NCBI GenBank assembly: GCA_963836045.1 | Contig: CAWIIC010000016.1 | Location: forward strand, 886-64,885 | From: an uncultured Pseudomonadota bacterium | Lineage (GTDB): Bacteria; Chloroflexota; UBA5177; JAJPKF01 | Direction of reading: 5' to 3' | DNA: 64,000 nucleotides | In this document: positions 1 to 64,000 of the stretch, one piece after another | Layout of the letters: every line of letters begins with the position of its first letter | Numbering within the stretch: the stretch's first letter is position 1 | Notes under the pieces: model-generated | Database searches by the model: none | What the model was told of the DNA's origin: nothing | Seen by the model: the letters and a program-made list of their open reading frames with translations, nothing else | Position numbers and translations under genes: made by a program

Positions 1-1
1 T

Positions 2-274
2 CTCGTAGCCTTCACGACGGGGCGAGGCTCGGTATTCGGCTGCCGGCCCGCACCGACCCTGAAGATCGCGACCACGAGCGGCCTCGCCGGACGAATGCCG
101 GGTGACATTGACATTGATGCCGGTCCGATCCTGGACGGGAAACCGGTCCAGGAGGTCGGACGCGAAATCTTCGATATGATGCTCGACGTCGCCTCCGGGA
201 CGCCGACGAAGAGCGAACGGCACGGGATCGGAGAAGAAGAGTTTAACCCGTGGATCATTGGAGCGATTTTGTAG
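2..274 (+). CDS. UxaA-family dehydratase (altronate/galactarate dehydratase-like), C-terminal part; 5' end outside window
   Basis: Frame 2 is open from the window edge to TAG 272-274. It reads LVAFTTGRGSVFGCRPAPTLKIATTS...DIDAGPILDGKPVQEVGREIFDMMLDVASGTPTKSERHGIGEEEFNPWIIGAIL. This matches the conserved UxaA C-terminal pattern as I remember it. It is not in the ORF track because no start lies in the window. Confidence 0.65.
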   Translation, partial: LVAFTTGRGSVFGCRPAPTLKIATTSGLAGRMPGDIDIDAGPILDGKPVQEVGREIFDMMLDVASGTPTKSERHGIGEEEFNPWIIGAIL

Positions 275-321
275 AGCAGTCGGACCTAGAGCGAACCGAA
301 GACAACCGGGAGGTAGTTTGC

Positions 322-1093
322 GTGCGGCTAAAAGACAAGACATGCATCATTACCGGGGCGGGCGGCGGGATGGGTCGGGTTGCGGTCGGTATGTTCTGCG
401 CCGAGGGCGCGAACGTTGTTGCCGCCGACCTGGACGAGACGGCTGGGCAGGAAGCGGTGAGGTTGGCCACTCGAGGCGGGGCCGGGAAGAGCAATATTTG
501 TCAAAGCCGATGTGTCGGCCGAGGGCGACTGCCGGCGCCTGACCGACGAGGCGTTGCGCACCTTCGACCGGCTCGATGTTCTGTACAACAACGCTGGAGT
601 AATGCCCGAGGCTGATCACTCGGTCGTCGACACACCGGTCGAGGTGTGGGAGAGGGTTCAACGGATAAATGTAGGAAGCTATTTTCTGTGCTCGAAGTAT
701 GCGGTACCCGCCATGATCAGCTCCGGCGGAGGTTCCGTGATCAACATCGCTTCGTTCGTGGCGCTCATGGGTTGCACGGTACCGCAAGATGCATACACGG
801 CATCCAAAGGAGCCATCATATCGCTCACCAGGTCGATGGCCGTCCAGTTTGGAGCCAAGGGAGTGCGCACCAACGCGATCTGCCCGGGTCCAATCGAGAC
901 CCCGCTGATGACTGAATGGCTGGTGGCCGAGCCGGCAGCATTACAGCTCCGCTTGAACCGGATACCGCTCGGCCGGCTGGGAAAGCCCGAAGAGGTAGTC
1001 CATCTAGCGGTCTACTTGGCGAGCGACGAGTCTACGTGGACGAACGGAGCCAGTATAGTTGTCGACGGCGGCATCAGCGTCAATTACTTCTAG
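322..1093 (+). pseudogene. SDR-family oxidoreductase interrupted by one frameshift
   Basis: GTG 322 follows GGGAGG (308-313). The Rossmann motif KTCIITGAGGGMG is in frame 1 (ORF 250..615). The remainder (FVKADVSAEGD...NNAGV...YTASKGAI...PGPIETP) is in frame 2 (ORF 512..1093). The frames swap at about 465-495, where frame 2 reads LEAGPGRAIFVKADVS. Confidence 0.8.
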
Positions 1094-1170
1094 CCACAAT
1101 TGGGGTGCTCGAGAAAGGCCTCCGGCGTGAAAATTGGACTCTCTCGGATGACGCGCTAGTCAGAAACTAA

Positions 1171-1731
1171 TTCGAAAATGAGTCGTCCGAGAATAGTCTC
1201 TCATCAATACGGCCCGCGACCCTTGGCCCAGAGGCGCCCATTTCATGCTTCGTGGTGGCCCGTCGGCATGGGTGGCTAGTTCGAAAATGGCGTTTGGAAT
1301 TCTCCACGGCGACCATCGTGCGGTAGCCCGGCGCTCCGTGGCCGGGGGGATGACGGCCGTCGTCAATATTCTGACTTCCCGCCTCAAAACCAAGCGACCA
1401 ACGGAGCCACTTTCATGCTCCGTGTGGCCGCAGGCCATAGCAATCTAGTTCGAAAATGACCGATCCGAAATGACTGTCTCCATAGGCTTACGACCCCGAT
1501 CGGGCTCCTATTTTCATGCTTCGTGGTGGCCCTTAGGCATGGGTGGCTACTTGGAAACGTAGCGCGACATCAATGACGCCCCGGGATGTGGGCTTGGACC
1601 GGTAGGGGCGACATTTATGACGCCCGGCGATGTCGGTGGTCGCATAATGCTGGCGAAGCGAGGTGCAGCGTCTGGAAACCACCAGCCCTACTTTCGTACT
1701 TCGTGGTGCCGGTAACGACATGGATGACTGA
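1171..1731 (+). repeat. Intergenic composite repeat, locus A: type I unit (1171-1279), type II/I hybrid (1280-1448), type I unit (1449-1550), divergent unit with type I-like tail (1551-1731)
   Basis: Units are joined at CTAGTTCGAAAATG. They share CCGARAATGRCTGTCTC...GGCTTA.GACCC...CTATTTTCATGCTTCGTGGTGGCCC..GGCATGGGTGGCTA with copies at 46316-46551, 51017-51222 and 51547-51770. The array ends exactly at the stop codon of the minus-strand GS-like gene (1732). Confidence 0.85.
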
Positions 1732-3138
1732 TTAGGCGCGCTCGAAGAATCGCTCGCGCTCCCAGCAGGTGACTGCTTCGTCGAACTTTCGCTGCTCGGT
1801 CCTGAAGAAGTGCGCGTAGTGTTCGACGACATCCTCGCCAAACGCCTCGCGAGCAATCGTGCTCTTCTCGAATTCGACTGTCGCCTCTCGCAGAGATTTC
1901 GGGATCCTGGGAAGGCTGGCGGCGGCGTAGATGTCGCCGTCGAAGACTGGCGGCGGCTCGACCCTGTGTTCAATGCCATGGAGGCCCGAGGCGATGACCG
2001 CCGCGTACACGATATATGGGTTCGCATCCGCGCCTGGTATCCGGCACTCAATTCGCAGGGACGCTCCTTCACCGACAACGCGGAATCCTGCCGTACGGTT
2101 GTCTACACTCCAGGCAATCCCGGTTGGCGCAAAGGAGCCTTCTTGAAACCGTTTATAGGAGTTAATGGAGGCGCATAGCAGGCAGTCATCTCGCGTGCCG
2201 CGCTTATCAAGCCTCCGAGAAACCAGCGAAACGTGTCGCTCGCTGCGGACCGATCCGAGATCCTGACTGCCTGGAAAGCAGCTCTCTCCAGTCGTTGCGT
2301 CTGAGAGGCTGACATGCACGTGCATGCTGGATCCGGCTAAATTCTCGTCCCATTTCGCCATGAAGGTTACGGCTTTGCCCCGGGAGAATGCGATGTCCTT
2401 TGCCGCCTGTTTGTAGATGACGTTGGCGTCCGATTGTTGGAGAGGATCCGAGTAACGAAGATTGATCTCCTGCTGGCCCGGACCCCACTCGCCTTTACTG
2501 AATTCGACCGGAACTCCACTGGCCTCCAGTGATTCGCGAATGCTGCCGATGACATCCTCCTCTTTTGTCGACTGGAAGATGTGATAATCCTCGACGTACC
2601 GCCCCGTGGTTTTGAGGTCGTGGTATCGCTTCTCGGCAGCTGACTCGTAGCTCTCATTGAACAGGTAGAACTCCAGCTCGGACCCGGAGTTAACTGAGAA
2701 CCCCATTTCTCGAGCCCGGTCGAGCTGCTTTCGAAGCATGTGACGGGGAGCGACAGAGACGGCTTCGTTGTTTGGGTCACCGTAGACGTCGCACAGTACC
2801 AGGGCGGTGCGGGGAAGCCAGGCCGCGCGTCGTAAACTCTTCAGATCGCACACGAGATGTACATCGCCGTATCCCGTGTCCCAGCTGGCGAAAGAATACC
2901 CGGGTACCGGATCCATCTCCATGTCCGAGGCCAGGAGATAATCGCAGACGTGAAGCCCCTTGTCCGCTACCGAGTCCAGGAAGAACCTTCCGGTTATTCT
3001 CTTTCCCAGCAGGCGCCCGTACATATCGGGAAAAACTGCCAGCACAGATGTTAGCTCGCCGCGCTCGGTCTCGTCCCGGACTTCGTCCAGTGTGAGCATC
3101 CCTCGCTGCGGGAGGTCGCCTGATGACCCGCCACTCAC
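1732..3138 (-). CDS. Glutamine synthetase family protein (GlnA-like catalytic domain) containing an internal out-of-frame stretch
   Basis: 468-aa ORF with GS motifs GSSMHVHVSLSD, NSYKRF, DNRTAGFRVV and RIPGADANPY. Between about 2275 and 2170 the GS-like sequence (SDTFRWFLGGLISAAREMTACYAP) lies in a different frame (ORF 2103..2315). See findings. Confidence 0.8.
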   Translation of the reverse strand: MSGGSSGDLPQRGMLTLDEVRDETERGELTSVLAVFPDMYGRLLGKRITGRFFLDSVADKGLHVCDYLLASDMEMDPVPGYSFASWDTGYGDVHLVCDLKSLRRAAWLPRTALVLCDVYGDPNNEAVSVAPRHMLRKQLDRAREMGFSVNSGSELEFYLFNESYESAAEKRYHDLKTTGRYVEDYHIFQSTKEEDVIGSIRESLEASGVPVEFSKGEWGPGQQEINLRYSDPLQQSDANVIYKQAAKDIAFSRGKAVTFMAKWDENLAGSSMHVHVSLSDATTGESCFPGSQDLGSVRSERHVSLVSRRLDKRGTRDDCLLCASINSYKRFQEGSFAPTGIAWSVDNRTAGFRVVGEGASLRIECRIPGADANPYIVYAAVIASGLHGIEHRVEPPPVFDGDIYAAASLPRIPKSLREATVEFEKSTIAREAFGEDVVEHYAHFFRTEQRKFDEAVTCWERERFFERA

Positions 3139-3589
3139 CTACTCACCCCCCTTGCAAGGCACTGCTCCCGAACCCGCTTGCGCAAAACACCCAAGTCTAC
3201 CCTCGGACCAGACTTCCGCGGTAGAAAGCGAGAACGCCCCCATGGATCCTCGAGGTATGCTGCCGAATCCAGGCGGTTGGTGATCGAGAGGGTGAAGCCC
3301 CTGTTGGTTACGGCCGTCGCGCGGATGGTGCCGGGCTGGAGGACGCGCGGCGCTGAGGCCCGATCGCGGATTTAGTGATCAGCCGGCATCAGCCGAACAG
3401 TAAGCGCAGTAAAACGATTTGGCTTGGACCCTTCAAGCCAGGTCTCTGATAGCCCTGGCTTGATACAGCAGTCCAAGGGTACTCGCACGATGGAACCCGT
3501 ACTCAACGGTTTGCGGGCAAATCGCCACTCACCTCAGTCCATTGGGTGCTGGACGCGTGGCGACAGCTCAGCTTTGTGGGTGGCCGCGA

Positions 3590-4276
3590 TTAAGCCCTGC
3601 GAACCTCGATGTTGAAATCGGGCGTACCGAGTGTCTGCATAAGCGTCAGCCAGAGCGGGATGTACATCTCCAGGCCTCGGGCCGCACGAATGCCGCCCAC
3701 GTCAATGATGCTGCCGTCAGGCCACCCGAACCCGCGCAGAATGTCGCGTACAGTCTTTTTCGCTTCGTCGTCATCGCCGGCCACGAAGATGCTGTGCTCG
3801 CCCGGCACGAGCGACGGCTCGGTCATGATGCGGGCATTGACTGTGTTCAGGCTTTTGACCACCTTCGTCGATGGATAGGTCCTTTGTATCTGTTCAGCCA
3901 CGCTATCGGTGTTGCAAACGGACAGCGTGGGCGGGAAACCATGCGAGAAGTCGAGCGGGTTGCAAACATCGATCAACACCTTGCCGGCCAGGTTCTGCGG
4001 GCCAGCCTCGGCCAGCACGATCAGAGAAGCGGACCCGCCCGTGGCGTTGACGACCAGCTCTGCACCCTGAGCGGCTGCCGAATATGCTTGCAAGCCGATA
4101 TCAGTGTTCTCCTCCCGCCAGGCAGCATACGGCGGATTGCCCATCTGGTCGGTCTCAGTCCGAGCCATCGTCTGGACAGGGTCTCGGGTCCCGATCACCA
4201 CATCGTGGCCGTTGCGAGCGAGACCCCGAGCAATCGTTCGTCCGACGACTCCGGTTCCAAGAACGGCAATTTTCAT
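3590..4276 (-). CDS. NAD(P)-binding oxidoreductase of the COG2085 / NADPH-dependent F420 reductase-like family
   Basis: MKIAVLGTGVVGRTIARGLARNGHDVVIGTRDP is a dinucleotide-binding N-terminus. Start chosen at ATG 4276 (MKIAV) rather than the ORF-track start at 4294. Size and layout fit this family. Confidence 0.6.
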   Translation of the reverse strand: MKIAVLGTGVVGRTIARGLARNGHDVVIGTRDPVQTMARTETDQMGNPPYAAWREENTDIGLQAYSAAAQGAELVVNATGGSASLIVLAEAGPQNLAGKVLIDVCNPLDFSHGFPPTLSVCNTDSVAEQIQRTYPSTKVVKSLNTVNARIMTEPSLVPGEHSIFVAGDDDEAKKTVRDILRGFGWPDGSIIDVGGIRAARGLEMYIPLWLTLMQTLGTPDFNIEVRRA

Positions 4277-4685
4277 GCAGGTCGATTCTAGCAAGCCCGA
4301 CGGCGAAAAAGCGCTGCGACTGTGGTCCAGGTTTCACCGTAACGTCATAGCCTTGGCTGTCGGCATGGCTTGCTCATGTCCCTGATGCCGAGTTGATCTG
4401 ATCGAGATCGAACCCCAGGCGCCGATTAACGACAAGTCTGCACACCAGGTACCCATCGAAGCCGCACCGCCGAGATGGACCTGCGCCAGCTAGAGCCATA
4501 AAGCACCGCGAACAGAGCCGTCCGACCCACTAAAGCCGGCAGCGCCATTTCTGGCGCCGTTATTGGCCTCCCGCCGATCGCAGAAAATGTCCGTCTTTTC
4601 GTCACCTATATAGAGAAAATAAACGAACAAACTATCGATGTTCCCCCACCCCGCATCCCCACCGCCGGGCCGGCGCGGGAGCCCA

Positions 4686-6443
4686 CTACATGTGCACGAG
4701 CAAGGCATGCTGGCGGGCGAGGTCCCGAGCCACGATGCCGGCGTGCATCGCCTCCTCCAGCCGTTCCGCCTGCCGCAGCAGCTCCTGGAACGCGTCGCGA
4801 CGCAGACTGTACAGCTCAACCGGGCCGACCGCGCGTACCGTCGCCGTCCGCGGGACGTCCCGCAGCAGCGCGATCTCCCCAAAGTAGTCTCCCGCGGATC
4901 TCCTGATTACCCGCGTCGCCCCGTTACCACCTCCATCCGCCAGCACCTCCACCGTCCCATGCCGGATGATGTAGAACCGGTCCCCCTCGTCCCCCACCCG
5001 GATGATCGTGTGGGCCGCGGGGACCTGCTCCACCTCGAAGCGGGCCGCAAGCTCGTCGAGGAGGGAGAACGGCACGGCGGTGAGGATCGGCACCTGACGC
5101 AGGAAGAGGCGAACGCCCAGCACGCGCTGCAAGCGGAGCAGTAAGGGCAGGGACACGGCCAGGAGTAGAAGGCCGGCAGCCGCGATGAGCACGTCGGCCG
5201 CCCGCGCGCCGAACGCGTTGATCAGTGGGCCGATGACGAGCGAGCCGCTCACCATTGCGAACATGAGCCCCGACTCCAGGGCGCCAAAGACGCTGCCGAG
5301 CGAGCCGGCCGGCGTCGCCGCCTGAATGACGGTGGTCGCGATGACCCTGGTAAACACGTCGCCCACCCCGATGACAAACAGACAGAAGAAGGGCAGAACG
5401 AAGCTGGGACTCACGCCGAAGAGCGCTAGAGCGAGAGAGCTGGCCGCAGCGCCGGCTATGAATAGCGTGGTCACGCCCAGCCGCCTGACCGCCGCACCGA
5501 CTGCGAACCCACTCAACACACCGCCAACCGCGTAGACGGTCATCAGATAGCCAAGCCCCCCGTCGCCGTAATGGAAGACCCGTTCCACCATCACTGTTGA
5601 GATGGCCCACCACGCACCGTTCGCCAGGCTAAGGCCGGCGACGGCCAGCCCAACGCCCAGGAGCGCTCCTTCCTCTTCCTTATAGAGAAAGCGAAAGCCG
5701 GCCAGGACGTCGGACATCCAGTTGGATCCTGCCGTTAGCTCAGGTCTCTTCTGGTCTGGGAGGGAGACCAGAGCAAGGGCCAGCGTCGCGCCCAGCAGCC
5801 CGATCCCTCCTGCCAGGAAGGCCACCTGCACGCTGCTGACGGCGAGGATGAGCCCCGCGATCGCTGGTCCTACTCCGATCGCCAGCATGTCGACCTGGCT
5901 GAGCAAGGCATTCGCCTGGACCAGATCCCGCTCCTCCACCATCTCTGGCAGGGAGGCCAGCAAGGCCGGACGAAACAGACTCGAGAGCAGGCTGGCAACG
6001 AACACTAGGACAAAGGCCAGCGGAAGGAGCGAGCGAGACTGGACGGCAACCAGCCCGAAGAGACACAGTGCCCGACCGCCCGTTGCCCCAACCATGAGCC
6101 GCTGGCGATTCACCCGATCGGCAATCACGCCGGACACCGGGACCAGCACGGCGTACGGCAAGAGGCGCGTGAAGGTGAGCAGCGCGACAATGGTGGCCGA
6201 ATGCGTCAGACGGTAGGCGAGTACCAACAGGGCCACCACGTAAAGCCAGTCGATGATCGCCGAAAGGCTCCCTGCGGCAAAGACCAGCGACAGCCTGCGA
6301 TTGCCTCGCAGCACCGCGTAAGGGCCGAGGACGCGATGGAGCCCGGAGAGGGGCTGCGCGTGGCCGCTATCCGGCTGAGGTGCCTGCTCTTTCGCCCGCG
6401 TCGCCGCCCTCCTTCCTGTGTCCTTCGTGCCTAGGCCCCGCAC
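4686..6443 (-). CDS. MFS transporter fused to a C-terminal cyclic-nucleotide-binding domain
   Basis: 585-aa ORF. About 12 hydrophobic segments are followed by FEVEQVPAAHTIIRVGDEGDRFYIIRHGTVEV...GDYFGEIALLRDVPRTATVRAV, a cNMP-binding fold signature. The true start is uncertain because the N-terminal 40 aa are Arg/Ala-rich. Confidence 0.8.
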   Translation of the reverse strand: MRGLGTKDTGRRAATRAKEQAPQPDSGHAQPLSGLHRVLGPYAVLRGNRRLSLVFAAGSLSAIIDWLYVVALLVLAYRLTHSATIVALLTFTRLLPYAVLVPVSGVIADRVNRQRLMVGATGGRALCLFGLVAVQSRSLLPLAFVLVFVASLLSSLFRPALLASLPEMVEERDLVQANALLSQVDMLAIGVGPAIAGLILAVSSVQVAFLAGGIGLLGATLALALVSLPDQKRPELTAGSNWMSDVLAGFRFLYKEEEGALLGVGLAVAGLSLANGAWWAISTVMVERVFHYGDGGLGYLMTVYAVGGVLSGFAVGAAVRRLGVTTLFIAGAAASSLALALFGVSPSFVLPFFCLFVIGVGDVFTRVIATTVIQAATPAGSLGSVFGALESGLMFAMVSGSLVIGPLINAFGARAADVLIAAAGLLLLAVSLPLLLRLQRVLGVRLFLRQVPILTAVPFSLLDELAARFEVEQVPAAHTIIRVGDEGDRFYIIRHGTVEVLADGGGNGATRVIRRSAGDYFGEIALLRDVPRTATVRAVGPVELYSLRRDAFQELLRQAERLEEAMHAGIVARDLARQHALLVHM

Positions 6444-6660
6444 TCGCCACTTTGCAGAACGGACTTCGCCCGCTAAGCTCGCCCGCTAAGCTTCGCCCCC
6501 TATTAAGAAGAAGCTGGCAGAGCCGATCGTGCGGTCCCTTCCTGGATTCACTCGTACCGCTGCGGCTGTATCGCCGCGCTGCTCCTATTCTCGCGAAGAT
6601 CCTCCCGGTAATGGTGTCTTTTCTGACCTAGCTCTGGGGAGCTGGGACTACATGCTTGCC

Positions 6661-7230
6661 CTATAAAGTGTTTCTAACCTGATCAAAGACGCGGTTACAA
6701 GCAGTCATAGAACTCTGCACACAGAAGACGCCATAGCTGCGAAAGGTTTGCCTCACGCCGTTTCCCGTCAGGGTGAAGTTTTTGACGACGTAGGTGCCGG
6801 GCCGGTCGGCGACCATTCCTATCACGAGGTTGACATATTGAGTCGGCTTTTGGGGCGGCAATCGATAGCCCTTGATAGGCATGTCTTTCCACCCGGTTCG
6901 ATCGCCCCCAGGCGGCCAGTTCGTAGCGGCGAAGAAGTTGCCACCCCTCGTCTCTACGACTTCGTGTGTAAGTCGAACATGATCCGGGACTTGAAATCTG
7001 ACTGTGGACAAGGTCACAGGATGATCGGTCTCGTTGATGATCGTGAGGAAGTAGTCGAAGGTTTGACCAACGCGCACGTGGGGCTGCATGATGCCGTCCA
7101 CGTTCGGTGCGTGCATGAGAGGCTCGGGCCCGGAAAAGAAGATTGAACGGATCGCTAGAGCTGCCGCGGCGATAACCGCTAGCGCTGCAAGCACGGTGAG
7201 CCCCAGCGTGATCAAGCGCTTGTTCCGCAA
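6661..7230 (-). CDS. Hypothetical membrane-anchored or secreted protein
   Basis: 189-aa ORF with the N-terminal hydrophobic helix LITLGLTVLAALAVIAAAALAI. No family recognised. Confidence 0.5.
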   Translation of the reverse strand: MRNKRLITLGLTVLAALAVIAAAALAIRSIFFSGPEPLMHAPNVDGIMQPHVRVGQTFDYFLTIINETDHPVTLSTVRFQVPDHVRLTHEVVETRGGNFFAATNWPPGGDRTGWKDMPIKGYRLPPQKPTQYVNLVIGMVADRPGTYVVKNFTLTGNGVRQTFRSYGVFCVQSSMTACNRVFDQVRNTL

Positions 7231-7552
7231 AGCTCAACCCTTGGATAGCTATCGAATCACAGCCTACCACGATCTCGCTCCGTCTTACGCATCGTTCCGA
7301 GATTCCGCCTTCCTAATCCACCTGGGACACCGTCACGCGCCCACCGCCCAATCTCGCAATGCGCTCGTCTACCCGGCTCCCCTAGCCAACGCGGCAGTAC
7401 CTCCGCCAAGATGCGTTTGCTCCTGCAACATCCCGTCCAGCATGCGCAGAGCCCGGCTTATGAGCTGCCTCTCGTGACAGCCCACAGTCGTGGCTCACTT
7501 TTAGGGTACGCCTGTGTGCCCCCGCCTTCGTACCGAGGAGTCGTCGCTCTGA

Positions 7553-7942
7553 CTAGCCCTTCACGTAACCTAGCGACTCCGCGACCTTGCCCTCTGCCAC
7601 GCGCATCACATCCACGCCGCGGACGTGTCCCGGCTGTCCTTGCGCATCCGTCCAACGATAGAGCCATCGGACGACCGCCCGATCGTCCCACGCAACCATT
7701 TCCTCGATCTCGAAAGTCGCCGCCGGCGAGGAGGAAAAAAACGTCTCCCAGGCAGCGCGCACAGCGGCGGCTCCCTCATACCGCAGACCGTCTGGAGGAG
7801 GATAAGGCAGCTCAGCGATGCAGTTATCAGTCATCGCGGCCATGACGGCGTCGGCATCTCGCCTATTGAAAGCGTCATGGAACGTCCGAACTGCAGCGAG
7901 TGTTGCTTCTGAACGCAACTCGGGACCACTGTGATCCTGCAT
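7553..7942 (-). CDS. SnoaL-like / NTF2-fold protein
   Basis: 129 aa. AAVRTFHDAFNRRDADAVMAAMTDNC...WDDRAVVRW..RWTD...HVRGVDVMRV.EGKV is the typical SnoaL-like layout. Confidence 0.7.
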   Translation of the reverse strand: MQDHSGPELRSEATLAAVRTFHDAFNRRDADAVMAAMTDNCIAELPYPPPDGLRYEGAAAVRAAWETFFSSSPAATFEIEEMVAWDDRAVVRWLYRWTDAQGQPGHVRGVDVMRVAEGKVAESLGYVKG

Positions 7943-8391
7943 ATCTCCCTACCTCCTTGGATCATACCCGACATTTGCGTCCACGTCGCCGGCAGCTACC
8001 TGTGGTCATGAACTAGGAGATGGTCGCTGCCGCACCTTCTCAGATAATTCCGCTGGGCAAGGCGGTGGCATTTATGGGCATGGCGGCGCCATCACTGCCG
8101 CGCCCAGCATAATCGCCGGCAACTCGGGCGGAAACTGCGGTTCTTCTCTCGGGGTCTCTGCTGCCCTCGACAGGCACAGTTGGTGCTTCACGATTCCTGA
8201 CGAATGACCTCACGAAGTCCGTCCGGGCGCAGCGGGCTGGAAGCTCAACGCGAGACATTCACCATGGCGACCTTGTCTACAGCACGGAGCCAAGAAGGTC
8301 TGGCCGTCCTGATGTCGCGCGGGCGGAGAACCAGTTCGGCATCACGGCCAAACGTCGAGGCCTGTCCCACGGCATGCTGGCTTCACGAGAG

Positions 8392-9699
8392 CTAGGTCAG
8401 TGGCACTGGCAGTAACCTGACGCTATGCACGATCCGGTGAATCCTGAAATGGTAGCGGTTGCCGCGACTTGTGACCAGTTCTCGATTGAGCTGCCTCCCC
8501 GCACCGCACACGTTGAAGCCGGCTACGCGCCGGGTAGAGCGCCAGGCCAGGTAGGTCCATCCCCGAGCGAACCGCTTAGTCAGTCGAGCAAAGGCGACCG
8601 AGGTCGCGCTGTCCTGAAGCTCGAACGCGCCGATGTCACAGGACGATTCTGTGGCATCCGGTCGGACCATACCGCGCTGATCCGTTGACGGGCATAGACT
8701 CGCCGACGTCGGGATCACGTCGACGGCGGGGCTGGAGGAGGGCAGCGCCTCGGTTCGAGTCTTTCCGCCATTGTTGGCGAGCGCTTGGAGCTGCGGGTCG
8801 GTGTTAACGAGGTCGTTGTTGGCGGCGCTGAATCCGCAGGCTGTACCGTCACTGTCCGTCAGGTTGTAGCCCAGGTCGGTCGCGGTTTGGCTGCAGGAGC
8901 CCCGAGGGTTGTTAACGATGATGTCGCCGCCAAGGCTCATGTTCCCACTTGCTGCGGCGATCTGTTCTTGACCGAGGTTGGAATCAAAGGTGCTGTTGGT
9001 GACGGTTGCAGGGGCATCCGATTGAATCCCACCGGCAATGCGAGAAGTGTTTCCATTGAAGGTGCTGTTGGTGATGGTCAACGAGCCCGTGTTCTCGAAG
9101 ATTGCACCCGCACTTTCGCCGGCCGCGTTGTTGGCGAAGGTACTGCCCGAGACGCTGAAGGTCCCGGACGTATCGTAGATGGCGGCGCCTGCCTTCGATG
9201 CGAAATTTCCGTCAAAGGAGCTGTCCACCACCATGAGCGCGGTTCCGGCGGAGTCGATGGCCCCACCGTATTGAACGCCTCCACCATTGTCAAAGGTCAG
9301 CCCGTTCACGACGAAGGTTTGGCCGCTGTTCACAATGAACAACTCAGCCGTACCACTCCCGTCGAACGTGATCGGCTGCGGCGAGGCGGAGGCGTCGAGC
9401 GTCACGCTCTGACTGATCGTGATGGTAGTGGAAAACGGGACGGTCGTTGCGGTGAGGCAAGAGAGCGTAACCGTCCCCCCGCTCCCCGCCGACGTTATTT
9501 CGCTCTGAAGGTCGCTCTCGCTGGCCGGACACACACCGGCCGCCAGCGCTCGCCCAGGATGAGCCGTGACCATAGTAGTGAGGGTCAAAGACAACGCGAG
9601 CGCTATGGTGACGATCGGCTTGACATTCGGCCAGCGGCGATTCCGGCCGGTGGCGCCGATGCACGTCTGGAGTTGGGGGTCTGCCGAGATCATTGTCAT
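8392..9699 (-). CDS. Secreted right-handed beta-helix protein with choice-of-anchor-Q-type motif and a C-terminal about 70-aa module
   Basis: Signal-like IALALSLTLTTMVTAHPGRALA. Repeated GGAI/AGAI...N.TF.GN beta-helix turns. LANNGGKTRTEALPSSSPAVDV...CPSTDQRGMVRPDATESSCDIGAFE is the motif I associate with choice-of-anchor Q domains. Confidence 0.7.
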   Translation of the reverse strand: MTMISADPQLQTCIGATGRNRRWPNVKPIVTIALALSLTLTTMVTAHPGRALAAGVCPASESDLQSEITSAGSGGTVTLSCLTATTVPFSTTITISQSVTLDASASPQPITFDGSGTAELFIVNSGQTFVVNGLTFDNGGGVQYGGAIDSAGTALMVVDSSFDGNFASKAGAAIYDTSGTFSVSGSTFANNAAGESAGAIFENTGSLTITNSTFNGNTSRIAGGIQSDAPATVTNSTFDSNLGQEQIAAASGNMSLGGDIIVNNPRGSCSQTATDLGYNLTDSDGTACGFSAANNDLVNTDPQLQALANNGGKTRTEALPSSSPAVDVIPTSASLCPSTDQRGMVRPDATESSCDIGAFELQDSATSVAFARLTKRFARGWTYLAWRSTRRVAGFNVCGAGRQLNRELVTSRGNRYHFRIHRIVHSVRLLPVPLT

Positions 9700-9934
9700 T
9701 CTCCTTGAGCAGTGGTTCTCACTGCTCCAATCGAGCGCTGAGAAGCTTATTCATCTTACAGAGCGTCAGCAATCGCAAACGCTTCGCGGCTCGAGTCTTC
9801 CTTCCCGGAGTGCTCACGGCGGGACCTTGGCGGCTCGAGTCGCCTGAAACAGCTTTCACCGTTGTTGGAGATGGCCCAGCTCGCGGTGATTGCGTCAGTT
9901 CGGCACCTCGGTGGAAGACAATGGGGTGACCAAA

Positions 9935-10060
9935 GCGCGGCGCTCGGCTGAATTCTGGGCAATGCGCACCACGATCGAGTGGAGCTACAACCTCCTCGAC
10001 CCTCAGGAGCAGGCTGTCTTCCGCTGTCTCTCCGTCTTCGCTGGCGGGGGCGACGCCGAG
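9935..10060 (+). pseudogene. Remnant of an HTH-ATPase-TPR (LAL-like) regulator
   Basis: AMRTTIEWSYNLLDPQEQAVFRCLSVFAGG parallels QSMRSVIAWSYDMLPENLKSLFCRLSVFVGGF in the regulator at 54689-57597. There is no upstream ATPase part and no downstream TPR part. Confidence 0.5.
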
Positions 10061-10113
10061 CCCCGGGTTTTCGATAATGGAGCGCCACCAGCACTCGAGG
10101 GGAGGTCACGGCC

Positions 10114-10422
10114 ATGGGTCAAGTCATTGTCAACGCGGCTGTGTCGCTCGACGGGTTCATCGCGGACACGGCCGGCCACGTGGGTCCGCTGTTCGATTAC
10201 TACGAGAACGGCGAGGTCGAGGCAATCCTCGGTGACCCTGACAGGGACTTCAAGGTCACCGCGATAACGGCCGGGTATCTCGAGCGACCTCTGCCCCCTT
10301 ATCTATCGCACGTTGAGATGAGCGGTTCAAATCTGTCAAGCGTCAGACTGGCACGGGGATGCGACGTGATGACCAGCCAGGTCCATCTTGTGGTCGGTCA
10401 CTCAAATGGCGCCGGTAGCTGA
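10114..10422 (+). pseudogene. Dihydrofolate-reductase-family (RibD C-terminal domain) protein; only the N-terminal about 55 aa look homologous
   Basis: MGQVIVNAAVSLDGFIADTAGHVGPLFDYYENGEVE resembles the start of this family. The remainder of the ORF does not. Confidence 0.4.
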
Positions 10423-10443
10423 TCGACTCTATAGACTCGAGGG

Positions 10444-10999
10444 GTGAGGTCACCGCAGACGCTGAGTGAAGCTGATCGGCGCATTGTCGCCGCATGGGCG
10501 GCCGATTGTGCAGAGCGGGTGGTGGGATTGTTCGAGGGTGTGGCTCCAGCGCGACGGGCGCCCGCGCGCGCTCATTGCCCGCACGCGTGCGTTTGCGCGA
10601 GGAGAGCTGAACGCCGCCGAGGAGATTCGTCGTCGCTTCGTCGGTGGTGTGCCTGCCGGCCAGGTGGCAGCTCCCGCCGCTGTCGCGGCCGCACGTGCCG
10701 CCGGTCAAGCCGTGGCGACATGCCACATGGGCGCGCACGCACTCGGTGCCGCCGCATATGCCGCTAGAGCCGCCGCCTTGGCGGCTCCGGATCAGCCGGA
10801 CGTCGTCCACGACGAGATCCGCTGGCAGCTCAGCCATATGACACCAGAGGTCCGCGCTGCACTCAGCGCTCTGCCACCAGTCGGCGAGAACTCGTCAGGC
10901 CCTCTTGGGCCCGGGCTTCTCGCGTCTGGCCAGCTCGGCACGATCGTCCGTGAGCTCCAAATCGGCCTTGCCGAGCTTCCTGACTCCAGGCTTCATTGA
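10444..10999 (+). pseudogene. Conserved hypothetical (family often annotated as putative immunity protein or, wrongly, exonuclease SbcC), frameshifted
   Basis: LSEADRRIVAAWAADCAERVVGLFEGVAP is in frame 1 (ORF 10444..10767). DGRPRALIARTRAFARGEL...AAVAAARAAGQAVATCHMGAHALGAAAYAARAA continues in frame 2 (ORF 10466..10999). The switch is near 10530-10560. Confidence 0.5.
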
Positions 11000-11105
11000 A
11001 CCGGTCACCCTCGTCATCACCCGGATGATCGTTTGGGCCGCGGGACCTGCTCCACGTCGAACCGGGGCCGCAAGCTCGTCGACCAGGGGGAAACAGTCCG
11101 AGTTG
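11000..11105 (-). pseudogene. Fragment duplicated from the cNMP-binding domain of an MFS-cNMP gene
   Basis: DNA at 11005-11100 aligns by eye with 4970-5075: ...CCCGGATGATCGT.TGGGCCGCGGG.ACCTGCTCCAC.TCGAA.CGGGCCGCAAGCTCGTCGA... No transporter part is attached. Confidence 0.55.
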
Positions 11106-11425
11106 GGCAAAGTGGGTATTTGGCCAGTTGATGGTGTACTGTCACGAAATTTCTGGCCGGCGACTGCTGACGGAGGCTCTCCTCTATAATCGATCCATAG
11201 TCCGCTTGGGGAAGGGCGTTGTCGATTAGAGCGGGACAGAAGGTTGAGTGGATCCCGTCGCACGCGGTTCCGCGCCTCCTTGCCACTGGCCCTTGCGGCT
11301 GCCCGAGGTGGTCCGCGGCACGCACGTGTTCGGGCACGGATTCAGCCAACCCGATGCTGTCGCGTCGCATGGCTTGCCTCACAAAGCCGCCTCGTCCCCG
11401 CCCCGGTTGAAGTCGAGGGTCCTGA

Positions 11426-13246
11426 ATGGTGAATCGGCACAGGCGCAGAAACGGTAGAGCACTTCTCGCACTCGTCGTGGTATTCGCTACGACGGCGTGG
11501 CTGTGCGTTGGCCCGGCAAGCGCGGCTACACCCTATGACTGGCCGCAGTTCGATGATGGTGACTGGAGCGGGACCCATTCGGGCTTCAACGCTCAGGAGA
11601 CCGCGATCGGCAGCGGCAATGTGTCCAGTCTTGCGGTCCTGTTCCGGGCGGCGCTTCCCAGCGTGGCCGACGGGGCTCCTGCCTACCTGTCAGATGTCAC
11701 GACGGGCTCAGGGGTCAAGGATCTCCTGTTCCTTACCACCAAGGACGGGCACATTCTTGCCCTCGACGCTGGCACCGGCGCAGCTGTATGGAGTCACCAG
11801 TACGGCCCCGGAACGTGCAAGGTAAACAACGGGAGTATCGCCTGCTTCACCACCTCGTCTCCCGCAGTCGACCCAAATCGCCAGTACGTCTACAGTTACG
11901 GCCTAGACGGCAGCGTCCACAAGTATGCCGTCGGCGACGGTGCGGAAGTGACGACTGGTGGTTGGCCGGAGACCGTGACACTCAAGGCCTTTGACGAGAA
12001 GGAGTCCCCGGCACTGAGCATAGCGAGTACGCCCGGGGGTGACTATCTGTACGTCGCCAACGGCGGCTACCCCGGCGACAACGGAGACTACCAGGGTCAC
12101 GTGACTACTATCAACCTTGCCACCGGAGCGCAGAAGGTGTTCAATACCCTGTGCAGCGACCAGACCGTTCACTTTGTGGAGACACCGGGTACTCCGGACT
12201 GCAGCCAAGTCCAGTCGGCAGTGTGGGCGCGGCCGGGAGTGATATACGACCCTCATACCAACGGCGGCAACGGATCGATCTTCTTCGCGACGGGAAACGG
12301 CACCTTCGATGGGAATACGGCTGCCCACGACTGGGGCGACTCGGTACTCGAGCTACATCCCGACGGTACGGGCTCGGGCGGCAACCCGATCGACAGCTAT
12401 ACGCCAACGAACTTCGAACAGCTGCAGAACACCGATGCGGATCTAGGGAGCACGGCACCTGCGATACTGCCGGCCAGTGCCATCCCCTCCGCAAGCCAGT
12501 ACAAGGACGTTGCCGTTCAAGGCGGCAAGGACGGAGACCTTCGGCTGCTGAACCTGGACAATCTGAGTGGTCAGGGAGGGCCCGGGCACGTCGGCGGAGA
12601 GATTCAGATCGTATCCGTTGGCGGCCAGGTTCTGGCGCAGCCCGCGGTCTGGGTTAATCCCGCGGACGGAAGCATCTGGGTCTTCGTCGTGGGTTCCTCT
12701 ACCATCACCGGATTCGACCTCACCGTCGATTCGAACGGCATACCTCACCTGCAATCCCAGTGGTCGCAGCCCGACGGTGCTCAGAGCTCACCCCTTGTGG
12801 CGAATGGCGTTCTCTATGATGCCCACAACAGCGTGATCGAGGCCCGCGATCCGGTGACCGGGTCGCAATTGTGGCACGACACGACCATCGGTGGGATCCA
12901 CTGGGAGTCGCCTATTGTGGCAAACGGCAAACTGTACATCTCTGATGAATCGGGTAACCTGACGGCCTACTCGCTCGGCGCCACGTACGTGCGGGTGTCG
13001 CACTTCTCTGCTCGCCGAACGAAGGGCGGCATCACATTTCGGTGGACCGCGGCGAAGGCTTCCGGCCTCGCCGGCTTCTACCTGACCACCAGCCACCACA
13101 GGTTGAACCATCGGCTCATAGCCCGGCACATGAGAAGTATGTATTCATACACGACAGGACCAATCCGGGCAAGCCGATTCCAGCTGTACACCGTGACCCT
13201 CGATGGGCATTCCCAGCAGGTCGCATCCACCACTCCACGCCCCTGA
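11426..13246 (+). CDS. Secreted PQQ-like (BamB-type) beta-propeller repeat protein with a C-terminal about 89-aa module
   Basis: Signal-like RALLALVVVFATTAWLCVGPASA. Repeats of the type DGHILALDAGTGAAVWSH, VANGVLYDAHNSVIEARDPVTGSQLW and IVANGKLYISDESGNLTAYSL. Confidence 0.75.
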   Translation: MVNRHRRRNGRALLALVVVFATTAWLCVGPASAATPYDWPQFDDGDWSGTHSGFNAQETAIGSGNVSSLAVLFRAALPSVADGAPAYLSDVTTGSGVKDLLFLTTKDGHILALDAGTGAAVWSHQYGPGTCKVNNGSIACFTTSSPAVDPNRQYVYSYGLDGSVHKYAVGDGAEVTTGGWPETVTLKAFDEKESPALSIASTPGGDYLYVANGGYPGDNGDYQGHVTTINLATGAQKVFNTLCSDQTVHFVETPGTPDCSQVQSAVWARPGVIYDPHTNGGNGSIFFATGNGTFDGNTAAHDWGDSVLELHPDGTGSGGNPIDSYTPTNFEQLQNTDADLGSTAPAILPASAIPSASQYKDVAVQGGKDGDLRLLNLDNLSGQGGPGHVGGEIQIVSVGGQVLAQPAVWVNPADGSIWVFVVGSSTITGFDLTVDSNGIPHLQSQWSQPDGAQSSPLVANGVLYDAHNSVIEARDPVTGSQLWHDTTIGGIHWESPIVANGKLYISDESGNLTAYSLGATYVRVSHFSARRTKGGITFRWTAAKASGLAGFYLTTSHHRLNHRLIARHMRSMYSYTTGPIRASRFQLYTVTLDGHSQQVASTTPRP

Positions 13247-13424
13247 GCAACCCAGGCGCGCTAAGTGCAGCTAATACCTACTATGCATTGACCTGGTCAA
13301 CCCACTCCACAATCGGGGCGCTGACCCTCACCTGTCTCGGGAAGGCGACTGGAACACTAGTTCAAGAGGTCTGCCTTGTAGACGCTATAATGATGACCAG
13401 CATCGAAAGAGTTGTGGAGGACCC

Positions 13425-15419
13425 ATGGCCGTCATGGTTCGGGCGCGGGTGGCTCACCGGTCGCTCATAACAGTCGCTGCCTGCTTCGTATTTATCGCGG
13501 CGATGGTTGGCGCGGGAGTCGTGACTCCGGCCGGCTCAGCGTCCGCGTCCACCAGTCGCCACCGCTCGAGCCTGGTAGATTCCCGCGTCCATTTCCTACG
13601 GCCGCCGATCTTCCACCACGGCAGGCGGGATGGCTGTCCCACGACCGGCTGCCCGCCCTTGAACGCCTACCTGACCTATGGTGGAGGCGCGGTTATGCAC
13701 ACCCTGACCGTCTACACCATCTTCTGGCTTGCCCCCGGTTACCACTTTGAGGCGCCATACGGTGGCCCCGGCAGCACTGTGGCGGACTTCCGTTACGAGG
13801 ACCTGATCCAGCGCTTTTTCCACGATGTCGGCAGCACCCCCTATTACAACATCCTGACCCAGTACTCCGATCAGACCGGCCAGGTGCAGGACAACGTGAC
13901 ATTTGGCGGGTCGTTTGTCGACATCGGCAAGCTCAACCAGTTCAACCCCTCGGACCTCGGAACCGCATCCCAACCCCTGATGGACTCTGACATCCAGGAC
14001 GTCATCAAGCAGGCCGCGAAGGACAGTTCATGGCCCCTGGGCAGCCCCAACGTCGAGTACTTCGTGTTCACACCGGCTACGGCCCAAAGCTGCTACTCGT
14101 TTAGCAGCTGCGACGGGGAGATCTCCTCCGGCCCCGGTGCGTACTGCGCCTACCACTCGAGCTTTGCCTCCGGTTCCGGCACAACCCTCTACGCCAACAT
14201 GTTCGACGCCGGCTACTCGACCGCGTGCGGAGGACCCAACTGGGAGTACATGGGCAAGCCCGTCGGTCCTTTCGACGGATACGGACCGAACGGGGATGCG
14301 GTTGCCGATTATGAGATCAGCCCAACGTCTCACGAGATGGCAGAAACGGTCACCGACCCCAGCGGATCGAACGGATGGTACGACCTAAAGAACAGCAATG
14401 AGATCGGCGACACCTGCGCCTACAATTTCGGGACGCTGAATCCCGACAAGGGCAACGTTGTTCTCCAATCGCACTCCTACCTGATCCAGCGCGAGTGGAG
14501 CAACGACGGCAAGGCATGCGTAAGCGGCTTCAGCTGGCCGGCGACGCTGCCCGTGAATTCGACTGCCGACACAGTGCCGGCCCACGGCCCCACTCCACTC
14601 TGCCCCAGTGTCCCTGGGGGCGACGCGAACAATCTCAATTATTCGCTCCGCTGCGCCATCGGCAACGCCAACAATGATGCCGTGGCCGAGACGACCGACC
14701 ACGTTATCACGTTTAACACGTGCGGTTCATCCTGTGTCATCAAGCTCACCTCCGCTTTGCCCCCGATAAAGGCGCGTGGACTCGCGATTGCCGGCGGAGG
14801 TACCACAACACTTTCCGGTCGACACGCCGTCCGGGGCGGTCTGTATGTCGACGCATCATACACGACCATCGGCGGCCTGACCGTCGAGAGCTTCACCCGG
14901 GATGCTATCGACGTAGGCCTCAACTCCAGATCGGTCAGAATTGGCGGATCGCTTGGCAACGTGCTGAAAAACAACGGCGGCTATGGCCTGTCTGTCGGAA
15001 GCAGCAGCTCGGACGGATCGAAAGCAATCTTCACCTCCAACCAAATTTACGGGGATGCCGCCGGCGGGATACACCTGACGGGCCTCCCACCTGCCCAATG
15101 TGGGTCCGGACTAAAACCCGGAGCGCCGAACGATTATCTGGCCTGCCCTTTGATCGCAAAGGCGTCTCGCACCAACGTGAGCGGCACCTCATCTTGCGAC
15201 CACGACTGCACGGTGCAGCTGTTCTTGGTTCCCAAGCGACCCGACCGAAGCAGGCATGGCCAGGCCCAGGCATACATGGGGCAGGCGACGGTCGCCGGCG
15301 GAGCCTGGTCGGTAAGGCCCCTGGTGGCTCTGGCAAAGGGACAAAGGGTCACGGCCACGGTGACTGACCCGGACGTTGGCGAGACCTCTGAGTTTTCTGC
15401 GAACAAGGCTGTTCGCTAA
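13425..15419 (+). CDS. Secreted protein: PHI-1/EXORDIUM-like N-terminal domain plus C-terminal parallel-beta-helix-like region
   Basis: Signal-like LITVAACFVFIAAMVGAGVVTPAGSASA. LTYGGGAVMHTLTVYTIFW...CAYHSSF...PNGDAVADYEISPTSHEMAETVTDP..GWYD...EIGDTCAYNFG resembles the Phi_1 pattern from memory. GGAGGA lies upstream. Confidence 0.6.
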   Translation: MAVMVRARVAHRSLITVAACFVFIAAMVGAGVVTPAGSASASTSRHRSSLVDSRVHFLRPPIFHHGRRDGCPTTGCPPLNAYLTYGGGAVMHTLTVYTIFWLAPGYHFEAPYGGPGSTVADFRYEDLIQRFFHDVGSTPYYNILTQYSDQTGQVQDNVTFGGSFVDIGKLNQFNPSDLGTASQPLMDSDIQDVIKQAAKDSSWPLGSPNVEYFVFTPATAQSCYSFSSCDGEISSGPGAYCAYHSSFASGSGTTLYANMFDAGYSTACGGPNWEYMGKPVGPFDGYGPNGDAVADYEISPTSHEMAETVTDPSGSNGWYDLKNSNEIGDTCAYNFGTLNPDKGNVVLQSHSYLIQREWSNDGKACVSGFSWPATLPVNSTADTVPAHGPTPLCPSVPGGDANNLNYSLRCAIGNANNDAVAETTDHVITFNTCGSSCVIKLTSALPPIKARGLAIAGGGTTTLSGRHAVRGGLYVDASYTTIGGLTVESFTRDAIDVGLNSRSVRIGGSLGNVLKNNGGYGLSVGSSSSDGSKAIFTSNQIYGDAAGGIHLTGLPPAQCGSGLKPGAPNDYLACPLIAKASRTNVSGTSSCDHDCTVQLFLVPKRPDRSRHGQAQAYMGQATVAGGAWSVRPLVALAKGQRVTATVTDPDVGETSEFSANKAVR

Positions 15420-15737
15420 GCCCCGCCGGTAGGACGCAGAGTGCGTGTCCTCTTGAAGAACCTGCGAGAGGAGTGTCACCGTCGAGATCTTCCGTTCCTC
15501 GACAAAACTTCACTACCGCAACCGCCCGGATTCTCGGGTCTGCCTGCCACGACCAGGAATGACGGTTCGTAATACTGGGGACCAAAACCCCTGGTCAAAC
15601 CCAACCCATCAACCTAGAGTGAATTCTTAGACGGGTCTTGGCCCCAGCCTGGTGGCTGGCCGGGGACGACCCCACGGTTTCTGCGCCTCGCCAAGTACCG
15701 GAGGGACACTCGAGACGGCTGATACGAACCCATAAGT

Positions 15738-15928
15738 CGGCTGGAATCAGCTCGACAGGTCAGGCAATTATTTTTGCCACGGCAGCCGCGGCAAGCCATC
15801 AAATGAGTTTTCCCGAAATTCCGACGAATTTGGCTGATTTATGGCTCTGCCGCCTTTCATGAAAAGGTGCCACCTCGCCACTCCCCTTACTGTGTGGTCA
15901 CGTGGTCAAGCTCGTCCTTCTGCTCCTA
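15738..15928 (-). repeat. Copy 1 of an about 190-bp dispersed repeat (copy 2 at 43093-43282); possibly the N-terminal debris of an IS transposase
   Basis: Hand alignment gives roughly three-quarters identity with 43093-43282. Minus-strand translations share KF V.(I/V)(S/T)GK...WL.AA.VA.K, which looks like an HTH, but both copies contain stops. Confidence 0.55.
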
Positions 15929-15990
15929 TTCTGGTAGGAAGCGGTCCCAACTATCGACCGATGGCGACAGCTTGAGCTCGCCGCCTCCGC

Positions 15991-16096
15991 ACGAGTGCTC
16001 ATCCCACGGCGTCGCATTCTTCTTTAAGCAGTCTTCGGGGCCCCGGACCGAGATGGGGCGATGCCTGCACGGCAAGTTGTGGGAGGAGTACCCGGT
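15991..16096 (+). pseudogene. Remnant of a DUF5131 (phage Gp37/Gp68 family) protein C-terminus
   Basis: GVAFFFKQSSGPRTEMGRCLHGKLWEEYP resembles the family ending VPFFFKQWGG....GR.LDGR.W.E.P. Nothing homologous lies upstream. Confidence 0.4.
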
Positions 16097-16623
16097 GCAC
16101 ATGACTCAACCTGCTGACAACTCCCAAATCTGAACCAATCCCCAGATCGAGGCTGGCGCCTTCCGGCGATCTGCCTCGGGCAGCTCGCGAGAGGCCCTCC
16201 GGTACACGTCGACATCAATTTTCGCCCGGGCCGCCCAAATTGCGCTCCAACAGAGCTGTGGCCCCTTCACGGTGCATTTCTCACTCGACCTTATATAGAC
16301 GTTCAAGAAGCCTGTGATCGCCATCTGGTGTTGTAGCTTTGAATGTCCAGCGACCGTTCCTCAAGAGCTATCGCCAGCTCGTCGGTGAGCGCCCGGCAGA
16401 ACGCAGCCGGACTTGCGTACGACCTCTCGCGGTTCACATTGTCGGAGAACAAACTCCCGGTCCGAAACGCTCCCCAACCGAGACAGCAGTCACGAACTGC
16501 CACTCCAGCTAACGGCAGGAAAAACACCTAAACTGGTGAGTCACTGATTGCCCACCCACTGCGCTGCTGCCAAATAGCTGGGAATCGTCAGTGCCCGTCG
16601 AACATACCAAAGGAGTCGCGTTC

Positions 16624-18051
16624 ATGCCGACTATCGACGAGCTGTGGAACGTCGTAAAGGAACAGCAGAAGGAAATCCAAGCCCACCGCGAGGAAATCCA
16701 GGCCCTGAGGAAGAAGCGTCATCGCGCCCCAGTTTCACGCCGAGGACTCGCCCTGGTCGCGACCGTCATCGCTGCCGTGGCCCTGAGCGGAGCCGCGTTT
16801 GCGGCTGGACCGGTCAGCGCCAATCTGGTCCATGGCTGCTACAGCCCCAACACCAGAGCTCTAACGCTTGCAAGGGTATCGGGGTGTCCAAAGGGCACCG
16901 TCGCGATCGCTTGGAATCAGTTCACCGCCATCACGGCGAGTAAACCCCTCACGGTCACGCCGGGTGTCAGGGGAAGTGCTCCCAACGTGACTCTCACCGG
17001 AACGGTGCCCACAGCTCGGAGCTTCACCGGCTCGTTGACTGGAGACGTGCGTGGCACCCAGGGCACGACCAAGGTGGGAGCGATACAGGGAGTGCCGGTA
17101 TCCAGGACCACGCCGAGCAACAGCCAGCTACTCGGTTTCAACGGCACCACCTGGACGCCGACCTCCGTCTATGATCCGCGGCAGGTCGCCCTGCTCAAGT
17201 GGTATTCCGAGCCGGCTGGTTGGGTACCCGCAAGCGTGACCGTGGGGACCGGCCCCTGGGGTGTGGCTTTCGACGGGAGCCACATCTGGGTCGCGAATGA
17301 AAGCACCGGAAACGTGAGCGAGATCGACGTTGCCGGCCACACCGTCATCAACACGGTTACGGTGGGTGGCAATCCAATCGGGGTTGCCTTCGACGGCAGC
17401 CACATCTGGGTCTCGAACGTCAACGACACGGTCAGCGAGATAAGCGACACGCCCACTCCCACCGTCATCAACACCGTGACGGTGGGGAGCGATCCTGGCG
17501 CCGTGGCCTTCGATGGCAGCCACATCTGGGTCTCGAACGACGCCGCCAACACCGTCAGCGAGATTGACGTGGCCACTCACAGCGTCATCAACACCGTGAC
17601 CGTGGGACCCCTGGGTGGACGTCGGGGCATGGCCTTCGACGGCAGCCACGTCTGGGTGGCGAACGACGGTGGCAATACCGTGAGCGAGATCGCTGACACG
17701 GCCAACCCCAGCGTCATCAACACCGTGACCGTGGGCAGAAATCCGCAAGGTGTGGCCTTCGACGGCAGCCACATCTGGGTGGCGAACGGCGCCAGCACCG
17801 TCAGCGAGATCGACGTGGCCACCCGCCGCGTCATCAATACCGTGACCGTGGGGCCCAACCCCGGTGCCGTAGCCTTCGACGGCAGCCACATCTGGGCGGC
17901 GAGCGACGACAACACCGTGAGCGAGATCGAAGTAGCCACTCACAGCGTCATCAACACCGTGAACGTGGGATCAACTCCCTTCGGCATTGCCTTCGACGGC
18001 AGCCACATCTGGGTTACGAACTTCGGCGGTACCACCGTGAGCATTCTCTAG
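16624..18051 (+). CDS. Membrane-anchored 7-blade YVTN/NHL-like beta-propeller protein
   Basis: ATG 16624 follows AAGGAG. Coiled N-terminus, then TM helix LALVATVIAAVALSGAAFAA. Then seven units of about 42 aa: VINTVTVG..P.GVAFDGSHIWV.N...NTVSEIDVA. Confidence 0.8.
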   Translation: MPTIDELWNVVKEQQKEIQAHREEIQALRKKRHRAPVSRRGLALVATVIAAVALSGAAFAAGPVSANLVHGCYSPNTRALTLARVSGCPKGTVAIAWNQFTAITASKPLTVTPGVRGSAPNVTLTGTVPTARSFTGSLTGDVRGTQGTTKVGAIQGVPVSRTTPSNSQLLGFNGTTWTPTSVYDPRQVALLKWYSEPAGWVPASVTVGTGPWGVAFDGSHIWVANESTGNVSEIDVAGHTVINTVTVGGNPIGVAFDGSHIWVSNVNDTVSEISDTPTPTVINTVTVGSDPGAVAFDGSHIWVSNDAANTVSEIDVATHSVINTVTVGPLGGRRGMAFDGSHVWVANDGGNTVSEIADTANPSVINTVTVGRNPQGVAFDGSHIWVANGASTVSEIDVATRRVINTVTVGPNPGAVAFDGSHIWAASDDNTVSEIEVATHSVINTVNVGSTPFGIAFDGSHIWVTNFGGTTVSIL

Positions 18052-18496
18052 CCCCACCTCCAACGGAGCCCCAGCAAATGCACCGCGACCCGCCCCGGCC
18101 AAGCGCCGGAGCAGGTGCCGTGCAAAGCCCACTGAACACGCCGTCGTCAACCGTACAAATACGCCGCAATGCTCAGGAATCCGCGCCGGGGTCGTTTTCC
18201 ACGTACTCCTGTTGCCGGTGCTCAGAGGTGGGGGTGTCGCCCTTACGGCCTGTGCCATTCGACATATCACAGGCGTCCGTACACAAGTCCTGCCTACTCA
18301 CGCTCTGTGTCGATCTCATCCTGATGCACGGAAATGTCTATCCCTTCCCTCTGGGCCTGACCGCCACGCGCTCGCCGGCGTGCTGAGCGGCTCACCAGGA
18401 GGCGTCCTCCAATAGTGGCGAACCCGTATCGTCTATGTTGGCTCCGGCGACGCACTGCTACGCCCTGAACGCTTCTAGGCTAAAGACTGCGACTAT

Positions 18497-19501
18497 CTAC
18501 TTCCATACGGCGATCGTTTTGCCGGACGGCTTCCGCACCGCGATTACGTTCTGGCCCGCCTTTGCCTGATAGACACGCACGTCTGTTAGCCGGCGATCAT
18601 CCACGGCGAGCGGCGGACTGATGAAGTTCCACGACTGTAAGCGTTGCCCTGACAGTGAAAAACGTGTCAGGTTACCTTGCACGCAGCCGACGCACAATAC
18701 CTCGCTAACTACCCACAGGTCGCCCCTCAGTCCTACCGTGATCTCATCCGGCGAGACCCCGCTCCAGCGCCGAGCCAGTAGTTGGCCACGCTTGTTGAAT
18801 ACGGCAATAGAGCCACCTACCGGCGTGTTGTCGGCGGCGAATCCAACATACACGCGGCCGCGCTGGACGGCGATCGAATCGGGATGCTGATGTCTTCCAA
18901 GGCCACGCGTGGACCATGCGGACCATCGGCGTCCATTTGGTGTGAGTGTTTGGATCCGCTGGCCACTGTAGTCAGCGACGAACAGCTTGCCACCTGAGGC
19001 AACAGCCAAGCCGCCAATAGTCCGGAACTGTCCGCGCCCCCTACCTTTCCCGCCGGCATGCCACAGCAGGTGCCCACCTCGCCCGATTTTGATTATTCGG
19101 CCGCTCTGGCTTGAGGCGGCATACACGTTTCCATAGCCGTCTACTGCTAAATTGTCGGCAGGCAGGGGCATGGGGAGACAGCGCTGTATCCGGCCGGACG
19201 GCGACAGAACCAGCACCTGATGGCTGCCGCCGTTGGCCACAAAGACCTTGCCTCGGCCATGCACGACCACATCTTGGGGCCGTGCAAAGCGACGCTGGAC
19301 TGAGGCATGGGAGCATGTCGACCGTAATCGCTCCCGCCCTGAGGCTGAAATGACGTTGTGCAATGACGATGCGCCAACCGGAACCACGCCGGCGCTCGAT
19401 AGAACGGTGCTCAGACCCACCGCAAGGAGAATTCCCAGTCGCACCTGACGAGACCGTTTCACTGACTCCGACAGTGAGGCGAGCCGTAGTTGAAGTGTCA
19501 T
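18497..19501 (-). CDS. Secreted NHL-repeat beta-propeller protein
   Basis: 334 aa. Signal-like LGILLAVGLSTVLSSAGVVPVGA. NHL-like units (GKVFVANGGSHQVLVLSPSGR, GNVYAASSQSGRIIKI, GKLFVADYSGQRIQTL, GRVYVGF). Confidence 0.7.
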   Translation of the reverse strand: MTLQLRLASLSESVKRSRQVRLGILLAVGLSTVLSSAGVVPVGASSLHNVISASGRERLRSTCSHASVQRRFARPQDVVVHGRGKVFVANGGSHQVLVLSPSGRIQRCLPMPLPADNLAVDGYGNVYAASSQSGRIIKIGRGGHLLWHAGGKGRGRGQFRTIGGLAVASGGKLFVADYSGQRIQTLTPNGRRWSAWSTRGLGRHQHPDSIAVQRGRVYVGFAADNTPVGGSIAVFNKRGQLLARRWSGVSPDEITVGLRGDLWVVSEVLCVGCVQGNLTRFSLSGQRLQSWNFISPPLAVDDRRLTDVRVYQAKAGQNVIAVRKPSGKTIAVWK

Positions 19502-19561
19502 TGCCAGATGCTACCGCGAAACCGAGGCCAAACGGCATGTTTTGAAAGTCTTCAATGTCCC

Positions 19562-22500
19562 TTACACGGCATGTCCGGCGCTGGAAACCAGGGCGCCCAG
19601 CCCGTGCGGCTCGAATCCAAAGACAGTCTCGGCCACCGGAAACACGAACTCACATCGAGTTACATGGCGACCAGTGACTTCGTGCACGAGCTTCGCATAC
19701 GCCTCTCCCTGGATACGGTATGTCTCCATTCGGGCTTCAATCTCGGCATCGTCCCGGACATTGTCGGTCTTATAGTCGACCACGACTAGATCTGCGCCGT
19801 CTTCATAAAGGAGGTCGATGAAACCCTCCACCAGCACGTCGTCAACCACCGATCCGTCATAGACCACGCCATTGAGAGATGCTCCCACCGGGACCTCGCG
19901 CCACCACCTGCCGGCCGCCACTGCTCGGCGAACGGGCTCGCTGTGCCAGAGCCACCTCGACAGCTCGATCACGTGGGACTCACGATAGGTGATTCCCTCG
20001 ATAGCGGCCTGGGCTCTTGCCAGAGCCGCCAGGTCCGAGATGTCGGTCAATGAGCAGTCCTTCATGACGCTGTGGACTGCGCGGCCCAAAGCCGTACCGC
20101 CGCGACCTTGCCGGCCCGACATTACATCACCAGTGTCAGGCTCCGCGTCCTCGTTGACCTCCTGGTGCGCCAGCGCCGACGGAGTAAGGATCCGCTCCTC
20201 AGCTCCGGCGGTCAACGCAGCACCGCGCCGTGCTGTCCACTCATCCTCACTTCTCGTGTAGCCGGCAACCGCCTCCGGCTCGGCACGCCGCCTCGGGGCC
20301 CATGGACCAGCTTCCCGCGTCTCGGCGAACGTGAGCTTCCGCTCTTCGGCGGGCTCGGGTCCGAACACTTCCAGGATGACGTCCTCCCACTTCTGCGCGT
20401 CGGCTCCCCGCACTCCCCGGTTGACGCTGACGATCAAATGATCGCGCGCCCGTGTGGACGCGACGTACAACAAACGCTTTCGCTCGGCCTCGGCGAAGTC
20501 CTTCTCGGTATCCTTCCCCTGCTCGTAATTCGCGGTTTTGAAGTCGATATCGCCATAATCGGCCTTGACTCTCACATCGATCTCCCCTGACAGTCGATCG
20601 ACCAGCACGTCGCTGACCACGAACCGCGGATCACTCCCCAAACCCGTGAGGATGACTATCGGAAACTCCAGTCCCTTCGCTCCGTGAACGGTCAGGACCC
20701 GCACGGTGTCCTCGTCGGTTTCGGTGGACGCTCCGGTATCTACCGGCGATACGTCCTGCGACATCGTGTCGAGCAGATCGATGGTCTCGCGCAGTCCGGT
20801 ACTGCCCGCGGTCTCGAGTTGGCGCACGGTGCCCGACACCCAGCGCAGCCGCCTGAGAACCTCCCGATACCGTGGCTCGCCGAATGCGGCCAGCGCCATC
20901 GCCCTGCTCCCAATGAGATCGTCGACCAGGCTGGGAACCGACACGTCGTGCCGGCTATTGTTGCGGCGAGCCAGGTCACGCATGGCCTCCAAGACCCGAG
21001 CCACCCCGCCATCGCGCGGATTCATGTAATTGAGCCGGCCCTCATTAGTCACCCAGCGGTACAATTCCAGATCGCTGCACCCGTACGCCGGCGACCGCAA
21101 CGCCGCGACTAAGGCCACCTGATCCGAGGGATCGTCGATCGCCCGCATGATCGAAAGCAGGTCGCGGACCTCCTGCGTGCGAAGGATGAGCGCTCCACTC
21201 TCGAGGCGGTACGGGACGTCAAAGTCATCAAAGGCCTGTTCCAGGCGCCTCACGTTTGTCCGGCTGGGGATCAGGACGCAGATGTCCTCCGCCCTGGCTG
21301 ATCTGACCTGCCCGGTCTCAGGATCGCGAACAGTCCACCGATCGATCAGCACAAACTTGGCCGCCTGGGCAACCTGCGTGGCCTCGGCGGTCCAGACGGC
21401 GTCGGCGTTTCCATTCAGCTCGCTCCCTACCCAGCTCACGCACGGCCCGTTCCCCTCGACTCCGATGTCGAGCTCAACATATGCCGGCTGAATGCTGGGG
21501 TCCCCCTTTATCTCCCGCCGGCCGAAACAGTTCACGACGTCGACGATCTCGGGGCGGCACCGGAAGTTGGTGCTGAGGCGTAGTATCTCGCCTCCGCTGT
21601 CGACAACGGCGCGTCCGACCGCCTCGTAAATCGCGATGTCCGCCCTCCGAAACCGGTAGATAGACTGCTTCGGGTCCCCCACGACCATGAGCCGCCCGGG
21701 AATTAGCGGCGCGTTACGCCACGATGTGACCTCCGGGCTCCATCCTTTGGTGGCCGACAGCATCATGACGATCTCGGCCTGCAGCGGGTCGGTGTCTTGG
21801 AACTCGTCGACGATGATGTGGGACCATCGGGACCGGCAAACGCCCCTGACATCGTCATTCATCAAGAGGTCGCGAGACCAGGCCAGTAGATCCTGAAAGG
21901 TTGCCCTGCCGGCGAGGCGGCGTTGGTCTGCGCCGGAAAGCACCCAGTCCACCACATGCGGCAGGAGCGTCCGCAGGCTCTCCGAGCGCTCGAGCGCGAG
22001 AAACTCCTTTGCCTCTTTTGCTACCTCGTGCAGCGTTTCCTTTATATTGCGGCCAACGGCGAGATCTCCCCCCAGCTTCTTGAAGCTGCCTTGATCCCCA
22101 TGGACCTGAGGCATCTGGGCCGCCAGCAGTAGGGCCCCCATGCAGTCAGTATCCGTTTTCGCGCCGAGCGCCCGATCGCGCAGAAGGCGGGCGGCCGTCA
22201 GCGCCCTCGTGAAACCGTGATCCGGTAGACAGTCCGGCTCACCCAGGTCCTCGATGAGTTGCCCCCACCGGGCAACCGCGGAGCGTAGGCCGATGGGCCG
22301 TGGAGCCGCCTCCCACTGCATGCCTCTCGTGAGGAGGTCGCCTTCACGACTGAACTTGATCATCAAGTTCTGCAGATGAGCTGGAGTCAGCCCCAGCGCG
22401 AAGGCCCGCTCGAGTGCCGTCGCCAGCGGTGACTCGAGGTCCTGGCCCGCCTGCTCGAACCAGTCGCGGAACCTCTCGTTGAGATCCAGCGTTTCCATGG

Positions 22501-22909
22501 TGCCGTCGACCACCTCGAGTCGAGGCGGACAGTTCGCGTCGAAGGGGTAGCTGCGCAGCAGCTCCGACGCGAACGCGTGAATGGTCGAGATCGCCGCGGC
22601 GTCCAGGTTGTCGGCGGCGGCGCGCAGCCTCTCACGCTGCTCCTCCGTCCTATCGTGATCCTCGGCGGCCCTCTCCAGGGCCTCTCGTATCCGGCTGCGC
22701 AGCTCTCCTGCCGCCGCCTCGGTGAACGTAATGGCTACTAGCGAGGCGGCGGTCGCCTTCCCTGCGGCCACTAGCTCCACTATGCGTTCGACGATCATCC
22801 TGGTCTTGCCCGTTCCGGCGCCGGCCTCGACGAAAAACGTACGGTCCAGGTCGGTGCGGATGCGCTCTCGAGCTAAGCGGTCCGGCAGCGGGATGGCCGT
22901 GATCGTCAT
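19562..22909 (-). CDS. AddA/AdnB-like UvrD-family helicase with C-terminal PD-(D/E)XK nuclease domain
   Basis: FVEAGAGTGKT (Walker A), IIVDEFQDTD and VLTVHGAKGLEFP helicase motifs. Nuclease motif GFIDLLYEDGADLVVVDYKTD. Start set at ATG 22909, which overlaps the upstream stop as ATGA. The ORF-track start at 23008 would overlap the upstream gene by about 100 nt. Confidence 0.85.
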   Translation of the reverse strand: MTITAIPLPDRLARERIRTDLDRTFFVEAGAGTGKTRMIVERIVELVAAGKATAASLVAITFTEAAAGELRSRIREALERAAEDHDRTEEQRERLRAAADNLDAAAISTIHAFASELLRSYPFDANCPPRLEVVDGTMETLDLNERFRDWFEQAGQDLESPLATALERAFALGLTPAHLQNLMIKFSREGDLLTRGMQWEAAPRPIGLRSAVARWGQLIEDLGEPDCLPDHGFTRALTAARLLRDRALGAKTDTDCMGALLLAAQMPQVHGDQGSFKKLGGDLAVGRNIKETLHEVAKEAKEFLALERSESLRTLLPHVVDWVLSGADQRRLAGRATFQDLLAWSRDLLMNDDVRGVCRSRWSHIIVDEFQDTDPLQAEIVMMLSATKGWSPEVTSWRNAPLIPGRLMVVGDPKQSIYRFRRADIAIYEAVGRAVVDSGGEILRLSTNFRCRPEIVDVVNCFGRREIKGDPSIQPAYVELDIGVEGNGPCVSWVGSELNGNADAVWTAEATQVAQAAKFVLIDRWTVRDPETGQVRSARAEDICVLIPSRTNVRRLEQAFDDFDVPYRLESGALILRTQEVRDLLSIMRAIDDPSDQVALVAALRSPAYGCSDLELYRWVTNEGRLNYMNPRDGGVARVLEAMRDLARRNNSRHDVSVPSLVDDLIGSRAMALAAFGEPRYREVLRRLRWVSGTVRQLETAGSTGLRETIDLLDTMSQDVSPVDTGASTETDEDTVRVLTVHGAKGLEFPIVILTGLGSDPRFVVSDVLVDRLSGEIDVRVKADYGDIDFKTANYEQGKDTEKDFAEAERKRLLYVASTRARDHLIVSVNRGVRGADAQKWEDVILEVFGPEPAEERKLTFAETREAGPWAPRRRAEPEAVAGYTRSEDEWTARRGAALTAGAEERILTPSALAHQEVNEDAEPDTGDVMSGRQGRGGTALGRAVHSVMKDCSLTDISDLAALARAQAAIEGITYRESHVIELSRWLWHSEPVRRAVAAGRWWREVPVGASLNGVVYDGSVVDDVLVEGFIDLLYEDGADLVVVDYKTDNVRDDAEIEARMETYRIQGEAYAKLVHEVTGRHVTRCEFVFPVAETVFGFEPHGLGALVSSAGHAV

Positions 22910-25900
22910 TCCTCCACCACTGGAACTTCGAGCTGTAGGTCGTAGAAAGCTCGTGCGCCCGGCGCGTCTCGCTTGCGATCCTGGACCGCGTCGCGTCCCG
23001 ACGGGCAAATGCGATCGAAAGCGCAGTAGACGCAGTTTTCCCAGGACGATCGTCCCGGCCGGTACGTCTCAGCCTGTGGGATCTGAGGGAAGCAGCCGGC
23101 GGTGATGCCGGAAACAACGCCCCCGAGAACATCGACCAGCCGTTCGTCCACTTCCTCGTCGATCGCCCGGCCTGCCGTCTTGAACTCGCCCTTCGTGGAC
23201 GCGTACCAGTACCTGGCCGTTACCGATTCGGCGTCCATCGGCTCTCTGACGGCCCGGCCGTAGAGGGCAAGCTGCAAGGCTGTGCCCGCCACGACTGGGT
23301 CGTCCTCTAGCTTCGTTTCCGTGAGATCCGCTCGTCCGGTCTTGTAGTCCGTCACCCGGACAGTGCCTATAAGCGAACGGTCGATGCGATCGATCTTGCC
23401 GCGAAAGAGAAGAGGCTCCGAGGCGCCATAATTTACCGACACCGCGGGCCACGCCGGCCCCGAGCCCTCCATATCTCCGAAGGCTTGCTCGACGGCCACA
23501 GGGCTCCATCCCCCGGCAATGCGGTCCTCTCCGTCGCGGCGCAATAGGATCTCCAAATCCGCCAGGATGGCGGAGCGCGTAGCCTTCCACACGAGTGGGT
23601 GGCCCGTGATGTCTTTCTCTTCGTATCGGTCCAGCTCCTCCGCCGCGATGGCTGCCAGCCGTTCATAATCGTCGGGCCCATACACAGCGTGCTGACGACG
23701 GTCCGGGGCAACCTGGTCAAGCTGCTGCCCAGGGGGGCCATCGTTCCCCGCATCAGGACCGAACGCTCGTCCATCCTCACTCAGTTCCTTCGCGATCAGT
23801 TCCTTGTAGAACCGCTCGAGAATCGTATGGATGACCGATCCCTTATCGAGGGCATTGATCGTCCAACGCTGCGCATCCTCCGGGCGGTCGGTGCTCCGCA
23901 CGCCGAGCACGCGATCCAGATAGTAGCGAAATGGGCAGGTGGCCCACGCCTGGAGTCTGGTGGCGCTCAGGGACTTGTCCATTTGAATGTTCAGCCCGTC
24001 GCCGTTAGCTCCGTCCAGGCTCGTGTCTGCCAGGTTTCCGTCGGCCGCCGTAAGCTGAGCCGAAGCCCTCGCGGCTCCAATAACCAGGAACCGTTGGAGT
24101 GGAAGGTCGGACCGGGCCGCGAGAGGGTGGGAGGCGAGCTGTCGGTCAGCTTCGCGCCACTCAAGCACAGCTCTCAAACGGTACTCGGCCAGGTCGACCG
24201 GCTCAGGACCATGCCGAACTCCGCCCAGAGGCGACGGGATCGAGGTGAACCACGGACCATGCAGATGTGTGCGCAGCTGCTGCGACGTCATGGCACGTCC
24301 CTCGAGCCGGGTGGCCGCCTGAACCAGCCACCGCGAGGGATATACAGGCCGCCCGGCGTCATCCCAGATGGGAAACGAGAGGCTGGCATTTCCGGCCGCC
24401 GACACCGTGATAAATAGCGCCATAGCCTGCCCTTCGATGTCGGTACGTCGATCGTCGAGTGGATCGCTCTCGCCGGCAAAAGGCACAAATGGATTTGTAG
24501 GCGGACTCTTTGGGAACGCCGACTCAGTCATGCCAAGGGCGTGTACGCGCGATAGCTTCAAGCCCGCCGCGCTCTGGATCTTGCCCGTCAAGATGCCCCG
24601 GCCGAATTTCCCCACCGGCTGCCGCCGAGCATCGAAGAGACCCTCCAGCGTCTCGATCAAGACAGATAGCGTACAAGGGAGAGGTCGCGCGCGGCGCTCT
24701 GGCTCTTCCGCAGACGCAGCTCCTGCAGCCGCCTCCCCGCCTGACGCCACCCCGGCTGATGGCAGTGATCTGAGTATCTCGATGACGAGCTGCCCGGCTT
24801 CTGCTTCCGGTCCTGTCCATGACGTTCTAAGAACGTGCTCCTGAAACAGATCAATCGCCCACCGGCTGAATGCCGCCCAGGTCGCCTCTGCCGGCGGCTC
24901 GGTTTCGTCCGCCAGCCTGACCACGTACGCGGCTATGCTAATGGCGTCGCCGGCGACTCGCTCGCGATAGGAGCGTACTTCGGGATCGATGTCTGAGTCT
25001 GGGTCGTCAAGCATGCCTTCGGGATCGATTTCCTTAGCCAGGCGCTCGAGGCCTTGCGTCCAGCTGTCGACGCCCCGAACCACACCAGCTTCGCGGCTAA
25101 GTCTCTCCCACGTGGCCGGCTGCGGCACGCCTTTCTGTATCCACGGGAATCCGTTGAGCCAGGCGAGCACCGACACACGAGAGAAGTCGGAATCGCGCAG
25201 ACGCAGGAGGTCGAGCAATCCTCGTGCGGCCCAGCTGTCGGATAGCGGACGCCCACCAAGCACAGTAAACGGCACGGCAGCTGAGCCGAGAACATCCGCG
25301 AGCAGGCCCCCGTACATTCGATCGTCGTTGTGCAGAACCGCGATCTCGTACAGCGGCACGCCACTCGCGTGCTCCGCCAGGACACACCTGACGGCAGCCC
25401 GAACCTCCTCTCCAGCCGAGGGGGCAGCAGTAATGTGCAGCTCCGAGAAGGAGGCCGCGCACGCAGCCACAGGCGCCCCAGCCGATTTGGTCGGCCCAAA
25501 TGACGGGGCGCCCATGCTCGCTGTAGACCGGCCTTTCATGGCCGGTGGCGCACCACAATCTCCGCCCATCCCGCGGTTCAATGAGGTCTCCAGGCTCTCC
25601 GTCCCGGCGATCGCCTCCGCGGGCGCCAAATCTCCGGCCCCCGCATCGATAGTCGGTAGCGAAACGACCGTCCGAGTGCGCGCTGCGATAGCCCGGATCA
25701 GCGAGACCTCACGTGCGGTCATTCCAAGGGGCAGGTGTACGATAACCGCGCCGGTATCGCGCAGGTCGACTCCAATCTCTACGGCTTCGAGGGCCGCATC
25801 GACCCGGTCCCGATCGTCATACAGGCCAAGTGACTCGAGCATCTCCTCGTACCTGGTCAGCATTCTGGCAAACGCTGCCGGCACGGCTCCCCGATCAGTC

Positions 25901-26364
25901 AGAGCCTCCGTCAACTCCGCCCCGTCCACGTCCGCTGCAGAACGCTCCCTGAACTCTCGGATGGCGCCGTCGAGCGCCTCGACCGTCGATGCGTGCGGCG
26001 TGTCGGTTCGAACAGAACCGGCAGCTGGGTCGGCAAGTAACCGGCGCAGCAACGCCTGCTTTGCAACTGCAGTCAACGGAGACAGGCCGCGCCGGGCCAG
26101 CAGAGGCGATGCCAGCGACTCCGACAGCTCGGACAGCACAGCGAATCGAGTGTTGATGCTCCCCGATCGTGCCAGTGCACGACGGTTTCCGAGCGCACAG
26201 GCCCGGGAGCTGCAGATCACTGTCAGTGGAGCAAGTTCGTCGCCAGACTTCATGGCACGCACCTGCCCCGGCAGCCAATCCTGAGCACCACTAGGTGCAA
26301 CCCGATGGACGTCAAGCATGCGCTCACCCCCTCCGTCCTGCTGGCTCAGCCTACTCCATGGCAA
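22906..26364 (-). CDS. AddB/AdnA-like PD-(D/E)XK nuclease subunit with four-cysteine (Fe-S type) arrangement
   Basis: 1152 aa. WATCPFRYYL, then GKIDRIDRSLIGTVRVTDYKTGR, then CVYCAFDRIC (C-x2-C-x5-C), as in AddB-type nuclease domains. I found no canonical GxxxxGK[ST] by eye. Translationally coupled (ATGA) to the AddA-like gene. The start is uncertain (26364 or MLDVH at 26319). Confidence 0.75.
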   Translation of the reverse strand: MPWSRLSQQDGGGERMLDVHRVAPSGAQDWLPGQVRAMKSGDELAPLTVICSSRACALGNRRALARSGSINTRFAVLSELSESLASPLLARRGLSPLTAVAKQALLRRLLADPAAGSVRTDTPHASTVEALDGAIREFRERSAADVDGAELTEALTDRGAVPAAFARMLTRYEEMLESLGLYDDRDRVDAALEAVEIGVDLRDTGAVIVHLPLGMTAREVSLIRAIAARTRTVVSLPTIDAGAGDLAPAEAIAGTESLETSLNRGMGGDCGAPPAMKGRSTASMGAPSFGPTKSAGAPVAACAASFSELHITAAPSAGEEVRAAVRCVLAEHASGVPLYEIAVLHNDDRMYGGLLADVLGSAAVPFTVLGGRPLSDSWAARGLLDLLRLRDSDFSRVSVLAWLNGFPWIQKGVPQPATWERLSREAGVVRGVDSWTQGLERLAKEIDPEGMLDDPDSDIDPEVRSYRERVAGDAISIAAYVVRLADETEPPAEATWAAFSRWAIDLFQEHVLRTSWTGPEAEAGQLVIEILRSLPSAGVASGGEAAAGAASAEEPERRARPLPCTLSVLIETLEGLFDARRQPVGKFGRGILTGKIQSAAGLKLSRVHALGMTESAFPKSPPTNPFVPFAGESDPLDDRRTDIEGQAMALFITVSAAGNASLSFPIWDDAGRPVYPSRWLVQAATRLEGRAMTSQQLRTHLHGPWFTSIPSPLGGVRHGPEPVDLAEYRLRAVLEWREADRQLASHPLAARSDLPLQRFLVIGAARASAQLTAADGNLADTSLDGANGDGLNIQMDKSLSATRLQAWATCPFRYYLDRVLGVRSTDRPEDAQRWTINALDKGSVIHTILERFYKELIAKELSEDGRAFGPDAGNDGPPGQQLDQVAPDRRQHAVYGPDDYERLAAIAAEELDRYEEKDITGHPLVWKATRSAILADLEILLRRDGEDRIAGGWSPVAVEQAFGDMEGSGPAWPAVSVNYGASEPLLFRGKIDRIDRSLIGTVRVTDYKTGRADLTETKLEDDPVVAGTALQLALYGRAVREPMDAESVTARYWYASTKGEFKTAGRAIDEEVDERLVDVLGGVVSGITAGCFPQIPQAETYRPGRSSWENCVYCAFDRICPSGRDAVQDRKRDAPGARAFYDLQLEVPVVEE

Positions 26365-26669
26365 TAAGATCTGCAGTGTACAAACTGCTGACTCCCAACC
26401 ACACGGATGGTATAAGAAGACACTTTTCTCTCTGTTTGCGAGGAGAGATCGTATCGATTAGCCAGTCGTTCCCCTAGACCCGGCCGTTTCTAAAGTTCGT
26501 TGGATGGTGGCTCCTGGAACGGAGCTGCTAAGGCCTGAGGCTCAAGCCCTCATGATCACGATCGTCTCAAGTGCGCGTGGCCGCTGTGAACTCCGGTGGC
26601 TGACTCGGAGTTCGGTGAAATGATTTCGAAGCGGCCAGTTGGGAAGTGGGCAAACAGGCTTGGCGCACC

Positions 26670-27636
26670 TCAGAGCTGAGGAGCAAGCTCCTTCAGACGA
26701 CCAATCACATCTTCGAACGTCGGTGGGGTCTCATAGAAGAGCAACCGACACTGCGCATCGTAGTCGGACCGGATTGATTCCATGACATCATCGGCGATGA
26801 AAATGCCTTCGCTGGTAGAGAGGCTGAGCCCGTTTGGCGGATGATAACGGTCGGCGAACTCTGCTCTGCTCACGGTATCGTAATCGGTGCAGATACCGTG
26901 GTATTCGTCTGACGCCAGCATTTCGATTACGGAATCCTGACTCGCAAGAACATATAGGTCCGCGTAGTGGCGACAATGTCGGCCAAGAGGTGTACCTTCC
27001 GACATCAGCTCATGAACCTCACTGTGAATCGTAAACAACTTCTCCACAAACGTCCGTCGGAAGTGAAGCAGAGTCATGCTGAAGGCAGTTAGGTCGGTAA
27101 TCTCGTCGCCTAACGCCTCACCCAACATGGCTCCGACGAAGGATTGAATGGCCCGAACCTCAGTAGGATAATTCCCGCTACGAGTTCCGACTTCCACACG
27201 GACGGTAGCTGAGATGGCTGGCATCTCAGGAAATCTTGTTTCATAGCCGAAGATGGCGTCGCGGGAGCGACCACGCTTCGAGAATCCGCCGGCCCCGGGT
27301 AGATACCTCAACCCCGGGGTGCGCGTCGATTTGATCCCTTAGGCCTTTGAGCTTGCGGTCGATCGCAGACGATCCAAGGTGATCGCCAAATGATTGAGGA
27401 TCAACATACAGGTCTAGATCCTCGGAAAACCTGCTGAGGAGGTTCCAACCTTTTGAGAGGCTGGTGCCGCCCTTGAAAATAATGTGCTCGTTCAAGGTCG
27501 TCACGGATATGCGCAGCGCCTCAGTGACGTAGTAGTCCTTCTCCACAAACTGTGGGGTACGGTCGATGCGATCCGCTACTGCCTGAATAATGTCTCGACT
27601 GTCAGGATGCTCGCACAACCTCAACGGGCGTACCAA
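26670..27636 (-). pseudogene. AbiEii/AbiGii-family nucleotidyltransferase toxin (type IV TA), split by a frameshift
   Basis: FKGGTSLSKGWNLLSRFSEDLDLYV is in ORF 27241..27636. The C-terminal two thirds are in ORF 26670..27311, in another frame. The switch is at about 27290-27310. Confidence 0.8.
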
Positions 27637-28352
27637 CTTGGAGCTGCGGACAGCGCCCGCAAGATTCCGAAGTCGAAACGCGACAGGGGATTAAGGCTTC
27701 GGTGCAACTTCCTCAGAAGCAGGTCTGGAGCACCAACCTCCTCACCGAGACTTCCCAGCATGGCTCGCACCCGCGGCGGCTCGCCGTCGGCGGCTAGAGC
27801 CAGCTTTCTATACGTGTCTCCCTCCCTAACTAGCTCTTCGAGGTGCTGCACCGTCTCGGCTGGAGACAAATCACTCGCAGCGCCTCGGTCGCGAAGGAAT
27901 TCCATGATTGCACCCTCGCGAACGCTGAGTGATCGCCGCCTTCCGGATCGACGTGTGTGAACGATCGCTCTCACCAAACCAGTGGGAGCATTATTGGCAG
28001 TCGTCGCATACTCAAGCGTCGCCGGGGTCTGCGTCGTAAAGCCGAGATAGGCCGCGGCAGTCAGACCTGAAGGAACCAAAGGATCCCTCGCCACTTTGGC
28101 AATCAATGCCTCAGAAGTAGGGCGACTGGGCCCCACCACAGTTGGACGCGGCTTGTAATAGACGCCGCGCCGAAGCTTGCTCAAAACTCCGTCGCGATGA
28201 AGTCGCGATAAGCTGGCAGCTACAGCTCCAGGCGGCAGATCCTTGAAGTCGCTGAATCTCCATAGTCTGTCTGCCGACGAATCAACTCTTCGCCGGACGC
28301 GATCGGCGACGCTCGTTGCTCGGCGGTCTTTTGAGGATGCCTTCATGCCCAA
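27621..28352 (-). CDS. AbiEi-family antitoxin / transcriptional regulator
   Basis: 243 aa. LWRFSDFKDLPPGAVAASLSRLHRDGVLSKLRRGVYY is the typical AbiEi N-terminal winged-helix pattern. It overlaps the toxin start by 16 nt. Confidence 0.75.
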   Translation of the reverse strand: MGMKASSKDRRATSVADRVRRRVDSSADRLWRFSDFKDLPPGAVAASLSRLHRDGVLSKLRRGVYYKPRPTVVGPSRPTSEALIAKVARDPLVPSGLTAAAYLGFTTQTPATLEYATTANNAPTGLVRAIVHTRRSGRRRSLSVREGAIMEFLRDRGAASDLSPAETVQHLEELVREGDTYRKLALAADGEPPRVRAMLGSLGEEVGAPDLLLRKLHRSLNPLSRFDFGILRALSAAPSWYAR

Positions 28353-28669
28353 CGATACCCTCCGCAGGGCAGTTTTGTCATGTTATTAAGCATAAAAACT
28401 AGACAGAAGGCGTCCGGAATGGCAGCTGTATCAGTGCCTTAACGGATTGACGGACCGCGAATCCAGACAGGCACTCAAGGCGAAACTCGAACAGGCGAAG
28501 AAAGATCGAAACGACCATGGCCCACGATAAATCTAAGGGCACTTCTCCGACGGTCTGCCACGGAGCCGAGCGAAGATCACTTCGTCACCTTCGTGCCCTC
28601 CAAGAGCATGCACCGGCTATCAGAGCGAGCCAGGAAACCAAGCGCGATCACCATCACTGTACAGCGATG

Positions 28670-29677
28670 TCAACCGTGAGATTGGATGTGATGTCGACCG
28701 ATCACCACGAGCTCATGGCTTCCCGACCCGCGTCCATGTCCCCGGCACAGCTGAGCCCGGGTGCTGCAGAGGGGGTCGCTGACCTTAGTAATGAAGAGTC
28801 GGTTGCCGAGCACAGACCAGTGGTAGTACCCCGTGGGCGTCAGGTCCGTCAGCTGACGCTCGAGGGTCAGCCGGCGATGAGAGGCGCGCCGGCGGGGACC
28901 GCCAAAGATCTGCAGACCGCCGCCATCTGTGGCTGAGTACCCCTGCGAGGTCCCCAGCCTCAGGGAGCCGCGAGTAATGGTGAGCGTCAGGTGCTCGCGG
29001 GTGAGCCCCATTGCGCTTGGCAGCGGTTCGCTGAGGCCTCGAAAGTTTCTCTGCAAAAGGGAACGTGGAGTGGGCGGAGACAGCATTAGGCGCGGGAAGC
29101 CTACCCTCGAATCCGGCCCAAGATAGACGAGAACGATGCTCTTGGTATCGAAGCGCGCACGCGACGGCGGTACGTGCCGAGGAGCGAAGACGCAGTCGGC
29201 GGTCCGGTCGCAGCCAGTCGCGCCTGGTGCCCCAGGCAGCACGAAGGCGGCGGCATGCTCGGCCGTATTCAGGGCATCGGTCGAGGCCTGTTCGACATGA
29301 CGATCACTGTAACACCGGCCTTCGGGAATCGCAGGTTCGCCGTCTGATAGCTGTAGAGGTTCCCAACGGTGTATTCGACGCGGGACCCAAGCAGAAATCC
29401 CAATCTTCCAGCCATCCGCCCACTGGACGTCGTCTATACCTGGATCAGGCGGCGCCGCGATACCGCGTGGGGAAAGCTCACGTCGGGTCAGGGACGCCGG
29501 CATAAAGCGCCCGCCAAAGAGCAGGTTATCGTAGCGGTAGATATCCGGCGCCGAGGAGTAGGCGGCGAAGTAGTCGTTATACTCGTGGACTGACGTGGTG
29601 ACCCGACGAGTCGTAGTCCAGCGCCAGCCGGGGCGACCGCATGCCATCGAACAATTGCCAGGCCAGTCGGCTGCCAT
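28670..29677 (-). CDS. Hypothetical protein (weak call)
   Basis: 335-aa ORF directly downstream of the kinase gene. No motif recognised. The N- and C-terminal ends look non-protein-like, so it may be partly spurious or decayed. Confidence 0.3.
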   Translation of the reverse strand: MAADWPGNCSMACGRPGWRWTTTRRVTTSVHEYNDYFAAYSSAPDIYRYDNLLFGGRFMPASLTRRELSPRGIAAPPDPGIDDVQWADGWKIGISAWVPRRIHRWEPLQLSDGEPAIPEGRCYSDRHVEQASTDALNTAEHAAAFVLPGAPGATGCDRTADCVFAPRHVPPSRARFDTKSIVLVYLGPDSRVGFPRLMLSPPTPRSLLQRNFRGLSEPLPSAMGLTREHLTLTITRGSLRLGTSQGYSATDGGGLQIFGGPRRRASHRRLTLERQLTDLTPTGYYHWSVLGNRLFITKVSDPLCSTRAQLCRGHGRGSGSHELVVIGRHHIQSHG

Positions 29678-29828
29678 TATATGGGTCCGAGTTGCAGGCC
29701 TTGATCAGGGATGATCCGGGGCGAGGAATCACGCCTGTTGGCAGCCAAGACCCATATGGAGCCGGCCAACCGCCGAAGGTATCCGGGCTCCGACTATGGC
29801 CATCAGGACGTTACCGCAGGACGTGTAC

Positions 29829-32255
29829 CTAACGCTGACTCGGACGGGAGGGCGCAAGCGGTGACGACCAGCAGGCGCGTTCGGTCTGGTCGATACCGTT
29901 CCCAGGACGACCCCAGCGATACTCGGGCAGCCCCAAGGTGCCCGACACGAGTTGGGCCGGCGTTATTCTTCGCCACTGCTTGGGGCATGCGCCTCCAAGC
30001 AGGGTGGTCGGGCCTACCAGCCCCACGGTGACTTTTTGGCATAAAGGATGGCTGCCCAGACCGCCGTCGGCGTACCCAAGTGCAGTCCCCTGCAGAACGT
30101 CCGCTGTAAGCAAGGACGTAGTCGTCGCATCGGCCAGACCGTACTCGGTGCTTGGCTCGTTGGCGATACTGGCGGCTCGATTTGCCATTCCGTAGCCCCG
30201 ATCCAGGATCACCTTCCCATCCTTGGCCACGAGCACAGTACCGCTCAAATTCCCCTCTGCTGCGAGACCCGACAGATAGGAGCTTAAGCTCGCACCGCTT
30301 GCGCTTCCCGACCTGGCTGTCATCGCCGTCAGGCCGCCGGCCATGACAACCACCGCCGCCGCGATCGCGGCTCCTATAAACCGCCTTCGTTTCACGCTAC
30401 GCCGCGGCTTGGCAAGCGCGGCTGTATTCAGTCGCTCGATGCTCGCCTTCATCTCCTTCGACGACTGGAACCGTCGTCGTGGATCCTTCGCCAGAGCCTT
30501 CAGTATCAGGGCATCCCACTCCGGCGGCAGGCCCCGGCGAATTGTGCTCGGCGGCGCCGGCTCCGCCTTCATTTGCTGCACCGCTATCGCGAGCGCGTCG
30601 TCCCCCTCGAATGGGGGCCTTCCTGTGACCGTGTGGTATAGCACCGCCCCAAAACCATAAACATCCGATCGCGCATCGACGCGCTTTCCCTCGATCTGTT
30701 CGGGGGCCATGTAGAGCGGCGTTCCTACCCGCATGCCGGTGGTCGCTATGGTCCCCATCTTCGTGTCGACGGAAAGAATCCGCGCGACACCGAAATCAGT
30801 AACCTTGACCCGGTCACCGTCCAGAATCATGATGTTGTCCGGCTTCACGTCCCGGTGAACGATCGACTGGGCGTGCGCGTAGGACAAGGCCTCCGACGTC
30901 TGGAGGGCAATCGACTTCGCCCGGTCGAGATCCATCGGCCCCGCGTCCAGTTCCCTGGCTAGCGATCCGCCCTCCAGCAGCTCCATCACGATGCAGGCGA
31001 CATGCTCGTCGGCGAAACTGTCGAAAATGCGGACGATATTGGGATGGTCCAGCGAGCGCAGAATGGCGCCTTCTTGCTGGAAGCGCAAGAGCTCGTCCAA
31101 GCCGATGCCGGCCCGGGCCAGCATCAGCTTTGCCGCCACAGTCCTGCCGGTTACGGCGTCGTGGGCGCGAAAGACTCGGCCCATGGCGCCCGCGCCGATT
31201 TCCTCTTCCAGGCGCAGCCGGCCACCGAGCGAGCGCACCAGCCCGTCCAGCAGTCGGGGATTGCCCTTGGTCCGTCGGTGCGCAAAGCCAATGAACTCCT
31301 CTGAAACCGATCCCTGCATCGACTCGGAGATATACGAAGCCGTTTCGTCGTAAGAAAGCCGGGGCACCGTCACCAGGTCTAGCAGGCGGTCGTGGCTCAG
31401 TCGCTCCAGCAGGCTTGCCAGCTCCCGGTTTGTCTCGATCTCCTCGTCACAGAAGGAAGCTCCGATGAGAACCCGCGAGCCGAGCGTGCTGCGAGCCAGG
31501 TAATCCAGAAGCCGGAGCCCGGCTGGGTCCATCCAGTGCAGGTCGTCTAGCAACACGGCCAGGGGCGCCGTCGCTGAGGCGCGGAGGAGCAGCTCGGTCA
31601 CCCGTTCGCTGATCGATGCCTCGGTGGCCGCATCCGCGAGATCTTGCCTACGGATCAGATCGGAGACCGCCGCCGCCTGCCTCTCGTCCTCTGATCCTCG
31701 CCCGGCTCCCTGCGCCTCACCAAGCTGCGCCAGAGGTGACAGAAAGGGAGAGAAGGGCATCGGCCCGGCGTCTTCATCGCAGATACCTGTCACCACGAGG
31801 AATCCTCGGTGTCGCGCTTCTACCATCAGCTCTTGAAGAAGACGGGTCTTACCGGAACCCATTTCGCCTGCCAGCATCAGCACATGCCCGTGTTTCCTCT
31901 CAACCGAGGCCAGCACGGAACGCATGCGGTCCATTTCCGACGACCGTCCGACCAGAGCTCCCTGCGGCAGCGATCCGAGAAAACCGCCGGAGGGAAGCTC
32001 GGTCGGAGATCGCTCCCCCGTCGCATCCAGCCCCTTGGCGGCGTCCGACAGTGCGACTCTGTCCGGAGGCCCCAGGTTGAGCGCCTCAGCTAGCAGGTCG
32101 ACGGTCGCCGGCCACGGTCGCTGCCGCGCCCCCCGCTCGAGAGAGCTGACGCCGTTGGCGCTGACGCCGGCCCGTTCGGCCAGCTCCTCCTGTGTGAGGC
32201 CGGCGGCCAGGCGGTATCGTCTCAAGAGATCCCCGAAGGAGGACTGGGTTTGCAT
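29829..32255 (-). CDS. Multidomain regulator: XRE-type HTH + P-loop ATPase (LAL-like) + Ser/Thr protein kinase + TM helix + truncated beta-lactamase-like extracytoplasmic domain
   Basis: Start set at ATG 32255 (GGAGGA 11 nt upstream). FGDLLRRYRLAAGLTQEELAERAGVSANGVSSLERG (HTH). LMLAGEMGSGKTRLLQEL (Walker A). IGAGAMGRVF..AAKLM, HRDVKPDNIMI, DFGVAR and GTPLYMAPE (kinase). FIGAAIAAAVVVMAGGLTAM (TM). GTVLVAKDGKVILDRGYGMANRA...ITPAQLVSGTLGLPEY (serine-hydrolase-like; the SxxK motif is not evident). Confidence 0.85.
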   Translation of the reverse strand: MQTQSSFGDLLRRYRLAAGLTQEELAERAGVSANGVSSLERGARQRPWPATVDLLAEALNLGPPDRVALSDAAKGLDATGERSPTELPSGGFLGSLPQGALVGRSSEMDRMRSVLASVERKHGHVLMLAGEMGSGKTRLLQELMVEARHRGFLVVTGICDEDAGPMPFSPFLSPLAQLGEAQGAGRGSEDERQAAAVSDLIRRQDLADAATEASISERVTELLLRASATAPLAVLLDDLHWMDPAGLRLLDYLARSTLGSRVLIGASFCDEEIETNRELASLLERLSHDRLLDLVTVPRLSYDETASYISESMQGSVSEEFIGFAHRRTKGNPRLLDGLVRSLGGRLRLEEEIGAGAMGRVFRAHDAVTGRTVAAKLMLARAGIGLDELLRFQQEGAILRSLDHPNIVRIFDSFADEHVACIVMELLEGGSLARELDAGPMDLDRAKSIALQTSEALSYAHAQSIVHRDVKPDNIMILDGDRVKVTDFGVARILSVDTKMGTIATTGMRVGTPLYMAPEQIEGKRVDARSDVYGFGAVLYHTVTGRPPFEGDDALAIAVQQMKAEPAPPSTIRRGLPPEWDALILKALAKDPRRRFQSSKEMKASIERLNTAALAKPRRSVKRRRFIGAAIAAAVVVMAGGLTAMTARSGSASGASLSSYLSGLAAEGNLSGTVLVAKDGKVILDRGYGMANRAASIANEPSTEYGLADATTTSLLTADVLQGTALGYADGGLGSHPLCQKVTVGLVGPTTLLGGACPKQWRRITPAQLVSGTLGLPEYRWGRPGNGIDQTERACWSSPLAPSRPSQR

Positions 32256-32445
32256 GCTTGTCACGTCCTCCAGTCTCCCCGGACCCTCATTAAAGAGGCC
32301 GGGATAACCGCCGTAGACATTGACGGATGGTACCACGGCGCGCGGCTCTTCTTCGAATGGCCGCGCCGACTGCTGGTTGAGCTGTTGTGTGACCTGCTGT
32401 GTGAGTTGTGCGTGGACTTTCTTCCAGCTGTCCAGGATAATTGCA

Positions 32446-32720
32446 CCGTGGCCGGCAAACAAGCCATTCCTTGAGCACGCAAGAACTGGAGGAAGAACAT
32501 GAAGCAACGAAGTATGAGCAGTCTCGAGAACCTGATCCGCCGCTGCACCATCGCCCTGTGCGCAGCTCGCACTGACTACGGCCGGTGTTGCGCTGAACTC
32601 ATCCGTCGGACCCGGTGCCATTGCGGCATCTCCAGCGGCGCTGACGGGCGTGCACGTCTTCGGCTGGGGATTCAATCAGCCTGACGCCATCGTATCCGAC
32701 GGCACCCACGTCTGGGTGGC
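32446..32720 (+). repeat. 5' leader cassette, copy 1 (promoter region, RBS and signal peptide of propeller paralogs)
   Basis: Aligns with 34646-34908, at an offset of 2200 nt at the start. Near-identical over GGAGGAAGA.CATGAA.CAACGAAGTATGAGC..TCTCGAGAACCTGATCCGCCGCTGCACCATCGCCCTGTGCGC. Confidence 0.8.
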
Positions 32721-34596
32721 CAACTACGCTGGGGACTCGGTTACGGAACTCGACGCATCGAACGGCGGACGGATCAGAACGATCGCAGGCCCGCGGTATG
32801 CGTTCGCGAGCCCGGTGTCGATCGCCTCGAGCACCGGCCACGTGTGGGTGGCCAACAGAGGCGGCAACTCGATCACGGAGCTCAGCGCCTTCACCGGCGC
32901 CCTCGTCAGGGTGATCTCTGGCATCCACGGCCCTGCGGCCATCACCACGAATGGCACCGACGTCTGGGTCGCCGCCCACTACCGGTGCGGTCACGCTGGC
33001 TGCGTCGACCACAGCCAGGTGACGGAGCTCAGCGCTTCGACTGGCCATGTCGTCAGACTGCTTTCAGGCCCCAGCTATGGGTTTGCGGACCCCGACGCGA
33101 TCTCCGCAGATGGCACGCACGTATGGGTCGCCAACTCCAGCGCTAACTCAGTCACCGAGGTCCGCGCTTCGACCGGAACCCTTACTCGGACACTCTCAGA
33201 CTCAAGCTACCGGTTCAACGAGCCCGACGCCATCGCGGTCGACGGCGCGCACGTTTGGGTGGCGAGCCCCGATCAACTCGCCGAGATCAACGCTGCAACC
33301 GGCCGCCTAGTCAAAGTGATCAATCTTACTGGGAATCTGGTCTTTCCACCCGGACCAGTCACGGATTCGGTTGCCTCAGACGGCGTGCACGTATGGGTGG
33401 TACATAGGTTCGGCCCTAACGGCGCCCTTGGCGGCGACAGCGGGGTTACTGAGCTGACCGCCTCAACGGGGAAGGTCGTTAGAGACGGATTGAGCCCGAG
33501 CTATGCCTTCGAGAGCGCCGACGCAGTTGCTTCGGACGGGGTCCATGTCTGGGTGGGGAACGAGCTGGGTGTCGGTGATGGAAGGTGTCGGACGTGCGGC
33601 CAGGCCACCGAGGTAGCAGAGGTCAGCGCGACGACCGGCGCCTTCGTTCGGGCGATCTCGGGGGCGAGCTATCGCTTTGCAGAACCCCGAGCCATTGCCC
33701 TGGGCGATTCCCGTGTCTGGGTCGCGAACGGCACCGGCAACTCTGTCACCGAGCTCAGCTCTACGACCGGCCGACTAGAGAGGGTGATCTCGGGCGGCTA
33801 TGGGTTCGTGGGTCCCGGCGCGGTCGCCACCGGCGGCGCCCATGTCTGGGTGGCGAGCGGCAACAACTGTATCACCGAGCTGAACGCGACGAGTGGGGCC
33901 TTGGTTCGGATGATCTCGGTTCCCACGCCGGGCTGCAACTCTTATTGTCCATCACTACGGGGCTGTGTCGAGGCCATTGCCGTGGACGGAACTCATGTCT
34001 GGGCGGGACTTTACCCTTCTAAGCCTCCCTATTCGCGTGCCGTGGCCGAGATCAGCGCATCGACCGGACAGGTCGTCAAGGTGATCTCGGGCGCGCGCTA
34101 CAAGTTTGCGAGTCTCCGCGCCATCGCGACCGACGGCACGCACGTATGGATCGCGAATGACGATGGTAATTCTGTCACCGAGTTGAACGCCCAGACGGGA
34201 AGCCTCATCAGGGTCATCTCAGACCCGTCGGACAGGTTCAACCATCCTGCTGCGATCGCCTTGAGCAGCGGTCATGTGTGGGTAGTCAGCAACGGCGATG
34301 GGAGTTCGAGCGGCGGCGTCACGGAGCTCGATGCTTCGACCGGAAAGCTCGTCAGCGTAATCTCACCCCCGTCGCTGCGCGGCGGCGCCGACGCCATCGC
34401 CTCCGATCCCGCTCACATTTGGGTGGCAAACATCCAAGGCTCGGTGACTGAGCTTAGCGCTCGGACCGGCAAGGTGATCGCGGTGTTGTCAGGCTCCGAG
34501 TACCAGTTCAATGGCCCCTCGGCGATAGCCACCGACGGCCGCCGCGTGTGGGTGGCGAACGGCCGCGGACAGTCGGTAACCGAGTTCCCGGCATGA
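32499..34596 (+). CDS. Secreted 14-blade NHL/YVTN-like beta-propeller protein, paralog 1; 1-nt frame disruption inside the signal peptide
   Basis: MKQRSMSSLENLIRRCTIALCAA is in ORF 32499..32684. The body is in ORF 32650..34596. Relative to the paralog (GCCGCCGCACTG) this copy reads GCAGCTCGCACTG, with one extra nt at 32562-32570. There are 14 units ending in ..DG.HVWVAN..G.SVTEL.A.TG. Confidence 0.75.
34312..34596 (+). repeat. 3' end cassette, copy 1 (last 285 nt of propeller paralog 1)
   Basis: Aligns without gaps to 36449-36733. I counted about 25 mismatches in 285 nt. Confidence 0.85.
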
Positions 34597-34645
34597 CGGA
34601 AAGAACCGCCAACTCGCATTCTCCCCGCCGGTCTGCACACTCGGA

Positions 34646-34908
34646 CCGCGGCCGGCACGCAAGCCGATCCTAACCACAGAAGAGCTGGAGGAAGAGCATG
34701 AAACAACGAAGTATGAGCCATCTCGAGAACCTGATCCGCCGCTGCACCATCGCCCTGTGCGCCGCCGCACTGATGACGGCCGGCGGTGCACTGAACGCAT
34801 CCGCGGCATCGAGACAACAGTCACCCACCGGAGTGAAGGTATTCGGCTGGGGTTTCAGCCACCCCAGCGCGGTTGCCTCGGATGGCAGCCATGTCTGGGT
34901 AGCTAACA
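34646..34908 (+). repeat. 5' leader cassette, copy 2
   Basis: See 32446-32720. Confidence 0.8.
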
Positions 34909-36733
34909 CGGATTCCGTGACAGAGCTAAACGCCGCCAGCGGGCACCTGGTCCGGGTTATCTCGGGCCTGGCCTATCCCTACGCCCGCCACTTCTTCAAT
35001 CCCGTCATCGCCATCGCTGCCCGCGGTGCCCATGTCTGGGTTCTCAACGGGGGCGCCTGCATGACCATCTGCTCGAAAGGTACGAACAGCTCGATAACCG
35101 AGCTCGATGCGGCGACGGGCAACCTGGTGCGGGTGATCTCGGGTCCCAAGTACCGGCTCAACTACTCGGCGGCAATCTCGGTGGCAGGCGGTGAGCTCTG
35201 GGTGGCCAACGGCCTAGGCACAAAAGGAGGCTCCGTCACCGAGGTCAGCGCTTCGACCGGTGATCTCGTTAGAGTGATCTCCGGCCCAGCGTTCCAATTC
35301 AGCGGCCCCGATGCCATCAGTTCAGACGGCGTTCATGTATGGGTAGCCGATGGGTCCGGCGCCTCTATCACCGAGCTTGAGGGTTCGACAGGCAAGTTGG
35401 TGCGGGTTATTTCACGTGCCGCGCTGGCGTTCCCCGTGGCTGTCGCCTCAGATGGCGCACACGTATGGCTGGCGACCGCTGTGTCCCCGGACGGGTGGGC
35501 GCTGATGGAGTTGAATGCTTCGACGGGCAATCCTATCAGAACGATCTCGGACTCGGGGTTCGAGTCCAACAATGTTCCGGGTGGCCTCTCCCTGCAGCGT
35601 GGCCGCCTATGGGTGGCGAACGAGGCCAGCGGTTCGGTCCTAGAGGTCGACGCGACGACCGGCGCCTCTGATCAGGACGATCTCCGGTCCCCGTTATGGG
35701 TTCAAGGAACCCGCCGGCATATCGGCGAATGGCGCCCACGTCTGGGTCGTCAACTATGACGGGAACTCGGTCACGGAGCTCAGCTCTCGCACTGGCGCCC
35801 TGGCGGCGACGATCACCGGGTCGAGCTACAGATTCAACGGGCCGGACGCCCTGGCCCTGGATGGCGGGCACATGTGGGTGGCAAGCGGTGGCTCTGTTGC
35901 CATGTTGAGCGCCAAGACGGGCCGGCTCCAACGCGCGATCTCGGACCCGACGCCCACGGCGATGGCGGCAGACAGCGCCCACGTCTGGGTGGCCAACACT
36001 GGCCTGGACGCCGTCACCGAGCTCAACGCGGTGAACGGCAATGTGGTCAGGGAGATCTCAGCAAAACAAATTGGTCTGAGCCTCACCACGTTTCGCAATT
36101 TAATCGCCGCGCGGCGGCACGCACGTCTGGGTCGCCAATAGCTTCCCAGCCTTCCGGGGCCGGTCACCGAGCTCAACGCCGCGGACTGCCCAGGTGGTAT
36201 CTGGGGAGAATCGTCATCGGGTTGCGGGCTCGACGTCGGGGCCATCGCCTCGGGTGCCACGGAACGTCTGGGTGGCGTGTGACGGCTCGTCTGGGAAGGG
36301 GTCGGTTGCGGAGCTAGGCGCTCGGACGGGAGGGTCGTCAGGGTTATCTCCGGCGCGTCGTTTCGATTCGCGGCTCCTGATGCGATTGCCCTCAACGGAG
36401 GCCACGTCTGGGTGGTCGAGCAACCCGCTAGTTGATGGCACGTCCAACGGTGGCGTCACGGAGCTCGATGCTTCGACCGGAAAGCTCGTCAGGGTAATCT
36501 CAGCCCCGTCGCTGCGCAGCGGCGCCGACGCCATCGCCTCGGACGCCACTCACATTTGGGTGGCAAACATCCAAGGCTCGGTGACTGAGCTTAGCGCTCG
36601 GACCGGCAAGGTGATCGCGGTGCTGTCGGGCTCCGAATACCAGTTCAGCGGCCCCTCGGCCATAGCTACGGACGGCCACCACGTGTGGGTGGCGAACAGC
36701 CTCGGACAGTCGGTTACCGAGTTTCCGGCGTAG
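34698..36733 (+). pseudogene. NHL/YVTN-like beta-propeller paralog 2; intact 5' third and 3' end, multiply frameshifted centre
   Basis: ORF 34698..35759 has an intact signal peptide MKQRSMSHLENLIRRCTIALCAAALMTAGGALNASAA and blades. From about 35660 the blade sequence hops between ORFs 35872..36141, 35874..36317 and 36194..36733, with at least 5 frame changes. The last 285 nt are highly similar to paralog 1. Confidence 0.8.
36449..36733 (+). repeat. 3' end cassette, copy 2
   Basis: See 34312-34596. Confidence 0.85.
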
Positions 36734-36813
36734 CGTTCCGATCCTCGAGCCCTGGAACATCCGTCAACAGTCGCGTCAAACAAGATAACTCGTCAACTCC
36801 GTGGAGGACCAAC

Positions 36814-38238
36814 ATGAAGAGTCGAACCAGGATGCTTGCTATTGCCCTCACTCTGTCGGTTGGCGCGCTGTCCGCTGCCTCGGCCTGGGCTGCGCGGCCC
36901 GATGGTCTGAGTCATCCAGCTCATCGGCTATCGCTTCCGCTTCCGCGGCCGGCGGGCTTCCCGCTCGCGGCTCGAGCGTATGCCAACCCGCCGACGACTG
37001 CCCAATGTAGGACGCAGCAACATGTGGTCTGCTACTCGCCGCTCCAACTGCAGACCGCCTACGACATGGAGCCGCTCTTCAACGCTGCCCTCAACGGACG
37101 GGGGACGACCATCGCGATTGTAGATGCATTCGGCTCGCCCACTATCGCTCATGATCTGGCCCATTTTGATGCCGACTTCAGTCTGCCTCCGCCTCCTTCA
37201 TTCAGAGTCATCACTCCGGCCGGCAAGATTCCCGCTTACGACCCCAATGCAGGCAGTATGCAGGGATGGGCGTTCGAGACGTCGATGGACGTGGAGTACG
37301 CACACGCCATGGCGCCCGGAGCCAACATCCTGTTGGTCGAGACGCCTGTCGACGAAACCCTCGGCACGGCCGGCTTTCCCGAGATCGTCCATGCCGAGAA
37401 CTATGTCATCAACCACAAGCTGGCCAATGTCATCAGCCAGAGCTTCGGCGCCGCTGAGCAAACGTTTCCGAGCAAGCAGTCGATCCTGGATCTTCGAAGC
37501 GCCAACAAGAACGCGGCGGCGCACAACGTCACGGTCCTGGCCGCCCCAGGCGACCTCGGACCTACCGACTGGAGCGATCTCAACGGAGACTACTTCCTCC
37601 ACCCGGTCACCGAGTGGCCGGTCGGTGATCCGCTGGTCACTGCCGTCGGCGGCACAACACTCCACCTCGATTCCGCAGGAAGCCGAACCGCGATGGATAC
37701 GGCATGGAATGACTACCCCAACGGCCGGGGTATCGCCGCGGGGAGCGGTGGCCTTTCGTCTGTTTTCGCCCGACCCGCGTATCAGAATTCGGTACGCCGC
37801 GTAACCGGCAACCATCGCGGCGTCCCAGATATCTCCCTCAGCGCTGATTTTAATGCTGGCGCCCTCGTTTACACCAGCTTCGCGGGCAGCTGGGCCGCCG
37901 GCTACCACATCAATGGCGGCACAAGCCTATCCACACCGCTCTTCGCGGGCATCGTGGCCGTGGCCGATCAGGCCAACGGCTCGCCACTGGGCTTGCTCAA
38001 TCCCAGGCTTTACAAGCTCGGCTCGGGCTCGCCGGGTCTGCCGGACATCACCAAGGGCAACACGACGGTCACGTTCAACCAGAACGGCCGGCAATACACG
38101 GTAAAGGGGTATGCCGCCGTCAAGGGATACGACCTCGCGACCGGTTTGGGAACCGTCGATGCCGCCAAGTTGGTCGCCGCACTAACTGGTAACCACGTCG
38201 AAGGAGTCCGGAGGGCGTCCGGACGAGACCAGCAATGA
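36814..38238 (+). CDS. Secreted S53-family (sedolisin/kumamolisin-like) serine peptidase
   Basis: ATG 36814 follows GGAGGA. Signal MKSRTRMLAIALTLSVGALSAASAWA. Propeptide-type CYSPLQLQTAYDMEPLF. GTTIAIVDAFGSP. The nucleophile region is GGTSLSTPLFAGIVAVADQ. Confidence 0.85.
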   Translation: MKSRTRMLAIALTLSVGALSAASAWAARPDGLSHPAHRLSLPLPRPAGFPLAARAYANPPTTAQCRTQQHVVCYSPLQLQTAYDMEPLFNAALNGRGTTIAIVDAFGSPTIAHDLAHFDADFSLPPPPSFRVITPAGKIPAYDPNAGSMQGWAFETSMDVEYAHAMAPGANILLVETPVDETLGTAGFPEIVHAENYVINHKLANVISQSFGAAEQTFPSKQSILDLRSANKNAAAHNVTVLAAPGDLGPTDWSDLNGDYFLHPVTEWPVGDPLVTAVGGTTLHLDSAGSRTAMDTAWNDYPNGRGIAAGSGGLSSVFARPAYQNSVRRVTGNHRGVPDISLSADFNAGALVYTSFAGSWAAGYHINGGTSLSTPLFAGIVAVADQANGSPLGLLNPRLYKLGSGSPGLPDITKGNTTVTFNQNGRQYTVKGYAAVKGYDLATGLGTVDAAKLVAALTGNHVEGVRRASGRDQQ

Positions 38239-38509
38239 GCCGATTGAGGCAGAAGTCCTACATCCCAGAATAGGGGCTTACGAAGTAGTTCGTTCAGCGC
38301 AAAGCGGGAGCAAGAATGCGTTATAACCCTGAAAGAGTCGGCGCGGACCGTGTCAAGGCATCAGGTCAGGACCCGATTGCGGAAATCCAATCGTAAGAGT
38401 ACGCTCCGGATAGAGGCAGCTCACGCGCTGAATGCGCTGAGTGAGGCCCGGCATTCCTCGCCCGGAACAGTGCGATGGGCCGTCGACCCGTCATTATGCG
38501 AGGAGTACC

Positions 38510-40312
38510 ATGAAATCCATCGGCGTAGCTGTTTCGACATCAGTCGTGCTCGCTGCCGCAACCTTCGCAACTGGGCCCGTTTCCGCAACCGCGATTGAGC
38601 ACGGTTCTACTACTACCCACGCCAACACTGCACTGCGGTTCAGAGGGGTTAGTGCCGGTTTTGGCTACGCCTGCGGCCTGACGAAAACACAAAAGGTTAT
38701 CTGCTGGGGAGATAGCCGCGGGGGTGCAGTCGATTCTCCAAGCGGTCGTTACATCCAGGTCAGCACGGGAGGAACGGGGTACTGGGCTGACGGCAACAAT
38801 TTCACGTGCGGGATAAAGAGCGGTGGAGCAGTGGTCTGCTGGGACGGAGATGTCACAACGCCATCCGGCAGGTTCGCCCAGGTCAGCGCAGCCCTGGGGG
38901 CCTTCTATGCGTGTGGAATCAAGCTCAGCGGCACTATCGTGTGCTGGGGAGGCGGCAGTCCCGGAGCCGGGGTTAGCCCCTCGACGCCGGTGGCAGGGAC
39001 GTTCACTCAGGTCACCACGGGCTCGGATCAAGGCGAAGAGATCGGATATGGCTGTGCGTTGAGGCGCAACGGTAGGCCGGTGTGCTGGGGCGGGGGTCCC
39101 GAGGTCACCGGACAACCGGTGGGCCCTGCCCCTGCGGGTCAGTTCACGCAGATCGCCGTGAACAACGGAGGGAGTTTGTTTGCCTGCGGCCTGAAGCGCG
39201 ACGCGGCGGTCGTGTGCTGGGGAGCTGTTCCACCAGGCAAGGTTCCGTCGGGTCCGTTCATCCAGATCAGTGGCACCTGCGGTCTGAGGGCAGGGGGACA
39301 AGTTGTGTGCTGGTACGGCGCGAATGGTGTCGTCAAGACATTCCGTCCAACAGGCAGACCCACGCAGTTCAGCGTTGCGGGAGATTCGGCCTGTGGCGTG
39401 CAAGTTGGTGGCGCGGCCGTCTGCTGGAATTTGAACAGCGGTCAAATGTTCGCCTCGACCCCATCACTCACGTACGTCACCGCTGCTGGGCAGGGAGGGC
39501 CAGGCGTATTCGATGCCGTTGGCGTCTGCGGGTTGCGGAAGAATAACTCGATCGTGTGCTGGGGCGGAGACGATTCTGGCGGCGGCACCCCAAAACCTCC
39601 TGCAGGATCGTTCACTCAGATCAGCCTTTACAGCACCGACGGCCTTGCCGGCTGCGGCGTGAAGCTTGGGGGGAAGGTTGTCTGCTGGGGGCAACGAGAC
39701 GGAGGTGAACCAGGTGAGTTGAACCCGCCTGCGGGCACCTTCACCCAGGTGAGCGTGGGACTCGTCTATTCCTGCGGTCTCAGGGTCGGAGGAAATATCG
39801 CCTGCTGGGGCGGCTGGGTGAAAACTACTCCGCCGTCCGGTCACTTTACCCAAGTCAGCAACGGGGCCGACTTTGCCTGCGGCCTGAGAACGGACGGACG
39901 CCTGGCTTGCTGGGGTCCCGACACGCATGGTGACACAAAGCCGCCTTCCGGTCGTTTCACGCAAGTTAGTGCGGGAGAGAACTACGCCTGCGCGGTGCGA
40001 ACCGGAGGGGCCATCGCCTGCTGGGGTGACGACAGCTCCGGCATGACGACGCCACCCTCCGGTCGGTTCACGCAGATCAGCGCCGGCGCTGGGGTCGCGT
40101 GCGGCCTAACAGCCGGTGGCACTGTCGCCTGCTGGGGCCAAGAGAACTCCAGGTGGCCCTGGCCCCCTTCTGGTCGCTTTGTTCAGATCAGCGCGGCCGG
40201 GAACTATGCCTGTGGAATCAGGACCCAAGGCGGCTTCCGATGTTGGGGAGAGCTAAATCTGCTGTATCCGGACGGAACCCTGTTTCCCTCAAAACCGGAC
40301 GGACCTGGATAA
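38510..40312 (+). CDS. Secreted RCC1-like repeat protein with 14 'ACGL...G.VVCWG' units
   Basis: ATG 38510 follows GAGGAG. Signal MKSIGVAVSTSVVLAAATFATGPVSATA. I counted 14 units ending in CWG/CWD/CWY/CWN with the period F(T/A)Q(V/I)S.G...ACG......G.V.CWG. Confidence 0.8.
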   Translation: MKSIGVAVSTSVVLAAATFATGPVSATAIEHGSTTTHANTALRFRGVSAGFGYACGLTKTQKVICWGDSRGGAVDSPSGRYIQVSTGGTGYWADGNNFTCGIKSGGAVVCWDGDVTTPSGRFAQVSAALGAFYACGIKLSGTIVCWGGGSPGAGVSPSTPVAGTFTQVTTGSDQGEEIGYGCALRRNGRPVCWGGGPEVTGQPVGPAPAGQFTQIAVNNGGSLFACGLKRDAAVVCWGAVPPGKVPSGPFIQISGTCGLRAGGQVVCWYGANGVVKTFRPTGRPTQFSVAGDSACGVQVGGAAVCWNLNSGQMFASTPSLTYVTAAGQGGPGVFDAVGVCGLRKNNSIVCWGGDDSGGGTPKPPAGSFTQISLYSTDGLAGCGVKLGGKVVCWGQRDGGEPGELNPPAGTFTQVSVGLVYSCGLRVGGNIACWGGWVKTTPPSGHFTQVSNGADFACGLRTDGRLACWGPDTHGDTKPPSGRFTQVSAGENYACAVRTGGAIACWGDDSSGMTTPPSGRFTQISAGAGVACGLTAGGTVACWGQENSRWPWPPSGRFVQISAAGNYACGIRTQGGFRCWGELNLLYPDGTLFPSKPDGPG

Positions 40313-40505
40313 CAGCAATACGTTGCTGTTGAAGATCTGACGTAAATCCGCGAGGTACTGGCTGATCCTCATTCGAGTACCCAGGCTCCGCCCAAATCTC
40401 TAGAGTTGTTCGGCAGCTCGAATCTCCTTATTGGGGGCAAGGATAGCTGGGCTTCAGAGAGAAATGAATACCGGCGCCGGCCGGAATGTAGGTTCCTCCC
40501 CAGCC

Positions 40506-42252
40506 TTACGGCCGCGCGGGAACGCTCATGTGCAGAACCTGTCCCCAACATCTAACGCCACCCGTGCTCAGGAGACCGCACGCGTAACCGTTGCCTTTGC
40601 TTCCCGGCTGCGACTGAGGAAACTTGTTGGCGGTTATCTCCGCGAACGTGTCCGACGGCGGTCGCGCCTGACCAGAAGAGTTGTTTCCCCAGCAACCCAC
40701 CTTGCCTCCGACCCTGATCGCGCAAGCGAAATTGTTGCCCGCGCTCACGGCGGTGAAGGAACCTGCCGGCACGTGCGCCTGCCCCTGACTCTTGTCACCC
40801 CAACACACTACCGAGCCGCGGACCTTCAGGCCGCACGCGAATCGATAACCCGCGCTTACCTGTGTGAACGCGCCGGACGGCGGGTGCGCCTGCCCCGATG
40901 AGTTGTTCCCCCAGCAGACCACCTTACCGCCCTTCTTGACGCCGCATCCATAGTTGTCTCCGGCGCTGATCTGTGTGAATATGCCCGATGGAGGCCTAGT
41001 CTGTCCGGCGGAGTTGCTGCCCCAGCAGACAATCGTGCCCCGGCTCCTCAAACCGCACGCAAAACGGCGTCCGGCAGTCACTTGGGCGAAGGCTCCGGCT
41101 GGCGGCTTCGCCTGGCCGTTCCCATTGCTTCCCCAGCATATGATCTGGCGGCTCGAGCCGAGCCCGCAAACAAAGGCGTATCCCGCGCTGACCTGAGTGA
41201 GCTTCACTGATGGCACCATGGCAAGGGCGTCGTTGGTGTACCCCCAACAGACCGAAGCTCCACCTCTCAGCCCGCAAGCAAACTCGTAGCCCGCGCTGAC
41301 CGCCATAAACGGTTCTGTCGGCACGATGGTTTGACCCTCGAGGTTGTTGCCCCAGCAGCGCACCGTCCCGTCAGTCGTGAGACCGCAAGCGAAATACGTC
41401 CATGAGCTCGTGCTCATCTGAGAGTACGATCCTGGTGGCACTTTCGACAGGATTCCCCAGCAGATTCCCATACCGCCCGACATCACGCCGCATGCGCTTC
41501 CGTCACCGGCGCTCACCTGCGTGAACGACCCCGAGGGAGCTTGTTCTACACCACTGGAGCTCGATCCCCAACATGTAACCGACCCTCCGGTGGCTATGGC
41601 GCACGCATTGTACTCACCCACGCTCACTTGCGTGTAAGTACCGGTAGTGGGTGAGTTCTGGCCCGCGATAGCCGTCTCCCCAGCAGACGATCGAGCCGCC
41701 GTTGCTCAACGCGCAGGCAGAAAATGAGGAACCTACACTGATCTGTGTGAATGTGCCGCTCGGGACGGATGTCACCACGGCGCCGCGCCCCCAGCAGACA
41801 ATCGAGCCCGAATTGTTCAACGCGCACGCATACCCGTTGCCGGCACTGACCTGCGTGTAGTTTCCCGCCGGAACCTTCTTGACGTTGGCGAAGTCACTTC
41901 CCCAGCACACCACCGAACCGTCTGTCCGAACCCCACACGTGAAAAAGACGCCCGAGCTGATCTGCTTGTAAGTCCCGGGCGGAACATTCGTTTGGCCATA
42001 TTCGGCATCACCCCAGCACAGCACTGAGCCGTCAGCCTTGAGCCCGCACGTCGTCTCAGCGCCCGCGCTGAGGCTGACGAAGCCGGTACCCGCTGCAACA
42101 TCCGAATCGTAGCTTGTCAGACCGCTCCTCCCAATAGAAACCCCCATGTTGTGGTGCAGGCCGCCTGCCACGGCCGCCGTCGGAACGGCGCCGGCCAGCA
42201 GAACACCCGCGATAACTGCGGCTGCAGAAAGGCCACGAAGCATCTTATTCAT
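40506..42252 (-). pseudogene. Secreted RCC1-like repeat protein (14 CWG units) split by one frameshift
   Basis: ORF 41614..42252 has the signal MNKMLRGLSAAAVIAGVLLAGAVPTAAVAG and 4 units. ORF 40506..41627 has 10 units with WGNNSSGQA-type RCC1 signatures. The reading joins as ...CWGDGYRG / QNSPTTGTYTQVSVGEYNACA near 41655-41670. Confidence 0.75.
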
Positions 42253-42618
42253 GACTGACTCCTCGACTCGGTAAAGGAAAACTGCGCCTGACCCAGGCTG
42301 AACCTATCGTTCGACCCACTCCTGGGGGATTGGACCAACCGAGGCTTGCACAGGTCGATGGAAAGTGGCATCGGGTGAAGACCCTATTTATTCGGCAAAA
42401 GTGGACCATCGTTGCCGGTATCGGCATTTCGTTCGGACCCTCCAAAGGCAGGCAATGGGGAAGATACTGCGTCGCGCGTTGGCCGAAGAGGATGCCAAGA
42501 CAAGAGCAACTAGAGGAAGATGACTGCAGTATCAAGGTGCTGACCGGGTAGCGTTGCCGGCCTGGCGGATGGTATGCATGAGCCCTTGCACGGTCACCTT
42601 AGGAGGAGGATTCATCAC

Positions 42619-42807
42619 ATGAAGGCATTTTGGGCAGCCGTCGGAGTCTTGGCCGTGATCATCCTCGCACAGTTCGTTTTTTTCACCCTGCAAGCAGGAG
42701 GTATCGGGCACGCTCCGATCATATCCTTCATCATCGTCATCGGCTTTGGGGCATTCTGGATGCTCGTGATCTACGCCATAATTGAGGCCGTAAAAGGTAG
42801 GGCGTGA
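42619..42807 (+). CDS. Small two-TM membrane protein (62 aa)
   Basis: ATG 42619 follows AGGAGGAGGA. MKAFWAAVGVLAVIILAQFVFF...PIISFIIVIGFGAFWMLVIYAII. Confidence 0.5.
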   Translation: MKAFWAAVGVLAVIILAQFVFFTLQAGGIGHAPIISFIIVIGFGAFWMLVIYAIIEAVKGRA

Positions 42808-42892
42808 TCAGTGTCGTCGGTCGAATGCTCTGGGGTCAGCTGTGGACCTAGAGGTTGCTAGTCTAAACGATACGACGATCACCCGGAATGCA

Positions 42893-43075
42893 CTGCGCCT
42901 CGGGTAAGGCAGATCACGCGCTGCGACATGCGCTGAGTGAGACCAATCAGTGGCAGCTGCGGTCTGAGGCAGGGAGAAGTGGTGTGCTGGTACCTCCCCA
43001 AAGGTGTCGTCAAGCCATTCCGTCCACTAGTCAGGCCGATGCTGTTCAGCGTTGCGGGAGATGACGGCGCAGGCT
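42893..43075 (+). pseudogene. Chimeric remnant of a paralog of the 38510 RCC1-like gene (leader fused to an internal blade)
   Basis: 42893-42940 resembles the upstream leader at 38395-38445 (GGCAG.TCACGCGCTG...GCGCTGAGTGAG). 42945-43070 resembles internal 39265-39395 (ATCAGTGGCA.CTGCGGTCTGAGG...TTCAGCGTTGCGGGAGAT). Confidence 0.6.
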
Positions 43076-43092
43076 TTGATGCCACCCGAACC

Positions 43093-43282
43093 CGGCTGGA
43101 ATCAACTCGGCAAACCAACCAGTTTTCCTGCCACGGAAGCCGCTTCAAGCCATCGAGCAGACTTCCCTGTAACTGGCACAAATTTGAGTGATTTAGCGCC
43201 CTGCCGCTATTTATGAAAACCTACCACCTCGCCACCCCCCTCACTGTGTGGTGAGGTGGTCAAATCAGTCCTTCTGCTCCTC
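43093..43282 (-). repeat. Copy 2 of the about 190-bp dispersed repeat (copy 1 at 15738-15928)
   Basis: See 15738-15928. Contains the hairpin CCACCTCGCCAC-N12-GTGGTGAGGTGG. Confidence 0.55.
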
Positions 43283-43362
43283 CGGATCCTCTGTCATCAG
43301 AGCCCAAACATGCTAAGCCGTTTATGACAGCCCGTCGATCCATCCAACCTCACTATGGTCAC

Positions 43363-44502
43363 TACTGGTTCGTAACTGAATTAACTGGACAATAGGTACC
43401 ATCCCCGTGTACGCTCCAGTATGTGGACCAAAGCATCGCCTCTCGCTCTCTCCGATGCCGACCGAGCGACCCTCGTCACCTGGGTTCGTGCTCACAACTC
43501 GCCGCAGAGCCTTGTGCTCCGTTCAAAGATCATCCTGGCCGCCGCCGACGGACTGGCAAACCACCGGATCGCATCCGATCTCGGCACAACCCGGTCGACC
43601 GTCTTGCTCTGGCGCAAGCGCTTCTCTTCGGGAGGACCAAGCGCTCTCACTGAGATCGCACCGGGTCGTGGCCGCAAGCGTTCAATCAGCCCGGATGACG
43701 TGGCCGCTGTGGTAGACGCAACTCTGCAGACCAAGCCCGCCGACGCGACCCACTGGAGTACCCGCAGCATGGCGAAGGAGGCGGGTGTCAGTCACCAAAC
43801 TGTCCATCGCATCTGGGATGCTCACAACCTTCATCCGCATCGGGTGCGAACCTTTAAGCTGTCTACCGACCGGCAGTTTCTCGAGAAGCTCACTGATGTA
43901 GTCGGTCTGTATCTCAACCCGCCGGATAAGGCAGTCGTCCTGTGTGTGGACGAGAAATCGCAGATTCAGGCACTCGACCGTACCCAGCCGACGCTCCCGA
44001 TGGTCCGCGGTCGGTGCCAGACGATGACCCATGACTACAAACGAAATGGGACCACGACCCTGTTCGCCGCTCTGAATGTTGCCGAGGGTACGGTGTTCGG
44101 TAACTGCGCACCGCGCCATCGCCATCAAGAGTTTTTGAGCTTCCTTCGCCGGCTGGATCGGGAGTTACCTAGTTCCGTCGATCTCCACCTCGTGCTCGAC
44201 AATTACGGCACCCACACCCACCCGAAGGTCAGAGAGTGGCTGGCAACTCACCCTCGCTTCTACTTCCACTTCACGCCCACCTCCTGCTCCTGGCTGAACC
44301 TCGTCGAGTGCTGGTTCAGCACGCTCACCCGCAAACGACTGAAGCGGGGGGCCTTCGGCAGCGTCCCGGAACTCATCGATGCTATCTCCGCCTTCATCCA
44401 GATGCACAACTCCGACCCCACGCCCTTCGTCTGGACCGCCTCTGTCCAGTCCATCCTTCGGAAGGTCGAACATTGTCAAGCTATTTCAGGAACGAACCAC
44501 TA
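43363..44502 (+). mobile_element. IS630-family insertion sequence with terminal inverted repeats and TA at both ends
   Basis: Left end TACTGGTTCGTAACTGAA (43363-43380). Right end TTCAGGAACGAACCACTA (44485-44502). 15 of 18 positions are complementary. TA at both extremities fits IS630/Tc1-type TA target duplication. Total size is about 1.14 kb. Confidence 0.8.
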
Positions 44503-44503
44503 G
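43421..44503 (+). CDS. IS630-family transposase (DDE)
   Basis: 360 aa, uninterrupted. N-terminal HTH regions, then VLCVDEKSQIQAL...HDYKRNGTTTLFAAL...LHLVLDNYGTHTHPKV..W...PRFYFHFTPTSCSWLNLVECWFS, typical of IS630. Confidence 0.9.
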   Translation: MWTKASPLALSDADRATLVTWVRAHNSPQSLVLRSKIILAAADGLANHRIASDLGTTRSTVLLWRKRFSSGGPSALTEIAPGRGRKRSISPDDVAAVVDATLQTKPADATHWSTRSMAKEAGVSHQTVHRIWDAHNLHPHRVRTFKLSTDRQFLEKLTDVVGLYLNPPDKAVVLCVDEKSQIQALDRTQPTLPMVRGRCQTMTHDYKRNGTTTLFAALNVAEGTVFGNCAPRHRHQEFLSFLRRLDRELPSSVDLHLVLDNYGTHTHPKVREWLATHPRFYFHFTPTSCSWLNLVECWFSTLTRKRLKRGAFGSVPELIDAISAFIQMHNSDPTPFVWTASVQSILRKVEHCQAISGTNH

Positions 44504-44687
44504 ATGCATGGACAGCAGCTGCCAACTGCCTCGATAGAATGGTGCTATCGGTCAGAATCCGATAGGTGAATGCCGGAGGTGCCGCTTTACCTCCCGTAAG
44601 TTGTCAGTCCCATCCGGACATTCCCCGTTGTAGGCAGTGGAAGGGATCCCGTCACGTATCCGCTCTTCGCTACGTAGGGTATGATGT

Positions 44688-44915
44688 ATGGCGATGAGGA
44701 AAACCACTGTCTACCTTCCCGACGACCTCCGTTCGGACATCAAGCGCGCTGCTAAAGTTAGCGGGCGGAGCGAGGCAGATTTGATCCGAGAAGGCATTCG
44801 CAGAGTCGTTGACGACACAGTGGCACCGCGGCCTACTTTGCCCCTCTTCGATAGCGGAGACCCTCATCTAGCGGATCGGGTTGATGAGTTGCTCATTGGC
44901 TTCGGCGAGGATTGA
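44688..44915 (+). CDS. vapB: Ribbon-helix-helix (CopG-like) antitoxin, VapB-type
   Basis: MAMRKTTVYLPDDLRSDIKRAAKVSGRSEADLIREGIRRVV. The stop overlaps the next gene's start (TTGA). Confidence 0.75.
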   Translation: MAMRKTTVYLPDDLRSDIKRAAKVSGRSEADLIREGIRRVVDDTVAPRPTLPLFDSGDPHLADRVDELLIGFGED

Positions 44916-45331
44916 TCCTTCTCGACACGAGCGGGTTGCTAGCCGCGCTCGATCGAAGCTCCTCTTCGGGAGCCGCTGCCCGAGCGCTCGTGGAAGCGGA
45001 AGACCGCCGCATCCTGTCACCATTTGTCGCAGCTGAGCTTGACTACCTCATTTGCACTCGATTCGGTCCACATGCCGAGCGCGCGTTCTTGTCCCAGCTG
45101 GCTTTAGGCGTGTACCAGTTGGCGACGTTCTCTGGCCCTGACCTCAGGGAGGCGCTGGAGATTATTGAGTCTCACGCCAACATTAATCCTGGACTTGCGG
45201 ACGCGTCGCTTGTGGTCCTCTCAAGACGCCTAAATTGCTTAAATCTGCTAACTCTGGACGAACGTCACTTTCGTGTTCTTAACGGAGCCGGTAAGAGGCC
45301 CTTCCGTATCCTCCCCGCCGACCGTGCCTGA
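44912..45331 (+). CDS. vapC: PIN-domain ribonuclease toxin, VapC-type
   Basis: MILLDTSGLLAALDR...SPFVAAELDYL...GLADASLVVLSRRL....LLTLDERHF. The acidic PIN residues are in the expected order. TTG start. Confidence 0.8.
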   Translation: MILLDTSGLLAALDRSSSSGAAARALVEAEDRRILSPFVAAELDYLICTRFGPHAERAFLSQLALGVYQLATFSGPDLREALEIIESHANINPGLADASLVVLSRRLNCLNLLTLDERHFRVLNGAGKRPFRILPADRA

Positions 45332-45522
45332 GGACCTCCCTCAATGGGAAAGGACTGGATACAGTTCACAATGCAACAAATCAGTTCGCGACCCTACCTT
45401 CCTACGCCGCGACCCTCCTACGTCGGAAAGTCTGAGCGAGGCAGTTAGCACTGCGGAACACCTGGTGAGAAGAGCTCGTGAATGGTCGCCGTTCGCCAAC
45501 CTGTCGGCCTGGTTGTATCCGA

Positions 45523-46038
45523 TCAGCCCATCGTTTTGGCGCCGTCGAGAGCTTCTCTGATTATGTCGGCGTGACCGGAATGTTGAGCCGTTTCAGCGAG
45601 TATGTGGAGCAGGGTCGTGCGCACCGACCATCTCGTTCCTGGCTTGAACCAGGGCGCGGGTGGAAGCTCGTGGTCATCGTCGAACGATGGAACGGTTCTG
45701 ACGATTTCGTCCGTCCGCTGAGCAACTCTTTCGTACTCGTCCAGCGCCCCTTGTAGTGTCTCAGTCTCGACCAGGCGGAAGGTCAATTTGTACTCTTCGG
45801 CGCTGCCCTGATCGATCTCGGAAAATGACGCAGCGCCCGATTCGATAAAGTTCGCCCACCGCGCCTCGACAAGGGCGACGTGTTTGATGATTCCCCCGAG
45901 GGTCAGCTCGCTGACGGTCGTCCGCTCCCGGGCTTGATCGTCGTTAAGATCGCGAACCGTGTAGCGTAGAAAACCGCGTTGCGCGGCTAAGGAACTGAGG
46001 AAGTCACTCCTCTCCCGGCTCAGTGACTCGTCACTCAT
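45523..46038 (-). CDS. DinB-family protein (DUF664 / mycothiol-transferase-like)
   Basis: Start set at ATG 46038. RGFLRYTVRDLNDDQARERTTVSELTLGGIIKHVALVEARW...LLHILAETAQHSGHADIIRE. Confidence 0.75.
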   Translation of the reverse strand: MSDESLSRERSDFLSSLAAQRGFLRYTVRDLNDDQARERTTVSELTLGGIIKHVALVEARWANFIESGAASFSEIDQGSAEEYKLTFRLVETETLQGALDEYERVAQRTDEIVRTVPSFDDDHELPPAPWFKPGTRWSVRTTLLHILAETAQHSGHADIIREALDGAKTMG

Positions 46039-46315
46039 CGAACTCTCCCATCTCATCCTCCTCCTATATAAGGTATAGCGGCTTCCCACTAAGCTCATAC
46101 GGTAGGGGACCCTCCTAATGTAGCCCTGTCCGGGCATGAGCCTCTATGAAGTCGCTCACACCCCCGGTCATAGCCAACCTGGCTAGAAGAGGGACGGAAG
46201 GCCATCCAGGAGCTGGTGGGCAGAGGCGACTCCGAGTTTCAGGTGGCGAGCGAAGCCGGCGTTCTGAACGGAGAATGTGCAGGCGGCGGCCGGGTGAGCC
46301 GGTATCGTGGTCTGG

Positions 46316-46551
46316 TTCTCAAAATGGCGCTCGAAGCCTTGCCTTCATTAGCCTTCCTGTACACGACGAACCACCCTGACCCGACCGCTATTTTCATGCT
46401 TGGTGGTGCCCATAGCCATGCGAGGCTAACTCGAAACTGCCGTTGAATCCTCCACGTAGACCATCACCGCGACTAGTGTGCTGAGTCTTCCAAGCCCGTG
46501 CGCTCGCGGTCGCTGGAACTGAAAACTGACAACTGAAAACTGACAACTCTC
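46316..46551 (+). repeat. Intergenic composite repeat, locus B: degraded type I unit (46316-46429), type II module (46430-46516), heptamer array (46517-46551)
   Basis: ...CTATTTTCATGCTTGGTGGTGCCCATAGCCATGCGAGGCTAA CTCGAAACTGCCGTTGAATCCTCCACG...GCGGTCGCTGG AACTGAA AACTGAC AACTGAA AACTGAC AACTCTC. Confidence 0.8.
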
Positions 46552-46552
46552 T

Positions 46553-46903
46553 GTGATCACCTTCACGCCGGCTGTGTCGGCCAGACGACGTACGAAAGAG
46601 CAGCTCTCGACATACGCTCTCATCAGGACCGAAACAGAATCACTCAGATTTCAGAAGGGCAACGGTGAAGTAGTGAGCGAATTCTATATGCACCCACAGG
46701 ACCGAGCGAAAGCCTACAACGCAAACACTGAAATCAAGATGAAGACATTGGTTCACCGGCAATCCTTGCGCGCCGCTGGCGAAGAGGCGAGAGCCGCCCG
46801 AAGAGCGGCGCGGGTCGACTCAAGGCGAGACCGCCGAGCCAGCAGCTGGCTACACAGCGCAGGCTCCTGGGCGAGGAAGCTTTTGCCCATGTCACAGACC
46901 TGA
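46553..46903 (+). CDS. Possible small Arg-rich hypothetical protein (weak)
   Basis: ORF in a locally AT-richer stretch, followed 30 nt later by the 46933-46961 hairpin. Internal ATGs at 46688 and 46739. No homology recognised. Confidence 0.2.
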   Translation: MITFTPAVSARRRTKEQLSTYALIRTETESLRFQKGNGEVVSEFYMHPQDRAKAYNANTEIKMKTLVHRQSLRAAGEEARAARRAARVDSRRDRRASSWLHSAGSWARKLLPMSQT

Positions 46904-46932
46904 CATAGCATTCACTTCTACTCCTCAAGGCT

Positions 46933-46961
46933 GGGCGGGACCTCTTCAAAAGGTCCCGCCC
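46933..46961. terminator. Perfect 10-bp GC-rich hairpin between convergent ORFs; likely intrinsic terminator
   Basis: GGGCGGGACC-TCTTCAAAA-GGTCCCGCCC. It lies about 70 nt past the stop of the minus-strand surface-protein gene (47030) and 30 nt past ORF 46553..46903. The flanking T-runs are weak. Confidence 0.5.
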
Positions 46962-47029
46962 TCCTTCTGCGAGCTGGCAAATGAATGGAGTCGGCCTCAC
47001 CTACGCTTTCCCCAGAAGTGCGAACAACC

Positions 47030-50000
47030 TCAAGGCCCCTGCACGATCACGCTCTGGCTCCCGCTTGTGGCGTCGCTCGTGCGGTCGCCGGCGTAGAGCC
47101 CCGCCACTTGCCATGTGCCGGCAGTGAGCGGGCCTCCTGTCGGAGTCGTCAGCGTGTCGCTGAAGCTGCCGTTCGTGTCGGTCTGTGCGATGTCGACCAC
47201 GGGCGCGGAACCGTCCGGCGGCGAATAGGTGATTCGGACAATGCGGTTGGCCAGCGGAGTCGGTCCCCCGGCGGGCGTGACGACGGTGCTGTCGAGTGTG
47301 CCCTGGCAGGAAATGTTGTTCGATCCCGATGAGGAGCACTGGAAGGACTGGAACTTCGTCGCCACTTTGACCGGGTTGACTGTCAGGTCGTAGGTCACTG
47401 TGCGGGTAGAGCCCGCGGACACTGGGTCGCTCGGGGCCGCCGTGATGGTGATCGGGTAGGTTCCCGCGGGTGTGGACGGTGATGTTCGAATGGTCAGTTT
47501 GGAGGACTTTCCGGCCAGCAGAGAGGCCGGCTTGAGGGAGGCAGTGGTCCCCAACGGCAGGCCGCGAATACCGAGCTTCATTCTCAGTAACCTGCCCGAA
47601 TACTGGCTGGTTTGCACCATAGCCGAGACGGATTGGCCCTGGAGTACCGACCCTCCGGAAGGGCCGACCGCGAGCGAGACGACGTTCTGGACCGGCGTGA
47701 CCGGCGGCTGAACCTTGTTGAATGAGCAGCCCTCGAGACAACTGGATCGCAGCGCGGCGAACAGGACCTCGGCCGCTTGACCGCGGGTCACGGCCCTGCG
47801 CGAAGCGTAGGTGTGGAACGCCTGCTTGAGGTAGCCCATCGCCACGCCCTTCTTGATCTTGAGGGTCTTGACGAGACCCGTGACCAGGGCGGCCTCAGTG
47901 ACCGGCAAGTTCTGTCCGCGGGACGACCCGAAGGTCAGGGTCAGCACCCGAGACGGCGCGAGATGCACCATGCCGCCCAGGGCGCCGGCGAGCTCGATCC
48001 TCGTGATCGCCGCTGAGGGCCTGAACGCGTCGTCGGCATTCGCGCTCATGTATCCCAGGTAGGTCAGGACGTCGATCGCTTGGCTCGCCGGGTCACCCGG
48101 GCGCACATCGACGAAGCGTTCGCGGCTGACGGCCTGCCCGTTGACCGTGCCGAGGTAATTGATCGCCAGGTATCGTTTGTAGGTGGCAAGCTTCCCAATC
48201 AAGCTGGGCGATCCCGGAGCGTTGGGATCCTGGTACATGAAGGTGCCGAAGGCCCGATCGAGGTAGACGTTCGCCTCGGGCTGTTGGGGCATCGGGTTGT
48301 GACACTTCGGGCAGCTCGGGCTGGCGGAAGTCGTGTTGTCGAAGTCATTGAGATCCACCGCCGCCGTGGTTTCCTGCGTGGTCGTGTTGGCCGTGGAGTC
48401 AGAGTACTTCGTGTCTTGAGAGTAATCCTCCGATGTCTGCTCCCCCGATGACAGCGTCATAGTCCCCTTCTCCGAGAGCCCGCCGTAGCTCTCAGTGAGG
48501 GTGAAGCCGCCGCCGACGTCGGTGGTATTCACGTCTGAGTATCCGCTCTTGGAGGTCAGGACCGTTCCGCTCCCCTGGGTTGTCTTGTTTGTGTTGTCCC
48601 AGGATTGGGAGAAGTCCAGCGGATTCTTCTCGTTGTACGGGTAGCTGGCTCCATAGCTCCCCACGTTGGGGGAGATTGGGATGCCGCGAGAGGTCTGGAC
48701 ATCCGCGCCCTGCCCTGCCCCGTAGAACGGGTCTAGCGCCAGCAAGTTGGCCGCTTCCTGCGACGTAAGCTCCACGCAGGAGTCCTCCGGAGTTTGGGGC
48801 GGCATGTCGTTGCATGAGGTCGGGTGGTACACCACGTTGCCGTTGTAGGTGATCTCCACCCCGCCGAACTGGATGAGGCACGGATCGACCCCGGCGCTCC
48901 ATTGACCGATACGGCAGTCCTCGAGCTGCAGTACCGAGACGTGGGCCAGCGTAGGTACCGCCGCCTTTGTGATCCACAACGATTGACCCGCGCTGACCTC
49001 GTAGACCCGGTACTGGGTATGAAGATTGAGCAGGAACTCGTCCTCCCAGAAGGGCTCGCCGGTGTACTGCGCTAGCCTCGACGGATGGATCAGGTCCCCT
49101 GTGGAGCAGTCCCAGCTCTGTCCGGTCTGCGCCGGCGGGGCGCAGGTCGAGCCGTCTCCCGGAACGAGGCTGTTGTCGGGGTTGTTGAAGGCCCAGGTGG
49201 TCTTGATCGCTGTAGTGTCGGTGGACTCGTCGGATGACGAGACTGTGCTGCCGAATCCCGCCACCGTGCTGTTGTCCCACTTATATGAATCGCTGAAATT
49301 CACGCCCAGGATGCCGGCGGTTATCGAATCCTCGAATTTGGCGCTGTTGGTCTGGGTGTCCTTGTAGTTGTCGCTGGTCGTGCTGTCGTTACTGAGCTTG
49401 TAATCCGTGCCGAAGCCGAGGTTGGTCGTGTATGACGCCTTGCTGAGGTCCCCGGTTGGGTGGTAGAGGATGGTGTATGGCTCGACCGTCATCTGGGCGT
49501 AGGCGACCGGTGCCCAAATCACGTTGAACCCCTTGGAAAATCCATTGGAGCTGCGGTACAAGGGAGTCCCGCCGTGACTGTCGGTCTCGGACACATACCA
49601 CTGAAAACGATACGTCGCGACGTGGTCCGAATTCGTCTGGCTCGAGTTCGGATCTGGAGCCTGGATTGTAAGGCCACCGTGCGCGGTGCCGTCCCCGCCG
49701 GGTGACGTCAGACTGTCCGACACGTAGGTGCTCGGCACGTCCTCCCAGTAGCCGGTGTTGCCGTCCCAGTTGGTGCACGTGCCGTACTTCTGACTGACGC
49801 CGCTCTCGACGTCACAGACCTGCAAGCTGGCGCCGTACCCCCCGGTGTCGCCCAAATTGCGGTACTGCCCGTTGGACCCCCAGGTGCCGCTCTGGTTCTC
49901 CGGAAACGAGCCGGACTGGTCATTGAAGTACGTGGCTATGTGAAATGTTTGGTTCGGCAGGGCAAAGGGGAGCGTGTCCGGAGGCTGGAACAGCTCCTCG

Positions 50001-50509
50001 TGCAGAGAGCTCGACTCGCTTTGCCACGCCTGGTCGTTGCTGCCCTGACTGTAGAAGTGCGGGTAGGGCCCCCAGACGTCCAGCTCCCCAATGGAATATG
50101 TGAAAGCGGCGGTACTTGCAACCGTTGAGGCGGGACGAATGAGGCACAGGTACTTCACGCAGAGAGTCCCTGCCGGAATGTTGGCATAAACCGGCACGGT
50201 GCTGCCGTCGGGCACGCCGTTAGGAGCGTAGGCTGTAATGGTCGTACTGTTCTTGACCTTGAACGACGCCGACACGTTTCCGAAGAGGACCTGGTTGACT
50301 GCACCCAGTCCGCACCCAGTGATGGTGATGGGTGTGTTGGCTGGACCGTAGTCGGGACTGATGCCGCTGATTACAGCCTTTGTGCACGCATCCCCAACGA
50401 GAGCGGCCTTCACGGCCTGTGGGCTGGTGGCCACTCCCACGACGGAGATGACCACGACTAGTACCGCCAAAATGTGTCGACGACTGCCTGTGGACGACCG
50501 GCTGCTCAT
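47030..50509 (-). CDS. Large secreted cell-surface protein: N-terminal IPT/TIG domain, long Ser/Thr/Gly-rich middle, SLH-like motifs, C-terminal Ig-like regions
   Basis: AAGGAGG upstream. Signal ILAVLVVVISVVGVATSPQAVKA. ISGISPDYGPANTPITITGCGLG..VLFGNVSASFKV.NSTTITAYAP (IPT/TIG). FVDVRPGDPASQAIDVLTYLGYMSA..DDAFRPSAAITRIELAGAL (SLH-like). Confidence 0.7.
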   Translation of the reverse strand: MSSRSSTGSRRHILAVLVVVISVVGVATSPQAVKAALVGDACTKAVISGISPDYGPANTPITITGCGLGAVNQVLFGNVSASFKVKNSTTITAYAPNGVPDGSTVPVYANIPAGTLCVKYLCLIRPASTVASTAAFTYSIGELDVWGPYPHFYSQGSNDQAWQSESSSLHEELFQPPDTLPFALPNQTFHIATYFNDQSGSFPENQSGTWGSNGQYRNLGDTGGYGASLQVCDVESGVSQKYGTCTNWDGNTGYWEDVPSTYVSDSLTSPGGDGTAHGGLTIQAPDPNSSQTNSDHVATYRFQWYVSETDSHGGTPLYRSSNGFSKGFNVIWAPVAYAQMTVEPYTILYHPTGDLSKASYTTNLGFGTDYKLSNDSTTSDNYKDTQTNSAKFEDSITAGILGVNFSDSYKWDNSTVAGFGSTVSSSDESTDTTAIKTTWAFNNPDNSLVPGDGSTCAPPAQTGQSWDCSTGDLIHPSRLAQYTGEPFWEDEFLLNLHTQYRVYEVSAGQSLWITKAAVPTLAHVSVLQLEDCRIGQWSAGVDPCLIQFGGVEITYNGNVVYHPTSCNDMPPQTPEDSCVELTSQEAANLLALDPFYGAGQGADVQTSRGIPISPNVGSYGASYPYNEKNPLDFSQSWDNTNKTTQGSGTVLTSKSGYSDVNTTDVGGGFTLTESYGGLSEKGTMTLSSGEQTSEDYSQDTKYSDSTANTTTQETTAAVDLNDFDNTTSASPSCPKCHNPMPQQPEANVYLDRAFGTFMYQDPNAPGSPSLIGKLATYKRYLAINYLGTVNGQAVSRERFVDVRPGDPASQAIDVLTYLGYMSANADDAFRPSAAITRIELAGALGGMVHLAPSRVLTLTFGSSRGQNLPVTEAALVTGLVKTLKIKKGVAMGYLKQAFHTYASRRAVTRGQAAEVLFAALRSSCLEGCSFNKVQPPVTPVQNVVSLAVGPSGGSVLQGQSVSAMVQTSQYSGRLLRMKLGIRGLPLGTTASLKPASLLAGKSSKLTIRTSPSTPAGTYPITITAAPSDPVSAGSTRTVTYDLTVNPVKVATKFQSFQCSSSGSNNISCQGTLDSTVVTPAGGPTPLANRIVRITYSPPDGSAPVVDIAQTDTNGSFSDTLTTPTGGPLTAGTWQVAGLYAGDRTSDATSGSQSVIVQGP

Positions 50510-51016
50510 GGGATGCCTCCTTTGATAACCAACTGCAGCACACTCAGAACTCAGCTCTCAGCAATTGAGGTCAACCACCTCTGGCCAGCCCCCATGCAAG
50601 ACGCTGGGCTCAGTGGCAGACCTACGACCTTTGTTCGCCACGTACCGAACACCATCCTGTCCCCAAGTGTTCCTCTTCCGTTTCCGGGATGGTCTCACCG
50701 ATGCCCCAGCCTCGATCGTGGCGAGCCGTACTCTCAGGGGACGGTGACCGGCGAACACTGATCGCTACACCGGCGGCGAATGCTTGAGCACCTACTCCCA
50801 AGAGAAGAATGGCCACCGCGACCGTTGCTATGTGCGGTGGCTTTCGCGTCTCGCTTCGTCGCAAATCGGACGACTTAAAAGACAATCCTACACCCATCCA
50901 GGCAACTTGTCAATAGTCAAACTCAGTCACAGAAACGGGTGTCACGACAGCGCGATCGTTGACCATCTCCAGCCGCTCGCTTGCTTTGAAAAGCGCGGCG
51001 ACAGCAAAGCTTCTAG

Positions 51017-51222
51017 TTCGAAAATGAGTGGTCCGAGAATGGCTGTCTCAATGGACGTACGACCCGACCCGGCGCCCATTTTTATGGTTCGTGGTGCCCC
51101 AAAAGGCATGGGAGGCTAGTTCGAAAATGACCGGTCCGAAAATGACTGTCTCAATAGGCTTAAGACCCTCATCCGGCTCCTATTTTCATGGTTCGTGGTG
51201 GCCCAAAGGCATGCGTGGCTAA
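51017..51222 (+). repeat. Intergenic composite repeat, locus C: two tandem type I units (51017-51119, 51120-51222)
   Basis: Each unit runs from TTCGAAAATGA to GGCATG.G.GGCTA(G/A). Each holds an ATG-to-stop reading of 31 codons (ATG at 51024 and 51127). Confidence 0.85.
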
Positions 51223-51546
51223 CGATCCCGACCTCCCGGATATCGGCAGACCTCGTCCTGGATCAACCACCAGCCGCCGAGAAGTTATCCACAATGCTCC
51301 TAAAAGAGCCCTAAAAAGCCGCGGACAGTCCTCTGTCCATGGCCTTTCGCTAACTCCCGTTTTTCGGCGCCAGCATTGGCCCCGCGCCCGACACGCAAAA
51401 ACGTTCACTCGTCCGTCAGCTATAGATACCGACAGAAACGACGGCTTACCGAAATCCTACGCCTATTCGCCCGCCCGCGCGCCACGCAACCCCGGCCCGG
51501 AGCCACACAGACCCAGTCCGCATCCAACCGGGTACCCCAACCACTA

Positions 51547-51770
51547 AATCGACAATGAGTGGTCCGCGAATGGTTGTTTCAAGGGGCTTAAGACCCTGGC
51601 CCGGCCCCTATTTTTCATGTTTCGTGGCGCCCCGAAGGCATGGGAGGCTAACTCGAAAATGGCATCGCAATCCTCCCCGGCGACCACCACCGCGACTACT
51701 ATGGTCTTCCATGCCCGGGCGGTAGCGGTCGCTGGAACTGAAAACTGAAAACTGACAACTGACAACTACT
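51547..51770 (+). repeat. Intergenic composite repeat, locus D: type I unit (51547-51651), type II module with hairpin (51652-51735), heptamer array (51736-51770)
   Basis: Type II module: CTCGAAAATGGCATCGCAATCCTCCCCG GCGACCACCACCGC...GCGGTAGCGGTCGC TGG. Then AACTGAA AACTGAA AACTGAC AACTGAC AACTACT. The CTA at 51766-51768 is the reverse complement of the crp stop codon. Confidence 0.85.
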
Positions 51771-52512
51771 TTGTTTCGGTTTGGGCCTCCAACGCCGCAC
51801 GGTTCGTGACCATCACGCGTCCGCGAGAAGTCTCTACAACGCCCTCAAGCCGCCATCGCCCAAGGATCTCTGAGACAGTCTGGCGGGTGCTTCCGACCAT
51901 ACTTGCCAGCTGCTCTTGCTGGATGGCTATAGGAACGCGACACCCCGGAGGTTGGTCAAGACTAAGCAAGGTTTTCGCAAGGCGGCCCCCCACGTCGAGA
52001 AATCGCGTTGTCCTGATTCTGTCGTCCGCTGCCCTCAGCCGTCGGCTCAGCGCCCGTATCAAGTTGAGCATGGTTTCAGGATGGCTGTAGAGGTGGGCAA
52101 ACAGGTCCTGCCTCGAAATCGTCAATAAGTCTGCTGCTCGCGACACGATTGCCGTAGCCGAGCGCGGCTCGTCGTCTAGAAGGGCCATCTCTCCCAAGAA
52201 GCCGCCAGGCCCAACTTGTCCGAGCGTGATCTGATCTCCCTCGGCAGACCCGAGCACGAGGTCCACCGTTCCGGAACAAACCACGTAGGCTTTGTCTCCG
52301 GCATCGCCCTCTAAGAAGAGAATCTGACCTTTTCGAGCCCTCCTCCGCCCTACGAGGCGAGAAAGCTCGTCCAGGTCGGACGCGGGGAGTCCCTCAAACA
52401 GAGGAAGGGCCGCAAGAGTCGAGGCCGCGTCTTCCCTTTCCGCTTTGCCACCTTCTTTGATACATGAGAATGTAGGCTGATCGTCAGATAACGCTACCGC
52501 ATTGCCGGTCAC
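51766..52512 (-). CDS. Crp/Fnr-family transcriptional regulator
   Basis: 248 aa. LPLFEGLPASDLDELSRLV..RRARKGQILFLEGD.GD.AYVV.SGTVDL...GGFLGEMALLDDEPRSATA (cNMP-binding-type effector domain). C-terminal HTH QEQLASMVGSTRQTVSEILGRW. Confidence 0.85.
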   Translation of the reverse strand: MTGNAVALSDDQPTFSCIKEGGKAEREDAASTLAALPLFEGLPASDLDELSRLVGRRRARKGQILFLEGDAGDKAYVVCSGTVDLVLGSAEGDQITLGQVGPGGFLGEMALLDDEPRSATAIVSRAADLLTISRQDLFAHLYSHPETMLNLIRALSRRLRAADDRIRTTRFLDVGGRLAKTLLSLDQPPGCRVPIAIQQEQLASMVGSTRQTVSEILGRWRLEGVVETSRGRVMVTNRAALEAQTETK

Positions 52513-52539
52513 CGAACCCGTGGGCCGCCCATGGCTGGA

Positions 52540-52638
52540 GCAGTTGTTTCGCAGCCGTGGTCCGGTGTTTCATTGCCCGGCCGGTCGTGGTCGCCTGAAA
52601 CTGAAAACTGAAAACTGACACCTGACAACTAAAAACTA
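52540..52638 (+). repeat. Intergenic composite repeat, locus E: short type II-tail remnant plus heptamer array (52595-52638)
   Basis: ...GGTCGTGGTCGC CTGAAA CTGAAAA CTGAAAA CTGACAC CTGACAA CTAAAAA CTAC. The CTA at 52636-52638 is the reverse complement of the stop codon of the frame-corrected HExxH gene. Confidence 0.8.
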
Positions 52639-54490
52639 CCCGAGATTCATCTGAATGAGCTTCCATCCCTTTTGCGTGGCAACGGATAGCATCGTAACGT
52701 AGTAATCCGGCGCGGGCCAGTTGCAGCCCTGACTGGTATCGTACGCGCTGCAGTCAAAGTACGAAGCGGCTGCGATGGTGTACCGGCCCGCCGGTTGTTG
52801 GTAATCGCAGAGCTGGTCCTTGTCAGCCGCCCGTGTTGACCGATCTGCAGCTTACCCCCTGAGCGCTGTGCTGGAAGTCGGACGCCGTGCTGCCCACGAC
52901 AACCCACGGATTTGGAGGATGGTCCGGATCGAGAAACGTCCAGGTTGTGATTCCGGTCGTGGTGGTGAACCGTCGGTTTCCCACGATACTGAGATACGCG
53001 ATCCGTCCGTTTCGGAACATCGCTATCACGGGAGCGTTGAGACCTTCACTGTAGTCCCGCAGCTGACACGTGCTGCCATCGCCCAGGTGGCACGAAATTG
53101 GCTGGAAGGCGTGGGCCAGCTTGGCCGCGGTGTCGGCCTCCTGCGTGGTCATGCCCAGATGAAGTGGACCGACCTCGAACCCAGGCACGATCACATGCTG
53201 TCCCGGGCATGGGGTCTTGCTCGTCAGAACCTTGAAATTAACGGAGCTCGGCGCCGTCTTCGCCGTGGTCGTCAGCGCCAGTCGGATGTCCTCCGTTGCG
53301 GGTAGCGGCAGAGAGCCTTCGGCATATCCGTTCCGGCAGAACAGCTCGTCGAAGCTGTCGCCCGGGTGGAGGTGCGAGAACGAGCCCTTACCAAGGTTGA
53401 TCCACAACTCGAGCCCTGCCGGAAGCTTGTGGATCTTGAGCTCAACCTGCTCGATGTTGCCGGCGGGCACCAGATCCGGAAGTCTGGCTGCCAAAGGCTG
53501 AGCGGTGGGCGTCGTCAGGGTATGCTGCGGCTGCGTGATCGAGACCTTCTTCAGCTTGGCCCGCGGCCCAAAGGCCGGGTTCTGGTTCGTATGATCCGCC
53601 CAGAAGGACGCCACCTCGTCCGCCAGAGATTCTTTGGTCTCCTTGAGTGCGGCGTCGACACCGGCCGTAGCTCCAAGCTCGCGTACCTTCAGAATCGATT
53701 CCTTTAGAAACGCCCAGTTCGCCGCCGTCGGCATGCCGTCTGTGTTCAAAAGCCATTGCACGAACACGTAGGCCGCGTATTGATGACGCCCGGCGCTGGC
53801 ACTGAGGAAGTCCATGGGAACCTCCGGATGGTCCGTCACGTCCTGCACGCCCTCGTCCGGTGACAATCCCATCCAGTACTCCGCTGCCGTCGCGGTGGCC
53901 TCGAACCACCAGTTTGAGCCGGTCGTAAGCTCTCGTAGCAAGGCGAACTGGGCCGCGTGAAACAGCTCGTGCACGACGACCGCGTCCATGTATGCGGGGT
54001 CAGAGGCGGTGGTACCATCCACGATCAGCGAGCCCCAGGTGGGGTGACCACACTGTGGCGCGAAGAGGCCATCGAAACTACCGTCTCCGCTCAGCTTTCC
54101 CTCTGAGATGAGGATTGGAAATGGCCCGGGCTGTCCCGGCTGCAGAAGGGAGGTGAGGCCCAGCCCCTTCTCATATGTCTGAAAGACCTTGAGGCTGCGG
54201 ATCGCGTTGGCGACGTCCACGGCGTCGGCCTCCTGGGCCTTGGCGCTTCGTACCACGAACTGATCTCCGGGCTTGGACGGAGCTGCGGTCCCGCTCGAAG
54301 CGCCACCGATGCAAGATTCATCCCGAACGATGTGGGCCATCGGGTGAGGGGAGTCGGCCGAGGCGATTCCGCCAGAGCTCGCACCGCCGATCAATAAGCC
54401 GGTGAAAATCAAGACGCGAAGGAAAGTATGCCTGGGGACAGGCGGTAGGAGTCGCCCAACGACAGAGGCGCTCTTGCAAACTATTGACAT
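52636..54490 (-). pseudogene. Secreted HExxH-motif protein (putative zinc metallopeptidase); C-terminal about 65 aa lie in another frame
   Basis: Start set at ATG 54490 (GGGAGGAG upstream). Signal-like FLRVLIFTGLLIGGASSGGIASA. AVVVHELFHAAQF (HExxH). ORF 52823..54565 stops at 52823, but a third frame continues with the protein-like ADKDQLCDYQQPAGRYTIAAASYFDCSAYDTSQGCNWPAPDYYVTMLSVATQKGWKLIQMNLG to TAG (52636-52638). Confidence 0.6.
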
Positions 54491-54688
54491 TCGTCCACTC
54501 CTCCCGGTGCTACGAGTCGCTCTGAGAACCTTCACCTTCTGGTTCTTACTGCCAGTCTTACGCACCGATTGGGCGTCAGACCATGAGATGTCACAGAGTT
54601 AACCCACGGAATACCTTCGTTACCGTGGTTCGGTTGACATTGTTAGCATCGGATAAGGAATTCGAGCTATGTCGAGCTGTACCACCTG

Positions 54689-57597
54689 ATGCCTACTACC
54701 AGCTTCCCTCCCTTCGCCGATCTCCTCAAACGCCATAGATTGGCCGCCGGACTCAGCCAGGAGGAGCTGGCCGAGCGCGCGGGCATGAGCCCACGGACGA
54801 TCAGCGACCTGGAACGGGGCGTCAGTCGCGCACCACACCGCCAGACAGTCGACCTGCTCGCCGATGCCCTGAATTTGGAGGTCGAGCATCGGGCGGTTCT
54901 GGCGGACTCGATCAGGCGCCGCCGCCGGCCGCGCCCGACTGAGACCATGACGGCGGAGCAGTTTATGGGCGCACTGCCCGGCGCTTTGGCACCGCTCGTT
55001 GGTCGGGAGCGAGATGAAGCTCAGTTAATGCATCTGATCTGCCGGCCCGACACCAGGCTCCTCACTCTGACCGGGCCGGGCGGCGTTGGGAAGACGCGTC
55101 TCGCTCAACGGGTCGGCGACACGATGAAGGAGGATTTCCCCGACGGCGTCGTCGGCATCGGTCTCGCCGCAACTCAGGATCCGGCTTTGGTTCCCGCGGT
55201 CGTCGCTCAGGCCGCTCGCGCTGCCCGATCAGTCAAGTCGCTCGATCGTAGAGCGGCTCGCCGGCCACCTCCGCGATAAGCGGCTGCTTCTTGTCCTGGA
55301 CAACTTTGAGCACCTGATGGACGCGTCCACCTTTGTGGCCGACCTTCTCCGCACGGTGCCAACCATCAAGGTCTTGACGACGAGCCGGTCTCCGCTCCGC
55401 GTAAGAGGCGAGCAGGAGTATCCGGTGAGACCTCTGGGCCTGCCGGACCACGACCTACTCGAAGGCGATGATCCCGCGCGCTATCCTGCCGTCGCCCTCT
55501 TCGTCCAACGAGCGCGGGCGGCGAAGCCGGATTTCGACGTCGGTCGTGAACAGTGGGGGGTTCTCGTCGAAGTATGCCGCCGCCTCGACGGGCTCCCGCT
55601 TGCGCTCGAGCTCGCCGCCGCCCGCGTGAAGGTCCTGTCCCTGGAGGCCATGTGCGAGCGGCTCGGTTCGGAAGGGCGTGGGTTGAACCTCCTTACTCAG
55701 GGACCCCGAGACCTTCCGGAACGGCAGCAGTCGATGCGCTCGGTCATCGCCTGGAGCTATGACATGCTCCCTGAAAACCTCAAGTCGCTCTTCTGCCGCC
55801 TATCGGTTTTTGTCGGCGGATTCACCCTGGATGCGGCCGAGTCGGTGTGTGGGCATGATGACCGCGTCGAAATCGAGAACATTCCCAGCTGCCGCGGGCG
55901 ACCACCTCGGCGATTCCGTCGTGGGCGACACTACGACGAACGCGCAAAACCAGCACCGCCCAGGCCCATTCGGCCGGGCCAGCAGGTGAGTTGCCCAACG
56001 GCGAAAACGCCGGCACGGTGACCAAACTCGAGCACGCTGGCGCGCTGACCGACGACGAGAACGCCGGGACCGTGACCAACGACGAGCCCTCTGGCGGACT
56101 GCGCAACAGCGGGCACTCCGGCGAGCCGACCAACGGCGCGTACGCCTGCACCATGACCGATGCCGAGGTCGCCGGCACCCTGACCAACAACGACCAGACC
56201 TCGTTGGTTGACGCCTTGGGCTCGCTCGTCGACGCCAGCCTCGTGATAAGCTCCGACACCGTTCACCGTGAGCCGCGTTTTTCCTGCTGGAGACGTTGCG
56301 TGAATTCGGCCGGGAGCAGCTCGCAGCCTCCGGTAACTCCTGGCCGGCCGGCGCGAGCCACGCCGCCTACTACCGTGCGCTGGCGGAGAGGGCCGAATCG
56401 GAGCTGATGGGCCGGGACGAGGCTTCCTGCCGGGAGTGCCTGGAGCGGGAGCACGGAAACGTCAGCGCAGCGGCCGCCTGGGCTCTGCAACACGATGACG
56501 CCGAGACCGCCCTCGCCATCGGTGGCTGCCTCGAGATGTTCTGGTTTCGAAACGGACACGTGCGCGAGGGCCTGGACCTCCTGAAGGCCGCTCTTTCTCG
56601 CCTCGAACCGGTCAGCGGCGAAGAGCTGCACACCGGCCGTAGTTTCGGAGGCCCTGACGATCGACGCCGTGGGAGCGAGTCTCAGCACCTCTCCTTCAAA
56701 ATCGACGGCGCCGAAGCTTTGGGCCATACACGCACACACCCGATGATCCCCAAGGTCCGCGCGCGAGCCCTCGAAGCGGTGGGCTTCCTCGAGTGGATTA
56801 CTGGCGACGCTGGCGAGGCCCGCCGGCATCTCGCCGAGGCCTTGGAGCTCCACCGCGACCTGGGACACGACCGCCGCATGGCCTGGACGCTGATCAGACT
56901 GTCGAATCTCGACGATCCACCCCGAGCCCGCCGCGCGAGATTGGTGGAAGCTATCGAGATCGCTCGACGCGTGGGGGATCATGCCGCCCTCGCCCGTGGG
57001 CTCACCAATCTAGGCGGTCTTGAGCTGGAGCAAGGCCGCTATGCTCCGGCGGGCGGTCACCTACGCGAAGCCGAGGCTGTTCTGTCCGGATCGGGAGCCG
57101 CCAATGAGCTGGCCAGCGTGCGCAACATGGTTGCCTGGACCGCCATTGGTCAGGGCGACCTGGCTCCGGCCGCTGCCATCTTGAAGCACACGCTGAGCGA
57201 CTTCCGATCCCTCGGCGATAGGCGGGGATTGGGATCATCGCTCCACGCGCTTGGGTGGACCCGCTTAGAATCCGGTGACCCACAGGGCGCTACAGATTTC
57301 ATGCGGCAAGCTCTGTCCGAGTGGTACGACGTCGGACTGGCCAGCCTGATCCCGTACAGTCTCCACGGACTGGCCTGCGCGGCTGCCGCTCAGGGCGACG
57401 CCGAGCGCGCGGCAGTACTGTTCGGCGCCGCCCAAACGCTGGCCCGCGCTTCGGGTACGATGCTGTGGCGCTATGAGACGACGCGCGGAAAGACGCTTGC
57501 CGCCCGTGCCCGTGCCCAGCTCGGCGATCACGAGTGGAGAGCCGCCTGGAAACAGGGAGCGGGTCTCAGCCAGGACCAGGCGGTCAGTCGGGCCTGA
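54689..57597 (+). pseudogene. XRE-HTH + NB-ARC/LAL-like ATPase + TPR regulator, broken by at least three frameshifts and carrying a repeat insertion
   Basis: FADLLKRHRLAAGLSQEELAERAGMSPRTISDLERG and LTLTGPGGVGKTRLAQ are in ORF 54689..55279. LLLVLDNFEHL...VLTTSR...LPLALELAAARV...LSVFVGGFTLDAAE are in ORF 55317..56021. LVDALGSLVDASLV is in ORF 55991..56407. LLETLREFGREQL and the TPR region are in ORF 56296..57597. Switches are near 55210, 55860-55990 and 56283. Confidence 0.8.
56003..56191 (+). repeat. Degenerate 27-nt (nonapeptide) tandem repeat, about 7 units, inside the regulator pseudogene
   Basis: In the ORF 55991 frame it reads ENAGTVTKL EHAGALTDD ENAGTVTND EPSGGLRNS GHSGEPTNG AYACTMTDA EVAGTLTNN. 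Antisense ORFs show the same 9-aa periodicity (VVGQGAGDL GIGHGAGVR...). Confidence 0.65.
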
Positions 57598-57848
57598 GCC
57601 AAAAGGCGTCTCGAGCGGTCCGTTTGCCCGATGACGCTCGACCTGCGTCCGCCGGCAGTCCCCGGTATGACAACAGATCATGGCGCCGGACAAGAGATAC
57701 AAGGGAATACGGCCAACTTTGGCTGGTCCGGACCGTCTCACCAATTAGTGCATGGACACCCGCAGGGCGAACTCACAGTATTGGGCCAAAAAGGGCTATA
57801 GCGTTTGAGGGGGGTCTGGCCAGTCCGCGTCATGGTACGGTAAACCGC

Positions 57849-58055
57849 ATGGCGATGAAGAAAACCACCATCTACCTGCCCGACGAACTCAAGGCAAGAC
57901 TACAGCGTGCGGCGGTCGAGTCCCACCGGAGTGAGGCGGATATCATCCGGGAAGGCGTTCGCCTCGCAATCGAGCAGCATGAATCTCCTCGGCCGCGGTC
58001 AGGCATCTTTAGCAGTGGTATACCGCATTTCTCGGAGCGAGTCGACGAGTTCTGA
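57849..58055 (+). CDS. vapB: Ribbon-helix-helix antitoxin, paralog of the 44688 VapB
   Basis: MAMKKTTIYLPDELKARLQRAAVESHRSEADIIREGVRLAIE. Start set at ATG 57849 inside the longer ORF 57534..58055. Confidence 0.7.
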   Translation: MAMKKTTIYLPDELKARLQRAAVESHRSEADIIREGVRLAIEQHESPRPRSGIFSSGIPHFSERVDEF

Positions 58056-58071
58056 AGGGACTCGGCACTAG

Positions 58072-58462
58072 GTGATACTGCTCGGCACCGGGCGTTTGTC
58101 GCGAACCATGATCGGGACGACTGCTGCCACCGTTGGTGTACGCAACCTCGCGGAGTCTGATAACTCGGGCCTTCTGTCGCCTTTCGTGCTCGCTGAGCGC
58201 GACCATCTGATAATCTGGACGTTAGTCAGGTCGCGGAGCAAACCGCTCCGTGTAGCCAAGGGAGCGCACGAGCTCGCTGCCTCGGGATAGAAGCCGGTTG
58301 AGGCTCAAGCGCTAAGCTGGGCCTCGCCGACGCTTCGATCGTGATCCTATCGTGTCGGTTCGTTGTGCAATGACCTGCCGACGCTCGACCAGCGCCATTT
58401 TACGAACCATTGTCGGCGCTGGTAGACACCCGTTCCGTCTTCTTACCAGGACGAAGATCGCG
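58072..58462 (+). pseudogene. Decayed PIN-domain (VapC) toxin
   Basis: MILLGTGRL...LLSPFVLAERDHL is in ORF 58072..58290. Then LGLADASIVILS, LTLDQRHF and GAGRHPFRLL appear in successive different frames. Order and spacing mirror VapC at 44912..45331. Confidence 0.6.
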
Positions 58463-58525
58463 CTTGACCATCGATTCATCAAGCCATACCGCAGCGGATC
58501 GGCGATCCTGCTGTATGCTTTACTT

Positions 58526-58780
58526 ATGAGCAGTGAAGTAAAGGATTCAAACGCAAAACCGCGCCGCGGGCGAATATCTTCCAAGAACCAGGTGACCCTT
58601 CCAGTAGCGGCCCTGGAGAGAGCACACCTTGGTGCGGGGTCTCGGGTCGTCATTGAGGCCGAAGGGCCGGGCCGGATCGTAGTTAGGGCGGTAGACGATG
58701 ACTTCGACCGGTTCGTGGGCTGCCTTGCGGGCGTGTGGGGCCCCGGTGCACTGGATGATCTACGTAACGAATGGCGCTGA
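58526..58780 (+). CDS. AbrB/MazE/SpoVT-type antitoxin (VapB-type)
   Basis: Start set at ATG 58526. ISSKNQVTLPVAALERAHLGAGSRVVIEAEGPGRIVV is a swapped-hairpin SpoVT/AbrB pattern. It overlaps the next gene by 10 nt. Confidence 0.7.
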   Translation: MSSEVKDSNAKPRRGRISSKNQVTLPVAALERAHLGAGSRVVIEAEGPGRIVVRAVDDDFDRFVGCLAGVWGPGALDDLRNEWR

Positions 58781-59175
58781 CCGTGGTCGACGCCAGCATA
58801 GTCATCGCCGTACTGGAGTCGACAGATACACATCATGCGACGGCTGCCGAGGCACTGCGAGTCGCCCGATCTGCTAACGGAGCGCGCTTGGTTCTCCCGG
58901 CGACGGCATACGCCGAGGTGCTGGTCTACCCGGAAAGAGCCGGAGCTGAAGTTGCGGCGACGGTCCGAGCGTTCTGCTCTCAGGAGTTTGTAATCGAACC
59001 CATAAGCACGTCGATTGCAGAGACTGCTGCCCGCCTTCGAGCGCGACACTCATCGCTTCGCCTACCCGACGCACTTGTGATCGCTACCGCCGAATGTCTC
59101 AACGCCGACGTGCTGCTAACGGCGGACGCTCGCTGGAAATCGTACGTCTCTGGAGTCACGGTCATCACCTCGTGA
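58771..59175 (+). CDS. vapC: PIN-domain toxin, VapC-type
   Basis: MALTVVDASIVIAVLE...LVLPATAYAEVL...LRLPDALVIATAECLNADVLLTADARW. Confidence 0.8.
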   Translation: MALTVVDASIVIAVLESTDTHHATAAEALRVARSANGARLVLPATAYAEVLVYPERAGAEVAATVRAFCSQEFVIEPISTSIAETAARLRARHSSLRLPDALVIATAECLNADVLLTADARWKSYVSGVTVITS

Positions 59176-59621
59176 TGTTGGGTCGCAATTGTTCGTTCCA
59201 AACGAATGCCTGAGCTGGTAGCGCTTCCGCGGACTCGGCGCGCTCCCGTACCCGGCCAGCGTAGGCTTCGACGGAGCAGCCCTGACGTCCCCGAAGTGCC
59301 GTGATGTGGCTGCGGAACGCCCACGTAAAGGGAGGGTGGGAACTGGCGCCTCTGGTGGTCGATGAACCTCCGCCGCCTCTATCTGACCGTGGGTCCCCAG
59401 CCGCGAAACCTATCGTCGCCCCCACCGGCCCGAATCTGGCCTACCCCACGTCCACACCGGAATAGCGTCCCCGCGTCCGTCAGCCTACCCCAACGGACGG
59501 CCGGACGTTTTTTCAGCACCCAGGCGGTCTGCGGGCACTCACGAGGGTTAAGGCCGAGCAGGCTCTGGGACACGGCCCTAAACATTCTGCAATGGCAGCT
59601 TACAGTGCCACCATCCCAAGC

Positions 59622-61001
59622 TCACGAAAGCGGCAGGTTCGACAGTAACACTCCGTCACGGTCGTAGCGGCTTCGCACTTCCTTAAGTCGCTCGTACACG
59701 TCCGGCGGGAACTTGTCGCTTGACGGAGCCGTTCTCTCGGCGAAGTTGGGAGTGCTCCGGCCAGCGCTGTACGGCGAAACCTTAGACAGCAAGCCGTCGA
59801 TGGCATGTTCCACTGCCACACCCATCTCGGGTGACATGACCATGCCGACCGCGAACATCGCAAATTCTGCATCGGCCAAAGTGCACGCGCACGGTTCCGC
59901 CGATGGCCGGGCTAGAGCGCCTCCGAGATGTCGGATCTCCACAGACAGCAGCGGAGTACCGCTACTCGGTCCCGCGGCAGCGTCCAACGCCCTGACCGCA
60001 TCAGCTCCGAATGTCCGCATCAACACCCCGTCACCCGCGGCCGGCACCGGCTCAGGTGGGTCCATATGCAGCTCGCTTAGCCGGCTCGGCGGCATAACGC
60101 CAACGGTGTCGATTTCCGGCCCAAGGGCTCGAAGCGGCTTAATCAGCCCTGCTCCAGCGTCTTCGCTGCCGGCATACGCCAGCTCGATCATGACGAATGA
60201 GCGGCCCCGCAGGAACTCGGGCAATTGAGGCAGCGGCGGAAGGTGAAGGATGCGGCCCAAAGAAGTCACCTCGTCCGGAACTTCTCTGATCCAGTCGCTC
60301 CACGCGGTTAGTATCTCCTCGCACCGTTCGACCGGCCAGAAGAGATCGCCGGCATACACCTCGCGGACAGGATGAAGGCTAAACTCGATCGCCGTGACGA
60401 CCCCGAAGGTGCCGCCACCCCCGCGCAGCGCCCAGAACAGATCCGCATCGTGTTCGGCATCGACCCGCTTGAGCTCCGCATCTGCCGTGACCAGCTCGAC
60501 CGCCTGCACGCTCCCCGACGCGGTACCGTATTGCCGGGCGAGAAAGCCAATACCTCCTCCCAATGTGTAACCCACAACCCCGACATCACCGGAGGAGCCT
60601 GCCAGCGCTGCCAGCCCGTGCTCCGCTGCCGGCACCGTGACGTCCGTCCAGATCGCGCCCGCCTCGGCCCGCGCTACCCGCGTCACTGGATCGATCGTAA
60701 CCGCACGCATTCTTTCGGTCTTTACCAGGATTGCATTCGCAAGCGGTCCCAGCCCCGCCGCGCCATGTCCCGTTCCCTGAGCTGCAACCGACAATCCGTG
60801 CGCCCGCGCAAAACCCACGATCTCGACGACGTCAGCCGACGATTCCGGGAAAGCGACAAGCGCAGGCTGCTGATCCACCGCGAGATTCCAGGCCGCACGA
60901 GCAGCATCCCAGCCCTCGTCACCACTGGTAACCACGTCTCCTTTAATACGCTCGCGCAAGGTAACGACGTCATCCATAACGATGGGGGTCGTCTGAGTCA
61001 T
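59622..61001 (-). CDS. FAD-binding (PCMH-type, BBE-like) oxidoreductase
   Basis: Start set at ATG 61001 (GGAGGA upstream). PALVAFPESSADVVEIVGFARAHGLSVAAQGTGHGAAG...GDVGVVGYTLGGGIGFLARQYG...LFWALRGGGGTFGVVT. Confidence 0.85.
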   Translation of the reverse strand: MTQTTPIVMDDVVTLRERIKGDVVTSGDEGWDAARAAWNLAVDQQPALVAFPESSADVVEIVGFARAHGLSVAAQGTGHGAAGLGPLANAILVKTERMRAVTIDPVTRVARAEAGAIWTDVTVPAAEHGLAALAGSSGDVGVVGYTLGGGIGFLARQYGTASGSVQAVELVTADAELKRVDAEHDADLFWALRGGGGTFGVVTAIEFSLHPVREVYAGDLFWPVERCEEILTAWSDWIREVPDEVTSLGRILHLPPLPQLPEFLRGRSFVMIELAYAGSEDAGAGLIKPLRALGPEIDTVGVMPPSRLSELHMDPPEPVPAAGDGVLMRTFGADAVRALDAAAGPSSGTPLLSVEIRHLGGALARPSAEPCACTLADAEFAMFAVGMVMSPEMGVAVEHAIDGLLSKVSPYSAGRSTPNFAERTAPSSDKFPPDVYERLKEVRSRYDRDGVLLSNLPLS

Positions 61002-61279
61002 CTTTGCTCCTCCAATACACTTGATAAGCAACACGGGACCCCAGCCTGGCAACGGCCGGGTCAAATCGAATCATCCGACGAAACAAAATACCAACCCCTG
61101 TCAACTTGTCAAATCCCACAGTCATCAGGTCGCACCTTCAAAGGGATGCCCAGCTCTCCGGTTGCCGCACACACCGAAGGGGGTCAGACGGTGGCCGTCG
61201 CCCATCGTCGCAGTGACCGGCCACGAGATGACTAAACGGAGCAATCTCCATGAATGACAGCCGCCGCGATGTCCCCACG

Positions 61280-61312
61280 GTAGGTTTAATGGTAGGTTTA
61301 GACGTAGGTTTA
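61280..61312 (+). promoter_or_regulatory. Three direct repeats GTAGGTTTA at 12-nt spacing upstream of the Xre-RES module; candidate operator
   Basis: GTAGGTTTAATG GTAGGTTTAGAC GTAGGTTTAGTG. It ends 54 nt before TTG 61366, which has GGAGGA 6 nt upstream. Confidence 0.45.
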
Positions 61313-61365
61313 GTGATTCAGCACGAGATCACACCCGAAAGAACCAGCGAACCGGAGGAAACGTT

Positions 61366-61755
61366 TTGGCCACATGGATGGTGGACCCGACAGTCATCGA
61401 ACGGGAGGCGACTCGGCGTAGCGTCAGTGAGAAAGCCCGGTATCTACAAGACACCTTAGGACAACAGGTCGTCGCCTACGTCTGCGGCCTAAGAGACCCA
61501 AAGATGGTTGGTCAATGGGCACGCCAACAGGCCCAGCCACGCCCGCCGGCCGACTTACGTCTCCGTCAAGCCTACGAGGCTGTGCGCCTCATAGTCGAGA
61601 CGTACGACACCGACACGGCGAAGTCGTGGCTATTCGGTAGCAATACTCGATTGGACGATGAAGCACCAGCCTACATGCTGCGCCACGCTAAGTCATTTGA
61701 CCAAATGCGCTTGATTGTTCCGACTGCGCGGGGTTTTGTAGCCGGCGGCTTCTGA
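61366..61755 (+). CDS. Xre/MbcA/ParS-family antitoxin (DUF2384-type C-terminal domain)
   Basis: 129 aa. C-terminal AKSWLFGSNTRLDDEAPAYMLRH...MRLIVPTARGF matches the toxin-binding domain pattern (A..WL...N..L....P..ll). It sits directly upstream of a RES gene. Confidence 0.7.
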   Translation: MATWMVDPTVIEREATRRSVSEKARYLQDTLGQQVVAYVCGLRDPKMVGQWARQQAQPRPPADLRLRQAYEAVRLIVETYDTDTAKSWLFGSNTRLDDEAPAYMLRHAKSFDQMRLIVPTARGFVAGGF

Positions 61756-62391
61756 TTGGACCGTGTCGTCTGGCACGTTGGCTGGGTCGGCGCTCCACTT
61801 GACTTCATTCCCCATAAATACTGCAGCTGGCGAAACCGCTTCGACGACGTCCACCGTCGGTACCGGACGGTATATGTCGCGTTTGAAGATCTCACGTGCG
61901 TCCGCGAGGTCCTGGCCGATCTGCGTCCGAATACCAGGGCGCTGGCGGAGTTTCAAGAGTTGTTCGGTAGCTCGAATCTCCTGATTGCCGGCGAGGTTAG
62001 CTGGGGCTTCCGAGAGAAACGAGTGCTGGCGCCGGCCAGAATCCGGATTCTCGAAGGCAAGATCGTTGACATCGACGACATTGATGTCCGCCGTAGATTG
62101 GAGGTGCAGCACGCAGCGCTGCTTCACCGGCATGGGATGGAACATCTGAACACCAGCGAAGTGCGCAGCGAGACGCGTGCTGTTACGCAGACCATCTCCG
62201 CCGCTTTGTTCGACGAAGGCGCCGCCGGTATCAGATTTCGGTCCAAGCTCGATGACTTGCCATGTGTAGTGCTGTTCGAAGGGAGAGCCGTTCTAAACGG
62301 AGCCGGAGACCCAGAGCCCTTGACCAGTCCAATCCCGGCCCTCTTGCAGGTTTGCGACGAATTCAACCTCGTGCTGCGGCAGAAGAAGTGA
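61756..62391 (+). CDS. RES-domain toxin (NAD+-targeting family)
   Basis: 211 aa, starting 1 nt after the antitoxin stop. WRNRFDD..RRYRTVYVAFEDLTCVREVL...GIRFRSKLDD gives the R...E...S order. Gene order is as in ParST/MbcTA modules. Confidence 0.75.
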   Translation: MDRVVWHVGWVGAPLDFIPHKYCSWRNRFDDVHRRYRTVYVAFEDLTCVREVLADLRPNTRALAEFQELFGSSNLLIAGEVSWGFREKRVLAPARIRILEGKIVDIDDIDVRRRLEVQHAALLHRHGMEHLNTSEVRSETRAVTQTISAALFDEGAAGIRFRSKLDDLPCVVLFEGRAVLNGAGDPEPLTSPIPALLQVCDEFNLVLRQKK

Positions 62392-62715
62392 TGCAAGAGC
62401 CGGCGAACAGACGACCAGAGAAGAATCCGCAACTGACGAAATCCTAAGCGGCAGCAAGTGCAGTATGACGAACTGCTGCTCAGATCGGCTGCTACGAAGC
62501 CGGCATGGATCACCGATGATCGTAGAAACCGCGCATGCTGCGCAGTACAGTCTCAGCTCGCTTCTGCGGTGGCGAGTCCCGATGCCGCGGGGCGACACCA
62601 GGGTCGCAGTAGCAGTAGGAGCCGGCGCCAGTCACGTGCCGTTGTCGACTTGTCTGCTGGTGGGGCTCGCATGGACGCTTGACCCTAGTTTCTATGGTCT
62701 AACAAACAGCGTCCG

Positions 62716-63201
62716 TTGCCCGCCTGCCGGTATAATAGTTCTGTGACAGAGATATTATCCGAGACTAGGACGGCAACCGATCTGATGGAGGCGATGTCCT
62801 CCCTCCGTCGCGCTCTTCGCCGTCGAGTCGGCAAGGTCGGACGGGTAAGCGACCTCACGGACGCACAGAGGGAGCTGGTGCGGCTCGTCCGGCGTAATCC
62901 TGGGGTCCGAATCGGTAGCGCCGCGTCCGAGCTGCGGCTGGCGCCTAACACTGTAAGCACCCTTGTGCGCTCGCTGATAGAAACCGGATGGCTGGAGCGG
63001 AAAACCGACCCGGAAGATTCGAGGTCGGGTCAGCTCTATCTGTCAAACACGGCAGAGGTATCGGTAGCCGAATGGCGTGACCGAAGGTTGGCAGTTCTCG
63101 ATGATGCAATGTCAAAGTTGCCCGCCCGAGATCGCCACCGTGTTGAGGCTGCCCTCCCGGCCATATTCCAGCTCGTCGATCGACTCGAGGACGGCGTATG
63201 A
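62716..63201 (+). CDS. MarR-family transcriptional regulator
   Basis: LTDAQRELVRLVRRNPGVRIGSAASELRLAPNTVSTLVRSLIETGWLERKTDPEDSRSGQLYLS is a winged HTH. An alternative start is GTG 62743, just after a TATAAT box at 62731-62736. Confidence 0.8.
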   Translation: MPACRYNSSVTEILSETRTATDLMEAMSSLRRALRRRVGKVGRVSDLTDAQRELVRLVRRNPGVRIGSAASELRLAPNTVSTLVRSLIETGWLERKTDPEDSRSGQLYLSNTAEVSVAEWRDRRLAVLDDAMSKLPARDRHRVEAALPAIFQLVDRLEDGV

Positions 63202-64000
63202 CCGTCGCGGTATCCGGCGCCATTGCCTCCGAACCCGGGCCGGGATTTGTTCCCGCCATCCGGGTCGAGAATTTGACGGTCCAGTACGGCGACATCCGCG
63301 CGGTCGACGATATCTCTTTTGAGATCCTGCCCGGCGAGGTCTTCGGCCTTCTCGGCCCCAACGGAGCGGGAAAGACGACCACGATACGAGTACTGACCAC
63401 GCTGCTGCCTCCCGCCGGGGGACGCGCCTACATCTTCGGATTGGACGTTGCTCGTAACAGCATGGACGTTCGCAAGATGATCGGTTACGTCCCGCAGCAG
63501 CTCGGTATCGACGGATCGCTGACGGGCTGGGAGAACGTCTGGCTGTTCGCCCGCCTGTTTGATGTGCCTAGGAAGGAGCGACGCGACCGCATCGAAGACG
63601 CCTTGCAGACCGCCGGACTGACGGACGCCTCCAACCGGCTGGCCAGCACGTACTCCGGCGGCATGGTTCGACGGCTGGAGCTTGCTCAAGCCCTGGTAAA
63701 CCGGCCCCGGCTGCTTATCCTCGACGAGCCCACTATCGGCCTTGATCCGATCGCTCGATCCGGGATCTGGGAAAAGGTGGAGGCTCTCCGCGCAGAGCTG
63801 GGGATGACGGTCCTGGTGACGACCCACTACATGGATGAAGCCGACGCTCTATGCGAGCGACTGGCCATCATGCATCATGGGTCGATCAGAGCAGAGGGAA
63901 CGCCGGACGAGCTGAAGGACTCGGTCGGCCCAGAAGCCACACTCGACGACGTTTTCCGCTACTACGCGGGCGGCGATCTGAACGACTCGGGTAGCGAGTC
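63198..64000 (+). CDS. ABC transporter ATP-binding protein (DrrA/ABC-2 type), 3' end outside window
   Basis: ATG 63198 overlaps the MarR stop (ATGA). My translation: ...IRVENLTVQYGDIRAVDDISFEILPGEVFGLLGPNGAGKTTTIRVL...YSGGMVRRLELAQAL...LLILDEPTIGLDP...VLVTTHYMDEA. It is not in the ORF track because it runs off the window. Confidence 0.85.
   Translation, partial: MTVAVSGAIASEPGPGFVPAIRVENLTVQYGDIRAVDDISFEILPGEVFGLLGPNGAGKTTTIRVLTTLLPPAGGRAYIFGLDVARNSMDVRKMIGYVPQQLGIDGSLTGWENVWLFARLFDVPRKERRDRIEDALQTAGLTDASNRLASTYSGGMVRRLELAQALVNRPRLLILDEPTIGLDPIARSGIWEKVEALRAELGMTVLVTTHYMDEADALCERLAIMHHGSIRAEGTPDELKDSVGPEATLDDVFRYYAGGDLNDSGSE

Follow-up and report, generated by a model that had tools for sequence, protein, structure and literature searches.

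The question raised by this locus was what kind of element is represented by a family of short units that lie between genes and are joined head to tail within a 64-kb stretch of DNA (the whole sequence analyzed, hereafter the window), and how such units came to be there. The first-pass annotation had described a modular, head-to-tail intergenic family in which the ends are conserved and the middle varies, a description which is supported by the analysis reported here. A covariance model (R1) of the conserved module, which is ~55 nt in length, identified eight copies in the window, all on the plus strand and all intergenic, distributed over three gaps, and no R1 match was obtained on the minus strand of the window. 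The training alignment of R1 contained five of these eight copies, those at 1407, 1688, and 51180 having been left out. The presence of the repeats at their annotated places was also confirmed by motif counts, as the tail motif TTTTCATGSTTCGTGGTG (≤3 mismatches) occurred seven times in the window, always on the plus strand, against 0.06 expected, and the joint TTCGAAAATG (≤1 mismatch) occurred 10 times against 2.06 expected. The copy described as degraded (46316 to 46429), the tail of the II/I hybrid, and the type I-like tail of the unit at 1551 to 1731 were all among the eight R1 copies, and the second (type II) module was borne out by its end and adjoining AACTGAA/AACTGAC run, which recur exactly at two loci (46508 to 46529 and 51727 to 51748) and also appear as TRF rows. 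The units themselves were thus correctly recognized, with the exception of their exact edges: insertion sites found filled in one relative and empty in another (detailed below) place the true boundary 2 nt to the left (CT^A, the caret marking the junction here and throughout), such that the first unit occupies positions 1169 to 1277 and not 1171 to 1279.

Under this boundary rule, four abutting plus-strand units fill the first gap. A type I unit (1169 to 1277; left end AATTCGAAAATG, right end GGGTGGCT), which carries the module as block A, the P2 hairpin, and block B (R1 1237-1289, 53 bits), is followed by a hybrid unit (1278 to 1446) that was delineated by alignment, combines a type II-like core with a divergent module tail, and ends in GCAATCT (R1 1407-1458, 34.9 bits), by another type I unit (1447 to 1548; R1 1508-1561, 45.8 bits), and by a type III unit (1549 to 1729; left end ACTTGGAAACG, right end GGATGACT) with a weak module tail (R1 1688-1734, 19.1 bits, E=0.018). 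The internal direct repeat previously noted in this last unit is readable in the sequence as two similar hairpin repeats, and the homologous units of a related contig, L140, which holds five ~95%-identical copies, display a 44-nt period. The type III unit abuts the stop codon (1732 to 1734) of a glutamine synthetase-family (GS) gene, whose best named homologs are from Chloroflexota, the window itself being Chloroflexota-like on this evidence. At the second locus, a degraded type I unit (46314 to 46427, plus strand; R1 46388-46439, 51 bits), for which a ~90%-identical ortholog is present in a second related contig, L150, precedes a plus-strand type II unit (46428 to 46516) composed of a AACTCGAAACTG foot and a hairpin core (..GACCA...GGTCGCTGG) without the block A/B module. 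The third locus, again on the plus strand, comprises two adjacent type I units (51015 to 51117, R1 51076-51129, 63 bits; 51118 to 51220, R1 51180-51225, 35.6 bits, TRF period 103), a nonrepeat spacer of ~325 nt ending in CCACT (51221 to 51545), a further type I unit (51546 to 51649; R1 51609-51661, 59.8 bits), and a type II unit read from the sequence (51650 to 51735).

Evidence as to the nature of these units was provided by three contigs found through close relatives of two window proteins, each of which has a database entry of identical sequence. L140 and L150 derive from the same ENA sample, and L149 derives from one of JGI. In L150, the region downstream of the DinB/MST gene harbors a 123-nt type I unit (CGAACT^GGTTCGAG...GGGAGGCT^GATT; R1 L150:5724-5769, 39 bits) whose orientation is opposite to that of all window units, where the window reads CGAACTGATT; alignment with L150 places this empty site at approximately 45337 to 45342 on the minus strand (CGAACT^GATTTG). 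Within the heptamer run by the Crp/Fnr gene, L149 carries a 56-nt minimal unit (AAAACT^ACTTAGAAAGTCCCCCACTTTCATGCTTCGTGGTGTCGGTAACGACATGGATGACT^GAC), starting with ACTTAG and ending with GGATGACT, where the window possesses the uninterrupted AAAACTGAC. Conversely, a 635-nt block of the window (51015 to 51649), spacer included, is absent from L149, in which GCAAAGCTTCT^ is followed at once by the type II unit (flank GCTTCT^), and the edges of this block coincide exactly with unit ends (CT^AGTTCG on the left and GGGAGGCT^AACTCG on the right). Not every copy is turning over, as the array of the second locus is orthologous and ~90% identical between the window and L150, the same as its flanks.

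The convergent gap between the short-chain dehydrogenase (SDR) and GS genes revealed a further kind of difference, being occupied in the window by the type I, II/I, I, and III units described above and in L140 by five type III units, two of which include a duplicate of the final 66 nt of the GS gene. Its junction reads GCTGCT^ACTTGG, the native GS gene reads GCTGCT^CGG, and one L140 type III unit is truncated at CGTACT^. These two independent rearrangements share one endpoint, which is the exact left end of the unit; the left end is, therefore, precise, with surrogate right ends placed at NCT. The left end takes the form R-N-T-T-C/G-G-A-A-A, and CT, as read directly, precedes all 10 unit left junctions in the window; AACT^ stands before the unit at both filled sites. 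At the sequence level, CT lies 5′ of the junction at all unit junctions, at both filled/empty sites, and at both surrogate ends, the equivalent flank and unit end of Desulfobacterota units being TT^. No terminal inverted repeats were found, the two ends of the unit being unrelated in sequence, and the two filled/empty sites exhibit no target duplication beyond the shared CT, which is formally indistinguishable from a constant 2-bp target duplication. The units are, in summary, discrete and precise ended, they lie 3′ of (A)CT and end in CT, and their presence differs between close relatives; one of them has been amplified together with 66 nt of a flanking gene.

The family extends well beyond the window. 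A 21-nt module pattern matched at least 115 loci in at least 38 assemblies, compared to ~4 chance matches estimated from its information content and the stated database size; no match to the pattern was found in viral contigs, and the first metagenome pattern that was applied returned none. R1 produced 140 hits in 673 kb of pattern-bearing loci, whereas 190 kb of unrelated metagenome loci gave no hit. Among the matches listed, most are from bins labeled Desulfobacterota/Syntrophales, at least 24 loci originating from a single bin, and the other labels comprise Chloroflexi, Dehalococcoidia, Firmicutes, Peptococcaceae, "Ca. Acetocimmeria," Symbiobacterium, Acidobacteriota, Nitrospinae, Latescibacterota, and Thermodesulfovibrionia. 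The phylum breadth suggested by these record titles is uncertain because nearly identical loci carry conflicting phylum names (L045/L095 and L013/L060), although the existence of lineage-specific module variants would argue that it is at least partly real.

The consensus of the module is (c)TATTTTCATGnTTCGTGGyGCCCC - loop of 1 to 9 nt - GGGGCATGAGGGTTTAnTACGAAAATA, and its P2 hairpin (GCCCC/GGGGC) is a real structure as judged by covariation: across the 140 R1 hits, 29 double-change cells were observed, whereas shuffles gave 4.2 and none of 500 attained the observed value, and 91.9% of the cells of the 5-bp stem were paired. In the consensus and in the window copies, GTGG is located 1 nt (Y) 5′ of this stem, with the CT end ~12 nt downstream. 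Because GTGG was included in the search pattern, the pattern itself accounts in part for its invariance across the 115 loci; among the 43 R1 hits without the exact pattern, most retain it and a few have point changes in it. Conservation beyond the 21-nt pattern is apparent in the CATG and GGGTTTA/TACGAAAATA blocks, and the single-stranded blocks flanking the hairpin are strongly conserved. Elsewhere, the commonest layout (48 of 149) is a solitary unit composed of a CGAAAAT foot, a variable core, block A, the hairpin, block B, and a GGGTTTA end, which confirms the polarity originally assigned to the units. The foot GAAAATAG opens each unit and its inverse CTATTTTC opens block A. The cores are GC-rich hairpins, some with GTAG..CTAC ends, or lineage-specific heptamer runs, and the hairpin loop can itself carry other hairpin elements. 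The hairpin at the right end is conserved, and the core at the left end is variable. Pairing of the foot stem (GAAAATA/TATTTTC) was found in 41 of 136 cases, against a permuted mean of 26.7, and its covariation is weak. The wobble pairs (17 G-U and 22 A-C) give no indication of a folding strand, and single units folded no better than shuffled sequence on either strand.

The assertion that the units match no known family holds insofar as Rfam returned no match in the window at the gathering score (chance-level matches only at E values up to 10) and none on the modules of 18 related loci, and a literature search found no paper containing the literal sequences of the family; it does not hold at the level of class, as the anatomy of the units fits that of REP/BIME and IS200/IS605 (HUH Y1) elements. 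Terminator-like sites (a GC-rich hairpin plus a T run) were absent from positions 900 to 1900 and from the units within 46100 to 52800, and promoter-like sites were absent from the units. Several other resemblances were considered and set aside. The reading of the A-tract, hairpin, and T-tract as a bidirectional terminator was dropped for the window units in view of the empty terminator scan, and a sigma-54 promoter (TGG..GC) was rejected by inspection, its spacing being off by one and the loop length being variable. A small peptide (ATG..TAG) encoded in the module was likewise rejected, the loop length varying out of frame. A hammerhead-like resemblance (CAUGAG..CGAAA) has a mismatched core and no counterpart in the Rfam output, and a Tn3-like inverted repeat (TIME; GGGG..ACGAAAA) is of the opposite polarity, as solitary units run from CGAAAATA to GGGTTTA.

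The first-pass annotation had also stressed that every copy shares one orientation and lies 3′ of minus-strand genes. Both statements are accurate for the window, in which each gap is 3′ of a minus-strand gene; the first locus, in addition, lies between convergent genes, and the second and third loci are also 5′ of another minus-strand gene. A single orientation is not significant as a signal, since only three independent intergenic gaps are involved (chance, ~0.25), and the L150 unit is oppositely oriented. Neither claim generalizes, because orientation relative to the flanking open reading frames is random over the 115 related loci listed (23, 18, 15, and 14 across the four classes, with 15 of 70 placements between divergent genes) and neighboring arrays in one locus share an orientation in eight cases and differ in seven, according to our tally of the hit tables. 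The module arrays themselves are strictly head to tail. The modules fill successive intergenic gaps around housekeeping genes, and no recurrent neighboring protein family was found beside them apart from common housekeeping families; random orientation coupled with the lack of a recurrent neighbor is what would be expected of dispersed selfish repeats.

Heptamer runs of the form (A/C)AACTGA occur three times in the window, all intergenic and all on the plus strand. The first, AACTGA(A/C) in 4.6 copies according to TRF (46517 to 46548), ends 4 nt before an open reading frame with a GTG start and is kept in L150 apart from A/C exchanges at heptamer position seven; the second (51736 to 51767), likewise AACTGA(A/C), extends up to the Crp/Fnr stop codon and constitutes the empty site for the 56-nt unit of L149; the third is preceded by GGTCGTGGTCGCC, the two together occupying 52580 to 52637 without a block A/B module. 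As orthologous loci differ in heptamer copy number or sequence, slippage evidently operates in these regions. Heptamers without modules were encountered in soil metagenomes, and the suggestion that heptamers serve as insertion-target arrays was not supported, as their sequences are diverse and GTT is present on the module strand in only 8 of 22. TAACTGA repeats have been described in Beggiatoaceae, where they are start-codon proximal, and in Cyanobacteria and Bacteroidetes (PMC4679880), and heptanucleotide elements have been described in Geobacter metallireducens (PMC2700814). The window runs resemble these in sharing the TAACTGA core, in being intergenic, and in one case lying near a start codon, and differ from them in following a type II unit and in that two of the three lie 3′ of a gene. 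The runs beside the type II units are part of this separately reported phenomenon.

No Y1/RAYT gene was found in the window, L140, L149, or L150, which is unsurprising because RAYTs are typically present in about one copy per genome (PMC5581495). Employing a RayT sequence as a tblastn query, as a lead only, a 158-amino-acid open reading frame was identified in L086, from the bin that is richest in module loci among the matches listed. Its product belongs to Y1_Tnp (Pfam PF01797, E=8e-10), and the source records of its homologs carry the name RAYT. Around this gene and the homologs (L141 to L144, Desulfobacterota) there are many hairpins in both orientations, which combine a GAAAATAG foot with a stem of 8 bp and a loop of 3 nt. 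The foot is the same as that which opens each unit; the hairpins (GTCAGGCA..) differ from the block A/B hairpin, and the foot alone is shared. L145 is the only REPtron in which a module accompanies the gene: there, the start codon of the RAYT is directly preceded by a full module-bearing unit, at a modest 27.8 bits. A more distant RAYT (L148) is accompanied by classic GTAG REPs and no modules. As a signal in the 115 loci, GAAAATAG followed immediately by a hairpin was not enriched relative to random positions (45 of 410 sites compared to 66 of 690 controls) and was abandoned. No transposase was found among recurrent neighbors, upstream open reading frames, or open reading frames between modules, and ~1 Mb of related loci yielded no autonomous copy in which these ends enclose tnpA or tnpB. 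The IS630 (DDE_3) family is represented in the window by a transposase gene at 43421 to 44503.

Taken together, we consider it probable, with moderate confidence, that the repeats are nonautonomous miniature elements of the REP/BIME and IS200/IS605 class, mobilized by a putative HUH Y1 nuclease. Each unit begins with a left foot (R-N-T-T-C-G-A-A-A-A-T-[A/G]), continues through a variable core (a GC-rich hairpin or heptamer run) and an inverted foot (C-Y-ATTTTC), and closes with a conserved 3′ cassette of the form ATGnTTC-GTGG-y-(5-bp stem, loop, stem)-CATGrGnGGCT. A RAYT/TnpA-like Y1 nuclease encoded elsewhere in the genome is presumed to recognize the GTGG-footed hairpin and to cut at CT, with single-stranded DNA as the likely substrate for both cutting and joining. 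Head-to-tail stacking follows because the 3′ end of each unit recreates the target. Cleavage would be expected after CT in TTCGTGGTGCCCC..GGCATGGGAGGCT^A, and the gene for the cognate Y1 enzyme would be flanked by units or by CGAAAATG-footed hairpins. [quoted passage not shown] A bolder proposal, which we put forward tentatively and regard as rather doubtful, is that the 55-nt cassette represents the recognition end of an unrecognized, horizontally spreading clade of RAYT-like HUH nucleases that is still actively moving units of 56 to 180 nt, stacking them head to tail and sometimes copying pieces of neighboring genes. If this were the case, the system would amount to a "mini-Helitron-like" machinery by which bacteria shuffle small DNA segments, and the heptamer runs, which are lineage specific, could be its by-products or its cargo.

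Rolling-circle transposition would offer a different route to much the same anatomy: miniature elements of a Y2 HUH (IS91- or Helitron-like) system would possess a precise 5′ end and a 3′ hairpin terminator ~12 nt before a CTRR-like end, and read-through would generate tandem copies and captured flanks. The head-to-tail arrays, the ..GGCTAG end of the window lineage with its hairpin ~12 nt upstream, the L140 unit bearing 66 nt of flanking gene, precise at its left end and with a surrogate end on the right, and the lack of both terminal inverted repeats and target site duplications would all accord with this reading when set against the termini of Helitrons and IS91. We nonetheless judge it unlikely, as no copy was seen to have a Rep/Y2 gene nearby, the HUH genes encountered with the shared foot are all Y1 RAYTs, and a GT[AG]G foot with cutting at CT is a hallmark of Y1/RAYT systems (PMC3479197, PMC6006769). 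The constant CT on both sides of each insertion could be read as the 2-bp target duplication of a DDE-type MITE, which the presence of the IS630 (DDE_3) gene noted above would favor, or the arrays might have arisen by VNTR-like decay through slippage and unequal crossing-over, the former process being visible in the heptamers of orthologous loci. This we hold to be the least probable of the explanations considered, since the left and right ends are unrelated and form no terminal inverted repeats, the same unit type is present at dispersed, unrelated sites and in other genomes, for which local duplication provides no explanation, and both independent L140 rearrangements end exactly at the left end of the unit.

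The strong conservation of the single-stranded blocks and the covariation of the hairpin between them, coupled with the manner in which arrays abut stop codons, might instead be indicative of function at the RNA level, the units forming a tandem array of small RNAs or a stabilizer or terminator in untranslated regions; REPs of E. coli have been reported to affect mRNA turnover (PMC3479197). Covariation of the hairpin, one of the checks proposed at the outset, was supported, and another of these checks, the Rfam scan, returned no family. With that scan silent, no promoter- or terminator-like sites within units, folds no more stable than shuffles on either strand, and no strand asymmetry in the wobble pairs, a structured RNA appears improbable. 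The random orientation relative to genes, including the placements between divergent genes, argues in the same direction, and the exact-ended presence/absence polymorphism indicates movement at the DNA level.

The family departs from the usual description of REPs and RAYTs in three respects, namely, a near-identical cassette in bins labeled as distant phyla, direct arrays, and rare, clean filled/empty sites, and it is for this reason that the mechanism is directly testable, both as to which Y1 enzyme is involved and as to whether CT is cut beside the GTGG-footed hairpin. The filled/empty sites fix the exact ends and the target, and together with the cross-lineage cassette they should be useful to specialists in mobile DNA. 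In addition, the units offer a marker by which strain-level variation can be followed among uncultivated Chloroflexota and Desulfobacterota, and the family illustrates one route to duplicated gene-end fragments.

With regard to known systems, the analogy first offered was with mycobacterial MIRU/VNTR loci, which are likewise built of tandem intergenic units of ~50 to 100 bp present in different copy numbers in different relatives. MIRUs are located inside operons in the direction of transcription and contain small open reading frames for translational coupling, whereas the units described here are randomly oriented and inserted at dispersed sites with exact ends, and their out-of-frame variation in loop length argues against a conserved coding frame; the analogy, therefore, does not hold for orientation or for the dispersed, exact-ended insertion. 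A closer resemblance is evident to IS200/IS605 elements and PATEs, which also lack terminal inverted repeats and target duplications, insert 3′ of a short, specific sequence resembling their own 3′ end, and possess a subterminal hairpin with a guide-like 5′ flank. The present family differs from these in that no autonomous tnpA/tnpB copy with its ends was seen in the ~1 Mb of related loci and in that its left-end hairpin is variable and appears not to match that of the right end.

The likeness to REP/BIME-RAYT systems encompasses short, intergenic, high-copy hairpins with a conserved 5′ foot (GTGG here and GAAAATAG on the cores), a short imperfect palindrome supported by covariation, the clustering of hairpin types and conserved linkers as mosaics, random orientation relative to genes, and RAYT genes in related bins that are flanked by hairpins with the same foot. 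The junctions fall at CT, here at the sequence level, the dinucleotide being that which is cut by E. coli TnpAREP (PMC3479197). Unlike such systems, the family has no RAYT gene in the window or in the contigs of its relatives. Classic BIMEs and REPINs are of alternating (inverted) orientation, and REPs and RAYTs are usually described as lineage specific, vertically inherited, and arranged as inverted pairs. The module arrays, in contrast, are direct, alternation being confined to the RAYT-flanking hairpins, the asymmetric unit carries a conserved 55-nt 3′ cassette that hardly varies across bins labeled as different phyla, clean insertions of single units distinguish close relatives, and flanking gene sequence has been coamplified with a unit. 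The class of element is thus a known one, and what is new here is the direct arrays, the asymmetric unit with its widely conserved 55-nt cassette, and the demonstrable insertion of single units.

Comparison of the window with contigs from its close relatives identified a segment of approximately 4.8 kb (window about 47000-51767) which is present in the window and in L149 but absent from L150 (compared at L150:4036-4110). The missing segment corresponds to the gene for a 1,159-aa TIG/SLH-domain protein together with the repeat arrays of locus 3, such that in L150 the sequence downstream of the locus 2 array runs directly into the Crp/Fnr gene; the left breakpoint lies near position 46995 and does not coincide with a unit end. 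A further rearrangement was apparent in the relative L140 (2043-3122, minus strand), in which the 3'-terminal 66 nt of the gene of the glutamine synthetase family have been copied twice, each time along with a type III unit (a repeat unit with two internal hairpin repeats), thus forming a repeat of about 240 to 248 nt (TRF period, 248). L149 also harbors, near the region orthologous to the window, a gene (15775-17217) for the reverse transcriptase of a group II intron (RVT_1 and GIIM domains).

Differing module mosaics were evident in orthologous intergenic gaps of related Desulfobacterota bins (L014:3280-3620 versus L056:5160-5520 and L017:1200-1640 versus L086:5160-5470), the flanks of which are 82 to 94% identical. 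Because these gaps carry different mosaics, and because one of the two pairs differs by exactly one heptamer copy, sequence comparison indicates that turnover is fast and that slippage is operating. A perfectly palindromic variant of the module lies at L061:2274-2344, with the reverse complement of block A coming after block A itself (TTTTCATGATTCGTGGC ... GCCACGAATCATGAAAA). Two other pairs of loci, L045/L095 and L013/L060, share 99.5 to 99.8% identity and yet were deposited under different phylum names (Acidobacteriota versus Deltaproteobacteria and Deltaproteobacteria versus Thermodesulfovibrionia, respectively), a conflict which is probably a consequence of contig mis-binning.

Approximately 1.8 kb from locus 2, the window encodes an IS630-family transposase (43421-44503, plus strand; DDE_3 and HTH domains), followed by a PIN-domain gene (44912-45331). 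In L143/L144 (7340-7980), a second, divergent Y1_Tnp gene is located about 900 to 1,000 nt downstream of the RAYT (Y1 HUH nuclease) gene within the same REP-rich region, and there are, therefore, two Y1 genes in a single REPtron-like locus. Long in-frame tandem repeats were observed inside large window open reading frames (ORFs) (17235-18051 and 32650-36730; 38790-41950), one set having periods of about 117 to 132 nt and the motif ..DG.H.WV.N.. and the other, on both strands, a period of about 111 nt and the motif C-G...G..-CWG; these resemble protein repeats of the beta-propeller type and have no relation to the intergenic family.

Runs of the heptamer (A/C)AACTGA occur at window positions 46517-46548, 51736-51767, and 52598-52637 and in database loci L116-L139. 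Four nucleotides past the first run lies the GTG start codon of a 116-aa ORF (46553-46903, plus strand), for which Pfam returned no match; its region, GTG included, is approximately 90% identical in L150, and it may represent a real small gene whose leader contains the heptamers. In soil and peat metagenome contigs, a frequent arrangement of the heptamers is an inverted pair, with (TCAGTTN)n before and (NAACTGA)n after a spacer with GGTCGC, and these contigs lack the block A/B module, the conserved 3' cassette of the units (zero hits to its covariance model, R1). The core of the window heptamers is identical to that of the TAACTGA repeats described in Beggiatoaceae, Cyanobacteria, and Bacteroidetes (PMC4679880).

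Follow-up and report, generated by a model that had tools for sequence, protein, structure and literature searches.

Architecture of the tandem propeller locus

Two adjacent genes on the forward strand of the window (the whole 64,000-nucleotide stretch that was analysed) encode a pair of related repeat proteins, referred to below as copy 1 and copy 2. The features of the locus are the following.

32413..32441, + strand: promoter-like site TGGACT-17-GATAAT, just 5′ of the shared tract of copy 1 (a weak match, from a consensus scan only)
32446..32604, + strand: 5′ shared tract of copy 1, with a leader of ~52 nt, the RBS GGAGGAAGA, the start codon ATG (32499) and the signal-peptide n- and h-regions (alignment, repeat finder, dS)
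32499..34596, + strand: paralog 1 (copy 1), a predicted secreted tandem double seven-bladed (14-blade) NHL/YVTN-type β-propeller (profiles, AlphaFold, Foldseek)
32562..32570, + strand: surplus nucleotide of copy 1 (+1 frame change), outside a homopolymer (alignment with copy 2)
34305..34596, + strand: 3′ shared tract of copy 1, with blades 13–14, the SVTEFPA tail and the stop codon (repeat finder, alignment)
34597..34645, no strand: spacer between the two units, 49 nt, unique, unlike either flank (alignment)
34646..34802, + strand: 5′ shared tract of copy 2, with the leader, RBS, ATG at 34698 and signal peptide (alignment, repeat finder)
34698..36733, + strand: paralog 2 (copy 2), with the same 14-blade architecture as paralog 1 (ORFs, blade profiles)
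35667..36425, + strand: frame-change patch of copy 2, in blades 7–12, holding all 6–8 changes (frame and blade analysis)
36442..36733, + strand: 3′ shared tract of copy 2, with blades 13–14, the tail and the stop codon TAG (repeat finder, alignment)

The signal peptide of copy 1 starts with MKQRSMSSLENLIRRCTIALCAAAL... and features an RR motif; in copy 2, a cleavage-type region (NASAAS) lies directly after the 5′ shared tract. A scan of the spacer revealed no terminator-like or promoter-like site, the consensus scan found no counterpart upstream of copy 2 of the promoter-like site that precedes copy 1, and an Rfam scan of the locus gave no match.

Taken as a whole, the copy 1 protein scores above the curated cut-offs of PF01436 NHL (35.4 bits, cut-off 20), the TIGR02276 YVTN repeat (31 bits, cut-off 27.85) and PF08450 SGL (30.6 bits, cut-off 26.3); none of its individual repeats is above the curated cut-off alone. 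The AlphaFold2 model (pLDDT 87, pTM 0.76) is all-β and consists of 14 four-strand units, and its best Foldseek matches are tandem double seven-bladed propellers, such as Utp21 and Pwp2, with TM scores of up to 0.71. Copy 1 is predicted, from the profiles and the model, to be an NHL/YVTN-type repeat protein with a β-propeller fold. As in the bacterial propellers of this type (PF01436, TIGR02276), relatives of which are annotated ‘YncE’ or ‘streptogramin lyase’, the blades are 42–47 residues long; their consensus is ..SVTEL.A.TG..V..I.....F..P.AIA.DG.HVWVAN. Unlike the known members, paralog 1 has 14 blades in a tandem double propeller, and its nearest homologue, the best match to a foreign protein, is only 43% identical. 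Assignment to the YncE equivalog (22 bits, cut-off 400) or to the streptogramin B lyase Vgb(B) equivalog (25 bits, cut-off 600) was rejected; other equivalog models likewise score well under their cut-offs, and no functional assignment can be transferred. Homologues in other genomes, as found by protein search, are often the ectodomain of Ser/Thr kinases.

The blades of the two copies are collinear. As assembled, the signal peptide of copy 1 (frame 0) is severed from a 648-aa ORF at 32650..34596 (frame 1). Copy 2 is full length, with RBS, ATG and signal peptide all retained; as assembled, it consists of three ORFs (34698..35759, 35872..36141 and 36194..36733). Its 353-aa ORF covers only ~6.3 blades and is unlikely to be a functional single propeller.

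Two further paralogs of the family, C4a and C4b, are arranged in tandem on contig C4, the former with an in-frame TAG, and truncated remnants of three blades and one blade are present on contigs C12 and C6, respectively. In the protein collection searched, no protein at least 90% identical was found, and the best match of the copy 2 patch, read through its frame changes, has 41–56% identity. Cluster look-ups of four ORFs of the locus and of the S53 peptidase encoded nearby returned singletons throughout; an exact look-up of the peptidase and two metagenome scans gave no match, and a close homologue was found in 0 of 40 related genomes. The best explanation is that paralogs 1 and 2 belong to a lineage-specific family of secreted tandem double propellers in this uncultured Chloroflexota-like MAG.

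Divergence of the ends and the centre

The 3′ shared tracts (34305–34596 and 36442–36733) align without gaps at 90.4% identity, with a longest identical run of 74 nt; the repeat finder delimits this repeat as 296 nt at 91%. The 285-nt 3′ end that the original prediction had described, 34312–34596 versus 36449–36733, is indeed ungapped, and the number of mismatches, estimated there as about 25, is exactly 25. The 5′ tracts (32446–32604 and 34646–34802) are 85.5% identical in a pairwise alignment, with 89.6% in the coding portion (longest identical run 42 nt) and 77% in the 52 nt preceding the ATG. The shared leader that had been described is confirmed, but the outer limit proposed for it (32720 and 34908) is too wide: identity is 52–68% past ~32604. 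Sequence likeness ends at the stop codon on the 3′ side and ~52 nt before the ATG on the 5′ side, and the flanks beyond are about 46–47% identical. Across 5000 column shuffles, no identical run was longer than 33 nt (74 observed) and no 285-nt window had more than 219 matches (261 observed).

The central 12 blades of the two copies are far more divergent than the ends, as anticipated, with 54–59% nucleotide identity against 85–90%. Uniform divergence after proper alignment had been named beforehand as the result that would speak against the proposal, and it is not what is seen. Identity between the copies is 78% in blade 13 and 93% in blade 14; in the blade matrix for blades 2–12, positional identity is 43% and non-positional identity 39%.

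The same division is found at silent sites. Synonymous divergence (dS) is 0.19 at the 5′ end and 0.21 at the 3′ end, a near-equality that rests on few differences (10 and 25, respectively), versus 1.18–1.66 in the middle, where silent sites are saturated even in the 970 nt that are intact in both copies. Fourfold-degenerate sites under identical residues differ in 15% of cases in the 3′ tract and in 61% in the middle (Fisher p = 3e-7). With a dS of ~0.2 at both ends and a saturated middle, the aligned copies show a mosaic with defined limits, in which the ends are younger than the middle. Such silent-site differences also favour recombination or gene conversion, as originally suggested, over protein-level constraint as the source of the like ends. 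The 3′ tract has a dN/dS of 0.26 and neutrality is rejected (p = 0.0017), indicating purifying selection on this tract after the recombination event.

Tracts with significantly lower silent divergence than the rest of the gene are a criterion for partial gene conversion, and both ends are tracts of this kind. A second criterion, incongruence between tracts, was judged from identity profiles that include the C4 paralogs. At the ends, each copy has the other as its closest relative by far; in the centre, the two are no nearer to each other (~55% identity) than to C4a and C4b (50–68%), a pattern that points to conversion of part of the gene.

The tandem arrangement, the like 14-blade architecture and the collinear blades might also have arisen if the whole gene had been duplicated in tandem recently and its centre had then diverged fast or decayed; recent duplication with decay was the fallback of the original prediction. 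This is hardly credible: silent sites are already saturated in the part of the middle that both copies retain intact, neither amino-acid selection nor pseudogene decay can raise silent divergence eightfold, and the blade matrix contains no ~90% counterpart of any copy 2 blade elsewhere in copy 1. It is also very improbable that the pair is an assembly artefact, in which two strain alleles of one hypervariable gene were placed side by side. The source is a metagenome assembly, and conserved ends with a very divergent centre resemble the alleles of a hypervariable gene. However, the likeness stops exactly at the stop codon and ahead of the ATG, the spacer matches neither outer flank (46–47% identity), the 10% difference between the ends is above the usual level for flanks of co-assembled strains, and the family has a second tandem pair on C4. 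The exact tract limits and the unique spacer, in particular, argue against a join of two strain haplotypes.

The preferred reading is that the two copies are ancient tandem paralogs, the ends of which were probably made alike by a much later, non-reciprocal homologous recombination. The central 12 blades would have diverged long ago; later, either the ends were converted or, equivalently, the centre of one copy was replaced via crossovers in the ends. The segments affected would be the leader, RBS and signal peptide on the 5′ side, and the last two blades and tail on the 3′ side. One event with two breakpoints would fit, as both ends are at a dS of ~0.2. Recombination is the mechanism that we infer from this pattern in a single MAG, a type of data in which neither the direction nor the recurrence of the exchange is visible. 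Some points weigh against it: nucleotide-level selection, on translation initiation or mRNA structure, could add to the conservation of the 5′ tract, and the donor of a replaced centre is absent from this 89%-complete genome.

Frame changes and the quality of the assembly

The single extra nucleotide predicted inside the signal peptide of copy 1 is seen in the alignment with copy 2, at about 32565–32568 (GCGCAGCTCGCACTG compared with GCGCCGC-CGCACTG in copy 2). It is rather more likely to be an assembly error than a feature of the genome; lesions of this type are also present in ftsA, murD and atpA of the assembly. In copy 2, frame 0 is unbroken from 34698 to 35666. Frame changes then occur at about 35667, 36112, 36161, 36187, 36200, 36262, 36332 and 36424, that is, eight on the most blade-like path and otherwise at least six, with no need for an in-frame stop. 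At least five had been expected within 35660–36440, and the 6–8 counted here all lie inside 35667–36425. The lesions are confined to 0.76 kb of 2.04 kb (p about 0.001 versus uniform spread). The blade-HMM score of this patch is 51.8 bits, compared with 55.7 in the intact part, and the blade motifs are equally preserved.

In the same long-read MAG, four essential genes (ftsA, murD, atpA and lepA) are split by frame changes, against 22 further long ones that are intact, and the sporadic error rate of the assembly is ~1 per 14 kb. The clustering of the copy 2 lesions suits neither simple neutral decay nor this error rate. Given the frameshifts in essential genes, some or all of the copy 2 lesions may be consensus errors. 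The choice is close to even, with recent real decay of copy 2 only marginally more likely than a local patch of consensus errors. The tetranucleotide GCTC was considered as a shared context of the +1 lesions and discarded; it is present at the copy 1, ftsA and murD sites, absent at the first copy 2 site and frequent in intact blades. Both the group II intron and the IS630 element occur only once in the genome, so they offer no repeat copies from which to estimate the indel rate of the assembly.

In a more far-reaching form of this explanation, both genes are intact in the organism and all frameshifts are consensus errors of the long-read metagenome assembly, for example in a low-coverage or strain-mixed accessory region. 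The split essential genes fit this, as do the nature of the lesions (all 1–2-nt indels, clustered and mostly alternating in sign, with no stop required in copy 2), the undiminished architecture and blade-HMM scores of the patch, and the dN/dS of the 3′ tract that lies past the lesions. On the other hand, the lesion density in copy 2, C4a and C4b is ~50 times that of essential genes, unrelated neighbours (a kinase, the S53 peptidase, an RCC1-like gene and the group II intron RT) are intact, and the family includes real truncated remnants and one in-frame TAG. Such wholesale error is somewhat less likely than not, but is a serious possibility.

Residual indel errors in Nanopore-based MAGs are known to give frameshifted gene calls (Sereika et al. 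2022, PMC9262707). The present case is similar in that 1-nt indels split well-conserved, even essential genes in a highly contiguous MAG; it differs in that the lesions are outside homopolymers and that their density in the propeller family is far above the genome background. As essential genes are broken too, frame breaks in this MAG cannot be read as gene decay without the reads.

Comparison with recombining gene families

Antigenic variation from silent cassettes occurs in Neisseria (pilE/pilS), Anaplasma (msp2), Borrelia (vlsE) and Treponema (tprK). These systems have many promoterless, 5′-truncated donors and one expression site, and their segmental variation has been demonstrated within populations. 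The propeller locus is like them in its conserved flanks, its variable centre and the apparently non-functional state of one copy; in contrast with them, it has just one partner, which is full length and equipped with a start and signal peptide of its own, and is known from one assembly.

It had been proposed that the locus could act as a cassette system, in which a silent copy 2 would donate blade variants to an expressed copy 1 via the conserved ends. The layout of conserved ends around a variable centre is suggestive, the identical runs of 42 and 74 nt suffice for RecA-type recombination, and copy 2 has no promoter-like site before it and is broken as assembled. A working system of this kind is nevertheless highly unlikely. 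A genome search found the shared ends in two copies only, and the supposed donor is of full length and has an RBS, ATG and signal peptide of its own, where several promoterless or truncated donors and one expression site would be expected. The supposedly expressed copy 1 is also frame-broken, and no tract is common to the two centres, or to either of them and the C4 copies. Divergence between C4a and C4b is uniform (60–72% identity), with no conservation of their ends, and a family-wide cassette layout was rejected on these grounds. In addition, ends that differ by ~10%, with a dS of 0.2, point away from recent exchange between the copies. We give equally little credence to the specific model in which the leader/signal-peptide tract and the last two blades serve as homology arms, through which the expressed and the silent member of the tandem pair would exchange their whole 12-blade centres. 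If true, a secreted binding protein would be switched by recombination between two copies in a free-living Chloroflexota-like bacterium, outside a host-pathogen setting.

In its mosaic pattern, the propeller pair resembles babA/babB of Helicobacter pylori. For babA/babB/babC, the pattern has been attributed to events at both the 5′ and the 3′ region, either intragenomic recombination or gene conversion; these loci are dispersed, and chimeras are seen among isolates of this host-adapted pathogen and are linked to phase variation through CT repeats (PMC4552749, PMC3444412). The propeller genes, in contrast, are in tandem in one environmental MAG; no chimeras were observed, simple-sequence repeats are lacking, and the fold is unrelated.

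The mosaic is historical, and is not a demonstrated switching system; the two propeller genes form a mosaic that is real but of an ordinary type. As segmental conversion is a common occurrence among paralogs, the finding carries little weight beyond that. What it offers is a clean mosaic paralog pair from an uncultured, soil-type lineage, in which the comparison of silent sites can tell recombination from duplication plus decay, even with two sequences.

Tandem propeller genes and their surroundings

The two propeller genes are separated by 101 nt and lie among intact neighbours (window coordinates):

32499–34596, same strand as copy 2: copy 1, the first propeller gene
34698–36733, same strand as copy 1: copy 2, the second propeller gene
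upstream of the pair, divergent: HTH-ATPase-kinase fusion gene, intact
36814–38238, directly downstream of the pair: S53/S8-type secreted peptidase, intact
downstream of the pair: RCC1-repeat protein gene, intact

The product of each copy starts with a signal peptide and continues with 14 blades of 42–47 residues, whose pattern is SVTEL-A-TG-V-I-F-P-AIA-DG-HVWVAN in both. Copy 1 scores above the curated cut-offs of Pfam NHL, Pfam SGL and NCBIfam TIGR02276 (YVTN repeat), and far under those of the YncE and Vgb equivalog models. Its AlphaFold2 model (28 homologues in the alignment) is all-beta, with a pLDDT of 87 and a pTM of 0.76, and resembles tandem double 7-bladed propellers with TM scores of at most 0.71. 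Among 5.8 billion proteins the closest shares 43% identity. In many relatives of copy 1 the propeller is the ectodomain of a Ser/Thr kinase or of a caspase-like, TIR or CHAT protein; fusions of this propeller type with Ser/Thr kinase, caspase-like (PF00656), TIR (PF13676) or CHAT (PF12770) domains are frequent in MAGs, actinobacterial and others, and suggest a ligand-sensing ectodomain role. The gene that adjoins the pair upstream is itself a kinase fusion.

The shared signal peptide (32499–32600 and 34698–34800) has a twin-arginine-like n-region, LIRRCTIAL, ahead of its hydrophobic core, which in copy 2 is followed by a cleavage-type site, NASAAS. Judging from the sequence, both copies might be exported by Tat instead of Sec. 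A consensus scan placed a promoter-like site just 5′ of the leader of copy 1 and found neither a promoter-like site ahead of copy 2 nor a terminator between the copies, so that, on consensus matches, co-transcription is possible.

The MAG, of which the window is C16:886–64885, comprises 5.14 Mb in 16 contigs and is 89% complete; its RpoB shares no more than 63% identity with those of named genomes, and the top matches are all from Chloroflexota. The S53/S8-type peptidase (36814–38238) forms a singleton cluster, with no relative of ≥90% identity among ~15 billion proteins, as does every ORF of the propeller locus. No independent copy of the locus was found in the sequence collections searched, and the neighbourhood as a whole seems to be confined to this assembly.

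Divergence along the two copies

The copies are alike at both ends. The 3′ tract (34305–34596 versus 36442–36733) runs from the start of blade 13 to the stop codon (TGA and TAG for copies 1 and 2, respectively) and is 90.4% identical; the 285-nt 3′ stretch of the original prediction has no gaps and exactly 25 mismatches. Over the 60 nt beyond the tract, identity is 47%. The 5′ tract (32446–32604 versus 34646–34802) is 85.5% identical overall, with 77% over the 52 nt ahead of the ATG, where the RBS GGAGGAAGA is the same in both copies, and 89.6% over the first 35 codons, which include a 42-nt identical run. The predicted shared leader therefore stands for the upstream region, RBS and signal peptide (to 32604/34802) and fails beyond them, where identity falls to 52–68%, with indels.

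The centre, comprising the 12 blades between the tracts, has 54–59% nucleotide identity. In 5000 shuffles of the alignment columns the longest identical run was at most 33 nt, against the 74 nt observed in the 3′ tract, and the best 285-nt window held at most 219 matches, against 261. Blades 2–12 show a positional identity of 43%, scarcely above the non-positional one of 39%; identity is 78% for blade 13 and 93% for blade 14.

Nei-Gojobori estimates were obtained from a codon alignment of the reconstructed copies (698 and 674 residues, collinear by blade). The 5′ tract gave a dS of 0.19 and a dN of 0.074 and the 3′ tract 0.21 and 0.054, whereas dS in three centre sections was 1.66, 1.35 and 1.18, with dN of 0.46–0.53. 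A cross-check that avoids doubtful alignment, using third bases of fourfold-degenerate codons at identical aligned residues, found differences at 79 of 130 sites in the centre; the counts for the 3′ and 5′ tracts are 6 of 40 and 3 of 9, respectively (Fisher p = 3e-7). Since protein-level constraint is unable to reduce silent divergence, the common ancestor of the ends is younger than that of the centre, and the predicted gene conversion or recombination of the ends is supported. Recent duplication followed by decay, offered originally as the fallback, is ruled out because the ~970 nt of centre that are open in both copies are already saturated at silent sites.

Further members of the family, and one intervening gene, were located on other contigs of the MAG:

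C4 ~558541–556392, minus strand: C4a, full-length 14-blade copy
C4 ~554111–552040, minus strand: C4b, full-length 14-blade copy
C4 555750–554328: group II intron reverse-transcriptase/maturase ORF, 474 aa, intact, between C4a and C4b
C12:515640–516025, plus strand: truncated remnant, 3 blades and an SVTEFPA tail in a 126-aa ORF that follows an alpha/beta-hydrolase-like gene
C6 ~99416–99655, minus strand: truncated remnant, single blade

C4a and C4b are uniformly 60–72% identical from end to end, with no conserved ends, and the centre of copy 1 is no closer to that of copy 2 than either is to the C4 copies. Genome-wide, there are just two instances of the shared leader and 3′ tract. With shared ends limited to copies 1 and 2 and the C4 pair uniform, the mosaic is specific to copies 1 and 2 and is no general design of the family.

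Frame changes in the propeller family

As predicted, the signal peptide of copy 1 contains a single extra nucleotide (~32565–32568), which cuts it off from a 648-aa ORF; no alternative start restoring the signal peptide to this ORF was found. Frame 0 of copy 2 stays open through 35666, and frame changes follow at ~35667, 36112, 36161, 36187, 36200, 36262, 36332 and 36424. At least 6 changes are needed, and 8 along the most blade-like path, with no stop read-through required; the original count was at least five in 35660–36440. Four essential genes are also split:

C5 ~837090: ftsA, dcw cluster, explicable by one surplus base, outside a homopolymer
C5 ~844400: murD, dcw cluster, explicable by one surplus base
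C2 ~144730: atpA, split after GGGSL, matching one surplus base
C3 reverse strand, offset ~14900: lepA

The other 22 long essential genes (~52 kb) are intact, and essential coding sequence breaks about once per 14 kb. The lesion in copy 1 is more likely an assembly error of this same type. All three +1 sites inspected at base level have a GCTC context (copy 1 at 32562–32570, CAGCTCGCA; ftsA, GCGCTCGAG; murD, CGGCTCAGA), which may reflect systematic basecalling trouble in this context, or chance; the tetranucleotide is frequent, and it is unbroken in most blades.

Copy 2 carries 6–8 lesions, C4a 8 and one in-frame TAG, and C4b 3, a density ~50 times the essential-gene rate; unrelated genes that separate or flank these copies are intact. 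Consensus artefact and real decay are here about equally probable. An artefact is favoured by the lesions all being 1–2-nt indels in a complete architecture, by blade-HMM scores that are kept (51.8 bits in the lesion patch versus 55.7 bits in the intact part), and by the crowding of the copy 2 lesions into 0.76 of 2.04 kb (p ~0.001 versus uniform), with mostly alternating signs. Decay is favoured by the confinement of the excess to this propeller family, by the in-frame TAG of C4a, and by the C12 and C6 remnants, which base-level errors could not have produced and which show that members of the family have truly decayed in structure. For this MAG, reads are needed before a frame break is taken as gene decay.

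Origin of the mosaic

The mosaic is best explained by non-reciprocal homologous recombination between two long-diverged tandem paralogs. Either gene conversion would have acted on the ends, or crossovers inside them would have replaced the centre of one copy; a single event with two breakpoints would fit the equal dS at both ends, though the numbers are small. The 3′ tract has a dN/dS of 0.26 (neutrality rejected, p = 0.0017; one-neutral-branch model, p = 0.07), which shows purifying selection since that event, so that copy 2 was functional through much of that period.

Classical silent-cassette systems require many truncated donors and demonstrated variation. Here the shared ends are on two copies only, which does not match many truncated donors, and the cassette system first proposed, with one silent, decayed donor, is unlikely. 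Among known systems the best parallel is babA/babB/babC in Helicobacter pylori, where, unlike here, chimeras are seen among isolates and are tied to phase variation. The pair carries a caution on assembly quality, and copies 1 and 2 are one more case of a known type of paralog mosaic.

Follow-up and report, generated by a model that had tools for sequence, protein, structure and literature searches.

Tandem repeats that read as micro-ORFs in a Chloroflexota genome are probable miniature derivatives of an IS110-family insertion sequence

Introduction

A tandem array in a 64,000-nt stretch of Chloroflexota DNA (hereafter the window) raises the question of whether its short repeat units are genes, spacers or something else. 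Read on the plus strand, three units of the window form ORFs of 31-33 codons, each closed by a stop: 51024-51119 (translation MSGPRMAVSMDVRPDPAPIFMVRGAPKGMGG), 51127-51222 (MTGPKMTVSIGLRPSSGSYFHGSWWPKGMRG) and 1178-1279 (MSRPRIVSHQYGPRPLAQRRPFHASWWPVGMGG). At 51 kb, TRF finds a 103-nt unit in 2.0 copies (51013-51221, 83% matches). The TAG stop of the first unit (51117-51119) is followed after 7 nt by the ATG of the second (51127), and a GGAGG (51111-51115) lies 11 nt before that ATG. A first-pass annotation had pointed to these features; the three peptide readings were reproduced exactly and the spacing and the GGAGG are as it described them. It offered three interpretations: tandem micro-proteins, MIRU-like translatable spacers or a structured nucleic-acid element. 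MIRUs are tandem intergenic units of ~50-100 nt, readable as small ORFs in which stop and start codons overlap or adjoin. Their ORFs are oriented with the genes of the flanking operon and translationally coupled to them.

Results

Housekeeping sequences of the genome find their best matches in Chloroflexota MAGs. Iterated nhmmer searches of the whole genome (assembly G000; 5.14 Mb, 60% GC, 16 contigs, here C1 to C16, 89% complete) gave 81 hits for the repeat family, termed Type I, of which 18 are full-length units and were used for the coding tests. A set of tandem genes for micro-proteins of 31-33 residues, each with its own Shine-Dalgarno sequence, would agree with the three intact frames of the window and with the GGAGG 11 nt upstream of the next ATG. 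Against this, the ORF from ATG to terminal stop is kept in only four of the 18 units, three of which lie in the window. None of 23 indel events is divisible by three, and the ATG-to-stop lengths leave remainders of 0, 1 and 2 modulo 3 in 8, 2 and 8 units. Four copies (C6:323528, C8:55111, C1:68589, C1:68691) have acquired in-frame stops by substitution, therefore homopolymer assembly errors cannot rescue the ORF. Depending on the copy, all three frames occur for the 3' half (...YFHGSWWPKGM, ...IFMLRGGP*AW and ...FSCFVAPRRHG), and the tandem pair at 51 kb is 83% identical as DNA and about 45% identical as peptide. The first-pass annotation had proposed looking for a substitution bias between codon positions; there is none, with mismatch rates of 0.144, 0.150 and 0.172 at positions 1, 2 and 3 (chi-square p=0.46).

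No conserved ORF is present on either strand of the Type I units (101-107 nt). The Type I repeats are non-coding and the micro-ORFs themselves are no more than chance; the probability that they are micro-protein genes is close to nil, and tandem micro-proteins at this locus are a false lead, now removed. The two frame-broken units already flagged in the first reading are confirmed, that at 1456 stopping after 5 codons and that at 51554 running out of frame. Its remark that conservation looks nucleotide-level pointed in the right direction.

Like MIRUs, Type I units are tandem, intergenic and readable as small ORFs with adjacent stop and start. Unlike MIRUs, their frame is not conserved and both genes that neighbour the array at 51013-51222 are on the opposite strand: a TIG/SLH protein gene (47030-50509, minus) and a Crp-like gene (51766-52512, minus). 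The genes flanking the second array (1167-1548) are convergent. These orientations lead us to reject MIRU-like coupling for both the 51-kb and the 1.2-1.5-kb arrays.

Five of the partial hits are the ends of ~1465-nt elements of the IS110 group that are at least 99% identical to one another (C13:34812-36276, C8:161980-163443, C4:304894-306358, C4:521827-523292 and C4:523366-524829, all outside the window). These elements carry a 410-aa ORF on the opposite strand (Pfam DEDD_Tnp_IS110, 5e-35; Transposase_20, 2e-19). In three of the five (C4:521827-523292, C4:523366-524829 and C8:161980-163443) the transposase frame is split according to tblastn, reflecting either real decay or homopolymer assembly errors. 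A second transposase gene (C13:33770-34602) is decayed, being frameshifted, truncated and 61% identical over the N-terminal 119 residues; its 5' non-coding left end (LE) terminates in a hairpin of the Type I kind. A similar LE fragment of 294 nt lies at C11:200050-200345. Reverse-complemented units align over ~88 nt, from the terminus inwards, to the LEs of both the pseudo-IS (C13:33770-34814) and the C11 fragment.

Searching metagenomes with a 21-nt pattern from the second guide loop (see below) returned one contig, L289, whereas an exact 28-nt pattern taken from the donor-binding loop of the parent had no match in metagenomes. The parent-type element on L289 has an intact 405-aa transposase, 55% identical to the intact IS110 transposase of the genome, and an RE of 20 nt, AACAGTCATTTTCGAATTAG. 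The contig begins inside the LE hairpin module.

These alignments make it very probable that Type I units are non-autonomous, MITE-like deletion derivatives of an insertion sequence from the IS110 family (IS110 group); their IS orientation runs along the minus strand of the window. A reverse-complemented unit corresponds to the first ~88 nt of the 5' non-coding LE joined to the last ~22 nt (RE tip) of such an element. In IS orientation it opens with the junction AG and the LE-terminal module, CCnCCCATG-hairpin-CACCACGAAGCATGAAAAT, and continues to ...GGTCGTAAGCCTATGGA, taking in the 5' strand of the target-binding domain and its first loop. Next, with nothing in between, comes the parental RE tip GAAACAGTCATTTTCG, and the unit ends with a ~15-nt duplicate of the tip, ...GTCATTTTCGAAyTAG, before the next AG. 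Expressed in terms of the parent-type element, Type I is the L289 LE up to CCTATGGA plus the L289 RE tip, duplicated. The likely origin is thus an internal deletion at the microhomology GGAAC/GAAAC together with a duplicated RE tip. All 18 full-length copies, found on nine contigs, align end to end and possess one common deletion junction, as expected if the copies multiplied once the deletion had formed.

LE homology stops after the first target-binding loop, and the unit has no transposase gene, no left-target guide and no part of the donor-binding domain. Since the transposase and both guide loops are missing, the units are non-autonomous and MITE-like; since the left-target guide and donor-binding domain are missing, they are not bridge RNA genes, which in the IS110 group carry two loops with target and donor guides. 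Both termini are IS110-homologous, the size is small with no capacity for a transposase, the dispersed copies have a single junction in common, and the ends and insertion sites match parental guides with no target-site duplication beyond the shared core. Every unit has an identical CT (AG in IS orientation) at its boundaries, as do the five full IS copies at both of their ends.

The IS110 ends also explain the features that gave the appearance of genes, all of which are reverse complements of conserved end motifs. The ATG arises because the RE-tip box TCATTTTCG, in whose place homologues have tATTTTCA, contains CAT; the second in-frame ATG 15 nt later (M-x-G-P-K/R-M) is present because the RE tip is duplicated. 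The TAG stop is the RE/LE junction (C-T|A-G), and GGAGG corresponds, in reverse complement, to the conserved LE start CCTCCCATG (CCTCC-CATG). Of the earlier interpretations, a structured nucleic-acid element came nearest. Its direction was right, and what it did not specify is that the element would be an internally deleted IS110-family insertion sequence, with the micro-ORFs on the strand opposite the parent's transposase gene.

At 51 kb, unit A (51015-51115, minus) is bounded on its RE side by a CT at 51013-51014. Its duplicated RE tip (reverse complement ...GACAGCCATTCTCGGACCACTCATTTTCGAACT) covers 51015 to ~51049 and its LE part, the first ~66-88 nt of the LE, ~51050-51115. Within the latter, the LE-terminal module (51078-51115) consists of ATTTTTATGGTTCGTGGTG, the hairpin (stem 51094-51098/51105-51109) and CATGGGAGG, or in reverse complement CCTCCCATG-hairpin-CACCACGAACCATAAAAAT, and matches the LE start of IS110 homologues from several phyla. 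Units A and B have in common the CT at 51116-51117, which with the next AG supplies the TAG stop. Unit B (51118-51218, minus) is divided into RE tip (51118 to ~51152) and LE (~51153-51218) with its module at 51182-51218, and ends at a CT at 51219-51220; both units were delimited by alignment to the pseudo-IS LE and to L289. Unit C (51544-51649, minus; CT 51544-51545, body 51546-51647, CT 51648-51649), identified by nhmmer (82 bits) and alignment, is followed by ACTCGAAAATGG, an RE-tip-like sequence.

The other array holds unit D (1167-1277, minus; CT 1167-1168, body 1169-1275, CT 1276-1277) and unit E (1445-1548, minus; CT 1445-1446, body 1447-1546, CT 1547-1548), the latter being the copy with the micro-ORF broken after 5 codons. 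Between them, at 1278-1444 (minus), lies a variant, third type of unit with the RE tip of Type I (AGTTCGAAAATGG...), a degenerate LE module (...CTTTCATGCTCCGTGTGGCCGCAGGCCATAGCAAT) and a different interior of ~110 nt (...GGTCGTCAACATCCTGAC...AAAACCAAGCGACCAACG...). This interior recurs in about nine partial hits, for example C8:176766, C12:36833 and C3:377187. A partial unit at 46365-46428 (minus; nhmmer hit C16:47250-47313) comprises the LE-terminal module only, and many partial hits across the genome share only this 3' module, TTTCATGCTTCGTGGTG-hairpin-CATGGrnGr.

Whether the LE-terminal module belongs to the insertion sequence or to the host was addressed with 80 IS110 homologues of 48-58% amino-acid identity from Paenibacillus, Bacillus, Lachnospiraceae, Dehalococcoidia and Chloroflexia. 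Homologue LEs in Bacillota, Dehalococcoidia and Chloroflexia open with this module, CCCATG-hairpin-CACCA..ATGAAAAT. The 8-mer N of the loop GCCCG-N-TGACC recurs 8/8 immediately 5' of the module at 29 of 45 loci (3.4% in cross-locus controls), and multi-copy sets diverge exactly at the module's 5' boundary. At 38 of 55 homologue loci (controls, 14%), a second loop located after GCACGC agrees with the RE tip in 7 or more of 8 positions. The guide-flank match, the divergence boundary and the second-loop match therefore place the module inside the IS and identify the adjoining flank as target. In this genome, 18 of the 81 module hits (22%) have an IS110 domain less than 3 kb away, where chance would predict about 1.3%.

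RNAalifold applied to 19 LEs predicts a first hairpin and a long-range stem enclosing the second guide domain, with up to nine compensatory changes per pair; the modelled fold corresponds to the two-loop architecture of published IS110-group bridge RNAs. The LE-terminal hairpin also covaries. Bacillota homologues have a TATAAT box downstream of it, and given this position the hairpin may not be part of the bridge RNA. Across the homologues (loci L205-L284) the RE-tip box tATTTTCA is conserved 7-8 nt from the end and forms an inverted repeat with TGAAAAT, a box situated ~40 nt into the LE. The sub-terminal inverted repeat so formed exceeds the 2-3 bp known from descriptions of the IS110 group.

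The units might instead be independent structured RNA genes or cis-regulatory RNAs, for instance a functional truncated 'half bridge RNA'. The covarying hairpin would fit this, as would the pairing of the 6-bp inverted repeat GAAAAT/ATTTTC in single-sequence folds and the retention of the LE start, where the bridge RNA promoter is expected. Set against these are single-sequence folds no more stable than shuffled sequences on either strand (z from -0.3 to +1.5), the failure to predict any sigma-70-like promoter in the units, their decay to 72% mean identity, and the loss of both guide-bearing segments that bridge RNA function needs. Rfam gave no match at the gathering threshold in the window and only chance-level hits at E<=10 in 50500-51800; a tRNA/tmRNA scan found none. 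An apparent plus-strand bias in the G.U-versus-A.C asymmetry of 82 hairpins is mostly due to one invariant G.U closing pair. On balance we consider an independent RNA function very unlikely and favour the deletion derivative.

A host origin, either as REP-like repeats moved by a Y1/RAYT transposase or as pre-existing repeats merely targeted by IS110, has some appeal in that the units are hairpin-containing, intergenic, tandem and modular in the manner of BIMEs, and in that IS110 members are known to insert into REPs. In addition, many MAGs of other phyla contain an exact 17-mer of the module, embedded in a longer conserved motif that is often multi-copy and tandem, and none of 116 such external loci has an IS110 gene within 8 kb. 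About 10 of the 17-mer hits were discarded as chance matches in Bacteroidota thioredoxin-like genes (FHASWCxxC). The only Y1_Tnp (IS200/RAYT-type) gene of the genome (G000 C7:115178-115477), however, has no module of the family within 1.7 kb, and the RAYT/Y1 model is rejected on this lack of association. REP/BIME repeats with RAYTs resemble Type I in being small, hairpin-bearing, modular, tandem and intergenic; Type I differs in having no associated Y1 transposase and ends homologous to an IS110 element. Nor does a targeted host repeat account for a module that is inside the IS in homologues, for copies that diverge exactly 5' of it, or for homology that reaches ~88 nt into the LE and is joined to the parental RE tip at a defined deletion junction. 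The homologue LE comparison, the guide-flank tests and the intact parent L289 led us to reject it, and a host origin of either kind is extremely improbable.

The external loci (L089-L204) show the module with its covarying hairpin and an RE-tip-like TTAGTTCGAAAATAG in units of ~60-100 nt, often tandem and multi-copy. Their MAG labels include Thermodesulfobacteriota, Dehalococcoidia, Acidobacteriota, Pseudomonadota and Ca. Acetocimmeria, among others, and the units frequently lie close to contig ends and beside 7-nt tandem arrays of other sequence. In all probability these are miniature IS110 derivatives of the same kind that have spread across phyla.

Comparison of unit ends with parental guides connects the Type I copies to a bridge-RNA system. 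The RE tip of the units agrees with the parents' second bridge-RNA-like guide loop (CGAATTAG or CGAACTAG), at 8/8 positions in 11 of 18 units and at 7/8 in four more. The T variant, CGAATTAG, is carried by the C13 pseudo-IS and L289 and the C variant, CGAACTAG, by the C11 fragment; both occur among the units. The first guide of the C11 parent, GAGAACTAGCT, also matches the units' RE tip. Half of the units (9/18) adjoin another CGAAyTAGCy tip, and left flanks resemble the first guide at 7-8 of 10 positions in most units. The RE-side flanks of the units show no clear right-target consensus.

We propose that the parental recombinase and bridge RNA would have spread unit copies in trans, with the donor guide CGAATTAG or CGAACTAG pairing with the RE tip of the unit. 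That tip is also matched by one of the parental target guides, GAGAACTAGCT, so that new copies would land directly after resident RE tips and build head-to-tail arrays. Tandem units do share a single CT. Local tandem duplication or replication slippage of one insertion would also yield head-to-tail geometry, the RE tip inside each unit is itself duplicated, and tandem duplication of non-coding units at IS110 loci was reported in a 2026 preprint (bioRxiv 10.64898/2026.08.14.744561). Neighbours, though, are mutual closest relatives in none of the five tandem pairs, each unit having its nearest relative at another locus, and this favours insertion over local duplication. Unit B, for example, is 89.5% identical to the unit at 1447-1546 and 82% to its tandem neighbour. 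Duplication in place is accordingly disfavoured and we regard it as unlikely, leaving repeated site-specific insertion as the preferred account of the arrays.

The units are dispersed at about 12 loci that are without a transposase. Their mean pairwise identity is 72% and the maximum is the 89.5% noted above. The family is probably old and inactive in this genome: old because the copies average 72% identity, and of doubtful current mobility because no intact parent with a Type I-type LE is present in the 89%-complete assembly. All 40 of the relative genomes examined are devoid of the family.

Discussion

Miniature elements related to the IS110 family are already known. In Pseudomonas putida, MITEPpu9 is a short non-coding element flanked by LE/RE-like sequences of the IS110-family ISPpu9; it exists in several copies with and without a transposase, is thought to be mobilised in trans, carries the sRNA gene ssr9 and sits in REPs (PMC12288879). 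Type I is likewise short and non-coding with IS110-family ends, and MITEPpu9 provides the precedent for MITE-like elements in this family. Type I differs in that it appears to be a plain deletion derivative of LE (88 nt) and RE tip, with the tip duplicated and the units arrayed head to tail, and in that its parent, in Chloroflexota, comes from another IS110 subgroup. What Type I usefully adds are three specifics, a defined deletion junction, covariation of guide and end between parent and miniature, and a guide-based account of the tandem arrays. Type I would offer a clean natural case of IS110 miniaturisation in which the ends of the derivative covary with the parental guide loops.

For IS621, a 22-bp donor is enough for recombination when the bridge RNA is supplied in trans (Durrant et al. 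2024, PMC11208160). The Type I parent resembles IS621 (PMC11208160) in its long LE, near-zero RE and shared junction dinucleotide, as well as in two guide-bearing domains, one copying the left flank and the other the RE tip. Type I itself is unlike IS621 in having neither a left-target guide nor any donor-binding domain. The junction dinucleotide is AG rather than CT in transposase orientation, and the Type I subgroup is distinguished by its conserved LE-terminal hairpin and a sub-terminal inverted repeat of 6-7 bp (TGAAAAT/ATTTTCA).

Tandem non-coding repeat units at IS110 loci have been described that keep left-donor (LD, RE-tip) matches at their boundaries; these adjoin a transposase module and were attributed to in-place duplication (bioRxiv 10.64898/2026.08.14.744561). 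Type I units are similarly non-coding and tandem with RE-tip matches at the boundaries, and differ in being dispersed at loci without a transposase and in having tandem neighbours that are not sisters. For the repeats studied here we propose a testable IS110/bridge-RNA origin, in which a guide that matches the unit's own RE tip would account for the arrays.

A broader reading can be entertained, at rather low probability. Far from being inert, the units would serve a large IS110 subgroup that spans phyla as cis elements and as landing pads that renew themselves, the RE tip of every inserted unit restoring the left-target sequence for the next insertion. The LE-terminal hairpin and TGAAAAT/ATTTTCA repeat would then be an undescribed recombinase-recognition or promoter element, and, on the same principle of a guide matching a repeat, bridge-RNA targeting would also account for the unexplained 7-nt tandem arrays beside modules in many phyla.

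A large share of the modular intergenic repeats of this Chloroflexota genome is made up of IS110 left-end fragments, and a second IS110 lineage contributes to them. The repeat at 1549-1745 of the window (minus; ~190 nt, hairpin of the TGTCGGTAACGACA type, no transposase) is the first ~190 nt of a ~340-nt LE of this lineage. In reverse complement it is nearly identical to the LE that precedes the transposases at C5:548312 and C6:41135, with LEs at G000 C5:547950-548300 and C6:41560-41960; the transposase (MEQSYVGIDVCKK...) is encoded at C5:548312 by an intact frame of 429 aa. The start of this LE also occurs without a transposase, in about 25 copies scattered over the genome.

Three of the five ~1465-nt IS copies sit inside CTGAMAA heptamer arrays, in register with them. 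The first guide loop of these copies, GCCCG-ATTGTCAGTC-TGACC, matches the LE-side array sequence GTTGTCAGTC. The in-register copies tie the heptamer arrays to bridge-RNA targeting and offer a lead for a published but unexplained class of repeat.

Follow-up and report, generated by a model that had tools for sequence, protein, structure and literature searches.

Heptanucleotide Tandem Repeats Abutting Stop Codons in a High-G+C, Probably Chloroflexota, Genome

Heptamer arrays and the genes that end on them

The window (the whole stretch of DNA that was analysed, 64,000 nucleotides) contains three arrays of four to six units of a heptamer that occurs as AAACTGA and CAACTGA, mixed within one array. 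They stand where the sequence-only reading had placed them, each after a GGTCGC (Table 1). All three are outside ORFs; TRF on the window reports each as period 7 and finds no other period-7 array there. A two-unit pattern with up to two mismatches is matched 11 times against 0.67 expected, and 0 of 100 shuffles reach 11. On the plus strand, TGA recurs every 7 nt, which puts stops in all three frames. The reverse strand, TTKTCAG, is stop-free, and a 65-aa ORF reads through array 1. There are no G-runs in CTGAMAA/TTKTCAG, that is, no G-quadruplex tracts. Rfam gave 0 matches for the window at the gathering threshold, and searching 50500-52700 by E-value brought up nothing beyond weak matches of chance level, such as ilvB-OMG with 19.7 bits where the gathering score is 95.9.

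Table 1. Coordinates of the arrays, modules, genes and signals in the window.
Feature	Position	Strand	Remarks
Repeat module copy A	46373..46518	+	ends GGTCGC-TGGAA; array 1 attached
GGTCGC before array 1	46508-46513
Heptamer array 1	46519..46546	+	CTGAAAA CTGACAA CTGAAAA CTGACAA, then CTCTCTG
~103-nt repeat modules, ~620 nt	51013..51650	+	CTAGTTCGAAAATG...GGCTA; between array 2 and next gene
Terminator-like hairpin and T-run, canonical	51322..51339	-	consensus scan only; ~430 nt downstream of crp stop
Repeat module copy B	51593..51737	+	contains G+C-rich hairpin GCGACC...GGTCGC, 5 nt from array 2
GGTCGC before array 2	51727-51732
Heptamer array 2	51738..51765	+	CTGAAAA CTGAAAA CTGACAA CTGACAA, then CTA 51766-51768
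crp TAG stop	51766-51768	-	in register with CTG of array 2 heptamers
crp-family regulator gene	51766..52512	-	cNMP_binding and HTH_Crp_2; 100% match to P0001
Short module remnant	52560..52594	+	GCCCG-N9-GGTCGC, 5' of array 3
GGTCGC before array 3	52589-52594
Heptamer array 3	52595..52635	+	CTGAAA CTGAAAA CTGAAAA CTGACAC CTGACAA CTAAAAA, then CTA 52636-52638
HExxH-type gene, frame-shifted C-terminal segment	52636..52851	-	ends TAG 52636-52638, in register with array 3
HExxH-type gene, main ORF	52823..54565	-	580 aa; no Pfam match

Arrays 2 and 3 lie 0 nt from the stops of minus-strand genes. For crp, the domains extend to residue 243 of 248 of the ORF, whose TAG abuts array 2 in register, as had been claimed. 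Array 1 adjoins no gene, and the sole ORF entering it is broken by a 1-nt indel between strains. None of the three is found directly before a start codon.

The stop of the HExxH-type gene had been assigned to array 3 by frame correction. The uncorrected ORF listing contains a different frame with a stop at 52647. The GC3 phase of 52640-52789, in contrast, fits the frame ending at the TAG, and in BLASTP the 71-aa peptide of that frame matches homologue C-termini, namely residues 531-589 of 597 in P0125 (E 1e-21) and residues 546-609 of 614 in P0123. These alignments are to homologues fetched with the main ORF; as sole query, the 71-aa peptide found no homologue. Since the GC3 phase and the homologue C-termini agree, we take the frame-corrected stop to be right, and a frameshift of the gene near 52823-52851 is supported by the sequence comparison.

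The repeat module, the crp locus and strain variation

Each array is attached to a longer repeat. Copy A has 82% identity to 51593-51767 over 179 nt, and the remnant plus array 3 has 87% identity to 51703-51768 over 68 nt, array included. In this lineage the module consensus reads ...CCCGG-N8-GGTCGC-YKGAA-array, the array being the 3' tail on the CTGAMAA strand, and GGTCGC is 5' of the array in 9 of 9 copies (three in the window, four in L086, and one each in L087 and L001). Only two loci in our genome collection, a collection without the window's own genome, have the module-plus-array pattern. The GGTCGC-plus-array pattern has 0 matches in viral contigs, and GGTCGC is therefore lineage-specific rather than part of the array class. 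The same pattern has 31 metagenome matches, which may be largely chance co-occurrence among very many arrays. For 51540-51775, the folding energy of neither strand is significantly below that of shuffles (z -1.8 and -1.0). The proposed core hairpin of the ~103-nt modules has a weak RNAalifold consensus (-4.8 kcal/mol) and covariation not above shuffles.

The crp locus can be compared with L086 and L087, from metagenomes JGI 3300050019 and ENA ERZ25039538. The C-terminus reads ...TETK-TAG followed by the array in both the window and L086. In L087 it reads ...TEA-TAA, one codon earlier and with no array, and in the outgroup L088 it reads ...AEA-TGA. The crp stop appears to derive from array-bearing DNA, given that the orthologue without an array terminates one codon sooner and with TAA. 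The window and L087 do not differ by a clean array-only insertion: the difference is a 4.77-kb segment that starts exactly at the crp stop, and whether the window and L086 gained it or L087 lost it is judged from one outgroup only. The array itself has four units in the window versus six units and a 56-nt insertion in L086. Array units stand on either side of this insertion, and the junction of AAGTAG with the array recurs inside the L086 array. The ~620-nt block of ~103-nt modules is missing from the orthologous spacer of L086.

These observations bear on a mobile origin, in which a non-autonomous element of the MITE, REP or SDR type would end in the array, insert at or beside stops and bring its own TAG. 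Such an element would account for an array that in this lineage never stands without the GGTCGC module, with copies at non-orthologous places and a stop adjoined at three of five independent module loci. It would fit the AAGTAG-array junction common to the two crp ends and the different stop of the array-free orthologue, and the 56-nt insertion and the 620-nt block mark the region as one that takes small repeat elements. Against it, terminal inverted repeats and target-site duplications were not seen at the junctions read, nor a transposase beside the copies. Module copies also occur beside starts and in gene-free spacers, and the L086 copy at 3387-3407 adjoins no gene. The sequence-only reading had suggested the terminal part of a mobile element that targets or creates TAG. 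Creation of the stop gains from the shorter crp orthologue and from the array being the tail of a dispersed module, but no hallmarks of a transposon were seen, and copies that adjoin no stop speak against targeting.

Outside the lineage, (CTGAMAA)4 arrays are found in 52 IMG/VR contigs with unrelated flanks, none of which has GGTCGC 4–5 nt before the array, the spacing of the window, and this too argues against a single mobile element. They are also found in 31 metagenome contigs. The cyanobacteria-like contig L061, which is among the latter, has HIP1 (GCGATCGC) and arrays that end on TAG stops. Arrays are abundant in uncultivated high-G+C phage contigs and in Chloroflexota-, Acidobacteriota- and cyanobacteria-like contigs. 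Array-rich phage contigs include L010, L016, L021, L036 and L050; a BLAST of L010 to GenBank phages had no match. Across 770 kb, period 7 accounts for 339 arrays, built from dozens of different units, versus 32 arrays for period 6 and 22 for period 8.

Arrays vary between close relatives by whole 7-nt units, the mark of strand slippage, and small insertions are tolerated in them. The locus at 46519 has four units in the window, four in L087 and five in L086; one locus has 10 units in L073 versus four in L082; and one phage locus ranges from four to seven units among eight contigs. The strain comparison thus bears out the earlier suggestion of a slippage-prone VNTR.

Placement and polarity relative to ORFs

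Placement was tabulated for 210 heptamer arrays from 85 fetched loci. With loci chosen for the CTGAMAA heptamer, which are not a random genome sample, and with genes taken from crude ORF/GC3 calls, the ORF-nearer side is the 3' end of the A/C-rich strand in 153 arrays versus 57 (p 2e-11). Measured from that side, stops lie at a median of 4 nt and starts at 15 nt; from the opposite side the medians are 44 nt and 86 nt. The polarity is present in NAACTGA-like units (92:30) and in other units (61:27). Considering stops, a TTKTCAG array begins within 10 nt in 17 of 40 cases versus 4 of 39 in the other orientation (p 0.002); considering starts, a CTGAMAA array is within 30 nt in 20 of 39 cases versus 1 of 35 (p 2e-6). 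The polarity is independent of the orientation of the neighbouring gene. In 50 of 52 inverted pairs of arrays the G/T-rich arm comes first, and degenerate units are concentrated toward the ORF-proximal side (p 0.0009 and 0.007). Because many other unit sequences obey the polarity rule, it is not the property of one element. This is a further point against the mobile element, as are the many arrays that face starts rather than stops, and we consider that explanation unlikely.

The same measurements bear on a purely mutational reading, in which slippage of the polymerase, reputedly prone to 7-nt units, has left neutral microsatellites without positional meaning, whose contact with stops would only reflect compact intergenic DNA. 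Unit number does vary between relatives, intergenic spacers are short in phage contigs, and in many bacteria heptamers outnumber other long simple-sequence repeats according to Mrazek 2007 as quoted in PMC4679880 and PMC4692102. Neutral repeats, however, were predicted to have symmetric distances to ORFs, and here one end is flush and the other is not. The fixed arm order in pairs, the asymmetric decay along the array and the identical CTGAMAA/TTKTCAG unit in distant taxa (also PMC2408588) likewise make this explanation very improbable.

Three other candidates were rejected. An all-frame stop barrier fails as a general explanation, many rule-obeying heptamer units being stop-free on both strands. 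Replication-strand bias fails since solo arrays are oppositely oriented after stops and before starts in co-directional genes. In integron attC sites the RYYYAAC arm comes first and the GTTRRRY arm last, and heptamer pairs have the GTT-type arm first.

We do not think that the arrays are terminators or coding features. As part of an intrinsic or bidirectional terminator between convergent units, an array would be expected where arrays 2 and 3 are, right after stop codons; a 14-bp G+C-rich hairpin lies 5 nt past array 2 on the crp strand, and arrays elsewhere pair into ~28-bp hairpins. The U-rich tract, though, comes before the hairpin rather than after it, and it is the other strand that has an A-rich tract after the hairpin. 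The scan made no call at this hairpin and called the canonical site 430 nt further on. Paired arrays always have the U/G-rich arm first, the reverse of the A-tract/stem/U-tract order, and many of their hairpins are within co-directional gene strings, directly 5' of an RBS. We regard a terminator role as extremely improbable.

If the candidate terminator at the canonical site is used, array 2 is inside the crp 3' UTR, as would suit an RNA-level protein-binding platform, the remaining suggestion of the sequence-only reading. The crp mRNA would then read UAG-UUGU-CAG-UUGU-CAG-UUUU-CAG, with NAG triplets every 7 nt for a multimeric reader. The omega repressor of plasmid pSM19035 binds contiguous heptad operators, direct or inverted, with one protein per unit, and HutP reads UAG-N4 repeats. 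Both offer a model for reading a 7-nt register, but their sequences are unrelated to ours and the analogy is a lead only. The strict 7-nt register, the typical count of four or more units and the non-random orientation relative to ORF borders are in keeping with a platform, as is the position of A-rich arrays 11–30 nt upstream of start codons in phage contigs, which resembles Ca. Maribeggiatoa (PMC4679880). S1, Csp or CsrA-type proteins have been proposed as readers for TAACTGA, but no candidate protein was identified here. A signal read on mRNA would not be expected to ignore gene orientation, as the polarity does (also PMC4692102), nor would many unrelated units be expected to behave alike. 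Where arrays pair, stability favours the sense-strand RNA hairpin in 16 cases and the antisense one in 18, which lends no support to an RNA-level role. We think the platform decidedly unlikely.

Relation to known heptamers and the origin of the stops

A 7-nt period abutting stop codons had been described as belonging to no known feature class; it does belong to a published one (PMC4679880, PMC4692102, PMC2408588). TAACTGA repeats occur in Beggiatoaceae, Cyanobacteria and Bacteroidetes, near ORF ends and with stops in all frames on one strand (MacGregor 2015, PMC4679880). They share the core AACTGA with our arrays, the first base being T there and A or C here. Both are intergenic, run to 2–6 or more units, have one strand with stops in every frame and the other open, show indels in 7-nt steps between strains, and stand before starts or reversed right after stops. 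The differences are that the window's host is high-G+C and probably Chloroflexota, that its arrays are fused to the lineage-specific GGTCGC module, and that they are all reverse-oriented after stops with none before a start. In Ca. Maribeggiatoa the typical position is forward and immediately upstream of starts, with other positions in Microcystis and Flexibacter, and tandem copies of AAACTGA or CAACTGA are very rare (Table 3 of PMC4679880).

The complementary unit, TTGTCAG, is identical to one in Nostoc PCC 7120, where its arrays are known as csR1.1 (ttgtcagttgtcagttgtca) with 44 genomic occurrences (PMC2408588). Like these STRR-type repeats, our arrays are intergenic, tandem and mixed with other small repeats, but they are in another phylum with another base composition. 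The classical STRR1-3 heptamer units of Mazel et al. 1990 are reportedly sequences other than TTGTCAG.

GGGNATC heptamers of Xanthomonas and Nostoc lie 0–50 bp from stop codons on the coding strand, stop overlap included, and their placement is irrespective of ORF orientation (Rehm et al. 2015, PMC4692102). The arrays described here are placed alike, the 5' end of the G/T-rich strand lying 0 nt from the stop in arrays 2 and 3 and being the ORF-nearer side in 153 of the 210 tabulated. The GGGNATC/GGGGAYT repeats also resemble ours in preferring about four units, in forming inverted pairs and in varying in length between relatives, but they are G-rich and form G-quadruplexes. CTGAMAA/TTKTCAG cannot, and a quadruplex therefore cannot explain the placement rule common to the two.

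Extragenic mosaic clusters of short modules after gene ends, with a strain-variable number of modules and small elements inside other repeats, also liken the window to BIME/REP elements and to cyanobacterial small dispersed repeats. The latter are reported in Elhai et al. 2008. The window differs in that no GTAG-tagged palindrome of the REP type was recognised and the proposed core hairpin of its ~103-nt modules is without covariation.

We think it probable, with some reserve, that the arrays are (A/C)AACTGA heptanucleotide tandem repeats of the published polar intergenic class, here the tails of a dispersed module, and that the stop is supplied by the repeat unit. Since the TTKTCAG strand is stop-free in every frame, a gene that runs into an array at its 3' end would have to find its stop in the first unit. 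There, a single transition (CAG to TAG) would give an in-register stop at 0 nt, and a single transversion (TCA to TGA or TAA) a stop at 1 nt. The in-phase TAG is thus most simply a repeat unit altered by one base, and a one-base change in the first unit would account for the TAG of both crp and the HExxH-type gene. Among 40 arrays with the stop of a coding ORF within 45 nt, the stops next to TTKTCAG cluster as a stop supplied by the first unit would predict: 10 are at 0 nt, all TAG, four at 1 nt (TGA or TAA, then G or T) and one at -3. The TAG at 0 nt follows in part from the sequence itself, since a partial unit ...AG stands before most arrays. The older, degenerate units stand on the ORF side. 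Our best guess is that the arrays are a cis-acting nucleic-acid element at ORF borders, a hairpin arm where paired and an unstructured spacer where solo.

We also entertain, as quite unlikely, an unrecognised sequence-independent process, shared across phyla, by which 7-nt repeats would be made or placed at ORF borders with fixed strand polarity. The pointers to it are the G/T-rich 5' end at the ORF, the older units on the ORF side and the G/T-rich arm first in pairs. If it were true, the arrays could be gene-border punctuation or joints for cassette exchange, of which the 4.77-kb difference at the crp stop would be one example, and a dedicated polarity mechanism would bear on gene borders and mosaic joints in both phages and bacteria.

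The puzzle was already known and is well documented by this case, and the element is not of a new kind: among long simple repeats, those of seven nucleotides have been noted as the most frequent in many bacteria. What is added here is a high-G+C genome, probably of Chloroflexota, that carries the NAACTGA type; a polarity rule, drawn from the fetched loci, that is independent of the unit sequence; and the indication that the stop codon of a gene, and hence its C-terminus, can come from a repeat unit.

The arrays and the genes they adjoin

Re-reading the window confirmed the three CTGAMAA arrays as a sequence-only reading had given them (table below). GGTCGC lies 0–5 nt ahead of all three, with GCCCG nine bases further ahead. 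A two-unit pattern with at most two mismatches gave 11 matches against 0.67 expected, a number reached in 0 of 100 shuffles, and arrays 1–3 are the only period-7 arrays that TRF returned from the 64-kb window. The same reading had held that two of the three end exactly on the stop codons of minus-strand genes. This holds for array 2, which is in register with the TAG of crp, a crp-family regulator gene. It holds also for array 3 and the frame-corrected stop of the HExxH-type gene, a gene that a mechanical ORF listing gives as a 580-aa ORF. The last 150 nt before array 3 have the GC3 phase of the frame closing at the TAG, and the 71-aa peptide encoded in this frame could be aligned to the C-terminal parts of two fetched homologues (residues 531–589 of 597 in P0125, E 1e-21; 546–609 of 614 in P0123). 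On these two grounds, the frame-corrected stop is right and the gene is split by a frameshift, which may be an assembly error, a real lesion or a pseudogene. Array 1 adjoins no gene, and a 65-aa ORF running through it is interrupted by a 1-nt indel between strains. If the predicted terminator on the crp strand is used, array 2 is probably inside a crp 3' UTR of ~430 nt. A separate set of tandem repeats in the window encodes a recurring ~39-aa motif, VAFDGSHIWV.N...NTVSEID, and the product of that ORF is probably a repeat-domain protein.

Coordinates of the arrays and associated features in the window
Feature	Position	Strand	Content
Array 1	46519-46546		CTGAAAA CTGACAA CTGAAAA CTGACAA
Array 2	51738-51765		CTGAAAA CTGAAAA CTGACAA CTGACAA, then CTA
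Array 3	52595-52635		CTGAAA CTGAAAA CTGAAAA CTGACAC CTGACAA CTAAAAA, then CTA
crp ORF	51766..52512	(-)	cNMP_binding + HTH_Crp_2 domains, to residue 243 of 248
crp stop	51766-51768	(-)	TAG, same register as heptamers of array 2
HExxH-type gene, main ORF	52823..54565	(-)	listed end at 52823
HExxH-type gene, frameshift	52823-52851	(-)
HExxH-type gene, corrected stop	52636-52638	(-)	TAG
Terminator match, crp strand	51339-51322	(-)	consensus scan
Promoter-like site, next gene	50913-50885		consensus scan
Tandem repeats	17235-18021		~117-120 nt, 6.5 copies, 72-75% matches, inside ORF 16591..18051(+)

Repeat modules and orthologous loci

The arrays are not free-standing. Because 46373–46548 and 51593–51767 are 82% identical over 179 nt and ~68 nt of the array 3 region is common to both, each array, on its CTGAMAA strand, is a repeat module's 3' tail. 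Copies A and B of the module, ending at arrays 1 and 2, contain a hairpin rich in G+C, GCGACC...GGTCGC, that is separated from the array by 5 nt, and the GGTCGC module accompanies all nine arrays seen in the window's lineage (three in the window, four in contig L086 and one each in L087 and L001). Upstream of copy B are three modules of ~103 nt each (CTAGTTCGAAAATG...GGCTA), with more copies at 1167–1557, all oriented like the arrays. This intergenic family (CTAGTTCGAAAATG...TTTCATGCTTCGTGGTG...GGCATGGGWGGCTA; 1167–1735 and 51013–51650) has at least eight copies, all on the + strand, and its copy number varies between strains. An Rfam search of the window gave 0 matches at the gathering threshold; the modules showed no significant fold and no covariation, including in the hairpin proposed for the ~103-nt modules. 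A second small repeat (...ACTTTCGTACTTCGTGGTGCCGGTAACGACATGGATGA) is found at window 1590–1735, L001 3360–3490(-) and L086 6620–6675. In the window its terminal CTGA abuts the TAA stop codon of a 468-aa gene, 1732..3138(-); in L001 it is followed by the GGTCGC module and an array ending 1 nt from a TAA stop.

Among named homologues of crp, the best come from Chloroflexota MAGs, from which alone we guess that the window genome belongs to that phylum. In L086, whose crp is 90% identical, the array arrangement after crp is kept (...AAAG TAG GTGTCAG TTTTTAG TTGTCAG TTGTCAG [56-nt insertion] TTTTCAG TTTTCAG TTCCAGCGACC...), and a 620-nt block of the ~103-nt modules is absent. The inserted small element is akin to window 1690–1733, its core being the ~45-nt 3' part of the second small repeat. 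The crp of L087 is 92% identical, has no array after it and ends ...ACC GAA GCA TAA. Since DNA matching the window from 46999 downward begins 8 nt past that TAA, the window and L086 have 4.77 kb extra, beginning at the crp stop codon and comprising the array, modules, the promoter-like site and a 1159-aa SLH/TIG gene. The segment (window 47000–51771, against only the 8 nt at L087 4025–4032) sits between crp and a hairpin-plus-small-ORF region, with one breakpoint at the crp stop codon. The outgroup L088 (crp 65% identical) ends ...AEA TGA, also without an array. By comparison, the array-bearing crp, ...TETK TAG, has one more codon, and its stop falls within array-side DNA.

The array at 46519 is kept, with four units in the window, four in L087, five in L086 and A/C differences between units, and the crp array has six units in L086 versus four in the window. 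These differences support the earlier suggestion of a slippage-prone VNTR. A second suggestion, the terminal part of a mobile element that targets or creates TAG, is only partly supported; the L086 array at 3387–3407 is in a spacer and adjoins no stop codon. The third, a 3'-UTR platform for protein binding, is a candidate reading. About 290 nt from the array 1 orthologue, L086 encodes a group II intron reverse transcriptase (11775–12591; RVT_1 + GIIM), and the window counterpart on that side is a mycothiol-S-transferase/DinB gene (45523..46137).

Heptamer arrays elsewhere and their polarity

A four-unit pattern matched 52 IMG/VR contigs, mostly of 59–69% G+C, several with 2–4 arrays apiece in unrelated flanks; GGTCGC 4–5 nt before an array was found in none of them. 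A metagenome scan added 31 loci, one of which, the cyanobacteria-like L061, has HIP1 motifs. The genome-collection matches were a Thermoanaerobaculia MAG (L002) and an unclassified MAG (L001), the latter having another repeat in common with window 1590–1735. The usual layout elsewhere runs from a gene stop through (TTKTCAG)n, a 3–105-nt loop and (CTGAMAA)n to one of two gene borders: a start codon preceded by an RBS, or the stop codon of a convergent gene. Certain high-G+C uncultivated viral contigs (L010, L016, L021/L040/L056, L036, L042, L050/L051) have heptamer arrays in many intergenic spacers, often as inverted pairs with the G/T-rich arm always first and each spacer with its own unit (AACTGGC, AATCCCT, ACGCCCC, ACAGCCG and others); L010 had no match among GenBank phages. 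The L002 spacer (4217–4247(-)) has a GTTGAGC/GTTCAGC heptamer array ahead of its CTGAAAA array, so heptamer types are mixed in one spacer outside Cyanobacteria too.

Repeats of this kind have been described. MacGregor reported TAACTGA direct repeats, with 169 sets in Ca. Maribeggiatoa and others in Cyanobacteria and Bacteroidetes; one strand has stops in all frames and the reverse is open, they lie ahead of start codons or directly after stops, they show 7-nt indels between strains, and a post-transcriptional regulator was put forward as a proposal only (PMC4679880). In Nostoc PCC 7120, ttgtcagttgtcagttgtca is present 44 times (PMC2408588). The GGGNATC and GGGGAYT heptamers of Rehm et al. lie nearest to the 5'-neighbouring ORF whatever its orientation, prefer four units, occur also as inverted pairs and have no known function (PMC4692102). 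According to Mrazek 2007, as cited in PMC4679880 and PMC4692102, no other long simple repeats are as abundant as heptamers, and slippage of the polymerase was suggested to favour 7 nt.

Among arrays of at least three units in the 770 kb fetched, 339 have period 7, in dozens of unit types, 32 period 6 and 22 period 8. We took 210 non-redundant, strand-asymmetric arrays between called ORFs. The side nearer an ORF was the 3' end of the A/C-rich strand in 153, versus 57 for the other (p 2e-11), with stops a median of 4 nt away and starts 15 nt; from the opposite side, the medians were 44 and 86 nt. The ratio was 92:30 for NAACTGA-like units and 61:27 for others. A same-strand stop lay within 10 nt before the array in 17/40 TTKTCAG versus 4/39 CTGAMAA cases (p 0.002), and a same-strand start within 30 nt after it in 20/39 CTGAMAA versus 1/35 TTKTCAG cases (p 2e-6). 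The G/T-rich arm came first in 50 of 52 inverted pairs (22 of 23 with non-NAACTGA units), and, relative to the perfect core, degenerate units were enriched towards the ORF (p 0.0009 and 0.007). By these statistics, the array at a stop codon exemplifies a general rule of polarity, which covers starts as well as stops. The window arrays are unpaired and oriented like those that follow stops.

Origin of the in-phase stop and possible function

The TTKTCAG strand is open in all three frames. Forty TTKTCAG arrays have the stop of a coding ORF no more than 45 nt upstream. This stop is at 0 nt in 10 of them, every one a TAG (CAG altered by one transition), an excess that is partly built in because a partial unit ...AG precedes most arrays. 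It is at 1 nt in four, as TGA or TAA with a G or T after it (TCA altered by one transversion), and at -3 in one; the remaining distances have at most four cases each. This pattern would be expected if the stop were recruited from the first repeat unit met by the reading frame, and the comparison of array-bearing with array-free crp would be an instance of such recruitment.

The array is not a canonical terminator: the U-rich tract comes ahead of the hairpin, and paired arrays have their arms in the order opposite to a terminator's. In RNA hairpins of paired arrays, the sense strand was the stabler in 16 and the antisense in 18, giving no sense excess, and polarity was independent of gene orientation across the 210 arrays. 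For these three reasons a simple mRNA signal seems to us less likely than a property that is DNA-level or strand-symmetric, or than polar growth of arrays from ORF borders. Use as an unstructured A/C-rich leader before start codons, or as hairpin arms between genes, is plausible where arrays are so placed. The sequence-only reading knew of no feature class that would explain the arrays; they add a new host lineage to a class of heptamer repeats that is known, though still unexplained.
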